This document shows, one piece after another, positions 1 through 64,000 of a stretch of DNA of 64,000 bases. Both the position numbers and the translations under genes were made by a program. Under the pieces are notes generated by a model that made no database searches, was not told where the DNA came from, and saw nothing but the letters and a program-made list of their open reading frames with translations. The DNA comes from Nemertoderma westbladi (lineage: Eukaryota; Animalia; Xenacoelomorpha). The first letter of the stretch is position 1. The number at the start of each line of letters is the position of its first letter. The stretch is from positions 1 through 64,000 of the forward strand of contig JAUCBJ010006967.1 of NCBI GenBank assembly GCA_032718475.1, written 5' to 3'.

Positions 1-463
1 CATTCTAACTCTCTCACACTCGGACCTCCTCGTCCCTCACTCAGCCTCTTATTCTCCCCCCCCCCCACACTAGAATTGCGTCCGCACTCTCTCCGCACTC
101 CGCACTATTATTCCGTTCCTCAACCTCACTTCGACTGTCTCTTCCCTTCTGACGAATCTCCCCCCCCCCCTCTCGTGCCGTCGCACTCAAGAAGTGTGAA
201 ATTGTCTGGTGTCTCGTCCATAGTGCCATAGTCAGTTATCCCCCAGTCCCAGTAGCTAATTGAGAAAGGTTGTATGACTATAGTACTTACTCCGAACGTA
301 GTATATTTCTAGATTACTAATTACTACGTACGTACATACAAATTGCACTTATATGATTATTTTGCATTAATTGAATTTGTACTTAATAGTTCGTACATCC
401 CACGCGGCGCCTACCAGGCGTACCACGTCCAAGTCCCAGTCTCTCTCCCTCGACTCTGGGAAC

Positions 464-3013
464 CTATCTGTTCCTCCGGGGGTAGTTCCCCCTGGCGTCC
501 TCTTCCCTGGGTCGTTTCTTGGTTATCACCGTTCCTCTGGCATCATCCGCTTTCTGCTTTCGGACCTTCGCCGCCACTTCCTTGCTGATCCCGGTCGTTG
601 GCTCCTTGGGCGCTGGTGTTATTAGTGCCCGATATCGCTTCGCCGGTGGCCCCTCAGAATGGCCCGGTTGTCTCCCTCTAGTGGCGTCCCATAGGATCAT
701 TTTCATTGCCTTTGGTACGTGCTCCGCCAAGAAATCCCTAAACTCCCTTCGGTTCTCTGGCGTCCACCTGTCCAGATACCTTTGCGTGTTCATCACTCCA
801 GCGTACGACGCCGCCGTTGCTACCTCTTGGTAGGTAAACGGTAGCCTCCGCTTTATGATTTCCATGTGAGTCTCCTGATTGATAAGGAAGAAACCCCACT
901 TGAACTCCTGGGCCTTCATGCGCTGGCGCGTCATGGCCCCGACGTCGGCCCACTCCTCGAATCTCGTGAACTTCTCCTCGTCGTTCATCCAGTCGCACTC
1001 GCGTCCGTAGTGTCCCCGAAAGTGGCACTTTGGACATCGGTTATGCAACCGTGGACACGCCCCCATCCTGTGGCTTGGTTCTCTGCAGTAGAGACAAAAG
1101 GTTCCCTGTTGGAACCGGTATAGGCAGCTGCTTTCCCGATGGGTCTGTCTCCCACAGTAATCGCAGCCGAGTACCAATGTCTCCCGTCCCACCTCGTCTT
1201 TCGTCCCAAGCGATCTCCGCGGTCTGTGGAGTCGCTGGTAGGCGAACTTCTCTACGTTGGTCTCCCTGTCTACGTCGATCTCTCCGCCCCTCTCGGGCAT
1301 CGTCTCCCCGAATACTATCCGTGGTGCCGTCCCCGGTTGCTCGCCCAACCTGATGGTGCTCCCCGCGAAATCCATCGCCGGCTCCTCGTGCACCCAGGTC
1401 CGCTTGCCGGATCTGTTCCAGAAGGCCCTCGCCCCACTGGCCGTCACCACCCTTCCGCCAACCCAGTCCGTGTCCGAGTGGCCTATCCTCTCGATGGGCG
1501 GCATCTCTCCGAACTCGTCGTCGTCGTCCTCCTCTTCCGGTAGTGTCTCCAATCCCGGTATCCCGATGGATCCACTATGTCCCTTCCCGCCTTGGCTCTC
1601 GCCCGTAGCTCTCCATCCCTCTAGCTCCCTTAACTTCCTTGGCGGTTGGTCGCCCTCGGCGCCCGCTGGTATGGGCATCGTTTGCAACCCCGACGTCGAC
1701 TGTTTCGGCGATCCCACCGTCCATCCCAATTCTCGCCCTAGAGACTCCCCCGAACTCCCTGACGAAGTCCAATGAAGTTCGTCTAGGCCCGCCTGTTCCT
1801 CGAAGCCGTAACTCTGTGTCCTGGCCTCCTCTTCCCTCTCCTCTGCTTCTATCCTCTCCCGTCTAGCGACTTCTTCCAGTCGCTTTGCTTCTCGTCTATC
1901 CGTCTCTAGCTGCTCCCATCTCTGATACGGTGTATCTGTCTCCCCGTCTACCAGATGTCGGCTGTTGTAGTACACCGACTCGCCCTTCAGCCCCGGGTGG
2001 TCTACCAGACCGTCAAAGGCCACTTTAAAGGCTCTCCTGTAGCTTAGGGGTGATCCCGATAACAGAAATGCCCCTGGTTCCCTCTCGATAATCACGGTCA
2101 TGAATAAGTTAAGCAAACTTATCATCATCCAGTCCTCCTGCAGGATATATCGCTTCTGATATACCTTTATCGCTCCCCTGCGGAACTGATATACCTCCTG
2201 CTTTCCCGGTCTCGCTCCCCACTTTAGCGAGTTCGCTAGTTCTGCTCCGTATTCTTCCCTAAACTTCCCCCAGTCCATCGGTTTGTGGCATACGAGCCCC
2301 AATAATTGGCCCATCGCCACCGCCCCGCATTGGCCTGTGTTTTCGACTACCCCCAATCCATCCGGTGCCGTCATAGCCATAAAGACTTTCTGCATATCCA
2401 GGAGGTTGGTGGCGTCCGGACCGATGATCCTCTCCGCGTCCTCGCGAATCGCCGATCCCACTTTCGTCGTCGACTTCTCTCTTACTAAGACTTGTACCGC
2501 TTTCGGTAATCGGTCTAATTTCGGTCCGTCCTTCTTCCCATACGTCCCTAGGTCGAATAAGAAGATGTCCCCATTTGGCGCGGCCAAATGTAGGAGTATG
2601 GTCCTGGCCGACCCTGCCGTTCCTCGTCTCGAACCCGCCTCGTCTTCCACGGTTCCCTCGTCATCTAGGATCATATATCCTCCTCTGTTGACGGACTCTA
2701 TGAATCTCTTCCAGTCCTTCCTCGGTGATTCCCTCGGGTACTTCGGAATCCCGAACTTCGCCTCGTCCCCTTTTACCACGTAGTGGAAGTGTTGGAAGAT
2801 CGCGTTGTCCAGCGACGGGGTCCCGTAGGTCCCGACCAGCCGCTGTTCGTGCGCCTCCCGGAAGTGATCCTGCAGCGCTCGTGCCGCGTGACCCCTTTCC
2901 AACCTCTCGTAGTATCCTCTCGTCTTCTCTTCCGGATGCCTCTCGGTGAAATCCACCAGTATCTCCTTTCCTCCTGACTCCGCCTTTCTCTTTCTGATCA
3001 ACTTACTCGCCAT
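464..3013 (-). CDS. Extra ORF3 of the BEL element: DEDDy-type 3'-5' exonuclease-like domain, acidic linker, three CCHC zinc knuckles
   Basis: Uninterrupted 849-aa ORF. ExoI-like ILDDEG, then LLHLAA..IFLFDL, ExoII-like KVGSAIRED and ExoIII-like QKRYILQED. Knuckles CDYCGRQTHRESSC, CLYCREPSHRMGAC, CPKCHFRGHYGREC. Same strand and composition as pol. Confidence 0.75.
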   Translation of the reverse strand: MASKLIRKRKAESGGKEILVDFTERHPEEKTRGYYERLERGHAARALQDHFREAHEQRLVGTYGTPSLDNAIFQHFHYVVKGDEAKFGIPKYPRESPRKDWKRFIESVNRGGYMILDDEGTVEDEAGSRRGTAGSARTILLHLAAPNGDIFLFDLGTYGKKDGPKLDRLPKAVQVLVREKSTTKVGSAIREDAERIIGPDATNLLDMQKVFMAMTAPDGLGVVENTGQCGAVAMGQLLGLVCHKPMDWGKFREEYGAELANSLKWGARPGKQEVYQFRRGAIKVYQKRYILQEDWMMISLLNLFMTVIIEREPGAFLLSGSPLSYRRAFKVAFDGLVDHPGLKGESVYYNSRHLVDGETDTPYQRWEQLETDRREAKRLEEVARRERIEAEEREEEARTQSYGFEEQAGLDELHWTSSGSSGESLGRELGWTVGSPKQSTSGLQTMPIPAGAEGDQPPRKLRELEGWRATGESQGGKGHSGSIGIPGLETLPEEEDDDDEFGEMPPIERIGHSDTDWVGGRVVTASGARAFWNRSGKRTWVHEEPAMDFAGSTIRLGEQPGTAPRIVFGETMPERGGEIDVDRETNVEKFAYQRLHRPRRSLGTKDEVGRETLVLGCDYCGRQTHRESSCLYRFQQGTFCLYCREPSHRMGACPRLHNRCPKCHFRGHYGRECDWMNDEEKFTRFEEWADVGAMTRQRMKAQEFKWGFFLINQETHMEIIKRRLPFTYQEVATAASYAGVMNTQRYLDRWTPENRREFRDFLAEHVPKAMKMILWDATRGRQPGHSEGPPAKRYRALITPAPKEPTTGISKEVAAKVRKQKADDARGTVITKKRPREEDARGNYPRRNR

Positions 3014-3520
3014 TCCGAACGTTCACTCGCTCACCTGCAAGGTGGTGCCTTACCAAGGCGCAATACAGATGAGTGATGTATCTAGGATGTTCTGTACAGT
3101 TCGATAATGGCCTATTTCCTACTTAACTGCGCCTTTAACCTAAATTATTCTTAATTAATTTTGAAGCTAGTAAATGAGCGTAATTTACAATTTCTGTCCG
3201 TTACTTTTATTATGTTCTAGAATAACTTCCCTTTTTGTTGCCACTATTTTACAACTTTCAGCCCTATTCTATTTATTTATTTATTTACTTTGATTCTACT
3301 GTCCTACTACTTACTACTGCCTATGGATTATTCTATTCTCTAATCCACATTCTGGCCTACTCCGTGGGTCTATGCAGTACAGCAGTATGCGTCGTGTGGC
3401 CACACGATTTATCCAGCTGTACTCATATGCCCCCCTCTCGCTACTAACGCTACTTACTGCTAACTAATATCTATATCTTATATACCCTTCTGCCTCTTAC
3501 TCTCTCTCTCTCTAACTAAT

Positions 3521-4177
3521 GGTACTACGTACCCTCTAACTCTAACTCTGACTAACGGTACTACGTACCCTCTAACTCTAACTCCAACTAACGGTACTAC
3601 GTACCCTCTAACTCTAACTCTAACTAACGGTACTACGTACCCTCTAACTCTCTAACTAACTATCAGTACTACGTACCCTCTAACTCTAACTCAAACTAAC
3701 GGTACTACGTACCCTCTAACTCTCTAACTAACTATCGGTACTACGTACCCTCTAACTCTAACTCTAACTAACGGTACTACGTACCCTCTAACTCTCTAAC
3801 TAACTATCGGTACTACGTACCCTCTAACTCTTTAACTAACTATCGGTACTACGTACCCTCTAACTCTCTCTAACTAGCGGTACTACGTACCCTCTAACTC
3901 TCTGACTAACAATCGGTACTACGTACCCTCTAACTCTTTAACTAACTATCGGTACTACGTACCCTCTAACTCTTTCTAACTGGCGGTACTACGTACCCTC
4001 CTAACTAACTAACTAACTAGCGGTACTTACGTACCCTCTAACTAACTCTCTAACTGGCGGTACTACGTACCTCCTAACTAACTGACTAACTACGGTACTC
4101 ACGTACCCTCTAACTAACTCTCTAGCTGGCGGTACTACGTACCTCCTAACTAACTAACTAACTAGGTACTACGTACC
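3521..4177. repeat. About 19 copies of a ~36-bp unit with palindromic core GGTAC-TAC-GTACC and variable CTAA-rich spacers
   Basis: Cores counted at about 3521, 3557, 3593 ... 4165, between the pol end and ORF3. Confidence 0.95.
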
Positions 4178-4329
4178 TTCTTACTAACTCTCTGCCTACT
4201 AACTGCGTACCTACTATGTACTATTTTTTTTATTTTATTTTATTATTTTGTTTGTGGGAAGGGCGTCTCGCCCTCAATCCCACCCCCCTCAGTCCAAAAC
4301 TTGGACGACTAAACTTTTCTCTAACTCTG

Positions 4330-4953
4330 CTAAGGTGCCCCTTCTAATAGACAGCATTTACCTACAGCTCTCCTGTAGGTTTTTCTGTCCTTCGCACCTA
4401 TCTTTCCACCTATCCGCACTTCTACCGATCGGACTCTTCCGTCCTCGTCGGAGTAGGTGCCTACAACTCTCGCCAACCGCCATTGGTTGTTGATGATGGT
4501 ATCATCCGTAACGATTACGAGATCTCCCTCTCTTAACTCCCTGTTTGACTTCCTCCACTTGCTTCGTTTATGGAGTGTGGGTAGGTATTCCTCGACCCAC
4601 CTCCTCCAATACTCTGCGCTTATTGCTTTAGCGACTTTCCAACTTTGGCGGGAGTGTATGTCATCTGGGTCTACACCCCGCATATCGATGGTCGCTGGCC
4701 TTTCCATTAGGAAATGGCTAGGCGTTAGCACGTCTAGTGACTCAGGGTCATCATTCTCCGGATATAGCGGTCTGCTATTAATGATCCCCTCGCACTTCGC
4801 AAGTACTGTACGTAAGACGTCCTCGGTGACCATGTGGGTGTTCATTAGCTTCGTCATTAGACGCTTTGAACTGCCCACCAGTCTCTCGACGCATCCTAGT
4901 GTATGCGGTGCATACGGCGTCCTTCTCTCCCACTTTACTTGTCGTCGTCTCAT
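4330..4953 (-). CDS. BEL/Pao integrase C-terminal part (catalytic E region and C-terminal domain), frameshifted from the upstream pol
   Basis: PYAPHTLGCVERLV, INSRPL, LTPSHFL, YWRRWVEEYLPTL and GDLVIV..WRLARV motifs; frame change near 4960. Confidence 0.9.
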   Translation of the reverse strand: MRRRQVKWERRTPYAPHTLGCVERLVGSSKRLMTKLMNTHMVTEDVLRTVLAKCEGIINSRPLYPENDDPESLDVLTPSHFLMERPATIDMRGVDPDDIHSRQSWKVAKAISAEYWRRWVEEYLPTLHKRSKWRKSNRELREGDLVIVTDDTIINNQWRLARVVGTYSDEDGRVRSVEVRIGGKIGAKDRKTYRRAVGKCCLLEGAP

Positions 4954-7743
4954 GGCTGCCCTGACTTCTTCTCCTCCAAGATGTCCAAGGCCTCTGCCAT
5001 CTCACTCTCTGCGCCCACAAAGTTGGTGCCGTTGTCGCTGTATATCACTGCGATCGTCCCACCTTTGCGGTCCCTAAACCTTTCTAAGGCATTAATGAAC
5101 GCTGATGCGGTTGCATCTTGGGCGAGTTCTATCCCTACCGCCCGCGTATTGTTGCATACGAAGATAATGCCGTAGCGTTTCTCCGTGTGTCGCATCACTT
5201 TGATCTTTATCGGCCCGAACATGTCCACACCGCAATGCGTAAATGGCGGGTCGTGCTGTCTTACCCTACTCGCCGGTAGTGGCGCCATCTCCTGTACGGC
5301 TCGCTCCTTCTTCGCCCGTCGGCAGGTCTGGCACTGCCCCACTACCGCTTTAACCTTCTTTCTTAATTGTTTGACCCAATAGGTCCTCCTTATCTCTGCG
5401 AGGGTTCGGTTGGTGCCCCCATGCAATATCGATTTGTGGGAGTCCCATATAATCTGGTGGACTATTGGCGATCCTGTAGGAATGATGATGGGTTTCGGTG
5501 GTACGACTATGCTGTTGTTGTATCCCACCCTAGAATTCATTACTAGAATCCCGTCGTCATTGAGTTGTGGCGACAGCGTAATCAGCTCGCTGTCCCGTCG
5601 GAGGTGCTGTTGGTTACCGACGCGTTCCACCTCGTCGCCGTAGTTCTTCCGTTGTTCATAGCGGATCACTGCCTTGGCCGCTCCTTCCAGATCTATGGTT
5701 GTCCTGATCTTCTTGTCCTTGCCAACTCCCGCAAGGAATTTCCCGAAGGCTCTCCAGTACGCCACTAGTTTCTTGGTCTTATACCAACTAGAACTGTAGC
5801 TGAGGAGTTTATCCGTTGGGTTATCGCACAGTTCCCTTCCTGGTTGCACGTCCCTAATCTCCCTCACCATCTGGGAGTATATCTCTTCTCCCTCTGAATC
5901 TCCCTCTTCTCCTTCTGATACTACTTCCGAGCCCGGGTCCACCTTCCTCATCGGCGGCCAGGCCTCCCTATCGCTCAGAAATTGTGGCCCATGTTGCCAC
6001 AATACTTCCTTCTTCAGGAAAGTGTGGCGTTCCACGCCCCTCGACAGCAAGTCCGCTGGGTTCTCGTCTGTTGGGCAGTAGTGCCACCTTTCCAGTTCTG
6101 TGCTCGCCCTTATTTCGTCCACTCTATTCGCGACGAATATCGGGTATCTCGTCCTTTCGTTGTGTAGCCAACCAAGCACTACCATGGAGTCCGTCCAGTA
6201 GTGTGTCTCCACTATGTTGGGAATAGTATCCACTAGGTAGGCTGTGGCTCTTACTCCTAGTCTCGCAGCTGTCAATTCTAACTTGGGAACTGATGCTGAA
6301 TCTGGCGGCGTTGACTTTGCTTTGCTAAAGGCTAGCCTTGGCTTATGAGCCCCCTCTCGTTGTACTAAGTAGAGTGCCGCTCCGTACGCTTCCAACGACG
6401 CGTCGGAGAACATGTGTAGGTCCAGATTCGTCATGTTCCCATCCGGGAAATACACCCTTGGCATGTTGTATGTTCCCATCTTCTCCAAGTTTCCTGTCCA
6501 CTTGCTCCACTGTTTCTTGATTTCCTCTGGTACCTCTACGTCCCACTCATCTTTCAATTTGTATACTCTCTTGAGTATCTGTTTCCCCGTGACTAATAAT
6601 GGGGATGCTAGGCCTAGGGGATCGTATATCCTTGCTATATACGATACATAGCCCCTCTTCGTGTGGATGTCTGCGCCCTCCTGGCTCAGCTGATACTTCA
6701 GTTCGTCTGTCTCTCTATCCCACACGATTCCCAATGCCTTCTGCTGAGATTCCGTTCTCTTAATCGCCATGTCCTGCCCTTTGGCTGTTGTGGGATTATC
6801 CATGGTCGATTCTTGCCTCTTGTCCTCTATCGCCTTGATAAATTCTTCCGAGCTGGATTGGAATTTGGTCAGGTTAAAGCCGGATCCTTTCAGGATGTCG
6901 CGAACCTCGCGCCCTGTATCCAGTATCTCCTTAACCGTATTTCCAGACTCCATTCCGTCGTCTACGTAGAAGCCGCGTCGAATCATATCGACGGCCCTAC
7001 TGCTGTATATATCTTCCTTCCCCTTTACTGTGTCTCTCACTGCCATAGTCATCGTAAAAGAAGACGACTTGGCCCCCATGTTCTGTACTATCATCTTATA
7101 TGCTGGTATTATCGGCGGTTCTTCTTCGCCATTATACCATAAGAAGCGTTGACTGTCGCTATCTTCTTCCGTTACACGGACTTGGTTGAACATGCCTTCT
7201 ATGTCACATGTGAAGGCGTGTTTCCCATTCCTAAATCTAATTAACACCTCTATGCCCGAATTGTATATGTTTGGGCCTTCTAACAGGTAGTCGTTTAAGC
7301 ACTTTCCGTCGGTCTTTGCCGATGCGTCGACTACCATCCTTAGTTTACCTTTCTTTGGATCTAAAGCCACGTGCAGTGGCAGGTAATATGTTCTATCCGT
7401 GTTCGGTTCGTCGACCGGTAACTCCACGGCCCATCCTTTCTCGACGTACTTCTTAATTGTTCTGTGGATGTACTCATTCTTCTCGGGGCTCCGTTTTAGT
7501 ATTTGTTTCAGTTTGCGGAGTCTCGTGAGTACCATCCCCCTATTGGGGGATTGTAATTGCGGTATCTTCGGTAGTTTCCATACCATTCCTATAGTATACT
7601 GTCCCTCATCGCACGTCATTGATTCCTCCACGCTTTGTAGAGCCTGCTTGTCTTCTACTGAGGTCCCGACTCCGGTTTCTTTCAGTCCCTCGAAATCTTG
7701 TCTGAGCAGTCTTTTGAGCTGCTCCTCTGCTCCCTCGTCACTC
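4950..7743 (-). CDS. BEL/Pao Pol: reverse transcriptase, RNase H, integrase zinc finger and core
   Basis: YYLPLH, LRMVVDAS, LNDYLLEGPN, DIEGMFNQV, FYVDD, FSDAS, PKLELTAA, HGGTN...CQTC, SDNGTNF. Confidence 0.93.
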
Positions 7744-9209
7744 CCCTGTTGAAAATCCCTGTTACACATACTAAGTACTTGTAAAGTCTACTTGCTATCT
7801 TCTTAACAAGTACTTGCCAAGATATGTAAAGTATATCACTTAATAAGCCAAATCTTTCTATGAATGTAAAGTTTTAATTAGGCACTTGGTAATTTTAAAC
7901 AGTATGTCATGTAAATAGAAAGTAATTATAAATTTATCAATGCAAATTATAATATAAAACTCAAACGTGAGACTGACCAATCACTGCACTGTGCATGTGT
8001 GTGCATGTTCTGTGTAGATGGGAGGGGGGTGGGGGGGGGGGGGGGGGGTACCTTATCCAATCCCTACACCCTACAATCTACAGGCCTACACCTACAATAC
8101 CCTATACATTTAGAACAAGAAACAGCAGAGTATATATGAAAATATTTAATCCATAGTGATATGAGAGTATCCTTGATATATTTTGGTGATGACCCATATA
8201 TTCGTATTCGATTAGTTAGATTAATATAATTTATCTTATTTTCAGACAAAATAGAATATTCATATTGATAAATCTACGACAATGTATTAACTTTAAGACC
8301 TTGTAATAGGTCATTTGTCATTTTATATTTATTCAAAAATGTAAATAATACACAAAAGCAATTGAAGCATAAGAAAACTGCACAATTAAAAAATAATGTT
8401 TTGCGATTAAAAATATTTATCTTGCGATATTAATAGCTTGAACATTCCAACGCCCATATATCTGCTTTATCTCAACAAAATTTAATAGTATTTGGTATAA
8501 ACAAAACAACATTTTTCGGCTTTCTTTCTTCATTATTTTCTTTTCTTATTGCTTTCTAACATAGCAGCTTTGGTAATCAGAGGAATCACTCATTAAATCA
8601 CCAAAAAAGAACGCAAAACTGAATAATGTAATAGGAATGCTAAATATTAGTTTGTTTTGGTTCATATTCAATTTCGATCCATTAGGACGTTAAATTACCT
8701 AATGTCAATGTCCCAATTTGATATATTACTAACAACGTCAGCATTTTTTACCTATATTAAACAATATTTCATAGATGTTCAGAATCGCAGGAAAAAAGTA
8801 CCAATATGAACGTTTAATTTCTTTCGTGGATGTCATGTGCTACCTGGGATAGCTGCATTCAGACCTGACAACTGGCAGGCCCCACTGAAACTACTGAACT
8901 GTTGTATGTAATACAGTGGTGACATTGTTATGCCTATACTCAGGCAAGTACAAGCTCGCCCAACAACTAACAGTACTGCAGTAAGCCTATATCTGCATAT
9001 ATGCAATACTTTGCAGGGACATGGCAAGTACCTGCAAAATATAAGTGAGCAAAGTAACACTTGCAATATTTATTAAAACTAAAGAAATAACTTACATGCT
9101 CTATTAAGTTTACCAAATTTTTGTTACTAAACATATTTTGACAAGTGTAATAAACTGATAGCAAGGAACTTGCAAATCTTAGGAAATGTACTATGAATTT
9201 TCAACAGGG
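7744..9209. mobile_element. 1466-bp non-autonomous TIR DNA transposon (CACTA/EnSpm-like CCC...GGG ends, 2-bp TC TSD) inserted in the BEL polyprotein gene
   Basis: TIRs CCCTGTTGAAAAT (7744) and ATTTTCAACAGGG (ends 9209); TC on both flanks; AT-rich interior. Removing it restores the in-frame peptide GTMQEM-SDEGAEEQ. Confidence 0.88.
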
Positions 9210-11898
9210 TCATTTCCTGCATTGTTCCCGCGAACATGCATCCTGATGTCTCCGACATCCTAAATGGTATCTTGCTCTTGATTGGACCACTCAGCGTCCA
9301 CCCGAATGGTGTTAATATGGCCACCGGGTCACTCTGCTTGTCTTCGCCGAAGACCGTTTGCATTCTTTCGTGGGCCGTTGGGCAGTCCATACCTACTATG
9401 ATGGATACCTTCCTAACGTCCACGTCTGGGATTGAGAAGTCAATGTTGTCCAGGAATTTATACTGCTCGACCTCGATGTTGGTTGGCCGCCTGGCATTGA
9501 TATTAATTGACTCTATCACTTGAATGGGGTCGATGGTTGCCCCATAGTCGCATCCTGGTGCCACTGCTGCAATTGCGCACCGTCCTGTTCTCATCTCCAG
9601 GATCTCATCTTTGCTAGAGATGGTTGTTACCGCCATCCTGCTTGGCCTCGTTCTCAATCCTATCTCCTCGGCCACCCATTCCTCGACTAATGTGAAGGCA
9701 GCTCCACTATCAACCAGCATTAGTGTTGTTACTGATCGATTGCCTTCCCCGATCACTCGTACTGGTACTACTCCAAGTAGCACCGTTCCTCTCTTCTTCG
9801 CCCCTACTGTGCTCGTCGCCATCGTTTGGCCTCTCCTTTGACCAAATTTCATTGGCTTCTCCTTGCACTCCCTTGCTCTATGTCCACTCATTACACATCG
9901 CGAGCAGATTTTATTGCTGAACGCATAATCTATCTGATCTTGCCTAGGTAGCGCCTGCCAGTACCTGCAGTTCATAGTTTGATGAAGCGCATTTGCGTGT
10001 AGCTGACATTTGCTCTTTGGGTCGTAGCCCTCTTTATACAGTGCATTGCGTATCGCAGTTGCGTTCGTACCAAAGTCCCTACTATTCTTATTGTTTGGGT
10101 TTTGCCTATTGGACGTACTGGGGTTATGTTTATTCGTGTTATTATTGTTTCCCTGTCCGTTCCATGATGTTGTCTTATCCTCGGCTAGCTGTGGACTTGC
10201 AGTCCCCTGCGTCGCTGCATATGGCAATGATTGCCTGAGTCTCGGTAATGCGTTCGATGTGTTGTGCTCTGGTTTCGGTCTATGGTAGTCTGTCTTCGGT
10301 CCCTTTCCCAGGCTGTCTTCGCTATAGACTGGGTCAGTTATTAGTTCAGCCTCGTAGTTTAAGAAGTTTGACATTTCTTCTAAACCCGGTTCCGCACCCT
10401 TCTTATCTCGAGTGGAGAAGGCAATTTTCCTCCACTTGTTGCGCAGCCAGTTTGGTAGTGCCTGCGCTATCGTGGTGATGTTGTTGGACGCATTGAGCTC
10501 GTACGGCGCGTCTAGCGTCTTCAGCACGATTAGCGCCTTTTCGACTTTGTTAGCGAACGTCTTAATGCTAACGGGATTATCCTGTAGGCCACCCGATGTT
10601 ATGCCTCTCAGCGTCTGCCTGATGATCTTGGCCGGGTGCCCGTATTCCCTATCCAGTGCCCGCCATGCTGTCGTGAAGCCGCCCTCTATTCCTTGATATT
10701 GCCTCACGATGTCGTATGCTGGGCCTCCCGTGTACACTTGTAGATACTTTAGGCACTCCGCCTGCGTCAAGTTTTTTGTTAGTATTTCGTTACTATACAT
10801 GCGCCGAAACTGTAGATATTCTTCCGGCCTACTCCCATCGAATTTGAATGGTTCCACGGGTGGTAGCTCGATCCTCGTTTTCAACGCATCGATCAACGTG
10901 GCCATCCCCATCGCCTGCGCTTCCAATGGATTCGACGGGTGCTGTATAGTTTCTCCTGTCTGGTGCGGTTCGTCCGTCCTATTTCTTGACTTTCTCTGAC
11001 TTGGGTATGTCATCGGGGGTAGCGGCCCCCTCCATATTTCTGTGTCACACGACTTATTCTCATCCAAGGGTCTCGTTGTTCTTGCTCCTATCGGGGTATA
11101 TTGTTGATATTGTGATGGGGGAATGTCACCCTGTCCCCCCCCCCCCACCGGTATGTTTGGTACTGGGGTTGATGTTAATATGTTGGGGCCCATGCACCTA
11201 TCCGCAATAATTCCCCCCTCCCCTGGGTATATGTTATGTCCCTGCATGCTGTAGTCATACTGCTGTGCTGGTACCGGTATAGGCCTATCAGCTTCTGGCC
11301 TACCCGCCGGTATGTATTCCGCGACTTCCGGGTTTAATCCCGTTGTCCACGCTATCCTATCGCCTACATTGCCTCTCTCAGTATGGCCTACGGTATGTGC
11401 AGTAAGGCCTACAGTATGTCCTACAGTCTGCATGTGTTGTTCGGGATCGAAGTTTATTCTTCTCGAATAATCCTCCCCGCGGCTACCGTATTCTCGATCG
11501 GTAGGTATATTCCGTCGGAAAGTTTCTCTTCGACCCCCCTCTCTACTGTTCTCATCTTCGTACCGGTACATCGCGTACCCCTCTCTCGGCGCGTAGTGCG
11601 CCTCGCCGGGTCGCATCTCTCCGGGGCGACGGCAATCTCCCGGAGTCCGACCCCACTGACTCTCCGTTCTCATCTCGACTACCGACGGCTCGCTATCCGT
11701 CCTCGCTCTTCTATCGTTCGCGGCGATACTTCTACTACTGTCTTCCTTTCTTCTCCTATCAGTGGAATATTCCCGCTCGTGAGATCTCTCGTCGACCTCC
11801 CGGTTAAACCCCACTGTTCTTCTTCCTTCCTCTGATCGGGCTCGACGCTTCGTCCGCCCTCTCGCGACGTCAACCCGTCTCTCTCTGCTCGGTCGCAC
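9127..11898 (-). CDS. BEL/Pao Gag and aspartic protease (true coding part ends at about 9210, at the insertion)
   Basis: ELPPVEPFKFDG, LKYLQVYTGGPA, LDREYG, LPNWLRNKW, CQLH..H....C, CSRCVMSGHRAREC, LVDSGAAFT, IIVGMD, TPFGW. Confidence 0.9.
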   Translation of the reverse strand: MRPSRERRVDVARGRTKRRARSEEGRRTVGFNREVDERSHEREYSTDRRRKEDSSRSIAANDRRARTDSEPSVVEMRTESQWGRTPGDCRRPGEMRPGEAHYAPREGYAMYRYEDENSREGGRRETFRRNIPTDREYGSRGEDYSRRINFDPEQHMQTVGHTVGLTAHTVGHTERGNVGDRIAWTTGLNPEVAEYIPAGRPEADRPIPVPAQQYDYSMQGHNIYPGEGGIIADRCMGPNILTSTPVPNIPVGGGGQGDIPPSQYQQYTPIGARTTRPLDENKSCDTEIWRGPLPPMTYPSQRKSRNRTDEPHQTGETIQHPSNPLEAQAMGMATLIDALKTRIELPPVEPFKFDGSRPEEYLQFRRMYSNEILTKNLTQAECLKYLQVYTGGPAYDIVRQYQGIEGGFTTAWRALDREYGHPAKIIRQTLRGITSGGLQDNPVSIKTFANKVEKALIVLKTLDAPYELNASNNITTIAQALPNWLRNKWRKIAFSTRDKKGAEPGLEEMSNFLNYEAELITDPVYSEDSLGKGPKTDYHRPKPEHNTSNALPRLRQSLPYAATQGTASPQLAEDKTTSWNGQGNNNNTNKHNPSTSNRQNPNNKNSRDFGTNATAIRNALYKEGYDPKSKCQLHANALHQTMNCRYWQALPRQDQIDYAFSNKICSRCVMSGHRARECKEKPMKFGQRRGQTMATSTVGAKKRGTVLLGVVPVRVIGEGNRSVTTLMLVDSGAAFTLVEEWVAEEIGLRTRPSRMAVTTISSKDEILEMRTGRCAIAAVAPGCDYGATIDPIQVIESININARRPTNIEVEQYKFLDNIDFSIPDVDVRKVSIIVGMDCPTAHERMQTVFGEDKQSDPVAILTPFGWTLSGPIKSKIPFRMSETSGCMFAGTMQEMTLLKIHSTFPKICKFLAISLLHLSKYV

Positions 11899-11953
11899 GC
11901 CGCTGGGGATATCCGCAATCCCCCTATTACTTTCCGTCGCCGGTTGTTGCGGT

Positions 11954-14206
11954 TTACCTATTTCGGCCCGCGCATTGTCCGCTGACGGCTGTGGGACACT
12001 CTCTGCCCCCCCCCCCTCTCGCCGCTAACTCTCTGTTGTGGGGCCCTCGTAGCCCCCCCCCCCCCCACTCGCTACATTTTACTTCGCTACCTCTCACCCC
12101 GCTACTATATACCTCTCTAGTCGACACATCAACCCTACCGCGGTCGGGTCTATTCACCCCCGCTTCTCCTCCTGCTATTGCGTGGCCTTCCAGGCCCTCT
12201 ACTCCCTGCCTACCAACTACGTGGCCTACCAGGCCCTCTGCTCCCTGCCTACCAACTACGTGGCCTACCAGGCCCTCATCTGCCTGGCTATACACGTCCG
12301 ACGTGTTTACGTTAATAGCACCCATATTGGAAACAGAATTGATTTGCTCGTTTGGAACGAAATCATTTGTATTATTCTGCGCGACTACGCTATCTGAATT
12401 ATTTTGTAAATTCGGGCTTGGATCATTATTTAAATTATTTGGATTATTTTGCGTAATCGCGTTATTTAAATTATTTTGTAGGTTCGAATTTGGGTTATTA
12501 TTTTGATTATTTGAATTATTTTGCGTAATTACATTAATATTAGAATTATTTTCTACATTAATATTAGGATTGTTCTGATTTAAATTTAAATTACTACCAC
12601 TAGGCAAAGTATTTCCTGCAATAAAGGTTTGATTAGAGTTGTCCCATACGGTACTATCAACATTAACAACGTCTACTGTATCATTATTATTATTACCCCC
12701 CCCCCCCCCGCCCGTACGGTCACACCAGTTTTGGGTCTGTCGTGCGGTCCCTGTCAGTGGGGTATTAATAAATGTATCTACGGCCCCCGGCTCCTCAAAA
12801 ATACTCGAGCCGGCCCCGCTTTCAGACGGCGACGCTCGCACCAGTTGCAGCTCGTGCGCCCGTCTAATCCTATGTTCCGCAAGTTCACTTTGGCGTCTCT
12901 TTAATTCCTTTTGCTCTCGCTCAGCCTCTGCCATTCTCCTCTCACACTCCTGGGTGTCCCGGCTGGCCGACTCTGCTACACTCCTAGCGCTCTCCCTTCG
13001 TCTCGCCTCACGCTCCTTGCGTTCCTTTTCCCTTCTCGTCTCATATTCCTTGCGTTCCGCCTCACGCTCTTTGCGTTCCCTTTCCTCCCTTGCCTCACGC
13101 TCCCTACACTCCTTTTCCTCTATTTCCTCACACTCCCTAAGGCTTCTCAAAGCCCTTTCGGCCCTCTCTCCGGTTTCTCTAATCAATGCCGCTTCCCTCT
13201 CTAACCGCACTCTCCCCTCCTCTAACCGTTCCTCCATTTCCCTCTGACCTTGCTCTACCATGTTGAGACGGTATGCGGCACCTATCTCTCTCACCACTCT
13301 TTCTTTCGCGGAGGATGTAGCAGACTTATCGGTTACGACGGACCCCCTCCGCCTTCCCGACCTACTAACTTTCCCCCGCTTCCCGGAACTTTCTCCGACC
13401 GACGAGGCCGAATCCTCGGGGTTAACCTCGGATTCGCCCCCCTCGGGTCCCCTCCAACCCACTAATTTTACTCCCCGGGCATCGACCAAGTATGGCCCTA
13501 TGTACACTGGCGCTACGCTAGGTTCCATACTCCCACACTCCCATAGTTCAAACAGTTCGCCGGCAACCCCTTTTGCTCTCCCCTCGGCTAGTTCTCTCTG
13601 CCCAAAACGTATTAGGTAATTAAAGTGTCTATCCGACTCACCTAGTCGCTTTCTCAGTCTCACCTCGTCTACCTTCGCCCCTTCCTTCTTGGCGTCCTTT
13701 ATTAGCTTCCGGGTCGCGTTGTAGGCCCGTCGAAGTCGCTCTGAAACCCCGACGTCCTCGTCGCCGACCTCTCCTCCGTCCCTCCGGGTTCGACGTCGTA
13801 CCGGCGGCTCCACCGTCGCCGTTCCGGTGGGCCGTCCGTCGCCCTCGGCCTGTAGCTGGCCGGCGACATCGGTACCGATGTCTCCTCCGTCTCTTCGCGT
13901 CCGGCGTCGCACCGTCGGCCCCACCGTCGCCGTTTCGGTGGGCCGCTCGTCGCCCTCGGCCTGTAGCTGGCCGGCGACATCGGTGCGCCGATCTCCGTCC
14001 CGTGTCGACTCATCTCCGTCTCCCTCCGTCTCGCTCTCCCTTCCTCTTGGCTCGACCTCTTGTTCCAGGCTCCCCTCGTCTTGAACTTCCGGTTCGCCCG
14101 TTATCGATGGCTCCGGTGTCGTGGGTCTATATCGCCTGGTTGCGGCCTCACGGATCGTTTGGTCTTCGTCCGGGGTCCGCGTCGGTGTCTCGCCCGATTG
14201 ACTCAT
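11954..14206 (-). CDS. Long N-terminal Gag extension of the BEL element (internal repeats, coiled coil, Asn-rich tract)
   Basis: 750-aa ORF directly upstream of gag. The downstream gag frame is open back to the C11 run at 12006-12016, so one indel there joins the two. Confidence 0.7.
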   Translation of the reverse strand: MSQSGETPTRTPDEDQTIREAATRRYRPTTPEPSITGEPEVQDEGSLEQEVEPRGRESETEGDGDESTRDGDRRTDVAGQLQAEGDERPTETATVGPTVRRRTRRDGGDIGTDVAGQLQAEGDGRPTGTATVEPPVRRRTRRDGGEVGDEDVGVSERLRRAYNATRKLIKDAKKEGAKVDEVRLRKRLGESDRHFNYLIRFGQRELAEGRAKGVAGELFELWECGSMEPSVAPVYIGPYLVDARGVKLVGWRGPEGGESEVNPEDSASSVGESSGKRGKVSRSGRRRGSVVTDKSATSSAKERVVREIGAAYRLNMVEQGQREMEERLEEGRVRLEREAALIRETGERAERALRSLRECEEIEEKECREREAREERERKEREAERKEYETRREKERKEREARRRESARSVAESASRDTQECERRMAEAEREQKELKRRQSELAEHRIRRAHELQLVRASPSESGAGSSIFEEPGAVDTFINTPLTGTARQTQNWCDRTGGGGGGNNNNDTVDVVNVDSTVWDNSNQTFIAGNTLPSGSNLNLNQNNPNINVENNSNINVITQNNSNNQNNNPNSNLQNNLNNAITQNNPNNLNNDPSPNLQNNSDSVVAQNNTNDFVPNEQINSVSNMGAINVNTSDVYSQADEGLVGHVVGRQGAEGLVGHVVGRQGVEGLEGHAIAGGEAGVNRPDRGRVDVSTREVYSSGVRGSEVKCSEWGGGGLRGPHNRELAARGGGGRECPTAVSGQCAGRNR

Positions 14207-14343
14207 CTCGCTGGTGATTGGTGGCTGATGGTTTGGCTAGCTAGGGCAGCGGTTGGTTTTGTTACTGTGAAGGGTTTAGTTACTGTGACGGGATCCAGGA
14301 GGGATCCCGATTTATCCGGTGTTTAGCTTACGCGTCCCCGCCG

Positions 14344-14814
14344 TGTATAAAGAGTAAACGAAAACAGTGAATGAGTTCTGATGTTCGGTGTATAATAACT
14401 GATGGGTATAAGATATAGATATAGATATGTGGAAGGCGGGATACGGTAACTAAAAGTCCCGTGCTCCCCTATCTAAACTAACTAACCTATGCTAGCACTA
14501 CTGCACTGAGATAACTGAATTACTGATATTGGGTTACTGGTTATATTACACGGTTGGCCTAATTACTACCTAATCGATGCCTTGCCCCCCTCTGATTGGT
14601 TGATACCCTTGTTGGCGCCCCTTGGAGTGTTCCCGTTCACTCCACCTATTCTCTCTGGGTTAGGGGTTTGGCCCCTGACCCTCTATTGTGTGCTTCCTTC
14701 CCACTCTTATTGGGATGGCACGAGTTGGTTAATTACCCAATCTCGTGGCTCCCAATATTGCTTATCGGCTTATAACTTTATGGGGTGTTAGCGGGATTGA
14801 ATAAGCTAACACAC
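14344..14814 (-). repeat. Candidate 5' LTR of the BEL element
   Basis: Non-coding segment upstream of gag bounded by TG...CA. No second LTR in the window and no canonical PBS recognised. Confidence 0.3.
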
Positions 14815-15624
14815 ATTAATGTTTGTGGCGCTGATAAATATCTATCCCTCATTTAATGTTTGTGGCGCTGATAAATATCTATCCCTCATTTAATGTTTTT
14901 GTTCAAGTTGCTATAAGTTACTCTAGGTTGCCGGACGTTTTGTACAATTTGGTCAGCAACTAACTAGCAACTTAATTTGAGCAACATTAACTTTTAGTCT
15001 CCGTTATATGAGGCATCTTTAACAGCAACAAAGTTCGCGTTTACATAGAGCAACTTGATCGGCAACCTGAAATGCTTACTAAGTTGCTGATAGAGTTGCT
15101 CAAAATGTTGCCACGTACTGTAGAAAATAACATGTCTTTAATTATTCGTCATGACGTACTGTAAGTGAACTTTACTTTAACGTAGCTGTAACCCTGTAGC
15201 TAGACTTTGTTCTTACTGTAGAGTACCACCCATGGCTATATTTTTTACTTAGAGTTCCGCTTTCTTGAATCTAAATTTTGTTCTTATAGTTCTGCATTTG
15301 GCAACATTTTGTTCAATTTGTATTGATACATGATTCTAATTACAGTCCCGTACTTATTTTAGAAGCAATTTATATCAAAATATCAAAAACTTATGGAGCC
15401 CTTTAGAATTTTGAATTCAAAAATTTCCAACATGTGCGCAAGTGTGTTAAGCTATATTGTATGTGATTATTTGTTATTATTGCGTTTACAGCTAATACTA
15501 ACACCTGATCATGTGCTAGTTAACATGTTAGATAGCACTTATTAGCTAATAACAAATGCGCACATGTGTTACGTGCGCACTACGCACTAAATTATTAAGG
15601 ACCTACGATACGCCTTGGCTATTA

Positions 15625-15820
15625 TTTGATATATTTTGCGTGTTTTTTGTAAAAATTCGTACTTATGGTGTTTTGCCAAATTGAGGATGCCTTGTTTTTT
15701 AGGCAATACCCCGCAACTATCGCATAGTTACGGGATAATACCAGAAAACGGTGTTCCCCTTTGTTTTGGCAAAACACCATAAGTCAGAATTTTTACAAAA
15801 AAACCGCAATATATTTCAAA
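15625..15820. repeat. Fold-back (MITE-like) imperfect inverted repeat
   Basis: TTTTTTGTAAAAATTC..CTTATGGTGTTTTGCCAAA is mirrored by TTTGGCAAAACACCATAAG..GAATTTTTACAAAAAA, centred near 15720. Confidence 0.7.
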
Positions 15821-16639
15821 GGTAATTCTAAATCAAATTGAAAGTTTAATTATATGAATTCTATATATATTTAGTTATCAAAAAACACAATAACAAGTAA
15901 ACTGAGGCATCTCTCTAAAAAATAAACAGTTTTTATCGATTATCTCAGAACTACAAAAATCGACTTAGGGGGTTCTGCCTTGAAGGTGACGAAAATTTGG
16001 TACTCCGAAACTACTGCTATTATTGGAAATAAGTGAAGACATCATCTATACCTGGGAACGAATGTATCGAAGAGCTTCTACCGTTTCAAACAGGAAACTC
16101 TCCACAATACTCAATTGCTGCAGAGGCTGGACATTCTCGCATCGTATGCGAAGTCTGTGCGAGATCCAGGGAGTTTATAGAACAACCCTGCAGCAATTGT
16201 CAACTTCTTCCAGATTTGGAAGAATCTCGCGAAATTGATAACTTTCGCCAACTGCACCCACGTACAATACAACCCCCTATGAAATATATGAGATTCTGAG
16301 ATCTATTGGTGAAACTGGTAAAGATGATACCTGTAACCTGTAGTAGTGATATTGCGTGATTCTAGTTGTTACTAACAGGCCACATAACAGACAATGAGAT
16401 TTCGCAATTGCGAGGTACTGTCTTATCGCAGACTATCAGAGGTACTTGTACCTCTGTACATATGGTTGAGGTTACTCAAACCCATGTAGAAAATGCACCT
16501 AATAAATTTGATGATGATGTATTTGTCCTAAAAGGGAAATTTGAAGGCGACTTATAATGCATGGAAGACAAAATATGTATTTAATCTGATCTTTGATGTG
16601 CTGAGAGGACGAGTGTAGTTGAGAGCCTGTATTAGTCAA

Positions 16640-17195
16640 TTGAAGTCGGACTTATATATCTTATATCACCACCAATCATAAAGGCGAAATTTCTCGATGA
16701 AGACAGTATTGTCACTGGTGGGATTTTAGAGAATTACTGATAATTTTCTTTTGCAATCCACCCCCCTTCAATGTTTCGAGGTGAGTATACCCACATTATA
16801 CCTACCATCACAACTTTGACAAGATGGCAATATGTAAAATACAGGGCCAACTGAGGACGATTGGTATTATTAATGGTGCACCAGGCCCACATTTTTCATT
16901 CAATCAGTAGTTAATGCAGTTCTCATTCTAGATAAAGTTACAGTCACAATGGACGAAATTCCTTGTGATGAAGACTGACTTAAGAAGATAGAAACAATTG
17001 CTCAGTCATCATCATCAAGCGATGCAGAATTTAGGGAGGCTATGGACAACTTCGATGATAGGTTTGATATGGGGATTTGTCAATCCAGTTCATCTCTTAC
17101 AATTGCAGACAAATACCCCATTTTGTCGTTGAGTCGACACATGCTCGTAAGTTCTGTATCAGAGGAAATAGAACAATATCGGGAAGGACTTGAGA
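16640..17195 (+). pseudogene. Degraded G2E3-like HECT E3-ligase domain fragment
   Basis: Pieces translate as KAKFLDEDSIVTGG, GQL..IGIINGAPGPHF and SLSRHMLVSSVSEEIEQYREGL, in HECT N-lobe order, with frameshifts. Confidence 0.55.
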
Positions 17196-17931
17196 ACCAG
17201 CAACTTTCGATTCTCTGGTTTCTTGTACTCTTTCCATATAGGTAGGTAGCTGAGCACTTCTGTAATAATTGGTCATCATTGAAGGATCTGAAATATCGAT
17301 GTATTGCTTCGACGTTAACATTTTCGGTGCCTTTATCGCTTCTAACAATGTGAGGCGTTCCACCTAACTCCTCCACCATATCTAGATAATACTGTGCCAC
17401 AGTAAAGGGGTCGTTGTTCGTTCGACTTGCTTTCAACCAAACAATCTTTCGACTATATCCATCCACAGATCCGTGCACTGTCAATCCAAATGGTTTCAGT
17501 TTATCCCAACCATCAATGTGCAATAAAAAATTAGGCCCCTTCGAAAAGTAAGTTCGCCTTGTGAGTTTATTTCCGATTCGAGATATTCTACCAGTTACGT
17601 CTACAATTTTCAATATTAATGCAACTACCTTTCGCGGTGCAAACAGATGGTAGTCATCCATCAGAATGCGTTGCAATTGTCTATAGCCCGCTGTTTTCCG
17701 ATTGAAGGATTCTACTTCAAGAGCACTAACAATAGCATCAAAATCGAATGGATCTAAAATCCGTGTATGACCTGACGAATTCAACCTACGTCGAATCGTT
17801 CGTGAAGAAATATTTATGCCTTGTTGACAATATACAAGATGTGCTATTTCACTGTAGTTAAATCCCAACCAGAAATACCGTTCAATAACGTTATCAATTA
17901 GACTCATGATGAATAAGAAATACTGTACCAC
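17080..17931 (-). pseudogene. IS3EU-like integrase-core DDE transposase, 3'-truncated at about 17195
   Basis: N-terminal HTH (ISSRTIRRRL), GYRQL, GPNFLLHIDGWDKLKPFG...HGSVDGYSRKIVWL, RSDKGTEN, GKSTRNQRIES. Confidence 0.8.
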
Positions 17932-18017
17932 TTGAATATACAGACAGACAGATCAGACACTGCAAGAAAATAATGATACTGTAGGGATAAAGATTGATTG
18001 CTGAAAAACACCAGTAT

Positions 18018-18322
18018 TTGTCACTCGGGTGATAAATAATTGTCACCCGGGTGATAAATAATTGTCACCCGGGTGATAAATAATTGTCACCCGGGTGATA
18101 AATAATTGTCACCCGGGTGATAAATAATTGTCACCCGGGTGATAAATAATTGTCACCCGGGTGATAAATAATTGTCACCCGGGTGATAAATAATTGTCAC
18201 ACGGGTGATAAATAATTGTCACCCGGGGGACAAATAATTGTCACCCGGGTGATAAATAATTGTCACCCGGGTGATAAATAATTGTCACCCGGGTGATAAA
18301 TAATTGTCACCCGGGTGACAAA
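18018..18322. repeat. About 14 copies of a 22-bp tandem repeat with palindromic core TGTCACCCGGGTGATA; probably the subterminal array of the IS3EU-like element (terminus near 18364)
   Basis: Direct reading of the unit TGTCACCCGGGTGATAAATAAT; followed by ...CAGCCACGGTA. Confidence 0.9.
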
Positions 18323-20284
18323 TATGAAAAAACTGAAATTAAGTGGCCACAATCAGCCACGGTAGAATATAAATAGGTCAAATTAACAATATATCAGAGG
18401 TCACATAAACTTGTTTCGCAACCGACCCATATACTATATTCCACGAATTTATGTCAGTTGGTCATGTCGTACCTTCAATGGCTTTAATTAAGTGATGAAA
18501 TTCCTCCATTATGTAATCTCCCCCCTGGTTCCTCCCAGGAGACAATGTGCGTGACATTGCCTCGGTTTGTCTGATGTGTTCCAGAATATTGTCTGTCAAG
18601 CGAAGATGTTGGGTGAGATAATATGATGAGATCATCTGATAGGTTGGATGTCTCATAGTAAAAAAAATTGATGAAAATTTCACCATGGCTGCCATATTCT
18701 TTCTTACCCCAATTCGAAATAATTTTATACTGAAGCAGGTTTCAAAAATAAAAAAGAATATGAACCGATAACTCTGACATGCTTGAGACAAAAATTCAGT
18801 GAGATTTGATGAGTTAAAGTCATTACAATAAGCAGAGTTGTGGGATTTCATTTGGAAAGCAAAATATTTCTCCTCATAGCCGAATCGAATTATATGATTT
18901 TAACATATTGTGTTCGTAATGACCCCATCCGGGTCGCAATAATAGTTTATCACACCACCCGGGCTGTCCTTTCAGTGATCTTAAAGACAGTCACATGGGA
19001 TTGCCATCAAATATGACCTCGGTCCATTTCCTAACTTCAGTTTGTAGGGCCGAGTTTAATGTTTGTTCAACGCAGTTTTTAACGGCACTGTAACTGCAAG
19101 GATCCTCCATAAGTGGTTTTCGAATTTGAACTCTCACGGATTCTCATAACATTTATCCTAAAAATACAATAGTTAGTATATTAGTACTAGTATATTTATT
19201 TGTCATTTTCATTATTTTCATCAATCATTTTGTAGTATATGCCATTTATGACATGTTACAAATTTAGATCTGATAGATTCTGATAGAAGAAACATGAAAA
19301 TATATTATATTTATTTATTAATAATATATTCCACATGCAGTTGAGCCAATACGACATGTATTAGGGTGAAAGGGTGTAAGTAAATAAACGGGGTGCCCCC
19401 GAATCATAATCGGTAATGTAATGTACATAATCAATAATTAATCTTTACTGTATATTCAGTGTTGGAAGTACTGCATAGTAAAATAAACCGTAGTTTCCCC
19501 AAATTACTTTGTTCCCGAATCTAAATCTAACATTATTTTTATATTTAATTTTAGAATTTGAATCCTCTTTCAACTTTGACAAGTCCAGCAACCTTACTCT
19601 TACTCTGTCGACACACATAATTATAACTCGGTATGTACCTGATAGCAACTCTTGTGTTGTATAATTTGTCACCAAACTACAATTTTCAATTCCCAATTCT
19701 TCTGTGAGGGGATTGGGGAAATAATAATTTGTTCCCTGGGCTAAATAAAGCCCAGATTTTTACAAATTATAGTAAAACTAAAATTTTTTCACCAATAATT
19801 CAACTAGAGTTTACATCTTTAAAATTTTAGTCATCGTAGAGGAAGGAATAATAGAGATAGAGAATAAATAAATGAAGAGAATAATAATAGAAGAGAAGAT
19901 GAGAATAGTAAATAAGATGAGAAAGAGAGCGGATGACAAATCCAAGAGAAGATACGAGACGAGACGAGACAAGGAGGAGGAGGAATGTGAATACCATGCC
20001 ACCGATTTAACCCTTATTCTAAGGTGAGAGTTCGGCATACTATATATTACACAAGAGGATGGAGGGGGTGAAGGTAAAGGGGGGGGGGGGGGGGGGGTGT
20101 TAAGTATATAGTGTGAATTGTGAATGTGGGGGGGGGGGGGGGGGTATGAAGAATAGTTTAAGTAACAGTATGAAAATCGCGAGAAATAGATGGATAAGTA
20201 TTAATAATTCAGCTGATATTTTTCCTGATTAATACTCAATATATTACTGAGCTCCCATCTGAGTTCGTTACTGCTAAAGGGCTT

Positions 20285-20881
20285 GTGGTTGAGTCAAGTT
20301 TATTTGGACATATAAACAAGACAACAATAGTTTCCCATGTTCCTAAAAAGGGCAAAACTTTCACACTTATATCGAGTATGCACCACGACAACGAGGTTGA
20401 AACCACCGGTATTAAGAGACCAGCCATAGTACTCGATTATAACGCATCAAAGTGTGGGGTCGACACCATGGATAAGATGGTGTCATTGAGTTCTGTCCGC
20501 CGCGCCACTAGGCGCTGGCCTACGAAGTTACTCTACACCATTATAGACGTTGCTGCCTTGGCAGCATACGTTATATATAACTTGAAGTTCCCTTCAATTC
20601 GTGGGAAAGCTAAAACTCGACGTATGTTCCTATTGAATGTATCTCGTGAACTGATTAATGATTCAATCTCAGTAAGAAAGGTAAAAGCTGCAATTATAAA
20701 CATTGTACAGGGGAATCCTTCCGCAGTTGAATGTGGACGCCGGCGTCGATGTGAGCAACAAAAGTGCGGACTGAAAACTGCACTAGTTTGCTCCAGTTGC
20801 TCTAAATACTCTTGCAAGAACCACTCCAAGAAAACAAGAGTTAAATCAATCACCTGCGAGTCTTGTGGTCCGCAGCAGTAA
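20285..20881 (+). pseudogene. piggyBac transposase C-terminal fragment (right end of the element at about 22142, GGG|TTAA)
   Basis: KRPAIVLDYNASKCGVDTMDKM, RRWPTKL, IIDVAALAAYVIY and a C-terminal Cys-rich domain. Confidence 0.85.
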
Positions 20882-20959
20882 TTACAGTATGAATATGTAA
20901 TAATATATATGTATATTATATTATTATTATATAATAATGAAAATATATTATAATCACTC

Positions 20960-21730
20960 AGACTCGGACTCGGACTCGCCCTGAACTGCAAGTCGGGTGG
21001 CCTGATTATAAAGCGGCACGATGAGGTCCGGGAGGTATTCGGGGACCTTATCGCCTCTGCCTTTGGTGGGTCGTGTGTGCAGCGTGAAGTCACGCTGTGC
21101 ACCGGCTACCTGGACAGAAGGGGCCGCGAGGTGGGAGGAGTTAGGGCTGATCTCCTGGCGAGGGGAGTCTGGACCGAGCAGAGGGTGGCGTCTTTCGATA
21201 TTGCGATCGTAAACGCCGACGCCCCCTCATACGCTCAGCGGTCCTTGGACTCTGTCCTCGAGCAGAGAGTCCGAGCCAAGAAGGTGCACTATAGCGCGGT
21301 GTGCGAGGATAGAAGGTTCTCCTTCACCCCCCTTGTCGGAACCACCGATGGGGTGTGGTGCAAGGAGACTGATACCTTCATCAGCCACCTCGCTGAGACC
21401 CTTGTGGCTCGGCGGCAGGGGATGCGGGATCGTGGCCTAGCCTGCGTTCTCGGGGGAGTTCGGAGGCGGCTTCAGTTCGCGCTCCTCCGCTCCAACTCCC
21501 TCTGTTTGCGTGGTGGCCGGCGTCCCTGGAGGGCGGTGGGCTTTGGGGATGGTGCGGGTCTGCGGGGGAATGACCTCGCAGACCGGTATTAATTCACGGT
21601 GCACCATTTTTAATTGTATGTTTAACCTTGGTTTGTCTTAATTGTATTGTTCTGATTGGTGGTGGGATGTTGGGTTGGTGCAGCTATATATTTAATTGTA
21701 TATACAATTTTAATCTCTTAATTAATAAAT
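20960..21730 (+). mobile_element. 3' fragment of a CRE-like non-LTR retrotransposon (zinc finger and restriction-like endonuclease) in a (TAA)n-rich tract
   Basis: CKSGGLIIKRHDEVR, RADLLARGVW, FDIAIVNADAPSY, KKVHYSAVC, FTPLVGTTDG; AATAAA and a (TAA)-rich tail at 21750-21960. Confidence 0.85.
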
Positions 21731-22766
21731 ATTTTACATTGTGTATTGCTAAATATATTATAATAATATAATATAATAATAATAAATAATATATTATATA
21801 TTATTTATAATTTATTTTTTATTATGTATTATTATATTATATATTATTTATATTATATAATAATAATATAATATAGTAATATAATATAATATATTATAAT
21901 ATAATATATTTAATAAACTATAATGTAATAATAACTATAATTATAATAATTTTATCATTTATTTGTGCAATAATGATAATATAATGTTTCGTATTGTGCA
22001 GAACTAGACCTCAAGGCCTCGTTGGCGGCTCCTTAACCAACTTTTCATATTAATTCTAATTGAATATAGTAAAATTTATAGCTTGGTCATTTTCTGACCC
22101 ATCCGCTGTTAATGAATACGTGACCCAACCGCTCAGGCTGGGTTAAGGGGGAACTAAAATAACAAACGTAACATAAAGTACTTTAATTTATAGATTTTAT
22201 TTCATAACAGGCCCTACAGTGCCGAACGCACATATGATTACATATAGGCCTAATATGATTACATAACTACTACTCACACATTCGGTACTACCCTAGCGAA
22301 TAAAAGTAAAGTTAATGTAGTAAATAAATATTGTGACTAAGTTTATATAAATTACTTATCTTTTACTTCTATCCTTAAAAAAAGGCTCGCATATCAGGTT
22401 TGATTAAAAATTAGTTAACACTTAACAAGCGATAGCCAAGTCTGCAATACAGTTTCAATTTCCTATTCCATCTAACATTATTTATCGTTTAGGACAAACA
22501 TCCCATCATCATAAAGGGCCCATCCCAGATAGCCCAATAACAAGGAAGCAGCCCCTATGGGAATTTAAGACGGAATTCAAGAAGAATGAAAAAGCGAGGG
22601 TATGTATGTACCGTACATCACACATACTTGTACAGTATAGATAAAAATATTATTTATGTCCTCTTGTTTTACTCATTATGCCCCTTTTATTATTTTAAAT
22701 GTCCCCCTTTTTTATTATATGATGTTGACAACTACGACTTTAGAGGGATTGTAATATTCATATTAA

Positions 22767-25738
22767 CCCTTTAATGCCCACTGTTGTTTGTAAACAACAT
22801 AAATATAATTGGTTCCCTCATGAACAAAATTCAATTTCCTGTTTTGTGATTGGGTGCTATAAATAGCATAATGATTGTAGTTTGTAATTAAACCTGATCT
22901 GACAGAGTCAATACGAAGCCGATAGCCATAGATCGACTTTAAAGATGAAATAGCGAATCAGGTACCACTATACGTTAGAGCGCTTCTTTCTAGGCCATAA
23001 CGTATGTTGTTTTCAACATAATAAGAGCTACGAAAAATATGCAGATAGCCTATAGCGTGTTAACTACCTACTAATCGTTACCCCATAGCAGAATGTATGT
23101 TTAGGGGGGTGTGGTGCATTGTTTTCTACATGTTGTTACAGAACAACATTGGTCATTCATGGAAGTAAATTTGGGACATTACCTGTAACACCATGTAAAA
23201 AGCAGCCTTAGTAATTGGACACTGTAGAGTTGTATCTCAGGTCAAATATATTATTATAAATTAAAATTTATCTTCTCAAAAGTCTATTTGTCTGTCTGTC
23301 TGCCTCTTACTCATGTTGTTTCACTTTATTTTGACTTTCTAATTTTTATACTGAAGAGATACAGTATGAGTCGATTTAACCCTAACCTCTCGCTAATGTT
23401 ATCAGACCTGAGAACAGTAAATCGATTAGATATTGCTGATAGTGATAGTGCAGAGAATTCACTATCAATTCCTTCTGGTAGATTTTATAAACGAAGTCGT
23501 GTTCGGTTTGACGAAACCCGTGGTATGGTGGAAGAAGATGAGATAGTCGGCGTGGAGTTACCTGGGGGGAACAAAAGTGGGTCTGAGAGTGAAGATGACG
23601 ATGAATTGGAAGATGTAACACAGTTTGATATTAATGTTGATGGTGGTGGTGATATTACGGATGAGATTTCTGCAGATGATATAGTCGATCTCGCCGCAGC
23701 TCTTGATGATATAGCTTCCAAATCGAATGAAGAGATACAGGATAGTAGTTACAGGTGGCGAAAGCAGGATAGTGAACCTGTAGACAGTGAGTTTATTGGG
23801 GATGCGTTTCCTAATCCACCTCCTGAACCAAATGAGCCACTGGAATACTTTAGATATTTCTTTCGTGAGTCACTCGTTAAGCATTTAGCAGAGCAGACCA
23901 ATTTATATTCGACAGTCCAAACGAAAACGTCAAAGTGTATAAATGTTTCTGAGAATGAAATTGATCAATTTCTCGGAATTTTAATTCTAATGGGTGTAAT
24001 TAAATATCCTCAATATCGAATGTATTGGGCTTATGAAACTCGCGTCTCTGCAATAGCGGATACTATGAGTCGACTACGGTTTGAAACTATTAAGAGATAT
24101 TTTCACTGCAATGATATCACAATGGAACCACCAGCTGGTGATCCTCATTCAGATAAATTATATAAAGTTAGACCAATGCTTGATTCTGTGCGAGAGATGT
24201 GCAGAAGTGTTTCTGCTGAAGAGAGACATTCTGTGGACGAACAGATGATCCCATCGAAAACGCGGGCAAAAGTGGGCATGCGCCAATACATGCCCAAGAA
24301 ACCGATCAAGTGGGGTTTTAAGGTTTGGGCTCGCTGTGGAGTCAGTGGGTTGATATACGATTTCGAAATATACTGTGGGAAATGCACGGACCAGGATGAA
24401 ATTGTTGGATTGGGTAGTGGTGGGAATGTAGTGGTCAGATTAACTAAGACGTTACAACGTGGACTGGGGCATAAGGTATATTTCGATAATTTGTTTACGT
24501 CCATCGATTTAGTTAAATATCTTATCGATAGGGGTATCTGGTCAATTGGTACCATTCGTAGTAATCGGTTACGGGGTGCGAACAAACTTCTTTTAACTGA
24601 GAAGGAAATGAGGAAGCAAGGAAGAGGTGCTCTAGATTGGAGAGTAGAAGTGAATAGAAAGGTGACGCTTGTGAAGTGGTTAGATAATGGTGTCGTTCAG
24701 CTGGTATCTAGTTACATTGGACATGACTTGGGTACACCAGCCAATAGATGGTCAGCGACAGATAAGAAATATATTAGTATTGATAGACCTCGCATGGTAG
24801 AGGAATACAATTTGTGTATGGGAGGGGTGGATTTGTGCGATATGTTACTTTCTTTATACCGTATACAGCTGAAACGTAGAAAGTGGTATATGCCAATCGT
24901 ACATTATTTGATTGGAATTTCGGTGACCAATGGATGGTTGCTCTATCGCCGTCACTGTAATCAACTCTCTATTGTCAAGAAGAAGCAGTTAGCACTAATT
25001 CGTTTCCAAACTATTATAGCCCATAGTTTAATGAAGTCTGGAAAGGCAACATGTACTTCGAAGCGAGGCCGCCCATCTATCTCTACCAATGAACCCATTA
25101 CCATTCCACCCAAGAAATCCAAATCTACTGTTCCAATCCCAGTTAACGATGTTCGGTATGATCTGACAGACCACTTCCCTAAATTTATGACGAATCAAGG
25201 TCGATGTCGCTATTGTGTTAACGGTTATTCGCATTGGCAATGTACAAAGTGTGGAGTTCTATTGTGCATTGTAAAAAACAAAAACTGTTTTTATCTGTTT
25301 CACCATCGGAAATGAAAACTATTTTTGATAAATGTTTTATTCAAATAAATAAATCACAGTCAATATACTGTATTTTCTAATAATACTTTTTTGACAGACA
25401 GACGAACTGACAAGAAATGAACATGAGACTGAGACAGACTGGTACTTGCATCGACTAGGTGGACACGATTCGATCAAGTCTTGATATCATATAACTAAAA
25501 AATCATTGACACATATGAGATAATCTAGGGTGTTATTTATACCAATAATCTAGGGTGTGATTTATACCACAAATACCCAATGTTGTTCAGGAACAACGAC
25601 CCTCTATACGTAAAACCCGTGGGTGAATTTATTAATTTTTTTTTTTATTATCCCAAATGGGCTGCAAGATGACAATAATGACAATTATGCATGAAAATAT
25701 TTTTTCCATCATAAATACTTAATTCGGGTATTAAAGGG
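22767..25738 (+). mobile_element. Complete piggyBac transposon (2972 bp)
   Basis: TTAA TSDs at 22763-66 and 25739-42; 13-bp TIRs CCCTTTAATGCCC / GGGTATTAAAGGG with one mismatch; intact transposase. Confidence 0.95.
23366..25315 (+). CDS. piggyBac transposase (PGBD3-like), intact DDD triad and Cys-rich C-terminus
   Basis: SVDEQMIP, QYMPKKPIKWGFK, YFDNLFTS, YNLCMGGVDLCD, CRYC...CTKC..LC..CF..FH; first ATG at 23366. Confidence 0.95.
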   Translation: MSRFNPNLSLMLSDLRTVNRLDIADSDSAENSLSIPSGRFYKRSRVRFDETRGMVEEDEIVGVELPGGNKSGSESEDDDELEDVTQFDINVDGGGDITDEISADDIVDLAAALDDIASKSNEEIQDSSYRWRKQDSEPVDSEFIGDAFPNPPPEPNEPLEYFRYFFRESLVKHLAEQTNLYSTVQTKTSKCINVSENEIDQFLGILILMGVIKYPQYRMYWAYETRVSAIADTMSRLRFETIKRYFHCNDITMEPPAGDPHSDKLYKVRPMLDSVREMCRSVSAEERHSVDEQMIPSKTRAKVGMRQYMPKKPIKWGFKVWARCGVSGLIYDFEIYCGKCTDQDEIVGLGSGGNVVVRLTKTLQRGLGHKVYFDNLFTSIDLVKYLIDRGIWSIGTIRSNRLRGANKLLLTEKEMRKQGRGALDWRVEVNRKVTLVKWLDNGVVQLVSSYIGHDLGTPANRWSATDKKYISIDRPRMVEEYNLCMGGVDLCDMLLSLYRIQLKRRKWYMPIVHYLIGISVTNGWLLYRRHCNQLSIVKKKQLALIRFQTIIAHSLMKSGKATCTSKRGRPSISTNEPITIPPKKSKSTVPIPVNDVRYDLTDHFPKFMTNQGRCRYCVNGYSHWQCTKCGVLLCIVKNKNCFYLFHHRK

Positions 25739-26024
25739 TTAAAACAATAAAATAGGACATGGGGTCTATTCCCTCAGATACTACCTAGCAATTTCCTGAC
25801 ATCTGCGCAATTTTGTTTAAAAATCTGATCATATATCTGTACATACCGGTAGGTGCTAATTGGGGTTGGTTGCATTCAGTTGGGAAATCATGTTTATGCA
25901 TTTGGGGCTGATGGTAACATACATTGGGGGTGGGTGGTTTCAACTCTGTTCGGTGGTACGGTAGGATTTCTAATTTATTGGTCATTATCTTAATTTAGTG
26001 GTGCAGTTTTGTTAGGGTAGAGGT

Positions 26025-26096
26025 GGGGTTCGTGGCACACTGCTGATGAGGAGAACCACGAATCCCAGGGTTCAGTGTTTAAATCTCCGAAACCCT
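26025..26096 (+). ncRNA. Hammerhead ribozyme candidate 1 (substrate strand nested in loop II; predicted GUU cleavage after 26072)
   Basis: CTGATGA 26043-49 and GAAA 26089-92. Stem II GGAGA/TCTCC; stem I ACACTG/CAGTGT; stem III AGGG-T/A-CCCT; extra 11-bp helix 26025-35 with 26056-66. Confidence 0.75.
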
Positions 26097-26877
26097 TTTA
26101 TTTTTATAAAATTTATTACTTAGACTTACCTTTTTCGGCGGACAAAATGTCCTATATTTTTCTTAATTTATGGGATAGCCTATTTCGTGCAATACTTACC
26201 GGAACCTGTAGTTACTGTATGGTTTGGTGCAATTTTTCTTGTGGTAGTTGGGTTGGGTTTATGTAGCCCCTTTTTTATTACTTTTTTGTAATAAAAGAGT
26301 CTTTTTACTCATTACACACCTGGTTGTACAGTACCTTCTACTGCACCGCATCAGCATAATTAATTAACTAGTTTCAGAAGTTCAGTAATGAGGCCTCTTT
26401 TGGTACGACAACTATTTGATTAATATATTCATGTTATAGGCAAATAATTATTCCAACCGGACTGGATGCGGTATGTTGTGCCTCTTCAATGATAATGGAA
26501 AAATAGATGCTGTAGAAGGACCGGATTCTGGGTTCCAAAAGCTAAACACATTTATCATTGGAAACAATAGTCGTATTGATGTGAGTAGTGTGGGGTACTG
26601 TTATATTAACGTTAGACTGAGGTACAATAATAATACTATTTTTATGCCTAATTTACTAAATGTAAGACTGCGTTCGTTATAACTAAGTTTATATGAAAAT
26701 ATTAAAATTATTATGTCCAAATGTAGGAGGTGAGTGCTTCTCTAGGAAAAGTCGTGGCTGAGATCGATAAAGATAGATCATGTGGGGTACGGCGATCACT
26801 TAACTACTCACCATCGAATGTCCAAAAACCTTTAAAAAGAAAGCCGTCCAAAGGAAATCGTTGTTGTTTGTGCAGCA

Positions 26878-28215
26878 ATGTGTTTAATAGGAGATAATCC
26901 TGCTGCTGCTCTAATAAGCGGCTTCAAAGAAAGCGCTTCAGCAGTTTGCTTTTGTAGAAGCTGTATGGTAAAAAAAGGCGAAATTGAAGATCATTTTGAG
27001 GCTGATTCTCTAAATATCAGAACAGAAGCCGATTATACTGAGCAACTTATGGCAGTCACAGATCCCAAGTTACCAATTGCTGAGCAAAAAGAAAATTCCA
27101 TAAAATACGGTATAAATTTCCCAAGTATATTATCGGATATCCCATACTTTAATATTACAAGTTGTGTCATTCATGACTTTCATCATGATATGTTGGAAGG
27201 TGTTGTAAGTGCTGAAATTAAGTTGCTTTTACGCTATGCTGTTTGCGAACGGAAATTTCTAGGAATTGACGATCTGAACAGACGGATATTTTCAAACAAT
27301 TTTTCTGAAAACGAAAAAAAAGACATTCCTTGTCGAATAGAACTGTCAAAGTTGCAATCGGCTGAGACATATTCCCTGAGACAAACTGCTATACAAATGC
27401 TAATTTTGATGAGAATTCTCCCTGTTTTGTTAGGCGAATTTTTTAGTGATCTGAACAACCATTGGAATTGCTTCATTAAACTATACGAGATTGTTGAGCT
27501 ATGTTTACAATATTCAATAAGTACAAATGAACTTGTATATTTAGAATATTTAATCGAAACTCATTGCACACTTTTTTTCTTAACCTATGGACTGACTTTC
27601 CCAAAGCTGCATTACATGATGCACATTGTTAGAGATATTAAGAATTTTGGACCACCAAGATGTCACTGGGCAATGCGATTTGAAGGTCACCATAACGTTC
27701 TAAAAAAGTGGGTGGTTATTCAAAAAAATTTCAAAAATATACCATTATATTTAACCAAGCGCCATCAAGAAGGTGTTGCTCATTCACTCACTGTCAACAG
27801 AACGGGCTTTTTATATGAACGAATTATTGGTGTACATCATGTACCAAAGTTATCCTTTGCCGGAGATTGTAGATTCGAACGCTATTCAAAAATAACACAT
27901 TATGGTAATAGTTTAATTGCAAACCGCAGCGTTATCCCAGTGCCAGTTTCGTTTGATAACGAGACTGAACTTCCGAAATTTATGATTGTGAGTGATATTT
28001 ATTTGTTTGAATCTGGCAGGGATTGTCTTATCATTTGCAATGAGCTCATTACTAGTAGCTATCTGCCTCATATTGGCTGTTATACTTTAATAGAGCCGAA
28101 TATTAAAAAGTCAGTTTCTGTATGGTATTCATCTCTGAGTGAACCTGGTGAACTTCGTATACTCCGCTATCAAACCTCATATGTAGTCCGTTATCGATTT
28201 CGGAGCTTTTCTTAA
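26878..28215 (+). CDS. CACTA/EnSpm-type transposase, C-terminal portion
   Basis: LIGDNPAA..ISGF, FCRSC, HDFHHDMLEGV, PKLHYMMH, FGPP...WAMRFEGHH. Confidence 0.85.
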   Translation: MCLIGDNPAAALISGFKESASAVCFCRSCMVKKGEIEDHFEADSLNIRTEADYTEQLMAVTDPKLPIAEQKENSIKYGINFPSILSDIPYFNITSCVIHDFHHDMLEGVVSAEIKLLLRYAVCERKFLGIDDLNRRIFSNNFSENEKKDIPCRIELSKLQSAETYSLRQTAIQMLILMRILPVLLGEFFSDLNNHWNCFIKLYEIVELCLQYSISTNELVYLEYLIETHCTLFFLTYGLTFPKLHYMMHIVRDIKNFGPPRCHWAMRFEGHHNVLKKWVVIQKNFKNIPLYLTKRHQEGVAHSLTVNRTGFLYERIIGVHHVPKLSFAGDCRFERYSKITHYGNSLIANRSVIPVPVSFDNETELPKFMIVSDIYLFESGRDCLIICNELITSSYLPHIGCYTLIEPNIKKSVSVWYSSLSEPGELRILRYQTSYVVRYRFRSFS

Positions 28216-28454
28216 ATTTGTGTTGTAAGTCGAGTGTGGGAGAGGGCAAGAGTGTGTGGTGTGTTTATATTATAATTTTGTGTTCTGTGTTTATAATTTT
28301 GTGTTGTGTGTTTATAATTGTGTGTTGTGTGTTTATAAGTGTGTGTTTGTGTGCATTGTGTTGTGTATATGGTATGGTATATTGTATTTTGTTTATAATT
28401 ACAAATTTTTCATTGTGTTTTCCAACACTAACTGAAATCCATTAAATTGAAACG

Positions 28455-29786
28455 ATGCCTATATGCGGTGTCAATGGTTGCACAGAGGAGATTGAAGAGG
28501 ACTTTATTGCATGTCCTGTATGTGGGGCAAGTAAAGACCGTACAAGTGTGGAGGAGCTATGTTGCGGTAAAGTGGTTAATCCAAAGTGGATACAATGTCC
28601 AAGGTGTTTAAAGGCTTTAAACGTTGCAGCTGGGCCTGTAGAACCTCCCAGTTCAAATCGATTTCAAATCGAGTCTGCTACTTCGATTGAAAAATTCAGA
28701 ACGAATTTGAAGATTGCAATGATAAATGGGAAGGAGTGTTATATATCGCCAGATTCCCCCGTTGCTGGTATTATTACTGTGCCAGTTATTAAAATTGACA
28801 TGAATACCAAAATTATACCTCATACAAGCATTTATCAGAAGTGTCTATTGACCTTTGTCAATGATTTTGAACGTAGAAATGTTACGAATTTGAGTTCAAT
28901 CGCAGCTTCTATTTGTGAAACATATCCCGAGTTTAAGCGGAAGCATAAATCCAATAAATCATCGATGTATTTGGCTCTTCAGCATGACTACGTGAACTCC
29001 CGCCACAATTACCGCAACAGAATGAAGGCGAAGGACAAGAATCCAAAAATAATTGTGGAAGGCCAGTCTGGGGGGGTGGGACAGGTTGCTGGGGACAAAT
29101 CTGCGGAACAGGTCGCTGGGGACAAATCTGTGGAACAGGTCGCTGGGGTCAAATCTGCGGAACAGGTCGCTGGGGACAAATCTGCGGAACAGGTCGCTGG
29201 GGACAAATCTGCGGAACAGGTCGCTGGGGACAAATCTGCGGAAGTTAATGTCGCTGGAACTAACAGTATATCATTGCTTGAAAATGCTGCTGTTGTTCAA
29301 GTGCAAATGGGAAGGAAAACCATAAACACCAAACCGCTACGTAATCAACCACAACGAAAAAGAAAGAAAGCAATAGTAATATCGTCATCAAGTGAAGATG
29401 ATGTTAGTGAAATGTTGTTGTTCGATAGTTCTGAAGACGATGTTGAAGAGGAGCCGGAAATACAAATGGAGGTTCAGGGAGTGAAGTCGTTGGTGTTTGC
29501 GCGCCAAATGAAATCTAAAGATTTCTGGCCAGGGAGACTGGATGATGCTCCGGATGGCTGTAAGATGCCGAAGCCAAAAGATCCATCGGATACATTTAAA
29601 TGGGTCTATTTTTATGGTAGTAATAACTACTCCTGGGTTAAGAACACTCCGGAGTATATTGTTCCTTATGTGGAAAACCGCGATCTGTTATCAGAGCCGA
29701 AACCAAGCAGTACTAACGCGTTCTTGCGCGGAACTGAGCAAATTAACGAATTATACAATTTATTCATGGAAGATAATGATGAGTGA
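28455..29786 (+). CDS. CACTA accessory ORF2: N-terminal double zinc ribbon, 9-aa repeats, C-terminal PWWP domain
   Basis: CGVNGC..CPVCG..CCG..CPRC; about six GDKSAEQVA units (27-bp repeat, 29079-29241); LVFARQMKSKDFWPGRL...WVYFYGSNNYSWV...IVPY. Confidence 0.75.
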   Translation: MPICGVNGCTEEIEEDFIACPVCGASKDRTSVEELCCGKVVNPKWIQCPRCLKALNVAAGPVEPPSSNRFQIESATSIEKFRTNLKIAMINGKECYISPDSPVAGIITVPVIKIDMNTKIIPHTSIYQKCLLTFVNDFERRNVTNLSSIAASICETYPEFKRKHKSNKSSMYLALQHDYVNSRHNYRNRMKAKDKNPKIIVEGQSGGVGQVAGDKSAEQVAGDKSVEQVAGVKSAEQVAGDKSAEQVAGDKSAEQVAGDKSAEVNVAGTNSISLLENAAVVQVQMGRKTINTKPLRNQPQRKRKKAIVISSSSEDDVSEMLLFDSSEDDVEEEPEIQMEVQGVKSLVFARQMKSKDFWPGRLDDAPDGCKMPKPKDPSDTFKWVYFYGSNNYSWVKNTPEYIVPYVENRDLLSEPKPSSTNAFLRGTEQINELYNLFMEDNDE

Positions 29787-29819
29787 ACGTTGAACAATAT
29801 TAAAAGTGGGGTGAATAAA

Positions 29820-30178
29820 TATCGTAGCCTAAGTGTCATAAGGCCCTATGTCAAAAATTGCTTCACTGTTCAGGAGGCCTATATAAAATATAGAGATATA
29901 GGGCTTTTCTGCATTAAAATATTGCTGTATTGTCCAATGTGATTCTTGGATTTATCTTTATTACGTCATAATCTTCACTTCCCATTGGTTAACACTTTAC
30001 AAAGGGCCTTTCTGCAGTTAAATATTGTACGCTGGGATATAGGGCTTCACTTTACCACGTAATAATCAATTAAACTGTTCAAAACTCCACCAGCTGGTAG
30101 AGCATGTCTTAAAGTGTGGAATTGTATAAAAAAAAGTAAAATTCGACAAAAATCGACTTAAGGCACTTAGCTACGATA
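29820..30178. mobile_element. MITE-like insertion of about 360 bp
   Basis: Imperfect inverted ends TATCGTAGCCTAAGTGTCATAAG / CTTAAGGCACTTAGCTACGATA. Confidence 0.5.
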
Positions 30179-30272
30179 TATTGTAATAGCAACAACTTTC
30201 TTAATGGTAACCGTCAACTTTCTCTTTCTAAACTGCTCTGTAGATTTCGTCACCATTTAATATTTGTTTACT

Positions 30273-31176
30273 TTAGTTTATGTATATTTTTGATTAAGAC
30301 TGGATTGTTCCTACTATTACCGGTACCGTGAAATATAACTCTGTTGTAAGTTAGTTTATGTACATTTATATTCATGTGGATTAAGACTGGATTGTTCCTA
30401 CTATTACCGGTACCGTGAAATATAACTCTGTTGTAAGTTAGTTTATGTACATTTATATTCATGTGGATTAAGACTGGATTGTTCCTACTATTACCGGTAC
30501 CGTGAAATATAACTCTGTTGTAAGTTAGTTTATGTACATTTATATTCATGTGGATTAAGACTGGATTGTTCCTACTATTACCGGTACCGTGATATATAAC
30601 TCTGTTGTAAGTTAGTTTATGTACATTTATATTCATGTGGATTAAGACTGGATTGTTCCTACTATTACCGGTACCGTGAAATATAACTCTGTTGTAAGTT
30701 AGTTTATGTACATTTATATTCATGTGGATTAAGACTGGATTGTTCCTACTATTACCGGTACCGTGAAATATAACTCTGTTGTAAGTTAGTTTATGTACAT
30801 TTATATTCATGTGGATTAAGACTGGATTGTTCCTACTATTACCGGTACCGTGAAATATAACTCTGTTGTAAGTTAGTTTATGTACATTTATATTCATGTG
30901 GATTAAGACTGGATTGTTCCTACTATTACCGGTACCGTGAAATATAACTCTGTTGTAAGTTAGTTTATGTACATTTATATTCATGTGGATTAAGACTGGA
31001 TTGTTCCTACTATTACCGGTACCGTGAAATATAACTCTGTTGTAAGTTAGTTTATGTACATTTATATTCATGTGGATTAAGACTGGATTGTTCCTACTAT
31101 TACCGGTACCGTGAAATATAACTCTGTTGTAAGTTAGTTTATGTACATTTATATTCATGTGGATTAAGACTGGATT
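30273..31176. repeat. Ten near-identical copies of an 87-bp tandem repeat
   Basis: GATTAAGACTGG recurs every 87 bp from 30292 to 31162. Confidence 0.97.
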
Positions 31177-31869
31177 AATACCAATAAGTTGAATATAGGA
31201 ATATATCATAGGCCTAATAATGTTTTGTTAAACAATATTGTCCACATTCGCCACCATTAAATTTAAAAAATCTGAGGTTTTCATGGAAATTGACCTGCTG
31301 TTTATTTAAGTGACAACCCGGGTTTCACATCCAAAGAACATAGGTTTTTATGCAAATAAACCTACGGTTTATTTAAGTGACAACCCGGGTTTCACATCCA
31401 AAGAACATAGGTTTTTATGCAAATAAACCTACGGTTAATTTAAGTGACAACCCGGGTTTCACATCCAATTACCCTGAAAAAAACGTAGTTTTTTTTATAT
31501 AAATAAAGCGAGGGTTTATATACCAAACAACCCAAGGTTTCATGATCATGCATAACCCACGGTTTAATTATGGACAAAATAAACGCTGGTTTCTCAAAAT
31601 AACCGTAGTTTAAATTTACCCCGAATTGAACCACGGTTATTTTTGAGAACCAGCGTTTTTTTAAGGAATAACCCCCGTTTCGTTTTTTCAGTGTAGGATC
31701 ATAATTAATGAAACAACGGTTCTATCTGTTACTTTAACCGCCGGTTTCTTAAAATAACCCCCGGTAGTTTTGGTGTAAAAATACCCGGGGTTATTTTAGA
31801 AAACCGGCGGTTTTTTTAGTTAAAACCAAGGTTTATCTTTTTCAGTGTATACCTATATCTTTTTCAGTT

Positions 31870-34501
31870 GGGCCATGAGATTTGAAGCCCAGCATGGTGT
31901 ACTAAAACGTGGCTGAAAAGCCAACAATCATATAAAAACATTCCAAAATATTTGGCAGCCAGGCATCAAGAAAATGTGTGCTATTATTTGTCTATAAACT
32001 CATCTGGTTTTTTATATGAAATTGTTCGTGGCTATAAAAAATCCCCTACATGTAGCAGATTTGGACACAATACTGACTTGCAGGCCTTCGGGAAAACTAA
32101 GTACTATAACTAAAATTATGTGTCTAACAAAAGTATGATATTTCTTGGCTTGAAAGATTCCCTTCCATTTTTTGGGCTGATTACTGAACAATACATCTAC
32201 AAAGGAGGGAAAGATTTACTTATCATGGTTCAACCTTTATTAACCGAAGGCTATTGCAGCCACATTTGCTCATATATAATATCGAATGAATTCGTGCCAA
32301 CATTGGGAGTTTGGTTATCTTCATTTGAAAATCTCCCAATAGAACTGCGGCCAAAGAGTTATAAAGAATTAATTGTGGTGAACTATAAGTTAGAGTTGTA
32401 AAATTCTTATTGTGTTTAACTTAATCTTACACTTTATTCATGGGGCCGTAATCTGAATTTATATAAATATAATTAAACCAAGTATTTGCCCGAGTAGCTA
32501 TTTCAAGTAATATAGCTCCTCGTCTTATTATCAAAAACTGTTGGTCCTAGGCTTGGTATAATATTTAAGTAATTATTATAGGTATATAGCCTAACTACGG
32601 TATATATTAGCGATATAAGACTAATTATATTATATCATGAGATCCTGCCAGTGCGGTAAATCCCTTCCTGATGGATTTCTCTTCTGCTCCGGATGTGGCA
32701 CTCCTGCTCCACCATTAATTAAAATGTGCTGTGAGATTGTTATTGGAGACGATTGGGTGCAATGCCCACGATTCCGCAAAGATGTTGTTGGCGCCATTAC
32801 ACAAGATGGAGACGACAATGTTGGGGTCGGTGGTGTTTCTAACACCCCGAGCACATCCGGAAAGCAGAACATTATTGGAAATAATCGTGAAAGTCTAATC
32901 AAAGTTGAGATAGGGGGCAGTGACTATTATCGTCCAAAGGAACTTGACACAGTTAATTATGTTCCGGTGCTGGTACTTTCTATTGGCGTCGATAAAAAGG
33001 TAGTAGCTCTAGGGGGTGCCGTCTTTAATCGCTGCATTCGGGCATTGGAGAAGGATTTTAGGGAGCGTGGAATTAGCAACCTAACAATAATTGCGCAGTC
33101 CGTCTGTTCCGTGTACCCTGAATTCGAGTTTCAACATTCAAACCGAAAAAGTAAATCTCAAGTGTTTCAGACGAAATTTGCTGAGTGTCTGCAGAATTAT
33201 AAGAAACGTGAGGCAAAGAAAGTACGTGAAACGGATAATATGGAAACAAACCTTCTTGAGAAAGCGGTCAGTTTGGGCGAGGAGGGTGCCACTACTAAGA
33301 AACGAAATATAACGACAAATAAAAACACAAATAAACGCGCCCGACACCATGCCTTTGTTATAGACGAAGCTGTCGAAGTTCTGGAAAGTGACGAAAGTGA
33401 GGAGATGTCCGGTGATGAGGGTGAATCATCTGGAATTGATACCGGTAGTTTAATCGAAGCGAAAAAATTAGGAGAATATGTGTGGGCCAAACTATCCAAG
33501 AAGGATATATTTTGACCCAGCAAAGTGTGCGAACCCTATGGTAAACCGAGAAGCATTCATCGTCCCCACTGGGTATATTTTTTCGGAACCCATAATTATG
33601 GTTGGGTCAGCAGTGGCCTCATAATAGCGTATGAAGCAGACAATAACCCCGACAAAGAGCGGAAGAATAAGGGGAAGAAGTTTGAGCAAGGAGTACTGGA
33701 ACTGGAATTGGAGAGGGTTGGGCCACAGGAGTCATAGGGTATCGCCTATGTAAATGTTTATACCTGTTATGTTTACCTGATAATATAATTAATGATATTA
33801 TTAATTAGTTGAATATTGAGAATGGAGACGGTTGAATAAGAATTAATAATATGCTGAATTATATAAACTATTATTATCTGATTTGGGGGTGGGGGGGTTA
33901 ATAAACCATGGTTATTTTCAGAGAACCACTGGTAATATTGTGAATAAATCACGGTTATTTTTGGAAAATCGGCGTTTGTGTTTTAATAAACCACGGTTAT
34001 TTTCGGAAAACCACTGGTAATATTGTGAATAAACCACGGTTACTTTCGGAAAACCACTGGTAATATTGTGAATAAACCACGGTAATAATTGGAGAATCGG
34101 CGTTTGTGTTTTAATAAACCATGGTTATTTTCGGAAAACCACTGGTAATATTGTGAATAAACCACGGTTATAATTGGAGAATAGGCGTTTGTGTTTTAAG
34201 AAACCACGGTTACTTTCGGAAAACCACTGGTAATATTGTGAATAAACCACGGTTATAATTGGAGAATCGGCGTTTGTGTTTTAAGAAACCATGGTTATTT
34301 TTAGAAAACGGCCGTCGGTTACGGTGAATAAACCGCGGTTTCTTTTTTGACAACCCTTAATTTATAACCCTGGTTATTTATATGAAAAAACCGCCGGTTC
34401 CCCGAAAAAACCCTGGTTAAAATGCAACAAAAACCACCGGCGGTTTTTTCAGGAAATTTGGCGGTTTTTTAAGGTAAAACAGGGGTTATGTTTTTTCAGT
34501 G
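31870..34501 (+). mobile_element. CACTA/EnSpm-like copy 2 (diverged, 5'-truncated): transposase relic, PWWP ORF2, subterminal repeats, CAGTG end
   Basis: WAMRFEAQHGVLK at about 31870; AAACCACGGT-rich repeats at 33900-34330; terminus TTTTTTCAGTG at 34501. Confidence 0.7.
32637..33737 (+). pseudogene. ORF2 of CACTA copy 2: double zinc ribbon plus PWWP, with a nonsense codon at the PWWP Trp
   Basis: CQCG..FCSGCG..CC..WVQCPR; YVWAKLSKKDIF*PSKV...HWVYFFGTHNYGWV..IIAY. The frame continues through the TGA at 33513-15. Confidence 0.75.
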
Positions 34502-34502
34502 T

Positions 34503-34633
34503 ACTAACTACGTAGCCCTACCAGGCCCTCATTGGGGTCTCTCACCCCTGCCACCTCCTGCCTACTGACTACGTGGCCTACCAGGCCCTCATTGGGGTTT
34601 CTCACCCCCACCACCTCCTGCCTACTGACTACG
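34503..34633 (-). mobile_element. Fragment of a related BEL gag repeat region
   Basis: ACTACGTGGCCTACCAGGCCCTC matches the repeats at about 12180-12280. Confidence 0.6.
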
Positions 34634-36153
34634 TCAGGTCAGGTCAGGTCAGGTATTCTAGGTCATTGATCAAGAAAACTTGCCACCTCCATGCAGCATA
34701 AAGGAGGTGCCACCTGTAGCTGCATAGACCCTCTTACTAGGGCAAATCTGGTCCTGTAACTAGGACCCCCTTCATTCTGGGATAAGGACGCCCTTGGTCC
34801 TGGATTAAGGACCCATATACTTGGCTGCAGGGGTATATGGCCTGACCAGGCAGATGGTGATCTACCAATGGCTGGTTAGGAGTAGAGTGTTCTCATGTCC
34901 ACTCTGAGGGCACTTCACTGCGACCTGCACCTGGCAGCAAGGGTACAGGGCATGACCCAGCAGATGAGCTGCAACAGCCAACGGTGGGTCATGTACGCCA
35001 GAGTAGATATGGGTGATGGGCCTCATATCTGACTCCATTGCGACACCCACCCTGTGGAATGGCAAACCAGGGTGTGGTATTTGCCCCGAGAGCTGACTCG
35101 GCAAAAAAGCACCCCCCAACCCCCACTATGGATTACATTAGCAATGCGGAGGTCCGGCCACTAGAGGCCAGTGGAATTACCGGACACAATCGGCCTCACA
35201 GGCGTCAGTTAACTCCTGACCGGCTGCCTGTCTCACCCCCTATTGGAGAGAGAGCAGCCAACAATTCTTTGAGTCCCTTTCCTTATGACCTTTCTGGCCC
35301 AAATCCTGGGTCACCAGGGAGGCCAGATTGTGATGGTGAGAGGGATTCTGGAGTTGGAGGCTACTCTCATGTTCCACCCCGACCAACAAAGCCATTGCTG
35401 AATCTGAGGCAAGTCACTAGACTAGCCTCAGTAAACACCCTAACACTCGGGTCCCCAATGCGACAAGGTGAGCTGACTGCCTTGGCAGATAAGCTTTCTC
35501 TTAGCGCAGTGGGTGTTCAAGAGCACCGAATGCAGACTGGACAGACTGATGAGGTTCTGATTAAGGACATGGGGGGCGGTTGGCGACTCGCCCTCGCTGT
35601 CAGCAGATGATAGTGGCAATGGTGGAATTGGTCTATTGATGAATCCAACTGCACATGCAGCATTGGACAAAATAGACCAAATCTCTAACTGCATCATCCG
35701 TTGCCACTTCTCATGTTCTGGAAGACTGGCTAAGAAGTTTCTTAAGGAGGTTCTGATTGTGTGCTACTCTCCAACTAGTGTTGCCCCTGTAGAGGAGGTG
35801 GAAAATTTCTACCACAATCTACAAGCAGCAACTGATGGAGTGGATCAGCATGCATTCTTAACATTCCTGGGAGACTTTAATGCAAGTCTGCATCAATCAC
35901 CTACATTGCCCTGGGTCTATAGCAATAGTGTTAACCGAAATTCTGTCCATCTTCAGGATTTTATCTCTGGAAATGGATTGTTTTCGGCTGGAATCCAGTT
36001 CAAGAAGCGAACTTGAAAGCTATGGATTCATAGTGGACCCAGTGGTCACAAGTCCCAGATAGACCATATTCTGTTTCGTAGGAAATACAGGAGCTCTATA
36101 CAAGACTGTAATGCATTTACACTTCGACCCTTCTCCAGTGATCACCGCCTTAT
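34634..36153 (+). mobile_element. RTE-like non-LTR retrotransposon 5' part (5' UTR and APE endonuclease, frameshift and stop)
   Basis: Starts at (TCAGG)4; LASVNTLTL, GVQEHR, GNGGIG, CYSPT, GDFNA, QIDHIL, SDHR. Confidence 0.85.
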
Positions 36154-36646
36154 TCAACCGCCTTATCATGTAAAAACCAAAAGTATTAGTCAGGCAACTC
36201 GTTTTAGATCATGAACAACATTGCATTGCATTCCCAAACTTTCGCCAAATCCGGGCATCAATAAACGAGATTACGGATTTTATCAACGACAAAGGTGGAT
36301 GGAATATAGTAGTATGGTACAGTACAAGCCGGGAACTACCAACCAGGACGGAGATACTATCCCTGTTCCAATAAAAGTATTACATCCATCATCAGTGGTC
36401 CCGGCTTGCAAACCCAGTGTATAACCAACCCAGTATTTACTCTTCAACATTCCCCCACCACCTCCTCCTGCTGCCACCCGAGTTAACCAGCCGCGCCAGC
36501 CGCCAGGTTATTATCCCAAAGAGACAAGGACCTCCACAATAGAGAAACTTTAAGTAGGCCTACATTTCTAACTTAGAACATTTCGAACTATCATATCAAA
36601 ATATGCTTTCTTTATATTTTAATATTGACATTTTTGAAGTTCGAAT

Positions 36647-37701
36647 ATGAAGGACTCTAAGGGTATCATGAGAAGTTATTGTAAAGAATGTGGAGCAGAT
36701 GAATGCTCTGAGTACTTACTACCAGAGAATATTGGTATAACGCAGGTGTGTACATACTGTGGTTGTCCTCCCACTAAGCATCATCGGGAAGATGTCTCAT
36801 CTCATGAAGGTCAACCTATTACACCTCAGCCTGATATTAATACTCCTGCAAACCAACCAAATGCCGGTAATACACCTTTGTTGAATATACCTGTTGAACC
36901 TGTGTTATTTGATACACCCATCTACCATCATCATCAACTACTACTTCATCTATAAATAAGCCTTGCCATTCAAATTTGAATATTTTGGACCACGTCCTTT
37001 CTGAAAGCCCAGAGGGGAAATTATTGTTGAAGTCCAAGACAGCAGGGTTGACTGAGAAGCAGCGGAAGAATTTAGTTTCCTTGGTGGTATCATATCTCAT
37101 GAAAGGTACAGACACCGGTTTGGTTTCTAAGGAACTGTTTAAAGAGGCAGCTTCTCAAATAGCTTCTGTATTTCAATTAGAAAAACCAGCAACATACTAT
37201 TATTATAAATCAGTTGAGAAGGTATCAGATGGTAAAAAATATAACACATTTGTTGCCTCAGGAAAGCTGTACTGGAAATACTTAACTGGAAATAAAAACC
37301 GCTTGTTAGCTATTTCTATTTCAAACCCGAAAGAAACTGTTGACGTTGTTGCTGGTAGTTCTAGCAAACTGGGTGTCCTTGACACATGGAATGTCGACGA
37401 GTTGTATCAATCTGTAGAAGATCAACTCAGAAATCTTCGCCACCATGGGTATAATAAAGCTGATCATGAGGCAACTGTCCTTTACCGGCTAGTCGCTATT
37501 TATCGCAATTTGTTTGATCTCAACAAGTATCCGTATTTCAAAGATGATAGTGTTGTCTATGATTGTATAAATACTGATTTTGTTTATCTAATGAAATTAA
37601 AGAATGCAAGTGATGTAAATTGCACTGCATTATTTGAGGCCCCGTTTGAGGAAATATGCGGCAAGTGTCTCAATATGTCTCAACTATTCACAGTTGTGTA
37701 A
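36647..37701 (+). pseudogene. Fragment resembling the accessory ORF of animal EnSpm/CACTA elements, with N-terminal Cys/His finger
   Basis: CKEC..C...CTYCGC...H; VLSESPEGKLLL, LTEKQRKNLVSLVV, IASVF.LEK..TYY, SGKLYWKY; frameshift near 36950. Confidence 0.5.
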
Positions 37702-37759
37702 TGAATTGTTAGATGGGTTTGTCAGCAGTGTAATTCGTTTTTCATATTTTGACGAATTC

Positions 37760-40420
37760 ATAAAATTACACCAAACTGCAACAGAAACAGTTGAAGATTT
37801 TGCTGATAAATTAAAAAGAGTTGCACGCCATGCATTATCTTCCCCAGACACAGAACAGGCAGAGGCTTCGTGCAGAGACACAAAGCAGGATACTAGACCA
37901 ATTTTTGTATGGTCTCCATATAACGATTCGCTGCAAGGTTTTAGAACATGTAGCGCATGAGTCCCTTTAGAAAACGTCATTTCAGAGGCTAAAATGATAG
38001 AAGCTAGTGTACGTGTAGATAACCCTATGTTAAAAGCACCGCTTACGGAAGATGATATTGAACGTATCATTCAGAAGTCTAGAGAAAAAAATCATTACAG
38101 ATCACCATCAAATCATAAAACTGAATATAATTTGGAAAGTATCTCTCAGTTAGAGGAAAGCGTTAATAAATTATCTAAACAGGTAAGTGAACTTACAAGT
38201 AAGTTTAACGAACTATCACAAGTAAGTTTAACGAACTATCTGGTGAAATTAACCCAACTGTTATGAATATGGTAGCTGTCACATTTAAGGAATTTATGTC
38301 CCCAGCTCATAAGACAAAAGGTAATATTTGACTCGGCTGATAGAAGTAATAGAAGAAGAGAATAGTCACAAGAACGAGGTAACATGGATAACAAACACGA
38401 TAATAAATGGGAAAACCACAGCAAATCCTTCCAAAACAATTCAGTTCGGTCAAGTTTACTTCAAGTAAATTCGACTCAGGAGTTAATTATGGAAGTACTT
38501 GTTGAAAGTAACCCAGTTGAAGCAAATTAATGTAGATAGAGGGTCACAAGTTACTATTATCACCGAAGAGTTCCTTAAGGGGGGGGTACACCCCCCCTCA
38601 GGTCAAAATTTTCATTTTTTGTTTTTTTATTTCATCTAGAGTAGAATTTAATGCGGATTTCAAATCTGGAAACGGCTTAGCGAGATCTCTTTTACTTCTC
38701 GAGTAATGGCTGGTTTTCCGTCTGTATGTCTGTCTGTCTGTCCATCGAAATATTAAAAAGGGCATAAAATAAGCAATCTGAAATGTTTACTGTTAGGATT
38801 TTTCTTAATGTCGATGTCTGTTTTAATATTTGGAATTATCTAATCACTATGTCTGTATCTCAGTCTGTCTCTCAGTTTGTCTGTCTGTTTGTATGTCTGT
38901 CTGTCTGTCAACATGTCCGTCAAATTTTAATTAATATATATTTAATAGATATTTGTGAGTTTTGTATTACATATTGAACAGTTGTCTAATGGACTAGTTG
39001 TCTACTAGTAATAACAAATGTGAACCATCATATAACAATAGCTAGTAATAATTATTCTGGGAAACAACCATAAACTTATTTTTTTTTAATTCCGCAGGCT
39101 CTGAGAATAATTCACGTGCTGCGCGAAGTCTTCATGTGCAGCATGAACTTTTCATGTGCCGCGTGAAGGCTTCTCATTCTGATCAAAAAGCTTTCCGAGG
39201 TGCTCGATTAATTAACGTGCTTTATGAAGAATTTAAGTGCTACGTGAAACCTTCACCTGCTGCGCAAATGTCTCACGTGCTGCGCGAAGGTTTCACGTGC
39301 TGCGCAAAGCTTAATGTTCTGTGTAAAGGCTTATTATAAAATTATGTGGAAATTTTTATATAATTTTGAATGTTTCTTAAGGTTATCTCATTATTCCATG
39401 ACTATTTATTACTAAATGACGAAATAGTATGCGATCAAATCAATACGCCAAAATGTAATTTGTTCACGTGCTGCGCGAAGTGTTTTTTGGCAAGCACTCT
39501 AAAATTATTTTAACAGGTTGTTAAAAGTGGGTAGGGGTTTTTTTGAACCAAATTTCATGAAATCCATTGAGAAATCACAAAATATGGATAGGGGATAACC
39601 AATGGGAAAAGAAAAGGAGATACCAGTACTGAAAATAGCGGGAACATTTGAAATATATTGTTCTTAAACTTTAAATGCGTTTATCTCGGAATTGTATTTT
39701 TCACATTCAAAATACTACTACTCAGCCATTTCTTAACCAATTTTCGAAATTTTTTTTTTGTTTGATTTCTTTTCGGGTTTTGATCAAAAGTTATCGGTTA
39801 GAATTTTGAATTGTGCCATATTAATTTCTTGAAATTAGTTAATATCTATTAAGTAATAATTAATATTAGTTAATAATATTTAAAAAATATTTAAGACCTA
39901 AATAAAAAATGTAACCGATAAGTTTTGTGGAGCCGAGGATGCTGATTCAGAAAAACCAAGTTTCGAAAATTTTCGCCCAAAATTGTGAGACTAGTAGTGT
40001 TTTTAGTGAAATTAACAATTTCGCTGGTGGCCGCTAGAGGGCGACGCAAATTTGAAAATTTTTTTTTTGAACCCAATCTTTGGCCATATGTTAATCCCCC
40101 GAAAGGTATAAAATATACAAAATTACACACAAGCAGAAATTATAGCCATTTGCAAAAAAGGTCCATAGGGGGGTGTACCCCCCCCCTTAATAAAAATATT
40201 AGAAACACACTTTACATGTATCCTGGAGAAACATTAACAACATTAGGAGGTGATAAAGTAGATAGTCTAGGTAGAACGAAATTAAATATTCATTGTGGAA
40301 ATAATTCGTGGACAGGTCTTGTGCACGTAGTCCGTACTTTGAATTGTAGTACAAATTTGCTGTTGGATATAGATAGCATTATTACACTAAATATACTAGA
40401 AATGGGATTGAAAATTATTA
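37760..40420 (+). pseudogene. Degraded LTR-retroelement (Gypsy-like) gag-protease relic interrupted by the first Kolobok-like copy
   Basis: QTATETVEDFADKLKR; VDRGSQVTII before the TTAA site, continuing LTTLGGDKV..LG...LLLDID after it. Confidence 0.5.
38579..40186 (+). mobile_element. Non-autonomous Kolobok-like element, copy A (1.6 kb)
   Basis: TTAA TSD; GG...CC termini with TIR G8TACACCCCCC; internal CACGTGCTGCGCGAAG repeats. Confidence 0.85.
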
Positions 40421-41140
40421 AGGGCGATGAAACCCAGACAATCAATGCTGATTCCAACAATCCACAGGATTTTAATAACCAATCTCAAACGAATAAAACT
40501 CAAAATACGACAGAAACTAAAACATACAATGATGAGAAAGCATTAAATAATGATACGGTTAATATAGAATTAGCGAAGTCAGTAAGTGTTAATAATACTT
40601 ATAAAGTTTTGCGGATAAGTTCGAAAGGTAATGTGATAATACATCTAAGATCAGTGGCATTAATAAAAGGCAACGTGAGGGTAATAAGCTGGGTTTACGG
40701 AATAAGGCTAAGGAATAAGCCGATGAACGACCCGCCGACGATACCCCTAGTATCGAGTCTTCCATCCCTCATAAAGCTCATTGAAGGAACTCAAAAGGCT
40801 TTTATATGCGACTAGAATCATTGCAGTTACAACGGGTGAGTTTATTATCATGTTTATTCTTTAATGTCATAACTCAACACACAGTTACTAAAATTAAAAA
40901 TAATAGTATGTTGTAAATGTATATAACAATGTTCTGAATTTGTAATATAGAATACTAAATACGAAAGCTGTACCTGCAAAATATTCTTGAGAAAAAGCAA
41001 TCTACATTGAACGCAATCTATAGTTTTTCATTTTTTCAATCTGATATATTTATTATAGTGGTCATTTTGTGGCTAACCCTAAAAGGTATTTTATGAAGAT
41101 ATTATAATATATTTTCACACAATATATTTTGTATTTACAG

Positions 41141-41352
41141 ATCAACATCGTCCAAGGATGCAGAGGGGCAGTGTGCAGGGGCACCTACTACGGTAGGCCG
41201 TGTCCCTGTTTTCGAATAGTGGACCCCGTTTGAGTACTTAGGCCAATGTTGTGCTTGAGGAAGTATTCGATAATGAGTCACGATGTATCCGCCCTCATTA
41301 TTTCTGCAGTAATGAGTTTACCTCATTATTCTTTGATAAAGCGCACCTAGAA
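41141..41352 (+). pseudogene. Degraded Cys-rich exon homologous to 63553-63777
   Basis: TTTACAG| acceptor and |GTGAGT donor; reads INIVQGCRGAVCRGTYYGRPCPC...FCSNEFTSLF with a stop and a frameshift. Confidence 0.55.
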
Positions 41353-41783
41353 GTGAGTAATAAATAAATAGGAAATGTACCTTATGTGTAAAGTAACCTC
41401 TTGAATACTGAGAATCATTATTGGTTTGATGGTATCTTAGTGTCCTAACTGCGGTGTTTAATACATACCGCGTGCAAGTTCCTGTTCTTACGGGAGGAGC
41501 GCCTATATAGGTTTCCTCCAGGTTTTCTTCGGTTATTTTTTCTATCAATTTCCTTTAATCAAATAAATCACAGAAGTTTTATAACATAACGAGCAAGATA
41601 GCGAGATTTAAGTTGCGACTCTGAATAACTTGATATTATATTTCTGACTTTGTATTTTTCTATTTTAAAGCTTATTTATCTCCTATCTTGCAGCTCAATT
41701 ATTTTGGTAAAAGTATGGTATCATTATTGCATATTGATTGAATATACCATACTTTCAAGGATAGTGATCCAGGTAAAGTTTAA

Positions 41784-43387
41784 GGGGGGGGTACACCCCC
41801 CTATGGACCTTTTTTGCAAATGGCTATAATTTCTGCTTGTGTGTAATTTTGTATATTTTATACCTTTCGGGGGATTAACATATGGCCAAAGATTGGGTTC
41901 AAAAAAAAAATTTTCAAATTTGCGTCGCCCTCTAGCGGCCACCAGCGAAATTGTTAATTTCACTAAAAACACTACTAGTCTCACAATTTTGGGCGAAAAT
42001 TTTCGAAACTTGGTTTTTCTGAATCAGCATCCTCGGCTCCACAAAACTTATCGGTTACATTTTTTATTTAGGTCTTAAATATTTTTTAAATATTATTAAC
42101 TAATATTAATTATTACTTAATAGATATTAACTAATTTCAAGAAATTAATATGGCACAATTCAAAATTCTAACCGATAACTTTTGATCAAAACCCGAAAAG
42201 AAATCAAACAAAAAAAAAATTTCGAAAATTGGTTAAGAAATGGCTGAGTAGTAGTATTTTGAATGTGAAAAATACAATTCCGAGATAAACGCATTTAAAG
42301 TTTAAGAACAATATATTTCAAATGTTCCCGCTATTTTCAGTACTGGTATCTCCTTTTCTTTTCCCATTGGTTATCCCCTATCCATATTTTGTGATTTCTC
42401 AATGGATTTCATGAAATTTGGTTCAAAAAAAACCCTACCCACTTTTAACAACCTGTTAAAATAATTTTAGAGTGCTTGCCAACAAACACTTCGCGCAGCA
42501 CGTGAACAAATTACATTTTGGCGTATTGATTTGATCGCATACTATTTCGTCATTTAGTAATAAATAGTCATGGAATAATGAGATAACCTTAAGATCGTTC
42601 AAAATTATATAAAAATTTCCACATAATTTTATAATAAGCCTTTACACAGAACATTAAGCTTTGCGCAGCACGTGAAACCTTCGCGCAGCACGTGAGACAT
42701 TTGCGCAGCAGGTGAAGGTTTCACGTAGCACTTAAATTCTTCATAAAGCACGTTAATTAATCGAGCACCTCGGAAAGCTTTTTGATCAGAATGAGAAGCC
42801 TTCACGCGGCACATGAAAAGTTCATACTGCACATGAAGACTTCGCGCAGCACGTGAATTATTCTCAGAGCCTGCGGAATTTAAAAAAATAAGTTTATATT
42901 TGTTTCCCAGAATAATTATTACTAGCTATGTTATATGATGGTTCACATTTGTTATTACCAGTAGACAACTAGTCCATTAGACAACTGTTCAATATGTAAT
43001 ACAAAACTCACAAATATCTATTAAATATATATTAATTAAAATTTGACGGACATGTTGACAGACAGACATACATACAAACAGACAGACAAACTGAGAGACA
43101 GACTGAGATACAGACTTAGTGATTAGATAATTCCAAATATTAAAACAGACATCGACATTAAGAAAAATCCTAACAGTAAACATTTCAGATTGCTTATTTT
43201 ATGCCCTTTTTAATATTTCGATGGACAGACAGACAGACATACAGACGGAAAACCAGCCATTACTCGAGAAGTAAAAGAGATCTCGCTAAGCCGTTTCCAG
43301 ATTTGAAATCCGCATTAAATTCTACTCTAGATGAAATAAAAAAACAAAAAATGAAAATTTTGACCTGAGGGGGGGTGTACCCCCCCC
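41784..43387 (-). mobile_element. Non-autonomous Kolobok-like element, copy B (inverted, nearly identical to copy A)
   Basis: TTAA TSD, same TIRs, reverse complement of 38579-40186 with few substitutions. Confidence 0.88.
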
Positions 43388-43820
43388 TTAAATCAGAAGT
43401 TCTCAATCTTGAAGATGATATTATGGAGGTTCCACCTGAACCAGAACCATGCCTTGATCCACTTGGAGAACTTAAGTCCTTCTTATCTTTTCATCAACCT
43501 GTTTTTTGAAGGTAAAGAGATGTATATCAATGGGTTGACATTTATTTCCAATTTCAACCGAGTTGAAATTTAAAACTGTTTTTTAAATTTCAACTTTTAA
43601 GTTATAAAGTTTAAATAAATAATAATAAATACAAATTGTAAAATCTAATATATTTTTTTTATACTGTGTGTGTTTGCCCCAGCAACCTACCAGTTTTTCC
43701 ATTGGTATCACTGCTTTACTTAGGGTTCCAATTTTCTGTGGTCTGATGTCTTTTTGAGGAGTTCATGGTGCGATTGTTTAGGTCATTGGTGCAATATAGA
43801 TATGCTTTGGATAATCCTTT

Positions 43821-43888
43821 GTCCAGCTGATGAGGTGTCGAGAATACCGCGTACTGGGTCTCAGACACCGAAACGCAACCATATTCTT
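43821..43888 (+). ncRNA. Hammerhead ribozyme candidate 2 (same nested topology; predicted GUA cleavage after 43853)
   Basis: CTGATGA 43827-33 and GAAA 43870-73. Stem II GGTGTC/GACACC; stem I TCCAG/CTGGG; stem III GCG-T/A-CGC; helix GAGAATA/TATTCTT. Confidence 0.68.
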
Positions 43889-45275
43889 GATACAATTAAT
43901 TATTTATTCCCGAGTTCTACCCCTTTATGGCGACAAAATGTCATATATTTTTCTACAGAATATAGGCTTAGCTTTTGTGCAGTATACTACTGGTATCATT
44001 TAGTGTATGACAGTTAGGTCAGGGTTAGGGTGCGATACATACCTGTATGTTGAGCATGTTTCAATTTATTTGTATATGTCGTTTTTGTTTGTATTATTTG
44101 TGTCGTAGTACTTTGTTAACTACATTATTAACATTACAATAAAATAAAATAACTTACAAAGACGAGATGCAAGTAGTATAGAATGCTATGACACGGCACC
44201 AAGGTCACCCGTAGTCCATCATTACCATCCATTTCTGGTACTGCAGCCAATCAGAAGCCACCATTTCAACCTTTACCAGTGGTCGTTATTATTTCAACCA
44301 ATCAGATGACAGCATTTCATCCGTAACCATGGTAAATTCTCAAGTTCCCGCTTATTCCGCTAGAGGCGTTATTAGTCCCCCGACGCTAGTACTGCATCCA
44401 ATCACCAACCTTTATTTTACAGGTGTTCGAGTGTCTACACTTAGCATCAGGTAACGTCTACTATTTTTCAAATCGCTATTTTTCACCAACCATTGCATAT
44501 TCATCTTCACATAGCCTAACCTCACGATGCATGGCTAGCCCCCATCCCATCATCGCTACTCAATCCACAGCTGTTACCCACCCACCAACCAACCAATCAA
44601 CGGCGATGTTTGCCTAACCCTACGGTTATTCGCCTTTTCACCACGTTACCACCACTACCGCGCAACCAACCACTGTATACTGTATATGCTGACAACGTGG
44701 CCACCAACTACACACATCATGCATATATTATATTATATTGATTGCCAACTCCACGACTGCTGTCGCCAATCCATTCAACCAAGCAACCTACCAGTCCAAC
44801 AGTAGGATACGTGTTGAAATTCCGCCACGTTTCCGGCTACACGTATACGAACATTTCCATAGTTATTTCCTATTCACGCAACCAACCAACCACTGTATAC
44901 TGTATATGCTGACAACGTGGCCACCAACTACACGCATCATGCATATATTATATTGATTGCCAACTCCACGACTGCTGTCGCCAAATCAACAAACCAAGCA
45001 GTATGATACATGAGATTCCGTCAGGTTCCAGCTACGCGTATACGAGCATTAGTGATTATTATTACGCAATAATTTTTTTGTTTATACAGTAGTTACCCAC
45101 CAGCTAATCAACCAATCAATAAACCGAATTTAGGCTATTTCTCAGTTTAAGACCTGTATTATTTTTGAAAATATATATATAATCTCTTGCTTTAATCGCA
45201 ATTAATCATTTGTAATGGTTTTAGTTTAAAAGTTTTTACTTTGTTTGTTTGATTTACAATAAAATAAATTAAATA

Positions 45276-45722
45276 ATGTCTTCTGATTCCAATATGGTTA
45301 TGCCAATGGTAAGGCATTCATTTTTCGCAGAAGATGGTCAAGCCTATATTGTTATTGATCATACAATTTACCGTCAGGGAGATGATAAATATAAAATTGA
45401 ATTTTCTGAAAAAGCCAGGAAAGTTTTAAGCTCAATCGATATTGATGCTTCAGATAATAGTATTCATCTTTTAGATTACAACCTGAAAGCTGGGCATGAG
45501 GGAGGAAAATTAAGCAACATTTTACTATTATCCATGATAGAGGGATTTATTGTTATTACACAATACAACGAAGCTGGTGAAAAGTTTGAAATACGGCTAA
45601 ATCGACATAGCCCCTACGAAATTATGTCTTTCTTTATTGTAATGATTTCAAAAGAATCCTTTGTCGAACCTGAAGAATCAGCGGATAATGTTGAATATGT
45701 TGATAATATCATTGATTCTTGA
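45276..45722 (+). CDS. Polinton hypothetical protein
   Basis: 148-aa intact ATG ORF inside the Polinton; no recognised motif. Confidence 0.55.
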   Translation: MSSDSNMVMPMVRHSFFAEDGQAYIVIDHTIYRQGDDKYKIEFSEKARKVLSSIDIDASDNSIHLLDYNLKAGHEGGKLSNILLLSMIEGFIVITQYNEAGEKFEIRLNRHSPYEIMSFFIVMISKESFVEPEESADNVEYVDNIIDS

Positions 45723-45887
45723 CTTTTCCCTCTATATTATAAATATTTTATGATTATATATAAAATTTTGTTGTTTTTAAATAATCGAAAATTGTAGTAG
45801 TATTTGTATATACAGTATAACAGTTTTGTTTGTTGTTGTTGTTGTGTATTGTGGTAATTATTTTCAATTTACTTTAAAATTTGGAAA

Positions 45888-46340
45888 ATGGATATTTTAA
45901 ATGAAAAATGTCCAGTTTGCTATTCTAAGTTATTGCAAAAACATCGAGATTATTATAAATGTGAAAATAAACATGCAACTTGCGTACAATGTATTGTACA
46001 ATATTCCGAAATGAATAATTATTGTTCTAAAATTTGTCCTATTTGTCGCGCACCTATATCTAAGTTTAATATAAAGTTGGCAAGATACCAACCCTTTTAT
46101 TGGAAAGAGCTTCGCAATATAACTTATATTTCTGCGAAAAGTAATGATCCCGGAGATTTATTTACAATATTGGAGAATATTTTTTATAGAAACGTAGTAC
46201 GACGCTGTTGCTACTATATTCCTTATTTTTTTAGCGGCGAACATAAAAAAATCATAAGCGCGAAATTTTCGGGAAGTGATTTCCAATCCGCCGATGTTAC
46301 CTATCATTATTTCGCGTATAAAGATGCTCACCATGCTTGA
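45888..46340 (+). CDS. Polinton RING-finger protein (C3HC4-like, putative E3 ligase)
   Basis: CPVC...CENKHATCVQC...CPICR. Confidence 0.8.
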   Translation: MDILNEKCPVCYSKLLQKHRDYYKCENKHATCVQCIVQYSEMNNYCSKICPICRAPISKFNIKLARYQPFYWKELRNITYISAKSNDPGDLFTILENIFYRNVVRRCCYYIPYFFSGEHKKIISAKFSGSDFQSADVTYHYFAYKDAHHA

Positions 46341-46548
46341 AATTACATCAGTCTATACTATAATTGGAAATAGCACCTTTTGCTGCAGCGAGCGTCACAT
46401 ACTGTAGTTGTGTCATATGTTAATTAAATATACAGTACTCTAATATTATTGTAGTTCCATCAATTATTGTTATATACATAGTAATGGTGTTGGTTTATTG
46501 ATATTGATATTATATTATATTGTTGATATATCTTAATAATAATAATAA

Positions 46549-47223
46549 ATGGCTGACTTTAATTCAGGCCCATATAATTTAAACTTTCAAATGGGTACAA
46601 GTATGATAATTTCAGGACCATCTGGCTCCGGAAAGTCAACCTTTGTGGGGAATTTAATTAAACACAAGAATGGCTGCTTCAACGAAGCCCCTTTGCGAGT
46701 ATTGTATTGTTACGGGAGCAATCCCCCAACTATTCCCGGTATTACTCACCTTTACAAAGGCTTGCCTGAAAATATAGATAGTTTAGTGAATAGTCGAGAT
46801 TTATTAATTATAGATGATTTGTTAACAGAAACTGTGTCCAGTACAGCTTTAACAGTATTGTTTACTAAGGTAGCTCATCATTCCAATATATTTATTTGTT
46901 TTATAACGCAAAACATGTTTTACGGTGGGAAGCATAACCGCACAAGATCAATTAATAGCCATACTTTAGTATTAATGAAAAATCCGAGAGACAGTCTATC
47001 GGTTTTAAATTTCGCGAAGCAAATGTTACCAGGACAGACCAAATTTTTAGTTGATTCCTATCAAGATGCAACAATTGAGCCATTTTCACATTTCTTAATT
47101 GATTTACGACAGGAAACACCCGAACATTTAAGATTTAGATCGGATATATTTCGTAATCATAATTGTTACATTAAAAATTACATTGACTATAAACGTAGCG
47201 AAAATAATAATAATGATAAATAA
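46549..47223 (+). CDS. Polinton packaging ATPase (A32/FtsK-like)
   Basis: Walker A GPSGSGKST, Walker B LLIIDD, ITQN, RSINS..VLMKNPRD. Confidence 0.9.
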   Translation: MADFNSGPYNLNFQMGTSMIISGPSGSGKSTFVGNLIKHKNGCFNEAPLRVLYCYGSNPPTIPGITHLYKGLPENIDSLVNSRDLLIIDDLLTETVSSTALTVLFTKVAHHSNIFICFITQNMFYGGKHNRTRSINSHTLVLMKNPRDSLSVLNFAKQMLPGQTKFLVDSYQDATIEPFSHFLIDLRQETPEHLRFRSDIFRNHNCYIKNYIDYKRSENNNNDK

Positions 47224-47233
47224 TTAATATTTT

Positions 47234-47644
47234 GTGACAATTTTCAATAATGTTGCAACAATGAATAGACTTGTGCAGAAATATCGTAATGAACTGGAAT
47301 TTCTACGCAGCGCTACCCCTCAACAAAGAACTTATTTTATTAACCATACCGCCAGTAACGAATTAATACGGCTCATTGTAAATACTGCATTAAATGTTCT
47401 AAAAGGTAATGTACAATTGACCCCTCATTCATTTAGAAATATTCGCCGCTATAAGAAGGTATTGAAATCACTCAACCGTAAGACAAAAAATATATCAAGT
47501 TACAGAAAAAAGTTAAGCAATCAATCTGGAGGCATACTACCGTTTCTAATACCCTTACTCGCCATTGGTGCGAAACTAGCCGCGAGTGCCGGGGCCGCTG
47601 CCGCTGGGGCTGCTATTGCGAAAAAAATTAACCGTGGACGGTAG
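47234..47644 (+). CDS. Polinton basic core-like protein with a GG|ILPFLIPL hydrophobic tail (adenoviral protein X-like)
   Basis: NVLKGNV.LTP, K/R-rich, QSGGILPFLIPLLA; likely ATG at 47261. Confidence 0.65.
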   Translation: MTIFNNVATMNRLVQKYRNELEFLRSATPQQRTYFINHTASNELIRLIVNTALNVLKGNVQLTPHSFRNIRRYKKVLKSLNRKTKNISSYRKKLSNQSGGILPFLIPLLAIGAKLAASAGAAAAGAAIAKKINRGR

Positions 47645-47650
47645 GTAATA

Positions 47651-48385
47651 ATGGTTAAAACGGGAGTAACATTTAGAAAATTATATTTAGTATCGAGTAA
47701 ACCGTTAGCTACTGATTTAAAACCACAAGATATACCTAGAGTAAATAAATCTGTAAGGAAATATTTAGATACGTTAGGTATACAGTATTACGTAATGTAT
47801 TCTGTGAATAAGGCGGCTATTGTCGAGAGATTTAACAGAACCTTAAAAACAAAGATGTTCAAAATTTTCACACAAAGAGGAAATAATATTTGGATAAAAA
47901 TTTTACCTAAGCTTATCTCAGCTTATAATAGGTCGTATCATAGAACAATACAAATGACACCTATTGAAGTTAATAAATTTAATGAAACTGAATTAATGAA
48001 TAGATTATATGGGAAATATAGACAGATAAATCACAAGAAAATAAAATTTAAAGTTGGAGATACAGTACAATTATCTATTGCTCGTACTGCTTTCGCTAAA
48101 GGCTATCGAGAACAATGGACACGTGAATTATTTATTATTCATCGGGTCAGGTTGGATAGAGTACCAGCGGTAATGTTCGATATTAAGGACAGCACCGGAG
48201 CTATAATAAAGGGCTCATTTTATTCTCACGAACTTCAAAAGGTTCACCCGAATAGTAATATTTATCTAGCAATTGACCAAAAAAATATTGGCAAACTTAA
48301 AGAACGTGTACGCAACGGGAAGAAAGAATATTTAGTCCGATTCATCGGATCCAAGAAACAGTCCTGGGTACAACATATTCAATAA
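47651..48385 (+). pseudogene. Polinton retroviral-like integrase with an internal deletion (C-terminal half and chromo-like tail retained)
   Basis: KAAIVERFNRTLK, YNRSYHRTI.MTP, FKVGDTV, FAKGY..QWT.E.F, EYLVRFIG; the first two catalytic Asp motifs are absent. Confidence 0.82.
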
Positions 48386-48452
48386 GCTTAGGTTTATACT
48401 GTATATTAATTCATTTTGGTCGCATATGACCGTAATTAATCAATAATATTAA

Positions 48453-50813
48453 CCCAGCAAGTCCCGGACCATGAATGCTTCAATGAAATTTCTTGAAATT
48501 TTTATTGTGAGCATAAAGTGGACCTATTAAGAAAATTCCAAACTTTGGTTAACGTACATATATGGGAAGATAGATTTTACATAGGGTCTACAAATGTAGA
48601 CGTTAGGACTTCAAGGGTACAAAAATACACTTATTTTGTGCAAAAATATGTGCAGACAGTGGTGCGGACACTGGTGCAGTCAGTGGTGCAGACACCTGGT
48701 GCAGACAGTGGTGCAGACAGTGGTGCAGACAGTGGTGCAGACACTGGTGCAGACACTGGTGCAGACAATGGTGCAGACAGTGGTGCAGACACTGGTGCAG
48801 ACTTTGGTGCAGACAGTGGTGCAGACACTGGTGCAGACACTGGTACAGACACTGGTGCAGACAGTGGTGCAGACACTGGTGCAGACAGTGGTGCGGACAC
48901 TGGTGCAGACAGTGGTGCAGACAGTGGTGCAGACACCTGGTGCAGACAGTGGTGCAGACAGTGGTGCAGACAGTGATGCAGACAGTGATGCAGACACCTG
49001 GTGCAGACACTGGTGCAGACAGTGGTGCAGACACGCGTGCAGACAGTGGTGCAGACAGTGGTGCAGACACTGGTGCAGACAGTGGTGCAGACAGTGGTGC
49101 GGACACTGGTGCAGACAGTGGTGCAGACACCTGGTGCAGACAGTGGTGCAGACACTGGTACAGACACTGGTGCGGACAGTGGTGCACACACTGGTGCAGA
49201 CAGTGGTGCAGACACATGCATCATGCTGCATGAAGGCCTTTTAGCAGTTTCAACAGCCCTTTTCAGCATTTATCATGCTGCACGAAGGCATCTGAACAGT
49301 TTCAACAGCTATTTTCAGCATTCTCATATTGCACAAATCCCTCTGAACAACTTCAAATGTTATTTTTTAGCATTTATGCTGCATGAAGGACTTTGAACAG
49401 TTTTATAACTTTCAACAGCAATTTTCAGCTTTTCTCATGTTGCACAAAGCCATCTGAACAGTTTTATCAACTCTTTTCAGTATTTCACCTTCTGTGCGAA
49501 GGCCTGAAAGTTTCAAAACTTATTTTCAGTCTTTCTCAAGCTACTCGAAGACCGCTGAACAGTTTCAACAGCTCTTTTCAGCATTTATCATGCTGCACAA
49601 AGCTCTGAATAGTTTCATTTCAAAATCTTTTTTCAGCGTTTATCATGCTGCACAAAGGTCTCTGAGCAGCTTTGAGAGATCTTTTATGTATTTTTCAAAC
49701 TGTGCGAAGGCCCCTGGGCAGTTTTATCAGTTCTTTTCAGTTTTTCTCATGATACATGATACCCTCTGAACAATTTCAACAGCACTTTTCAGCATTTATC
49801 ATGCTGCACAAAGGACTCTGAACAGTTTTAGTGGCTCTTTTCAGGTATTTAACATGCTGCGCGAAGGCCTGAATAATTTCAAAAGCTCTTTTCAGTATTT
49901 AAAATGCAGCAAGAATGTCTCTAACCAAAGCGTTTTGACAGCTTGTTTCAGTATTTGTGATGCTACTTGACTGCTTGAAGGCCTCTAAATAGATTTGGTG
50001 GGGTTGAAATGAACATAAGAACCCAGCGTTCATGTCAATATTGACATTAGATGTCAATATTGACATGCAATAAAACATACTGTATCATTAAAATTATTAC
50101 AAACAACAATATACATTGGTTGGATTCAACAATATTTTAATTAAAATAGATATTCTCTTTACAAAAAAACATTTTCTACTTTTCAAATCACAATATTTAA
50201 AAAATTTATGATCAAAACATGTCAATATTGACATCATGTCAATTTTGACATGGAACATGTCAATATTGACAACATGTCAATATTGACAAAGTGCCCGACT
50301 GTACAGTACCTACTCTATGTCAGGTGAAATTATGAGCCCCTGTATCCTGTATCCATATTCCTGTATGAAATGTCTTCTGAAATTACAGTATATACTGTAC
50401 TACAGTAATTTCAGTGATATATTGTACCCCTTAAGTCCTAAGGTCTACATTTGTAGACTTGCTCATTCAGGACATCACGAATTCTAATTACATGTTGTTG
50501 GGAGCTTCATAATTCATTTATATGTTCAGAAATTATCAGGGATGATAATATTTGCATCTCCAAGTCACATGAGGCAACTTTCGTCCTAAAATTAGAGTTG
50601 AATTGACTCGTACTCTTTTTGCATAAATTCACTAAAATTGAGCTTTTGTCAGATGTTAGTATTGCGAACATGAGGGCTAAAATTTACTTTAAATAGTACT
50701 CCCATGCCTCTAAGTCTGATTTATAGTGAAAATACTAAATAAATTGGTACAGCTTTTAATTGAGAGCACCATATTGCATGGGTCTACAAATGTAGACCTT
50801 AGGACTTAATGGG
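48453..50813. mobile_element. piggyBac-like non-autonomous composite insertion (TTAA-flanked, four TIR-like copies) inside the Polinton
   Basis: TTAA|CCCAGCAAGTCC ... GGACTTAATGGG|TTAA. Internal end-like copies at about 48583-48617 and 50428-50458 carry the palindrome GTCTACA(A/T)(A/T)TGTAGAC. Confidence 0.7.
48650..49215. repeat. 12-bp minisatellite GGTGCAGACA(G/C)T, about 47 copies
   Basis: Direct reading; it produces spurious repetitive ORFs in all frames. Confidence 0.97.
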
Positions 50814-50990
50814 TTAACTCGAATGATATTACTATATCTATAGTTCATCCGCTTTAAATAAAGCCAGTAAAATATTGATCCCACACATATACTGTAGAAG
50901 ATGCTGGCAATGAACGTGGTCACAGATGTCTATAATTTAACATTATACTGTATGTACAAAGGAGTCAAGTAGAGAGAGCGAGCTTTAATA

Positions 50991-51863
50991 ATGGCCACAG
51001 ATACATATATCACTCTACTGTCAGATAGCTCATTGAACACTTATCCCAATAATAATCCTAGTGAGTTTACTGTTGATTTAGCCGAAGAATTATATATTGG
51101 TCCAAATGCCAAAATTGGACTCGCCGAACTTCAATACCAAGCAACATACAGTAATATTACGCTGCAAACTCAAATCTCACTGTCAATCGGGGTAGATGCA
51201 AAAGATGCCAAATTATATAGTTTATTTCCTGGTATGCATAACTCTATTCAAGTGATTATTGATGATATAAATAAACTGTTTAATTCTGAAGCGAAATATA
51301 GAGATTTCGAATTCATTTTTAATACAAATAATTCTAGAATTAAATTTAAATTTCCTAAAAAGTTGAAAAAAATACAATTAAGTCTACGAGGTGATTTAAT
51401 ACAAATTCTAGGCTTAAAACCGTTATTGGATTGGAATCATCCGGATATTCCGAATTGGGATATATACAGTACCACTACAGTAGATGAATTAAGCAATATA
51501 GAACAGCCGATATTAATTTTAAATTATAGCGGACCAAAAATTTCGGAAATTGGCATTTTAGATTTTCCAGCTCCCACAAATATAACACGTAATAAAGACA
51601 CTATCTTTATATACACAGATATTATTAAGAGCTCATTTGTTGGCGACGCTTTAGCACCGCTCTTAAGAACCTGCCCTTTAACGCAATTAAATCGAAAATA
51701 TATTAATCACGAATACGAGAGCATTTGCTATTTCCCATTGTTGAATAAAAAACTAAAAACAATCTTAATTACTTTACGTGACGGCCAAGGTCAATTAATT
51801 AACTTCAGTGGAGGCCGTACTGTTATAACACTTAAGTTAATACGGGGTGGCGGCGATGGATGA
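50991..51863 (+). CDS. Polinton minor capsid (penton-like) protein 1
   Basis: YITLLSDSS..YPNNNPSEFTV.L, IGLAEL, IFIYTDII...VGD..APLLR, Y.PL, I.ITLRD..G..I.F..G. Confidence 0.8.
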   Translation: MATDTYITLLSDSSLNTYPNNNPSEFTVDLAEELYIGPNAKIGLAELQYQATYSNITLQTQISLSIGVDAKDAKLYSLFPGMHNSIQVIIDDINKLFNSEAKYRDFEFIFNTNNSRIKFKFPKKLKKIQLSLRGDLIQILGLKPLLDWNHPDIPNWDIYSTTTVDELSNIEQPILILNYSGPKISEIGILDFPAPTNITRNKDTIFIYTDIIKSSFVGDALAPLLRTCPLTQLNRKYINHEYESICYFPLLNKKLKTILITLRDGQGQLINFSGGRTVITLKLIRGGGDG

Positions 51864-52701
51864 GTTCTACGTAAGGCTGCCGAGTAACTCATGTCCAATT
51901 GATTTTCCCCGCAATAGCGCTAGTAATTATCAGATAAATTTCCACGGTGCCTTACCTATAAATCCAAACGAAAACTGGGTGGTAGGTATAAAAAGTATAT
52001 TTTACTTAGCAACGTTGCCGTCCATGTATAACAATGTAGAGAATGTTATTTTATTAAAAAAAGGGAAAAAAATTTTTGAGGATACACTTCCATCTGGTTT
52101 ATTCTACAGTATCAACGACATTATAGATTATTTTAACACGGGGACATTGAAAGATAAATTACAAATAGTTGAAAATACTCAGCAAAATAGATTGCAATTT
52201 ATTTTAGGGAAAACTGTGCGAGAGTTATTTATAGGCCAACAATTAGCCTATTATTTTGGAATTACTGAAAATAATCTTGGCGCGAATTTAAATCCAAATT
52301 TTAAAATTATTTTGAAGACGAAAAATAATATAAAGGGTTATTTAATAAAGGTTATCGGAAATGGAGAAAAGGCTTACCAGATGGTATTTTTATGCCCTCA
52401 ACCATCCAACTCTATTCCAGAACCTAAATCGAACATGTACGTGACTACTAATATAATTGAAAATCAATATATTAACGACTTTGGTTTAGCTTTACTTCGT
52501 CGTGTTGCGATACCTGATGATGTGAAATATGGCAGCGTAATAAATAAAGAATTTGTCAAGGATACAATTCATTATATCCCTGTAAAAAAATCATATAAGA
52601 TAACATACATTCATATTGAAATAACAGACAAAGAAGGAAAAGATTTGTATTTTGAATACGGAACAACTTGTATTACCTTACACTTTAAACGTATAAATTA
52701 A
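51856..52701 (+). CDS. Polinton minor capsid (penton-like) protein 2
   Basis: FYVRLPSNS..FPRNSASNY, W.VGI, MYV.TNII...I.D...LLR, HYIPV, IHIEITD..G..L.FE.G...ITLHFK. Confidence 0.8.
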   Translation: MDEFYVRLPSNSCPIDFPRNSASNYQINFHGALPINPNENWVVGIKSIFYLATLPSMYNNVENVILLKKGKKIFEDTLPSGLFYSINDIIDYFNTGTLKDKLQIVENTQQNRLQFILGKTVRELFIGQQLAYYFGITENNLGANLNPNFKIILKTKNNIKGYLIKVIGNGEKAYQMVFLCPQPSNSIPEPKSNMYVTTNIIENQYINDFGLALLRRVAIPDDVKYGSVINKEFVKDTIHYIPVKKSYKITYIHIEITDKEGKDLYFEYGTTCITLHFKRIN

Positions 52702-52702
52702 A

Positions 52703-53266
52703 ATGGATTCTGATTTATTTCAAAGATACAGTAAACCTCAATATGGGGGATCAGACTCTAATCTTCCTGTTTTTAAAGGCGGAAAAAGTACCAGAGGCTC
52801 GACGCAAGTTCCTGTTTTTCGTGGTGGTTCATATATTGACCCTTACGGTCAACAAATTGGCGCATTTGGTCCAAACTTAAAACAACGTCGTTTTCAGCGT
52901 TATCGTAGAGGTATGCGGGCAAATCAACACGGAGAAGGTATATTTACAGACGCTTTATCTACATTGAAAAAATTTGGTAAGCCATTAGCTAAAAAAGTTT
53001 AACAGAAAGCTTTACCATTTACCACAAAATTTATGAGACAACACGTAATACCAAAAGGTAAGCGAGTCTTACATCAGCAGGCTAATACGGTTATTAATAA
53101 AGCATTAAATAAAATGAAACCATCAACAAGGTCGGTTGTAGAAAAAGTTTATAGAGATTTAAAGCGACCCGCTAGACAGCCAATGTCTATGAACATACCT
53201 CATCGACGTAGTAAAAAGAGAAATATAAATAGCAAACTGAAACACTGCGAAAAAAGTATTTTTTAA
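52703..53266 (+). pseudogene. Polinton basic core protein with Gly-Gly / Q-x-G-x-G protease-site-like motifs, interrupted by one in-frame stop
   Basis: QYGG, PVFKGG, PVFRGG, QHGEGIF; the ORFs at 52703-53002 and 53033-53266 share a frame across TAA. Confidence 0.6.
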
Positions 53267-53268
53267 TA

Positions 53269-53589
53269 ATGTCAATTATTAAGGAATTAGATTTATTTTC
53301 TACACAGCCAATACAGACTGAATTTAAAGCAAAACATTATGAAACAATTTACCCTGTATCTAATCTCCGTAGCGAATCTAGGGAGGTCACCTTCCTTGTA
53401 CCCAGATCCAATGAATTCTATACGAAACTGCAAGACGCGTTATTAATTACAAAATGTACAGTACGTTGGGATAGACGACTTGAAAACTCCCATATTTATA
53501 TGCTGAATTACCCAGCTGAAACTATGTGGAGTGATATTAAAATTCTTTCAGTTTGTCTTACCTTTTTTTATTATGGGATAACTGGATAG
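53269..53589 (+). pseudogene. Polinton major capsid protein N-terminus, truncated near 53545
   Basis: ELDLFS..PIQT......YETIYPVS, VTFLVP....YT.L, LNYP..TMWSDI. Confidence 0.78.
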
Positions 53590-55910
53590 CTACTACTGGC
53601 GTTCCGTACTTTACGATATCAAGGAAAGCAATTACCTTCTATACACCATTGCCATATCCCCAGATTTTCATACTTCAATAATAAATTGGCTGTTTGAGTA
53701 AATAAATAATTTGAATAATTGAACAGAAAGTAGCGGTGATTTTCTAATAGCAGTTAGAGATGTAAAACGTTTTATGCTTTTAATTAATAAACAACAATTT
53801 AGGAAATTATCATGAAACTGAAAGAAATACCTATTAAATACATAATCTGAAAATTTACTTCTGGAAAAATTATAAAATATTAATGTTTCAGAATAATAGC
53901 TTCTGTTACATTTTTATGGTTAATATGTTTCCACGGGGAAAAATAATACTATTTCTATAAAAACGTTGTGATAATAAATTGTTAGATTTCGAATAAATCA
54001 ATTAATATTTGTTAAATAATGACGGTACAGCTACCTTTGTATTTTGAATCTACATATGCAAAATTTAATAACAAGAACCGCTATCTGCATTGATAAATAA
54101 TTTTTAGCATTGATTCTTCCATATATTAAACATATAAATCCACTTAAATTATCTTTTAAAATAAAAGTGTAAGTCATTTTTCGATAATTTTAGAAATTAC
54201 ATTTTTTTAATTATTTTACCATTTAAATACATAGTAAATTAACAAAACTTAATATCCGTACAACTTAATATGTCTTCTAAGAGATGCGCTTGTTTTTAAA
54301 TTTTCAGGATGCCCAATTTCTGTAAATTTTTGTCAGAATAGTACGGCTTGTATGAATAGCTGACCCCTATGTTACATTTTGTGTCTCACTATATGTATAA
54401 TTTATATATATGTTTACAATACAAACCGTCACAAAGTGCTACCTTATTTTCAAATTATATTTAGCATATGGGACTATGATGTAAGTCACTCTTCTATAAC
54501 GTTTAGTAAGCATAAAATCCTTGTGGGATGTCCGCCTATCTGTCTAATTCAATGTTTCAACATCAATATTACAGCAATTATTTTTTTTATCTGTGCTCAT
54601 GGATGAGAAAGATGTTCGGTAGATGACCCCCGCATCCGCAAAATGAAAGCATCCTTAAAGCTCTTTAAATTGCAGCTTTTCCGTGCAGCTGTGGAGGAAA
54701 TTACAACTAGTAATTTTGCGGCTCTATGGCAATCCTTGCTGGGCTCTCGCAGATTTACAGATGCTCCTCTTAGATATTGTAGCTGAAAACAGAACCTTGA
54801 ATTGGAAAAAAAAATGCAGTACCAAACCAAATACTACATCATTTTGAATATGCCACGCAACCCGCAATAGTAAATACGATTCCATTTTCATGAGATTTCA
54901 CTCTCTCTTTGGCACAAATTAATCCTAAATTAATGTAATTATTAATTAATACATAGATATTTTTATGAGAACCGATATTAATTGACTGTTTTCATTATAC
55001 CTGTATTATAAAGTAGCACTTTACTTAGTCCTTTTCCAAGTGATCCAGAGATCGATAGTGGTAAAGTACAGTAGGCCTACATATAACAACTAGGTATAAT
55101 TAGTCAGAAACTACATGAGTTACTTAGCGAGGTAACCAAATGGTAAAGCCATGTAAAGAAGATTCAGGTTTAGGTTCAGTTTCATTGTAAAGCTCCCTAG
55201 CAATGTATCGTCTCTCTTGAATTTACAAATATATTATATTAGGCCAGTGCTACTCTTGTGCTACTGTACAAGTAGTGCTATATAACAACAACAATTCATT
55301 GTTAACACTAACGGCGCTAAGTAAAGTTAAAATTTTTATTACTTAAATGAAGTAAAAGTAAATTAATTTAAAAATTCGACAATGAAACTACACACTGTGT
55401 AATCTACCTGTTTAGTGTTTATATCGTCGGTGATATGGCGAACAGCCAAAGTGCCATTTTAGCTAAAATGAGGTTTTAACTGAAATTTGTACTAGAGTAC
55501 CTTAGGGAGGTGTGATATAAACGCCAAAGTGATACTCACATCCACTGCTTCAGAAAAGAGATGTGTCTTAGCCAAAGTGAGAATTGCAAATTAAGAGTAG
55601 GAGTTGTGGTAAAAACGCCAATCGCTTCTGTCATGTTACTGTACAAGTGTATTTTTTGCTAAGAAAGCCCAAACTTGGTATGGCAAAAAAGCCAAAGCGA
55701 TGACTTAACATAGTTTGCCAGTGTAGGCCTATATTCCGGCTGTAGTCCGGAGAATAAATGGTTGGCTAAACTTTCAGTTTGTATTGAAATTCATTATAAA
55801 ACATCATACTGGCTGCTACAATTCCATTGTAGCATTTAGCTCGTGTTCCTGTAGCTATTATTAGTTTGTTTGTTGGTGGCTGAATGCCTGGGTTTGTGGC
55901 TAGTTTGTAA

Positions 55911-56690
55911 CATGGTGCGTAACTAGAGAAACATGGTGTAACTAGAAAAACAAGGTGTAACTAAAGAAACATGGTGTAACTAGAGAAACATGGTGTAACT
56001 AGAGAAACATGGTGTAACTAGAGAAACATGGTGTAACTAGAGAAACATGGTGTAACTAGAGAAACATGGTGTAACTAGAGAAACATGGTGTAACTAGAGA
56101 AACATGGTGTAACTAGAGAAACATGGTGTAACTAGAGAAACATGGTGTAACTAGAGAAACATGGTGTAACTAGAGAAACATGGTGTAACTAGAGAAACAT
56201 GGTGTAACTAGAGAAACATGGTGTAACTACAGAAACATGGTGTAACTAGAGAAACATTATGTAACTTGAGAAACATGGTGTAACTAGAGAAACATGGTGT
56301 AACTAGAGAAACATGGTGTAACTAGAGAAACATGGTGTAACTAAAGAAACATGGTGTAACTAGAGAAACATGGTGAAACTAGTGCAACATGGTGAAACTA
56401 GTGTAAAATTGTGTAACCAGTGTAAAATGGTGTAACTAGTGTAAAATGGTGTAACTAGTGTAACATGGTGTAACTAGTGTAACATGGTGTAACTAGTGTA
56501 AAATGGTGTAACTAGAGAAACATGGTGAAACTAGTGCAACATGGTGTAACTAGTGTAAAATGGTGTAACCAGTGTAAAATGGTGTAACTAGTATAAAATG
56601 GTGTAACTAGTGTAAAATGGTGTATCTAGTGTAACATGGTGTAACTAGTGTAACATGGTGTAACTAGTGTAAAATGGTGTAACTAGTGCA
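55911..56690. repeat. 19-bp minisatellite CATGGTGTAACTAGAGAAA grading into AATGGTGTAACTAGTGTAA, about 40 copies
   Basis: Direct reading. Confidence 0.97.
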
Positions 56691-58111
56691 ATGAAAAAAG
56701 AATTAGTGTATGAAAAAAGAATTATTTTCTGAAATATCATCTTCATGCTGCAATTTTTGCAAAAATTAAACACAAAAATGTGATTATCTCGAAATTATAT
56801 TTTTGCACCTTAGTTGATTTTCCATATCACAGCACCGACGATATTATTGCACTCTTCACTATGAAATCCTCGTTTCACTTGGATTTTAAAACAACTTCCA
56901 CTTGAATTTATTTCTAGATTACTCTACATGAAATAAAAATGTTAATTAAAAGGTCAGTTTTTTCAAGCACTACTTCTTACAATACAGCTCATAGATTCGG
57001 AATAAATACTTTGCAGCTATTTGTAATATTCCTAGTAATTTAAGGGACAAGCTTGTTTTAAATTAATCAGAAACAATATTTTTGGAAAATTTTGCACAAA
57101 ATTCCGTACGCAAGTAGCTTGTTTTAGTTGTTTTCATGTAATAATTCAAATTGCCAGAATACAAACCGTCAAAAAAAGCTACGCAACATTTGGGCTTGTA
57201 TACCTGTTAGTTAGTTACTTAATTACTCGATTATATGATTACTAATTAGCTTTATTATCCAGCTTGTATAACCATATCGAAATTTAATTGTTTTGCGTTA
57301 TTGTATCACGCTAAATGGGGTTATCAACTAGCTTGTCAGATTATGGTAGCATTGTAGCCACTTTGTCACCATTGCTACCTAAGTAGCAAGGGTGCCACTC
57401 ATGGTAGCTGAACCGACAGTTTCATATTCTGCATAGGTAGCAAGGACGCCAGTCCCTTTTTAGTGAGAATGGCGTCCTTGCTACGTTTTGTGTCCATATA
57501 TATATAAAATTAAATCAATTTATCAAGAGATTAAATAATATTGTATAATCTGAGGCGAATCGGAGCAGCACTTAAGCTGCTTAGCGATAGTCCAGGCATT
57601 ATTAAAAAATAACGGAAAGATAAACCAATACGAAAAAAAAGGCAATTAAATACTGGTATTGAAGAAAAAGATAATAAAAACCAGTAAGAAAAAGGCAAGT
57701 AAATCATGGTAATAAAAAAGGAAAGTCAAAAATTTTATAGGTAATAAAGAAAAAATGAATTGTAAAACCCAGGTAAAAAAAGGCATTTTAAAACTGGTGA
57801 TAAAATAAGAATGTCAAAACTAATAATAAGAAATGGGAAGAAAAACAGTAAGAAAAAACGGCAAGTAAAGTCTGGTGGTATGCCTAATAAAAAAGGAAAG
57901 TAAAAACTGGAAATTGGTAATAGAAAAGGAAAGTAAAAACTGATAGATTGCACAACCACTGATAACTCCTTGGTTTGGCCACTGGTTCCTATTGCTACTT
58001 TGACCTTTCTATCTAAACCATGTACCGGTACTTCACACATTCGTTTAAGTCTCTCTCTATGGGTTGTGAACTCATAACTATAACATATATAACTCATAAC
58101 ATAACAATTTT

Positions 58112-59562
58112 TGATCAATCTCCATGCCTGGGATGATTGCCTGCTGTCGTCAGCATCATTGATGGCATCAACCTGTTGGTTTATTAGCTCCTGTAAATTG
58201 ACAGAGTACTGCCTGTTCCGGGACGTAGATGCAGCCTTAACTGCATTCTTGGCCGCTGTAGTCTGTTTGAGTCGGGACTCTTTCTGTGCCTTGTAGAGGT
58301 TATTTCGGCACTTCTGAATTTTGTTGTCAGTCCAGGGGGCGGCCCGTTTCCTGTTTCGAGGGTATACGGGAACTGTTTCTGAAGCTGCTAACTTAACTGC
58401 CTCTGTGAAGGCAGTATAGCCCTCACAGTGATCAGCCACCTCAGAGGCAAGAACCTCATACCTGTTGCTCAGCTGTAGTGTGAAGCTGGATCTCAAACTT
58501 GGCTGTTGCAACAGAGAGGACCAGTCATGCCGCGGCAAGGCAGATTTTGTTGTTCTGCTAGCACGCAGACTAAGTCTTACCTTGGCCACAATAAGGCGGT
58601 GATCACTGGAGAAGGGTCGTAGTGTAAATGCATTACAGTCTTGTATAGAGCTCCTGTATTTCCTACGAAACAGGATATGATCTATCTGGGACTTGTGACC
58701 ACTGGGTCCACTATGAGTCCATAGCTTTCCAGTTTGCTTCTTGAACTGGGTTCCAGCCGAAAACAATCCATTTCCAGAGATAAAATCCTGAAGATGGACG
58801 GAATTTCGGTTAACACTATTGCTATAGACCCAGGGCGATGTAGGTGATTGATGCAGACTTGCATTAAAGTCTCCCTGGAATGTTAAGAAATTTTGCTGAT
58901 CCACTTCATCAGTAGCTGCTTGTAGATTCTGGTAGAAATTTTCCACTTCCTCTACAGGGGCAACACGAGTTGGAGAGTAGCACACAATCAGAACCACCTT
59001 AGGAAACTTCTTAGCCAGTCTTCCAGAACATGAGAAGTGGCAACGGATGATGCGGTTAGAGATTTGGTCTATTTTGTCCAATGCTGCATGTGCAGTTGGA
59101 TTCATCAATAGACCAATTCCACCATTGCCACTATCATCTGCTGAATGCGATGGCGAGTCGCCAACCGCCCCCCATGTCCTTAATCAGAACATCACCAGTC
59201 TGTCCAGTCTGCATTCGGTGCTCTTGAACACCCACTGCACTAAGAGAAAGCTTATCTGCCAAGGCAGTCAGCTCACCTTGTCGCTTTGGGGACCCGAGTG
59301 TTAGGGTGTTTACTGAGGCTAGTCTAGTGACTTGCATCAGATTCACCAATGGCTTTGTTGGTTGGGGTGGAACATGAGAGTAGCCTCCAACTCCAGAATC
59401 CCTCTCCCCCTCACAATCTGGCCTCCTTGGTTACCCAGGGTTTGGGCCAGAAAGGGCATCAGGAAAGGGACTCAAAGAATTGTTTGCCGCTCTCTCTCCA
59501 GTAGGGGGTGAGACAGGCAGCCGGTCAGGAGATAACTGACGCCTGTGAGGCTGATTGTGTCC
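58112..59562 (-). mobile_element. Second copy of the RTE-like element (APE endonuclease and linker), truncated at both ends
   Basis: Highly similar to 35182-36153, extending further 3' (LSNRYEVL...QAWRLIK). Confidence 0.87.
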
Positions 59563-60889
59563 ATAAATATATTACATTACATATATTACATAAATATAAA
59601 TTTAAAACAAAACATAAATGCAAATTAAATCTAAAATAACCTGTTAAAAACCAAAAGTAATTTTGCTAATGATGGGAAACTAATTCGAGTCTGATAGGGT
59701 TAGTCAATTTTTTTATCATTTTTGAATAGATTTAATTATTGTTTTCAACTATAATACATAATCAATTCATAAATTTCAAAACACTTACTCTTATATGGTC
59801 TAGTGAGAAAAAGAGCGACGTGAACTGCCACGACGAAAATACGTGATATGATAATGGCCATGAGGTACCGAACATAGAACAAATATAATGTGCAATCAAT
59901 CCACCCTATGTCAAGTTTCCTCTGGGCCTCAATCACAGAATGAAGAATTTTCTCATCCTTCACAAGAAACATGGCATCTGCTGGAGTCTTATCATGAAAC
60001 TCAATCATTGAGTTTACCTCCTTCTCCTGTCTCTCTAGAGATGAACAAAGGGTGGTAGTTTTGCAGAATCTCTTGATAGCCTCTCTGGCCAAGGAGATCT
60101 TGGATCGTAGGTGAGATGATATTTCATCTGCTGCACCAGTTGATCCAGATCTGAACTGAAAGAACCGCAGTAGGCACTTCAGGTGGCCATCTAAACTTTC
60201 ACCCTTTGTGGAGAACCTATACATGGGTCGGATCAAACCTTAGGTCAAAATCATGTATAGCAAGCTTGCTCTTAACTGATTGCACACCCCAGTTATAGCC
60301 AGGTGTGACACCCTTCCCAACCACCTCTTCGCAATCACTATCATCATCAATAACTCTGGGGCATTTAGGAGGTGGTATGATCTCTCCTTCACTATCAACA
60401 TCATCTGAGGAAAAACAAAAATCCAAGTTCCTCCAACAACCTTTATCCTTAAGGACAGAGTCGCACCTTGCAAGGATGACTGAACAAGGGGTGGTAGGGG
60501 AAGGCAAGTTTATCATTGAAGGTGATGCTGAAAGTGAAGGAAGATATACAACAATCTGCCCCTCATTAAGGTCTCCGTTGCCAATACCAGTGGGACTGGT
60601 TGCAGTTACCGTACTGGTAATAAGTTGACTAGACCTAAAATTTGCAGCATAACTGCTATTAGTGGTACTAGTAGTGCCCATTAACAGTGGCACTAACAGT
60701 GGTACTGATTGGTACACTAGACGGAGCTCTAGAAGTACCACTAATATCAGCTTGCAAAACCCCATCACAAGTAATGGAGCCTCTGATACCACTACCTGCC
60801 TATGTTTCTATATTTTATAAAGTCATTGCCTCTTAATGATATAACTTTGTTTAGGACACCCTTATCAACTTTTTTATTTGTATTTTTAT

Positions 60890-61008
60890 TGGTATTTGCC
60901 CCGAGAGCTGACTCGGCAAAAAAGCACCCCCCAACCCCCACTATGGATTACATTAGCAATGCGGAGGTCCGGCCACTAGAGGCCAGTGGAATTACCGGAC
61001 ACAATCGG
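60890..61008 (+). mobile_element. 119-bp fragment of the same RTE-like element
   Basis: Matches 35075-35193. Confidence 0.85.
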
Positions 61009-62555
61009 ACAATCATTTTCACATATATACATATAATAAATACAATGCAATTATACGAATTCAGTTCATATAGGTATCAAGTATAATTGCTTTATTTTCA
61101 GTTACTTTTACACATTTCATAAAGGTATTAAGTATAATTGCAGTAATTCAAGTTTCTTTTTTACTCAGTTCATAAAGATGCCAAATATAATTGCTTTACT
61201 CAAGCAAGTATAATTGCAGTAATTCAAGGTACTTTTTTACTCAGTTCATAAAGGTGTCAAATATAATTGCTCTACTCCAGTTAATTTTATTCAGTTCATA
61301 AAGGTTTAGAATTATAATTGCACAATTTCAATTTACTTTTATTTCCAATATCTTGCTGAATGTTTGATACATCTGATGCAGAAAACAATATTTGTTTTTG
61401 TCAAGGATTTGCAGAAATCGTCTGTCTTAGAGGAAGAAAATAACGTAACTCATTAAAATCGTAACTCTTTCAATCTCTGACTAAATTATACCAAACTTGG
61501 TAAACATGTAATCTTGTCTATCGGCTAAAATAAACACAATTTGCTAAAATTTCCCCTATAATGTTTTTTTTCCTATAGAGCAATCTTATACATTGACAAG
61601 ACTTATAAAATAATTGATGTTGAATAATTATTATTAAGATTAAAATATATTATTATGACCCTCCAACCGGTTGCTTCCCACTCCCAGACAGTCACCGACC
61701 CAGCCCTATAGGTTCACGAGGCAAAGCGGTTCCTGTCCGTAGAAACTGCGACTCTGAAGTAAGCGATAGTATCTCCGGATCGCGATAGATATTCCTTTTT
61801 GTAGAGAGTTGATGAGTTTATGATACAGGGGAGGTTGTTGTAAAACACAAAGACAACCTCATCGGTTCTGGTTGACTTAGAATGGACAGTTCTTCAGTAT
61901 TACTCTAATATAAAATGTTTATACAGTATAAAGGGTTTGCTTTAAGAAACTGGGGAATACCAGTCACTCTGTCCACTGGAAAACTTAAATATGGCTACTG
62001 CAAGCTATAATCTAAATAAGTTAATTATAAATTGCATTTGCATACCTGCCCACTGCCTGAAACCAAACTGTTGTGTTGGAGACACACTCGTTATATGCAA
62101 CTTCAGCGGCTCAAAGACCCGTTGACCCATTTCATCCACCGTTGAATTCGACGACTTGAACCAGCCACAGATATCCCATCCTCCCCCCATAGCGAGCGAC
62201 CTCCGCTTGAACATGAGCACGAAGTTCCTCATTGCTAATCTTCTGATCAATACACTATATTGGAAGGAAGTTTAATAATATAATTATACGAAGTTCTACT
62301 ATTTAATATTGTTACTATTACTACTATAAGTAAGCATCCAACTCATCTTAGCCTTAAAAAAATTATCAGACGACTAATATAAGTGTAAATAATTTTGCTT
62401 AGAATTTGCATACCATGTAATAGGGACCTTACGCTTACATGTATGCAGTAGCGTGTGGGCGTAGCAATTGGTGCAGGCGTAGGTGTGAAATCTTATGTCG
62501 GATATTCTTATTTAATTTCGATAAATGTACGTTTTCAAAAGTTCTATTATGGTAA

Positions 62556-63280
62556 TTCTAATACGCTAGCAGATGCACAGCTTCTACTAAATAAAGTGGA
62601 GAGGGCTGCTAAGGAGGTTGGATTGCATATAAATGCTACAAAGACCGAATTCATGACCTTTAATGTTGATGGAAACTTGACAACCATTGATATTAATCAA
62701 CTAAGGAAGGTCGATGACTTCCAGTACCTTGGATCATGGATAGAGAGTAACAAAAAGGACATAGAAGTTAGGAAAGCAAAGGCTTGGGTAGCTCTATCAA
62801 AAATGGATACCATCTGGAAATCAGATCTTTCCAGGCACCTGAAGACTAAGTTCTTTCGAGCCACAGTGGAAAGTGTATTTTTATACGGGGGTGAGACCTG
62901 GACAGGATACTGACTAAATCACTTGAACAACGAATTGATGGTTGCTACACAAGACTACTAAGGGCAGCCCTAAACATCAGCTGGAGACAACACATGACAA
63001 ACGCCGAACAATACTACCTGTGTCAACCACCCTCTGTGAACGCAGATTAAGATTCAGTGGGCACTGCTGGCAAAGTAAAGACGAGGTCATACCAGATCTA
63101 CATCCCTGGCAACAAACTCATGGAAAGCGTAGTCGTGGGAGACCGGCCATAACATATAGATCAACTTGAAAGGGATACTGAACTTGGGAGAAACGAAATT
63201 GCGACAACTATGGAGAATCGGGAAGCCTGGAAGGATCTCATTTCCACTGTCCGAGTTCGCTCGACCTAGTAGTAGTAGTA
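62556..63280 (+). mobile_element. RTE-like non-LTR 3' end (RT C-terminus, frameshifted) with a (TAG)n tail
   Basis: VGLHINATKTEFM, FQYLGSWI, RKAKAW, FFRATVESVFLYGGETW, RRLRFSGHC, GKRSRGRP; ends CGACCTAGTAGTAGTAGTA. Confidence 0.85.
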
Positions 63281-63552
63281 TTATTATGGTAATTAAAATA
63301 TTCATCATTAGGCGTCCTACTAACAGCCTCATTTAATATAAAAACATTAATTGGACATTCTTAAAAGTGAATTATCATGAAGTAGGCCTACTTTTTACAA
63401 ATACAAAAAATTATGTGGTAGTCAACTCAACTCGCAAAGTATTACTGAACCTATATTCCATTTGTCTATACATACAGTTGATCTAGGAAACATTACATAT
63501 CAATGCTAAAATACCAATGCTGTTTAAATATATTCATAAACTAATTACTAAC

Positions 63553-63777
63553 GTTCAAGTACTCTCCTTCTATGAACAACAGTGTGAATGAGTTCGAATT
63601 GAAGGGCTCCTGTCGCAGAGGCAACCCCTTCTCGTTGACAGCCTGTGGAATATCAATAGCTGTCGATATTGCCCACCTCCTTTCCTTTGAATTTGTTGTG
63701 GAATAACAGGGACACGTATGGAACAAACCATACGTGCCCTGACACATCACCCCAGTACAAACTGAGGTTAGCCGAAT
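63553..63777 (-). CDS. Candidate 225-nt coding exon (phase 0/0) of an unidentified Cys-rich protein
   Basis: TTTTTAATTGTAG| acceptor, |GTTAGT donor, open frame IRLTSVCTGVMCQGTYGLFHTCPC...FNSNSFTLLF; homologue at 41141-41352. Confidence 0.55.
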
Positions 63778-64000
63778 CTACAATTAAAAATAGTAACAGC
63801 ACTGTCTGTAGTCTGTAGTCGCACTGTCTTCAGTCCATCTTATCCTTATCGGCCACATCTGTGGACGCGATTTCGGCCACTCCCGTTTCTTCGCCGTTCA
63901 GTGCTTCCTCGCCGTTCGGCACTTCCTTGCCGTTCGGCGCTCCCGCGACGTTGCCAGGTGCCGCGCTGTTTGTCTGTCCCGCGCCGTGACGAGGTGCCGC

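What the first reader, a model, noticed from the sequence alone, without database searches (positions are those of the whole stretch)
26025..26096. Hammerhead ribozyme with an unusual pseudoknotted topology: the cleavage strand sits inside loop II
Seen: a perfect core (CUGAUGA 26043-49, GAAA 26089-92) closes a 5-bp stem II (26050-54/26084-88). The best partner for both stems I and III lies inside that stem's loop. AGGG-U (26067-71) pairs with A-CCCU (26092-96), H17 is U26072, and CAGUGU (26073-78) pairs perfectly with ACACUG (26037-42). The 12-nt linker from stem II to stem III forms an 11-bp helix (26056-66) with GGGGUUCGUGG (26025-35), and a 5-nt linker returns from stem I to stem II. Established: types I, II and III are circular permutations with simple nested stems, and the distal ends of stems I and II lie close together in 3D. 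Inference: this strand order is none of the three types, yet looks geometrically plausible, because the short linker spans I to II and the extra helix spans II to III. It may be an undescribed hammerhead architecture missed by standard descriptors, or it may work as a dimer.
Basis: partly seen in the sequence, partly recalled or inferred. Interest (0 to 1): 0.92.

Follow-up and report, generated by a model that had tools for sequence, protein, structure and literature searches.

The report
Knotted hammerhead ribozyme in animal repeats
This is a hammerhead RNA motif, predicted to cut itself, whose parts come in a rare knotted order (type CSG) published from only two soil-DNA sequences; here it sits in two high-copy repeats of an animal genome that are likely Penelope-like jumping elements, which would give the rare form a natural home.

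Summary
The strand order is not new: it is type CSG of Eckert et al. 2023 (PMC10085705), shown to cleave, with the same extra 5' helix, but published from two unique soil-metagenome sequences and no known genome. What is new is the setting. A second CSG hammerhead lies at 43810-43876; 7 of 14 aligned stem pairs differ and none breaks. Both sit in related high-copy repeats of an animal genome, with 5'-truncation joints and opposite-strand joints like those of Penelope-like elements; no element protein is in the window. By eye, eight published Naiad consensus ends, apparently all eight nematode families, hold a complete CSG hammerhead, although Naiads were reported to lack canonical ones. Cleavage, expression and Naiad membership are untested. 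This scan noted a Naiad-hammerhead link before on other genomes (107 notes), mostly a different split-core wiring. Verdict: new member of a known kind, in a newly recognised host.

The parts
26025..26035 (+). [quoted passage not shown]
   Evidence: 11 pairs with 26056-66, -18.7 kcal/mol, probability 1.00
26037..26042 (+). stem I, 5' strand
   Evidence: 6 WC pairs with 26073-78
26043..26049 (+). core CUGAUGA (C3-A9), block C
   Evidence: sequence
26050..26054 (+). stem II, 5' strand
   Evidence: 5 WC pairs with 26084-88
26056..26066 (+). 3' strand of P0, abutting stem III with no spacer
26067..26072 (+). stem III 5' strand, U16.1 (26071) and H17 (U26072); predicted cut between 26072 and 26073 (block S)
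   Evidence: cut site by analogy with CSG-1/-2
26073..26078 (+). stem I, 3' strand
26079..26083 (+). 5-nt linker from stem I to stem II (UUAAA; a UUAA linker is also in the published CSG pair)
26084..26096 (+). stem II 3' strand, core GAAA (26089-92), stem III 3' strand (block G)
25741..26267 (+). host repeat 1: high-copy dispersed element, cut short at 26267 in this copy and joined internally at 25790/25791
   Evidence: summed contig depth 5,542-49,051 in runs X1-X3 against 8-296 in the right flank; loose ends and joints
25741..25790 (.). about 50-nt end segment that other copies join to several internal positions or to the opposite strand; likely a tail or inverted 3' end of the Penelope-like kind (inferred)
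   Evidence: joints to 26066, 26110, 26153, 26206 and an opposite-strand joint 25788/26259, each in 1-2 contigs
26141..26162 (+). motif shared with repeat 2 (43932-43953), about 45-55 nt behind each ribozyme
43810..43876 (+). second type-CSG hammerhead: stem I 43821-26/43854-59, core 43827-33, stem II 43834-39/43864-69, stem III 43849-51/43874-76, predicted cut after A43853; P0 43810-16/43842-48 has two mismatches in this copy
   Evidence: majority alleles in four runs pair at both mismatches
43625..44100 (+). host repeat 2: high-copy element related to repeat 1 (66% over 195 nt, E 9e-11), ending in a T run in other copies; left edge approximate

Best explanation
It is a type-CSG (non-circularly permuted, doubly pseudoknotted) hammerhead motif, predicted to cut its own RNA after U26072, inside a high-copy repeat that is likely the 3' end or a non-coding derivative of a Penelope-like retroelement, probably of the Naiad lineage. 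Shown: the sequence and pairings, the match to the published CSG layout, a second diverged copy with covarying stems, and high copy number of both host repeats. Inferred from established hammerhead chemistry: Mg2+-dependent cleavage to a 2',3'-cyclic phosphate and a 5'-OH, with G12 (26089) and G8 (26048) as general base and acid. Inferred for folding: P0 forms first during transcription and pins the far ends of stems I and II together, replacing the loop I-loop II contact of ordinary hammerheads; the 5-nt linker ties the other strands of I and II; P0 then runs beside the II/III stack down to stem III. Inferred for biology: as for other Penelope-like elements, it cuts tandem or read-through transcripts into unit RNAs. 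Because copies keep sequence on both sides of the cut site, the copied template must be uncut or re-ligated RNA. Step odds: CSG fold 0.97, family cleaves 0.85, Penelope-like host 0.75, Naiad lineage 0.55.
For: Same block order, same P0 and near-equal spacings as CSG-1/-2, which cleave at 0.004 and 0.026 per min. Sites 1 and 2: of 14 aligned pairs in stems I-III, 5 change on both sides, 2 on one side, 7 are the same and 0 break. P0 of site 2 has another sequence, and its two mismatches fall exactly where other copies differ: 43811 G in 61-100% and 43844 T in 95-99% of depth in the four runs. No listed variant at 5% or more lies in 26025-26096, of 17 substitutions and 7 shown indels in 25791-26267; this is weak (P 0.02 by site, 0.2 by cluster). 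Long contigs of 401, 1031 and 1557 nt match repeat 1 only across the ribozyme, at about 87%, and contigs of 2595 and 2626 nt match repeat 2 only around its ribozyme. Truncation joints, a short end segment and opposite-strand joints fit what Craig et al. describe for Penelope-like insertions. Eight Naiad consensus ends read by eye as complete CSG hammerheads with P0. All named relatives of two window transposon proteins are animal.
Against: No cleavage or RNA data; no RNA holder was listed. No Penelope-type reverse transcriptase or GIY-YIG motif in any frame of the window, and the shared downstream motif has 0 matches in Craig's consensus files, so the Naiad link rests on RNA architecture and insertion pattern alone. 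Each joint was seen in only 1-2 contigs per run. Nested folding programs form P0 and stem III but not stems I and II, and AGGG at 26014-17 competes for stem III in the longer fold. H17 is U, a slower triplet in minimal hammerheads (recalled). In run X4, 43846 A>T (552 of 699 depth) would break one P0 pair unless a partner change sits in the 107 rows not shown. For a Poseidon element the ribozyme was dispensable for insertion in vitro, needed protein to cut, and left no RNA-seq ends at the cut site (PMC11167929, passages).
Confidence: 0.7

Rival explanations
1. A working CSG hammerhead, but in a stand-alone retrozyme- or SINE-like element, or in a derivative of a non-Naiad element, that spreads through circular or linear RNA and only borrows a reverse transcriptase.
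For: No coding frame in either repeat; units of about 500 nt fall in the range given for non-LTR retrozymes (51-972 bp; bioRxiv 10.64898/2026.07.22.740005, parts 1-2 of 5); the ribozyme lies mid-element.
Against: No tandem arrangement in the window; described animal retrozymes carry type I hammerheads and are themselves argued to derive from Penelope-like elements; no tRNA-derived head; other copies of repeat 1 run on past both breakpoints.
Confidence: 0.15
2. The RNA cuts as a dimer: one molecule gives the C and G blocks with stem II and another gives the cleavage strand, as small Penelope-associated hammerheads are known to do (recalled).
For: A two-strand fold gains about 8 kcal/mol over two monomers (-65.4 against 2 x -28.6, a nested model that cannot score the monomer's pseudoknots); P0 abuts stem III with no spacer, a geometry Eckert et al. 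flag as not obviously compatible with the crystal structure.
Against: P0 and the short I-II linker are kept in both families, in the published pair and in eight Naiad ends, which a dimer would not need; there is no palindromic stem III; CSG-1/-2 cleave during transcription.
Confidence: 0.08
3. The family once had an active ribozyme but this copy, or the whole family, no longer cleaves: P0 plus stem III or the upstream AGGG trap it.
For: Predicted ensembles lack stems I and II; the window's site-2 copy has two P0 mismatches.
Against: Site 1 has a perfect core and stems and matches the majority of its family throughout the ribozyme; these programs cannot model pseudoknots.
Confidence: 0.06
4. 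Chance arrangement of short motifs.
For: The bare core pattern occurs 6 times in the window against 4.2 expected.
Against: 0 strict hits in 3454 shuffles, two hits in homologous repeats, covariation and a published precedent.
Confidence: 0.01

Closest known systems
Type-CSG hammerhead ribozymes CSG-1 and CSG-2 (Eckert, Friedrich, Weinberg, Weinberg 2023, PMC10085705; seen: main text parts 1-6 of 8 and all 28 supplement places for 'CSG'; figures not held)
   Same: Block order C-S-G, intact CUGAUGA and GAAA core, G10.1-C11.1, extra helix from the 5' flank to the II-III linker, short UUAA-type linker from stem I to II, 13 nt between the cut-site triplet plus C1.1 and the last two stem II bases.
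   Different: Published from 5 sequences (2 unique) in soil metagenome DNA with no host; P0 8 bp there, 11 bp here with no spacer to stem III; GUU cut triplet here, GUC there; here in high-copy repeats of an animal genome.
Naiad Penelope-like elements, 'HHR_core' and 'HHR_half_core' cases (Craig et al. 2021, PMC8557442; seen: passages of main text and preprint, supplement part 1 and term searches, not the whole FASTA)
   Same: 3' non-coding position, T-rich ends, truncated and inverted insertions with a short tail, high copy number; eight consensus ends read by eye as full CSG hammerheads with P0.
   Different: The authors report no canonical hammerhead and did not fold these cores. No Naiad protein or DNA similarity was found in the window. 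Coral and octopus Naiads seen in the same files use an S-G-C order with a detached stem II strand instead.
Type-SGC hammerheads (HRIMA-1 and variants, 583 sequences, same paper)
   Same: Same cyclic order of blocks (CSG and SGC are circular permutations of each other), same short I-II linker and joining helix.
   Different: Chain opens at another point; found in metatranscriptomes.
Type I hammerheads of canonical Penelope-like elements and non-LTR retrozymes
   Same: Same catalytic core; ribozyme in the terminal repeat of a retroelement.
   Different: Nested C-G-S order without pseudoknots, often a tiny stem III, often tandem arrays.

Membership tests
Hammerhead ribozyme, type CSG | Invariant core CUGAnGA, GAAA, UH with A15.1-U16.1 | tested here: met
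   both sites
Hammerhead ribozyme, type CSG | [quoted passage not shown] | tested here: met
   against the definition
Hammerhead ribozyme, type CSG | [quoted passage not shown] | tested here: met
   11 bp at site 1; 7 bp in majority alleles of family 2, 5 of 7 in the window copy
Hammerhead ribozyme, type CSG | Covariation in the stems | tested here: met
   5 double-sided, 2 single-sided, 0 broken of 14 pairs between two families; only two sequences, no formal statistic
Hammerhead ribozyme, type CSG | Site-specific self-cleavage, lost in a G5 mutant | not testable with these tools
   shown only for CSG-1/-2
Hammerhead types I, II, III (circular permutations) | Nested three-way junction, orders CGS, GSC or SCG | tested here: not met
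   no such hit in the window; no Rfam hammerhead match
Penelope-like elements (any clade) | 5'-truncated, partly tandem or inverted insertions with a 30-40 nt tail | tested here: inconclusive
   matching joints, each in 1-2 contigs per run; no whole genome is held
Penelope-like elements (any clade) | Hammerhead in the terminal (pseudo-LTR) region | tested here: met
   ribozyme about 170-220 nt before the visible 3' end of each repeat
Naiad clade | N-terminal GIY-YIG plus RT frame with CxC and DKA motifs | tested here: inconclusive
   no such motif in six frames of the window, as expected for truncated or non-coding copies; full-length copies could not be fetched
Naiad clade | DNA similarity to a published Naiad 3' region | tested here: inconclusive
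   one 11-nt motif searched, 0 matches; no alignment to the published consensus sequences was run
Non-LTR retrozyme | Head-to-tail tandem units each with a type I hammerhead | tested here: not met
   single dispersed copies, type CSG

The most novel reading that the evidence does not exclude
Type CSG is not a two-sequence curiosity but the standard ribozyme of a branch of Naiad retroelements (apparently all eight published nematode families) and of their short derivatives in other animal genomes such as this one, present in very many copies. It is part of the 'missing' Naiad hammerhead, the soil-DNA examples came from animal retroelements, and tandem pseudo-LTRs supply a route between CSG and SGC orders, which are circular permutations of each other.
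Probability: 0.55. Interest if true: 0.75.

Novelty: new member of a known kind. Interest (0 to 1): 0.58.

Why it matters
Eckert et al. called the case for type CSG weaker because they had two similar sequences and no host. Two covarying repeat families in one animal window, plus eight published Naiad ends, would settle that it is a real, selected fold and tell where it lives. It would also change the statement that Naiads spread without hammerheads, and turn Craig et al.'s unexplained 'half cores' into testable ribozymes: 3 of their 8 half-core families read as CSG. The 11-bp P0 joined directly to stem III makes site 1 a good candidate for the structure that is still lacking.

Tried and rejected
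Whole genome: none held, so no genome-wide census. RNA: no RNA holder listed among 6 runs; no evidence on expression either way; no place where many contigs begin or end. Two contigs, probably one locus, begin at 26076 near the predicted cut: too few to read. These scans used narrow patterns, and the metagenome scan did not return the published CSG-1/-2 (all 78 contigs listed were over 1 kb), so it lacks a positive control. Rfam at E up to 10 gave only sub-threshold unrelated matches. Host phylum: best named relatives are 28-35% identical and spread over crustaceans, fish, cnidarians and insects; not resolved, so I cannot say whether the host is a nematode. A type III reading through GUA 26017-19 was rejected (no stem I). 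A tRNA-derived SINE was rejected. Print searches for a CSG-Naiad or CSG-animal link returned only the papers cited; the library lacks most subscription journals, and figure pages of both supplements hold no text. Published Naiad sequences were read by eye only, so no covariance model or alignment with them was made.

Full report
Observation. A pair-by-pair check gives stem I 26037-42/26073-78 (6 WC), stem II 26050-54/26084-88 (5 WC), stem III 26067-70/26093-96 (4 WC) with U26071:A26092, H17 = U26072, a 5-nt linker, and the 11-bp helix P0 26025-35/26056-66. The bare core pattern is common (6 matches against 4.2 expected), but the full arrangement is not. A descriptor allowing all six block orders found 2 hits on both strands of the window, both C-S-G. 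In 3454 shuffles it found 73 loose hits (10 CSG) and none at the strict level, which I set after seeing the hits. Rfam does not see the motif.

The topology is published. Eckert et al. 2023 (PMC10085705; main text parts 1-6 of 8; supplement passages) split the hammerhead into blocks C, G and S and name the non-circular orders SGC, CSG and GCS. Their type CSG has this order, a helix from the 5' flank to the II-III linker and a UUAA linker. Both examples cleave at the expected site (0.004 and 0.026 per min). They had 5 sequences, 2 unique, all from soil metagenome DNA, found none in genomes of known organisms, and call the evidence for CSG weaker. Their RNAmotif limits (linker up to 10, stem III from 4 bp) miss both window copies; widening to 12 and 3 recovers them.

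A second copy. The other hit (core at 43827) has different stems: of 14 aligned pairs, 5 change on both sides, 2 on one side, 7 are the same, none breaks. The two regions are homologous from the core onward (66% over 195 nt, E 9e-11; local score 190 against 99 +/- 11, maximum 137, in 200 shuffles) and share a 22-nt motif behind the ribozyme. In the window copy P0 has two mismatches. Contigs from four runs carry G at 43811 (61-100% of depth) and T at 43844 (95-99%), which pair at exactly those two places. Against this, X4 shows 43846 A>T, which would break a P0 pair unless a hidden row compensates; 107 rows were not shown.

Host elements. Four DNA runs from at most three samples hold the region. 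Summed contig depth over 25732-26271 is 5,542-49,051 in X1-X3 against 8-296 in the right flank; one X1 contig has depth 4,354 beside flanks of 36-42. Depth is no copy number, but the step is about two orders of magnitude. Flanks before 25741 differ between contigs, other copies run on past 26267 and past the 25790/25791 joint, and the 50-nt end segment is joined in other contigs to 26066, 26110, 26153 and 26206 or to the opposite strand. No variant at 5% or more lies inside the ribozyme (0 of 17 substitutions and 7 shown indels; weak), and three long contigs match only across it. Site 2 lies in another high-depth stretch, about 43625-44100, with an opposite-strand joint in three runs and a T run at its 3' end in 5 X2 contigs. 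A piggyBac element (TTAA at 22763 and 25739) abuts repeat 1. The window is otherwise a mosaic of transposons whose named relatives are all animal; the phylum is not resolved. No Penelope-type protein motif is in the window.

The Naiad link. Craig et al. 2021 (preprint passages; PMC8557442 passages) describe Naiad insertions as 5'-truncated, partly tandem or inverted, with a 30-40 nt tail, and report no canonical hammerhead, only 'cores' and eight 'half cores' with the halves 35-50 nt apart. I searched their supplement for core words (places 1-60 of 81 for CGAAAC, which cover the Naiad file; line breaks hide some matches) and folded the passages by eye. Eight records of the 54 Naiad families end in a complete CSG hammerhead with stems I-III and P0. 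Four lie directly before the next header and so are Naiad-1, -2, -3_Nbra and Naiad_Hpol if file order follows the table; four are assigned by order alone to Ppac, Parc, Hcon and Asuum. That would be all eight nematode families, three of them flagged half-core and one core. Coral and octopus records instead show S-G-C order with a detached stem II strand. The remaining families were not resolved. This is a reading by eye, not a computed alignment. I formed the Naiad idea; searches then showed that this scan had noted a Naiad-hammerhead link on other genomes (107 notes in at least 19 genomes); the notes shown describe mostly the split-core, SGC-like wiring, not the intact-core CSG found here.

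Mechanism. Most likely the repeat RNA folds P0 first (probability 1.00 in the nested ensemble). P0 holds the far ends of stems I and II together, the short linker holds their other strands, and the ordinary hammerhead core then cuts after U26072. The chemistry follows established hammerhead knowledge; folding order and geometry are inferred. Its likely job is to cut tandem or read-through transcripts into unit RNAs. Since genomic copies keep both sides of the cut site, the copied RNA must be uncut or re-ligated. For one Poseidon element cleavage was protein-assisted and not needed for insertion in vitro (PMC11167929, passages), so the role in transposition stays open. Rivals are a stand-alone retrozyme-like host (0.15), dimeric cleavage (0.08), an inactive relic (0.06) and chance (0.01).

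Elsewhere. Narrow pattern scans found no convincing CSG in viral (0 of 76, 0 of 120, and 3 chance-like hits of 229), metagenome (0 of 78) or prokaryote (0 of 89) matches; the metagenome scan lacked a positive control. Print searches found type CSG only in Eckert et al. and no paper joining it to animals or Naiads; a 2026 paper mentions alternative permutations only by citation (PMC13725137, passages). Figure pages of the supplements could not be seen.

Verdict. Interest 0.58; the bolder reading, that CSG is the standard ribozyme of a Naiad branch, has probability 0.55 and would merit 0.75.

Noticed in passing
window 43810-43876: Second type-CSG hammerhead in a related repeat family; outside the finding's coordinates.
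   Followed up: yes
window 22763-25742: Apparently intact piggyBac element (675-aa transposase frame 23288-25315, PF13843, TTAA at both ends) inserted at the 5' edge of repeat 1.
   Followed up: partly
window 22704-22717 and 26267-26280: An identical 14-nt stretch lies 45 nt left of the piggyBac and right after repeat 1; it may be a target duplication around a larger insertion unit or chance in A/T-rich DNA.
   Followed up: no
window 26014-26018: AGGGU upstream can pair with the 3' strand of stem III and may damp cleavage; a minor allele changes 26017.
   Followed up: partly
window 43940-44009: Depth above 100,000 in three runs over the shared downstream motif, so many more families share this stretch than share either ribozyme; function unknown.
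   Followed up: no
window 26730-29786, 32637-33515, 36638-37701: Plavaka/CACTA-like transposase pieces followed by a zinc-ribbon plus PWWP frame, with two more related frames downstream.
   Followed up: partly
window 38575-40190 and 41780-43391: 1.6-kb inverted repeat at 99% identity around a 1.6-kb centre; a foldback-like element.
   Followed up: no
window 45273-52701: Polinton/adintovirus-like gene cluster: RING frame, A32-like ATPase, protein X-like frame, integrase-like frame and two capsid-like frames (the last labels are from recall).
   Followed up: no
window 464-14206 (minus strand): BEL/Pao LTR retroelement frames with a 36-nt tandem array at 3510-4185.
   Followed up: partly
window 44185-44400 and beyond: Another very high-depth repeat (up to 370,000 in X3) begins about 85 nt after repeat 2.
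   Followed up: no
window 18018-18324: Fourteen copies of a 22-nt near-palindromic unit.
   Followed up: no
PMC8557442 supplement, Naiad file: Coral, octopus and some other Naiad ends show hammerhead blocks in S-G-C order with the 5' strand of stem II detached from CUGAnGA, the split-core form in this scan's earlier notes.
   Followed up: partly
L024, L031, L033, L358: Ordinary type I or type II hammerhead-like folds in viral contigs, met while filtering pattern hits.
   Followed up: no

Follow-up and report, generated by a model that had tools for sequence, protein, structure and literature searches.

Candidate type-CSG hammerhead ribozymes in multi-copy non-coding animal repeats, probably derived from Penelope-like elements

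A transposon-rich window with two candidate ribozymes

The window, meaning the whole 64-kb stretch of DNA analysed here, is rich in transposons and holds Bel/Pao and piggyBac elements, a weak Plavaka-like match and a Polinton-like gene run, together with two candidate hammerhead ribozymes, copy 1 and copy 2 (Table 1). The Bel/Pao retrotransposon (464-14206, minus strand) also contains two long additional frames, one at 464-3013 that matches nothing in Pfam and another at 11954-14206. An intact piggyBac transposase frame spans 23366-25745, and an end-like AAAGGG followed by TTAA lies near 25735-25743, just ahead of the element carrying copy 1. At 26836-33515, a Plavaka-like transposase frame adjoins a zinc-ribbon/PWWP gene and a similar second gene. 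An inverted repeat (38575-40190 / 41780-43391) with 1.6-kb arms that are 99% identical around a 1.6-kb spacer ends 250 nt before the repeat carrying copy 2, and just upstream of that repeat, at 43561-43595, contig depth is elevated over an inverted repeat whose 15 bp all match. The region 44170-52701 opens with a very high-depth CCAAT-rich repeat, which starts near AGTAGT at about 44176, and continues into a Polinton/Maverick-like run of ATPase, integrase-like and two capsid-like frames (labels assigned by eye; Pfam weak or blank). A reverse transcriptase fragment at 62452-62913, which from its motifs we take to be an ordinary LINE, is unlinked to the ribozyme copies.

Table 1. Coordinates of the two candidate ribozymes, the repeat carrying copy 2 and the shared downstream motif
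Feature	Position	Strand	Basis or remark
Multi-copy non-coding repeat carrying copy 2	43640..44105, ends approximate	+	contig depth, record ends, T-run loose end at 44099
Copy 2, 5' brace strand	43810..43819	+	two mismatches in window copy; 7 uninterrupted pairs given majority letters
Copy 2, stem I 5' strand (block C)	43821..43826	+	pairs with 43854-43859, two G-U
Copy 2, core CUGAUGA	43827..43833	+	only variable seventh-position base 43831 changes among contig differences listed
Copy 2, stem II 5' strand	43834..43839	+	6 Watson-Crick pairs with 43864-43869
Copy 2, stem II-III linker (brace strand)	43840..43848	+	partner: 5' flank (family majority), 3' flank (window copy)
Copy 2, block S: stem III 5' strand, GUA, stem I 3' strand	43849..43859	+	predicted cut after 43853
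Copy 2, stem I-to-II linker, 5-nt	43859..43863	+	cut-to-GAAA spacing 16 nt in both copies
Copy 2, block G: stem II 3' strand, GAAA (43870-73), stem III 3' strand	43864..43876	+	
Copy 2, 3' strand of 12-bp helix competing with stem II	43882..43893	+	sequence pairing, predicted energies
Small-hairpin motif common to both elements	43922..43954	+	79 nt past cut of copy 2
Copy 1 counterpart of motif	26129..26163	+	hairpin 69 nt past cut
Copy 1: type-CSG hammerhead, GUU triplet, 11-bp 5' brace	26025..26096	+	predicted cut after 26072

The blocks of copy 2 are ordered C-S-G, and its cleavage block, composed of a stem III strand, GUA and a stem I strand, lies inside the stem II loop. The core of stem I pairs 43822-26 with 43854-58, including one G-U, and a further G-U adds a sixth pair; stem III (43849-52/43873-76) is formed by three G-C/C-G pairs and a U-A and is short, with no closing loop. 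A sequence check found every element that a preliminary description had assigned to copy 2 in its place, and confirmed the reported identity of pairing order between copy 2 and the divergent copy 1, as both are C-S-G. Stems I, II and III hold 6, 6 and 4 pairs in copy 2 and 6, 5 and 5 in copy 1, whose core fold occupies 26037-26096 and whose 5' brace (26025-35/26056-66) is an 11-bp helix joining the 5' flank to the II-III linker. The conserved core elements CUGAnGA, GAAA and UH show zero deviations in either copy. The topology, to which the preliminary description gave no name, corresponds by sequence to type CSG, a non-circular permutation published by Eckert et al. 2023, and the predicted cut of copy 2 after 43853 is placed by analogy with that type (PMC10085705).

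A CSG descriptor identifies exactly two sites in the 64-kb window, at 26043 and 43827. As a chance control, we used 4,687 dinucleotide-preserving block shuffles of the window, which yielded five loose matches overall and none at the stem lengths that both copies reach; no shuffle held two matches (0/4,687). The elements carrying the two copies are related, with 270 nt of downstream sequence aligning at a score of 89, where shuffles reached at most 54, and a simple count finds five two-sided pair changes between them (two in stem I, two in stem II and one in stem III). These changes between related copies, and the recurrence of the fold in the nematode Naiads discussed below, indicate that the nested fold is probably under selection, as the preliminary description had suggested. 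A purely fortuitous match, or an RNA that forms just the plain hairpins of the nested model and never cuts, would agree with the minimum-energy nested folds of both copies, which differ from the ribozyme fold; it is nevertheless hardly credible in view of the shuffles, the two-sided changes and the demonstrated cleavage of two RNAs with the same wiring (PMC10085705).

A classical type I-III hammerhead reading was rejected, as the 200 nt flanking each core on either side hold no cleavage block in the classical order. Rfam returned nothing at gathering score across the whole window, and at E values up to 10 the interval 43400-44300 gave eight weak matches, none to a hammerhead family. Searches with a CSG pattern and pairing filter gave 0/22 in viral contigs and 0/120 in a further viral scan covering 5/64 parts, 0/27 in prokaryote genomes and 1/118 in metagenomes, the last a loose, G-U-rich match without a brace (L042) that we judged to be chance. 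These blanks are narrow: the metagenome and prokaryote patterns were tight and would miss all eight Naiad forms, and the published CSG contigs should fit the metagenome pattern yet did not surface.

The repeat family and competing partners of the brace strand

We compared the repeat carrying copy 2 across contigs of four DNA runs (X1-X4) from three studies, of which X1 is possibly the source of the window itself. Summed contig depth over the core, which is not a copy number, is about 7,000-14,600 in X1, 2,700-13,600 in X2, 1,700-7,200 in X3 and 700-1,700 in X4, compared with a depth of 5-60 for most single long records. The repeat matches no Pfam family in the seven short frames tested. Contig letters are mostly unphased and yield no phased covariation for the copy 2 family; among the six substitutions listed for 43790-43905 the conserved core bases are spared, the one core change falling at the variable position 43831, and the stem III change G43851A has no compensating partner among them.

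The preliminary description had proposed that the II-III linker of copy 2 pairs with the 3' flank (43840-46/43882-88). This pairing is present, although seven base pairs understate it: the helix extends to 12 bp (43835-46/43882-93) and takes up five of the six bases on the 5' side of stem II. The majority letters of the family, taken from contig depth among the differences listed, are G43811, T43844, T43886 and mostly A43893, with T43844 accounting for 4870/5152, 2677/2722, 1644/1659 and 676/699 depth units in the four runs, G43811 for 60-65% in three runs and the whole of X4, and T43886 for 98-100%. Given these letters, the predicted energy is -8.1 kcal/mol for the 5' brace (7 bp) and +0.2 for the 7-bp 3' pairing, versus -0.6 and -5.3 kcal/mol in the window copy, where the full 12-bp 3' helix reaches -14.9 kcal/mol. 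The predicted probability of stem II is 0.91 with majority letters versus 0.0 in the window copy, in which a 5' hairpin also masks stem I (-7.2 vs -3.6). Even with majority letters, a nested model whose scoring leaves out pseudoknots favours a stem II hairpin that is extended, and gives the 5' brace 0.09. One 80-nt X3 contig covers 43808-43885 with two differences, one of which depth sums place at 43844 while the other is likely at 43811, and a second subfamily carries a different linker strand with an 8-bp pairing to 43812-19 (loose contig ends, unphased with the 5' strand).

We rejected a 3' brace as a family feature, since the majority letters abolish the 7-bp 3' pairing and restore the 5' brace. 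The earlier suggestion that the brace may come from the 5' flank holds for copy 1, with its 11-bp helix, whereas a brace from the 3' flank in copy 2 is not supported, the majority letters of the family favouring the 5' brace. The 3' pairing is instead a property of the copy 2 locus, and its simplest effect, judging from the modelled energies, would be a blocked ribozyme. Changes at 43811, 43844, 43886 and 43893 would disrupt the 5' brace in favour of two off-pathway helices, and cleavage of the window copy would be slow or absent. By these predictions it is probably a family member that has worn out or been switched off, and we think it unlikely to cut well.

Alternatively, the brace donor may have been swapped at the copy 2 locus, with the 3' tail replacing the 5' flank to create either a CSG variant that is active or a timed switch in which cutting would be possible only before the tail is transcribed. 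Of the three changes nearly private to the window copy, two (43844 and 43886) improve the 3' helix, an outcome that a post hoc estimate, based on 10/348 single changes that would improve it, puts at about 0.0025 by chance. An X1 contig matching the window copy (depth 234, flank-like) keeps the 3' pairing and has lost the 5' brace strand, with 43792-43822 (31 bases) replaced by three other letters and an A at 43862, and a 7-bp helix with a 2-nt link is close in length to the published 8-bp brace with its 2-nt link. However, the 3' helix runs five pairs further into stem II and leaves that stem no predicted probability, the 5' hairpin masks stem I as well, and C43886 is not seen in X2, X3 or X4 among the differences listed. 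Copy 1 moreover lacks 3' pairing (best value -1.5), and a 5' brace occurs in both published CSG RNAs and in all eight nematode Naiads. We consider a swap rather improbable, and hold to the same degree the wider proposition that type CSG resides in a broad set of animal Penelope-like elements and that the brace moved at this locus from 5' flank to 3' tail; if true, the extended 3' helix would shut the ribozyme and act as a built-in co-transcriptional off-switch.

Carrier element and proposed function

We regard copy 2 as likely to be a worn member of a self-cleaving type-CSG family housed in a multi-copy non-coding repeat that probably derives from a Penelope-like, Naiad-type element. The confidence differs by part: the copy 2 family is very likely a functional CSG ribozyme, and for the host element we lean towards a Penelope-like identity. 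Hammerheads cut after UH and leave a cyclic phosphate and a 5'-OH. By this chemistry, and in line with the tests of CSG-1 and CSG-2, copy 2 RNA would cut itself after GUA at 43853 to give the same ends. Pairing of the 5' flank with the stem II-III linker would clamp stems I and II in working members, and cutting would trim read-through or tandem transcripts down to unit ends.

The small-hairpin motif downstream of both ribozymes is identical in 31/35 columns between 43922-43954 and 26129-26163 and matches the window at only these two places, versus 0.07 matches expected. Located 69-79 nt past the cut, the hairpin may provide a binding or start site for a partner reverse transcriptase. In the one Penelope-like element tested in vitro, from an anole, reverse transcription begins about 85-90 nt beyond the hammerhead cut, within a stem-loop; its hammerhead required the element's protein, and hammerhead mutants left insertion unaffected (PMC11167929). 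In Penelope-like elements, the hammerhead cut is proposed to process tandem precursors. Contig depth is again several times higher over the shared motif (43922-43990, 26129-26200) than over the ribozyme, and more families with diverged ribozymes therefore probably exist. Among viral contigs the motif occurs at four loci, none carrying a ribozyme. With majority letters, the T-rich end of the motif looks like a splice acceptor.

The fold can also be read in Naiads, Penelope-like elements that Craig et al. 2021 described as devoid of a canonical hammerhead, marking eight "half cores" with halves 35-50 nt apart (PMC8557442). By eye, a type-CSG fold with a 5' brace ends all eight nematode Naiad consensuses in the file of that paper: Parc, the preceding record (Ppac by list order), Nbra-1, -2 and -3, Hcon, Hpol and Asuum. 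This reading covered the eight nematode families among the 54 Naiad consensuses. Craig et al. marked three of these eight as half cores and one as a core, leaving four unmarked. The 5' braces, read by eye, are 9-16-bp and lie in T-rich non-coding tails. Stem I pairs include GTCGTA/TACGAC, CCTTA/TAAGG, GCTTA/TAAGC, TCTTA/TAAGA, AACTCA/TGAGTT, CTTCA/TGAAG and CGTT/AACG, and stems II, III and the brace likewise vary in a paired manner. The CSG fold offers an answer to the reported absence of a canonical hammerhead and a reason why it was overlooked, as standard descriptors expect the core halves closer together and in a different order. In several non-nematode Naiad tails, GAAAC precedes CUGAUGA, another permuted order (supplement to PMC8557442, parts 10-12 and 24).

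That the window repeat derives from a Naiad is an inference, which we judge probable. Pfam analysis of 24 long frames and 15 short frames near the copies revealed no GIY-YIG/RT or Penelope-type frame, which a non-autonomous derivative would be expected to lack; no significant tandem or inverted terminal repeat surrounds the copies, and the 11-base core of the shared downstream motif has 0 matches in the Naiad/Chlamys/Hydra consensus file. With no frame, repeat or shared motif, the Naiad link rests on the ribozyme type and the T-rich non-coding setting. Weak repeat traces comprise an 18-nt echo 295 nt apart and an opposite-strand joint at 43664/43935 in three runs. The neighbouring piggyBac transposase has named relatives in cnidarians, tunicates, arthropods and fish and none in nematodes; the host is therefore likely an animal and probably lies outside the group whose Naiads show the fold.

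A functional CSG ribozyme could instead ride on a non-Penelope carrier, such as another non-LTR retroposon, a SINE-like repeat or a DNA element. This would account for the lack of both a pLTR structure and a Penelope-type frame and for the several contigs that terminate in the T-run at 44099; against it, Naiads are the only named elements in which the exact fold was read, and the parts of the literature consulted tie the hammerheads of animal repeats to Penelope-like elements. We consider such a carrier improbable and retain the Penelope-like derivation as our preferred reading.

Comparison with known hammerheads and Naiads

Animal non-LTR retrozymes resemble the window elements as short, non-coding, multi-copy repeats with a hammerhead, for which solo copies occur and a Penelope-like origin has been proposed (bioRxiv 10.64898/2026.07.22.740005). 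Their defining feature is a tandem arrangement of units bearing a type I hammerhead (bioRxiv 10.64898/2026.07.22.740005), whereas each window copy stands alone and belongs to type CSG. The type-SGC hammerhead HRIMA-1 (PMC10085705) differs in having another block order and in coming from metatranscriptomes.

Naiads are autonomous elements with a GIY-YIG and reverse transcriptase frame, and no such frame was found beside the window copies. Within the fold, the cut-to-GAAA spacing is 13-14 nt in six Naiads versus 16 nt here, the first stem I pair is A-U in seven and U-A in Asuum versus G-C here, and the Asuum Naiad has an additional U behind the core heptamer.

Eckert et al. 2023 defined six block orders and validated SGC and, with weaker covariation, CSG (PMC10085705). 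They knew type CSG from two unique soil-metagenome sequences of unknown host, CSG-1 and CSG-2, which cleaved at 0.004 and 0.026 per min, and they found none in genomes of known organisms and rated the CSG evidence weaker, as it came from two similar sequences of unknown origin (PMC10085705). Both window copies share with CSG-1 and CSG-2 the block order, the 16 nt between cut and GAAA and the 5-nt linker, which in copy 1 is identical to that of CSG-2, and a 5' brace like the published one can form in copy 1 and, given the majority letters, in the copy 2 family. In contrast to the published GUC triplet, copy 2 has GUA and copy 1 GUU, and copy 2 differs further in its shorter stem III, broken 5' brace and competing 3' helix. 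By eye, both copies fall just outside one published CSG descriptor (stem III of at least 4 pairs, linker of at most 10 nt), stem III of copy 2 being one pair short of that minimum, and this may be the reason that cases like these were overlooked; genome ribozyme scans would require CSG descriptors allowing longer linkers. A literature search, from which subscription papers were largely absent, yielded no paper placing type CSG in a genome. Although the topology itself is already published, our sequence comparisons place candidate type-CSG folds at the ends of nematode Naiads and in multi-copy animal repeats, and these ten sequences provide constructs for cleavage tests and for the structure of a doubly pseudoknotted hammerhead. 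Unlike CSG-1 and CSG-2 from soil metagenomes, the folds described here belong to two diverged repeat families in one eukaryote genome, and together with the eight Naiads their many stem sequences point to a likely biological role for type CSG.
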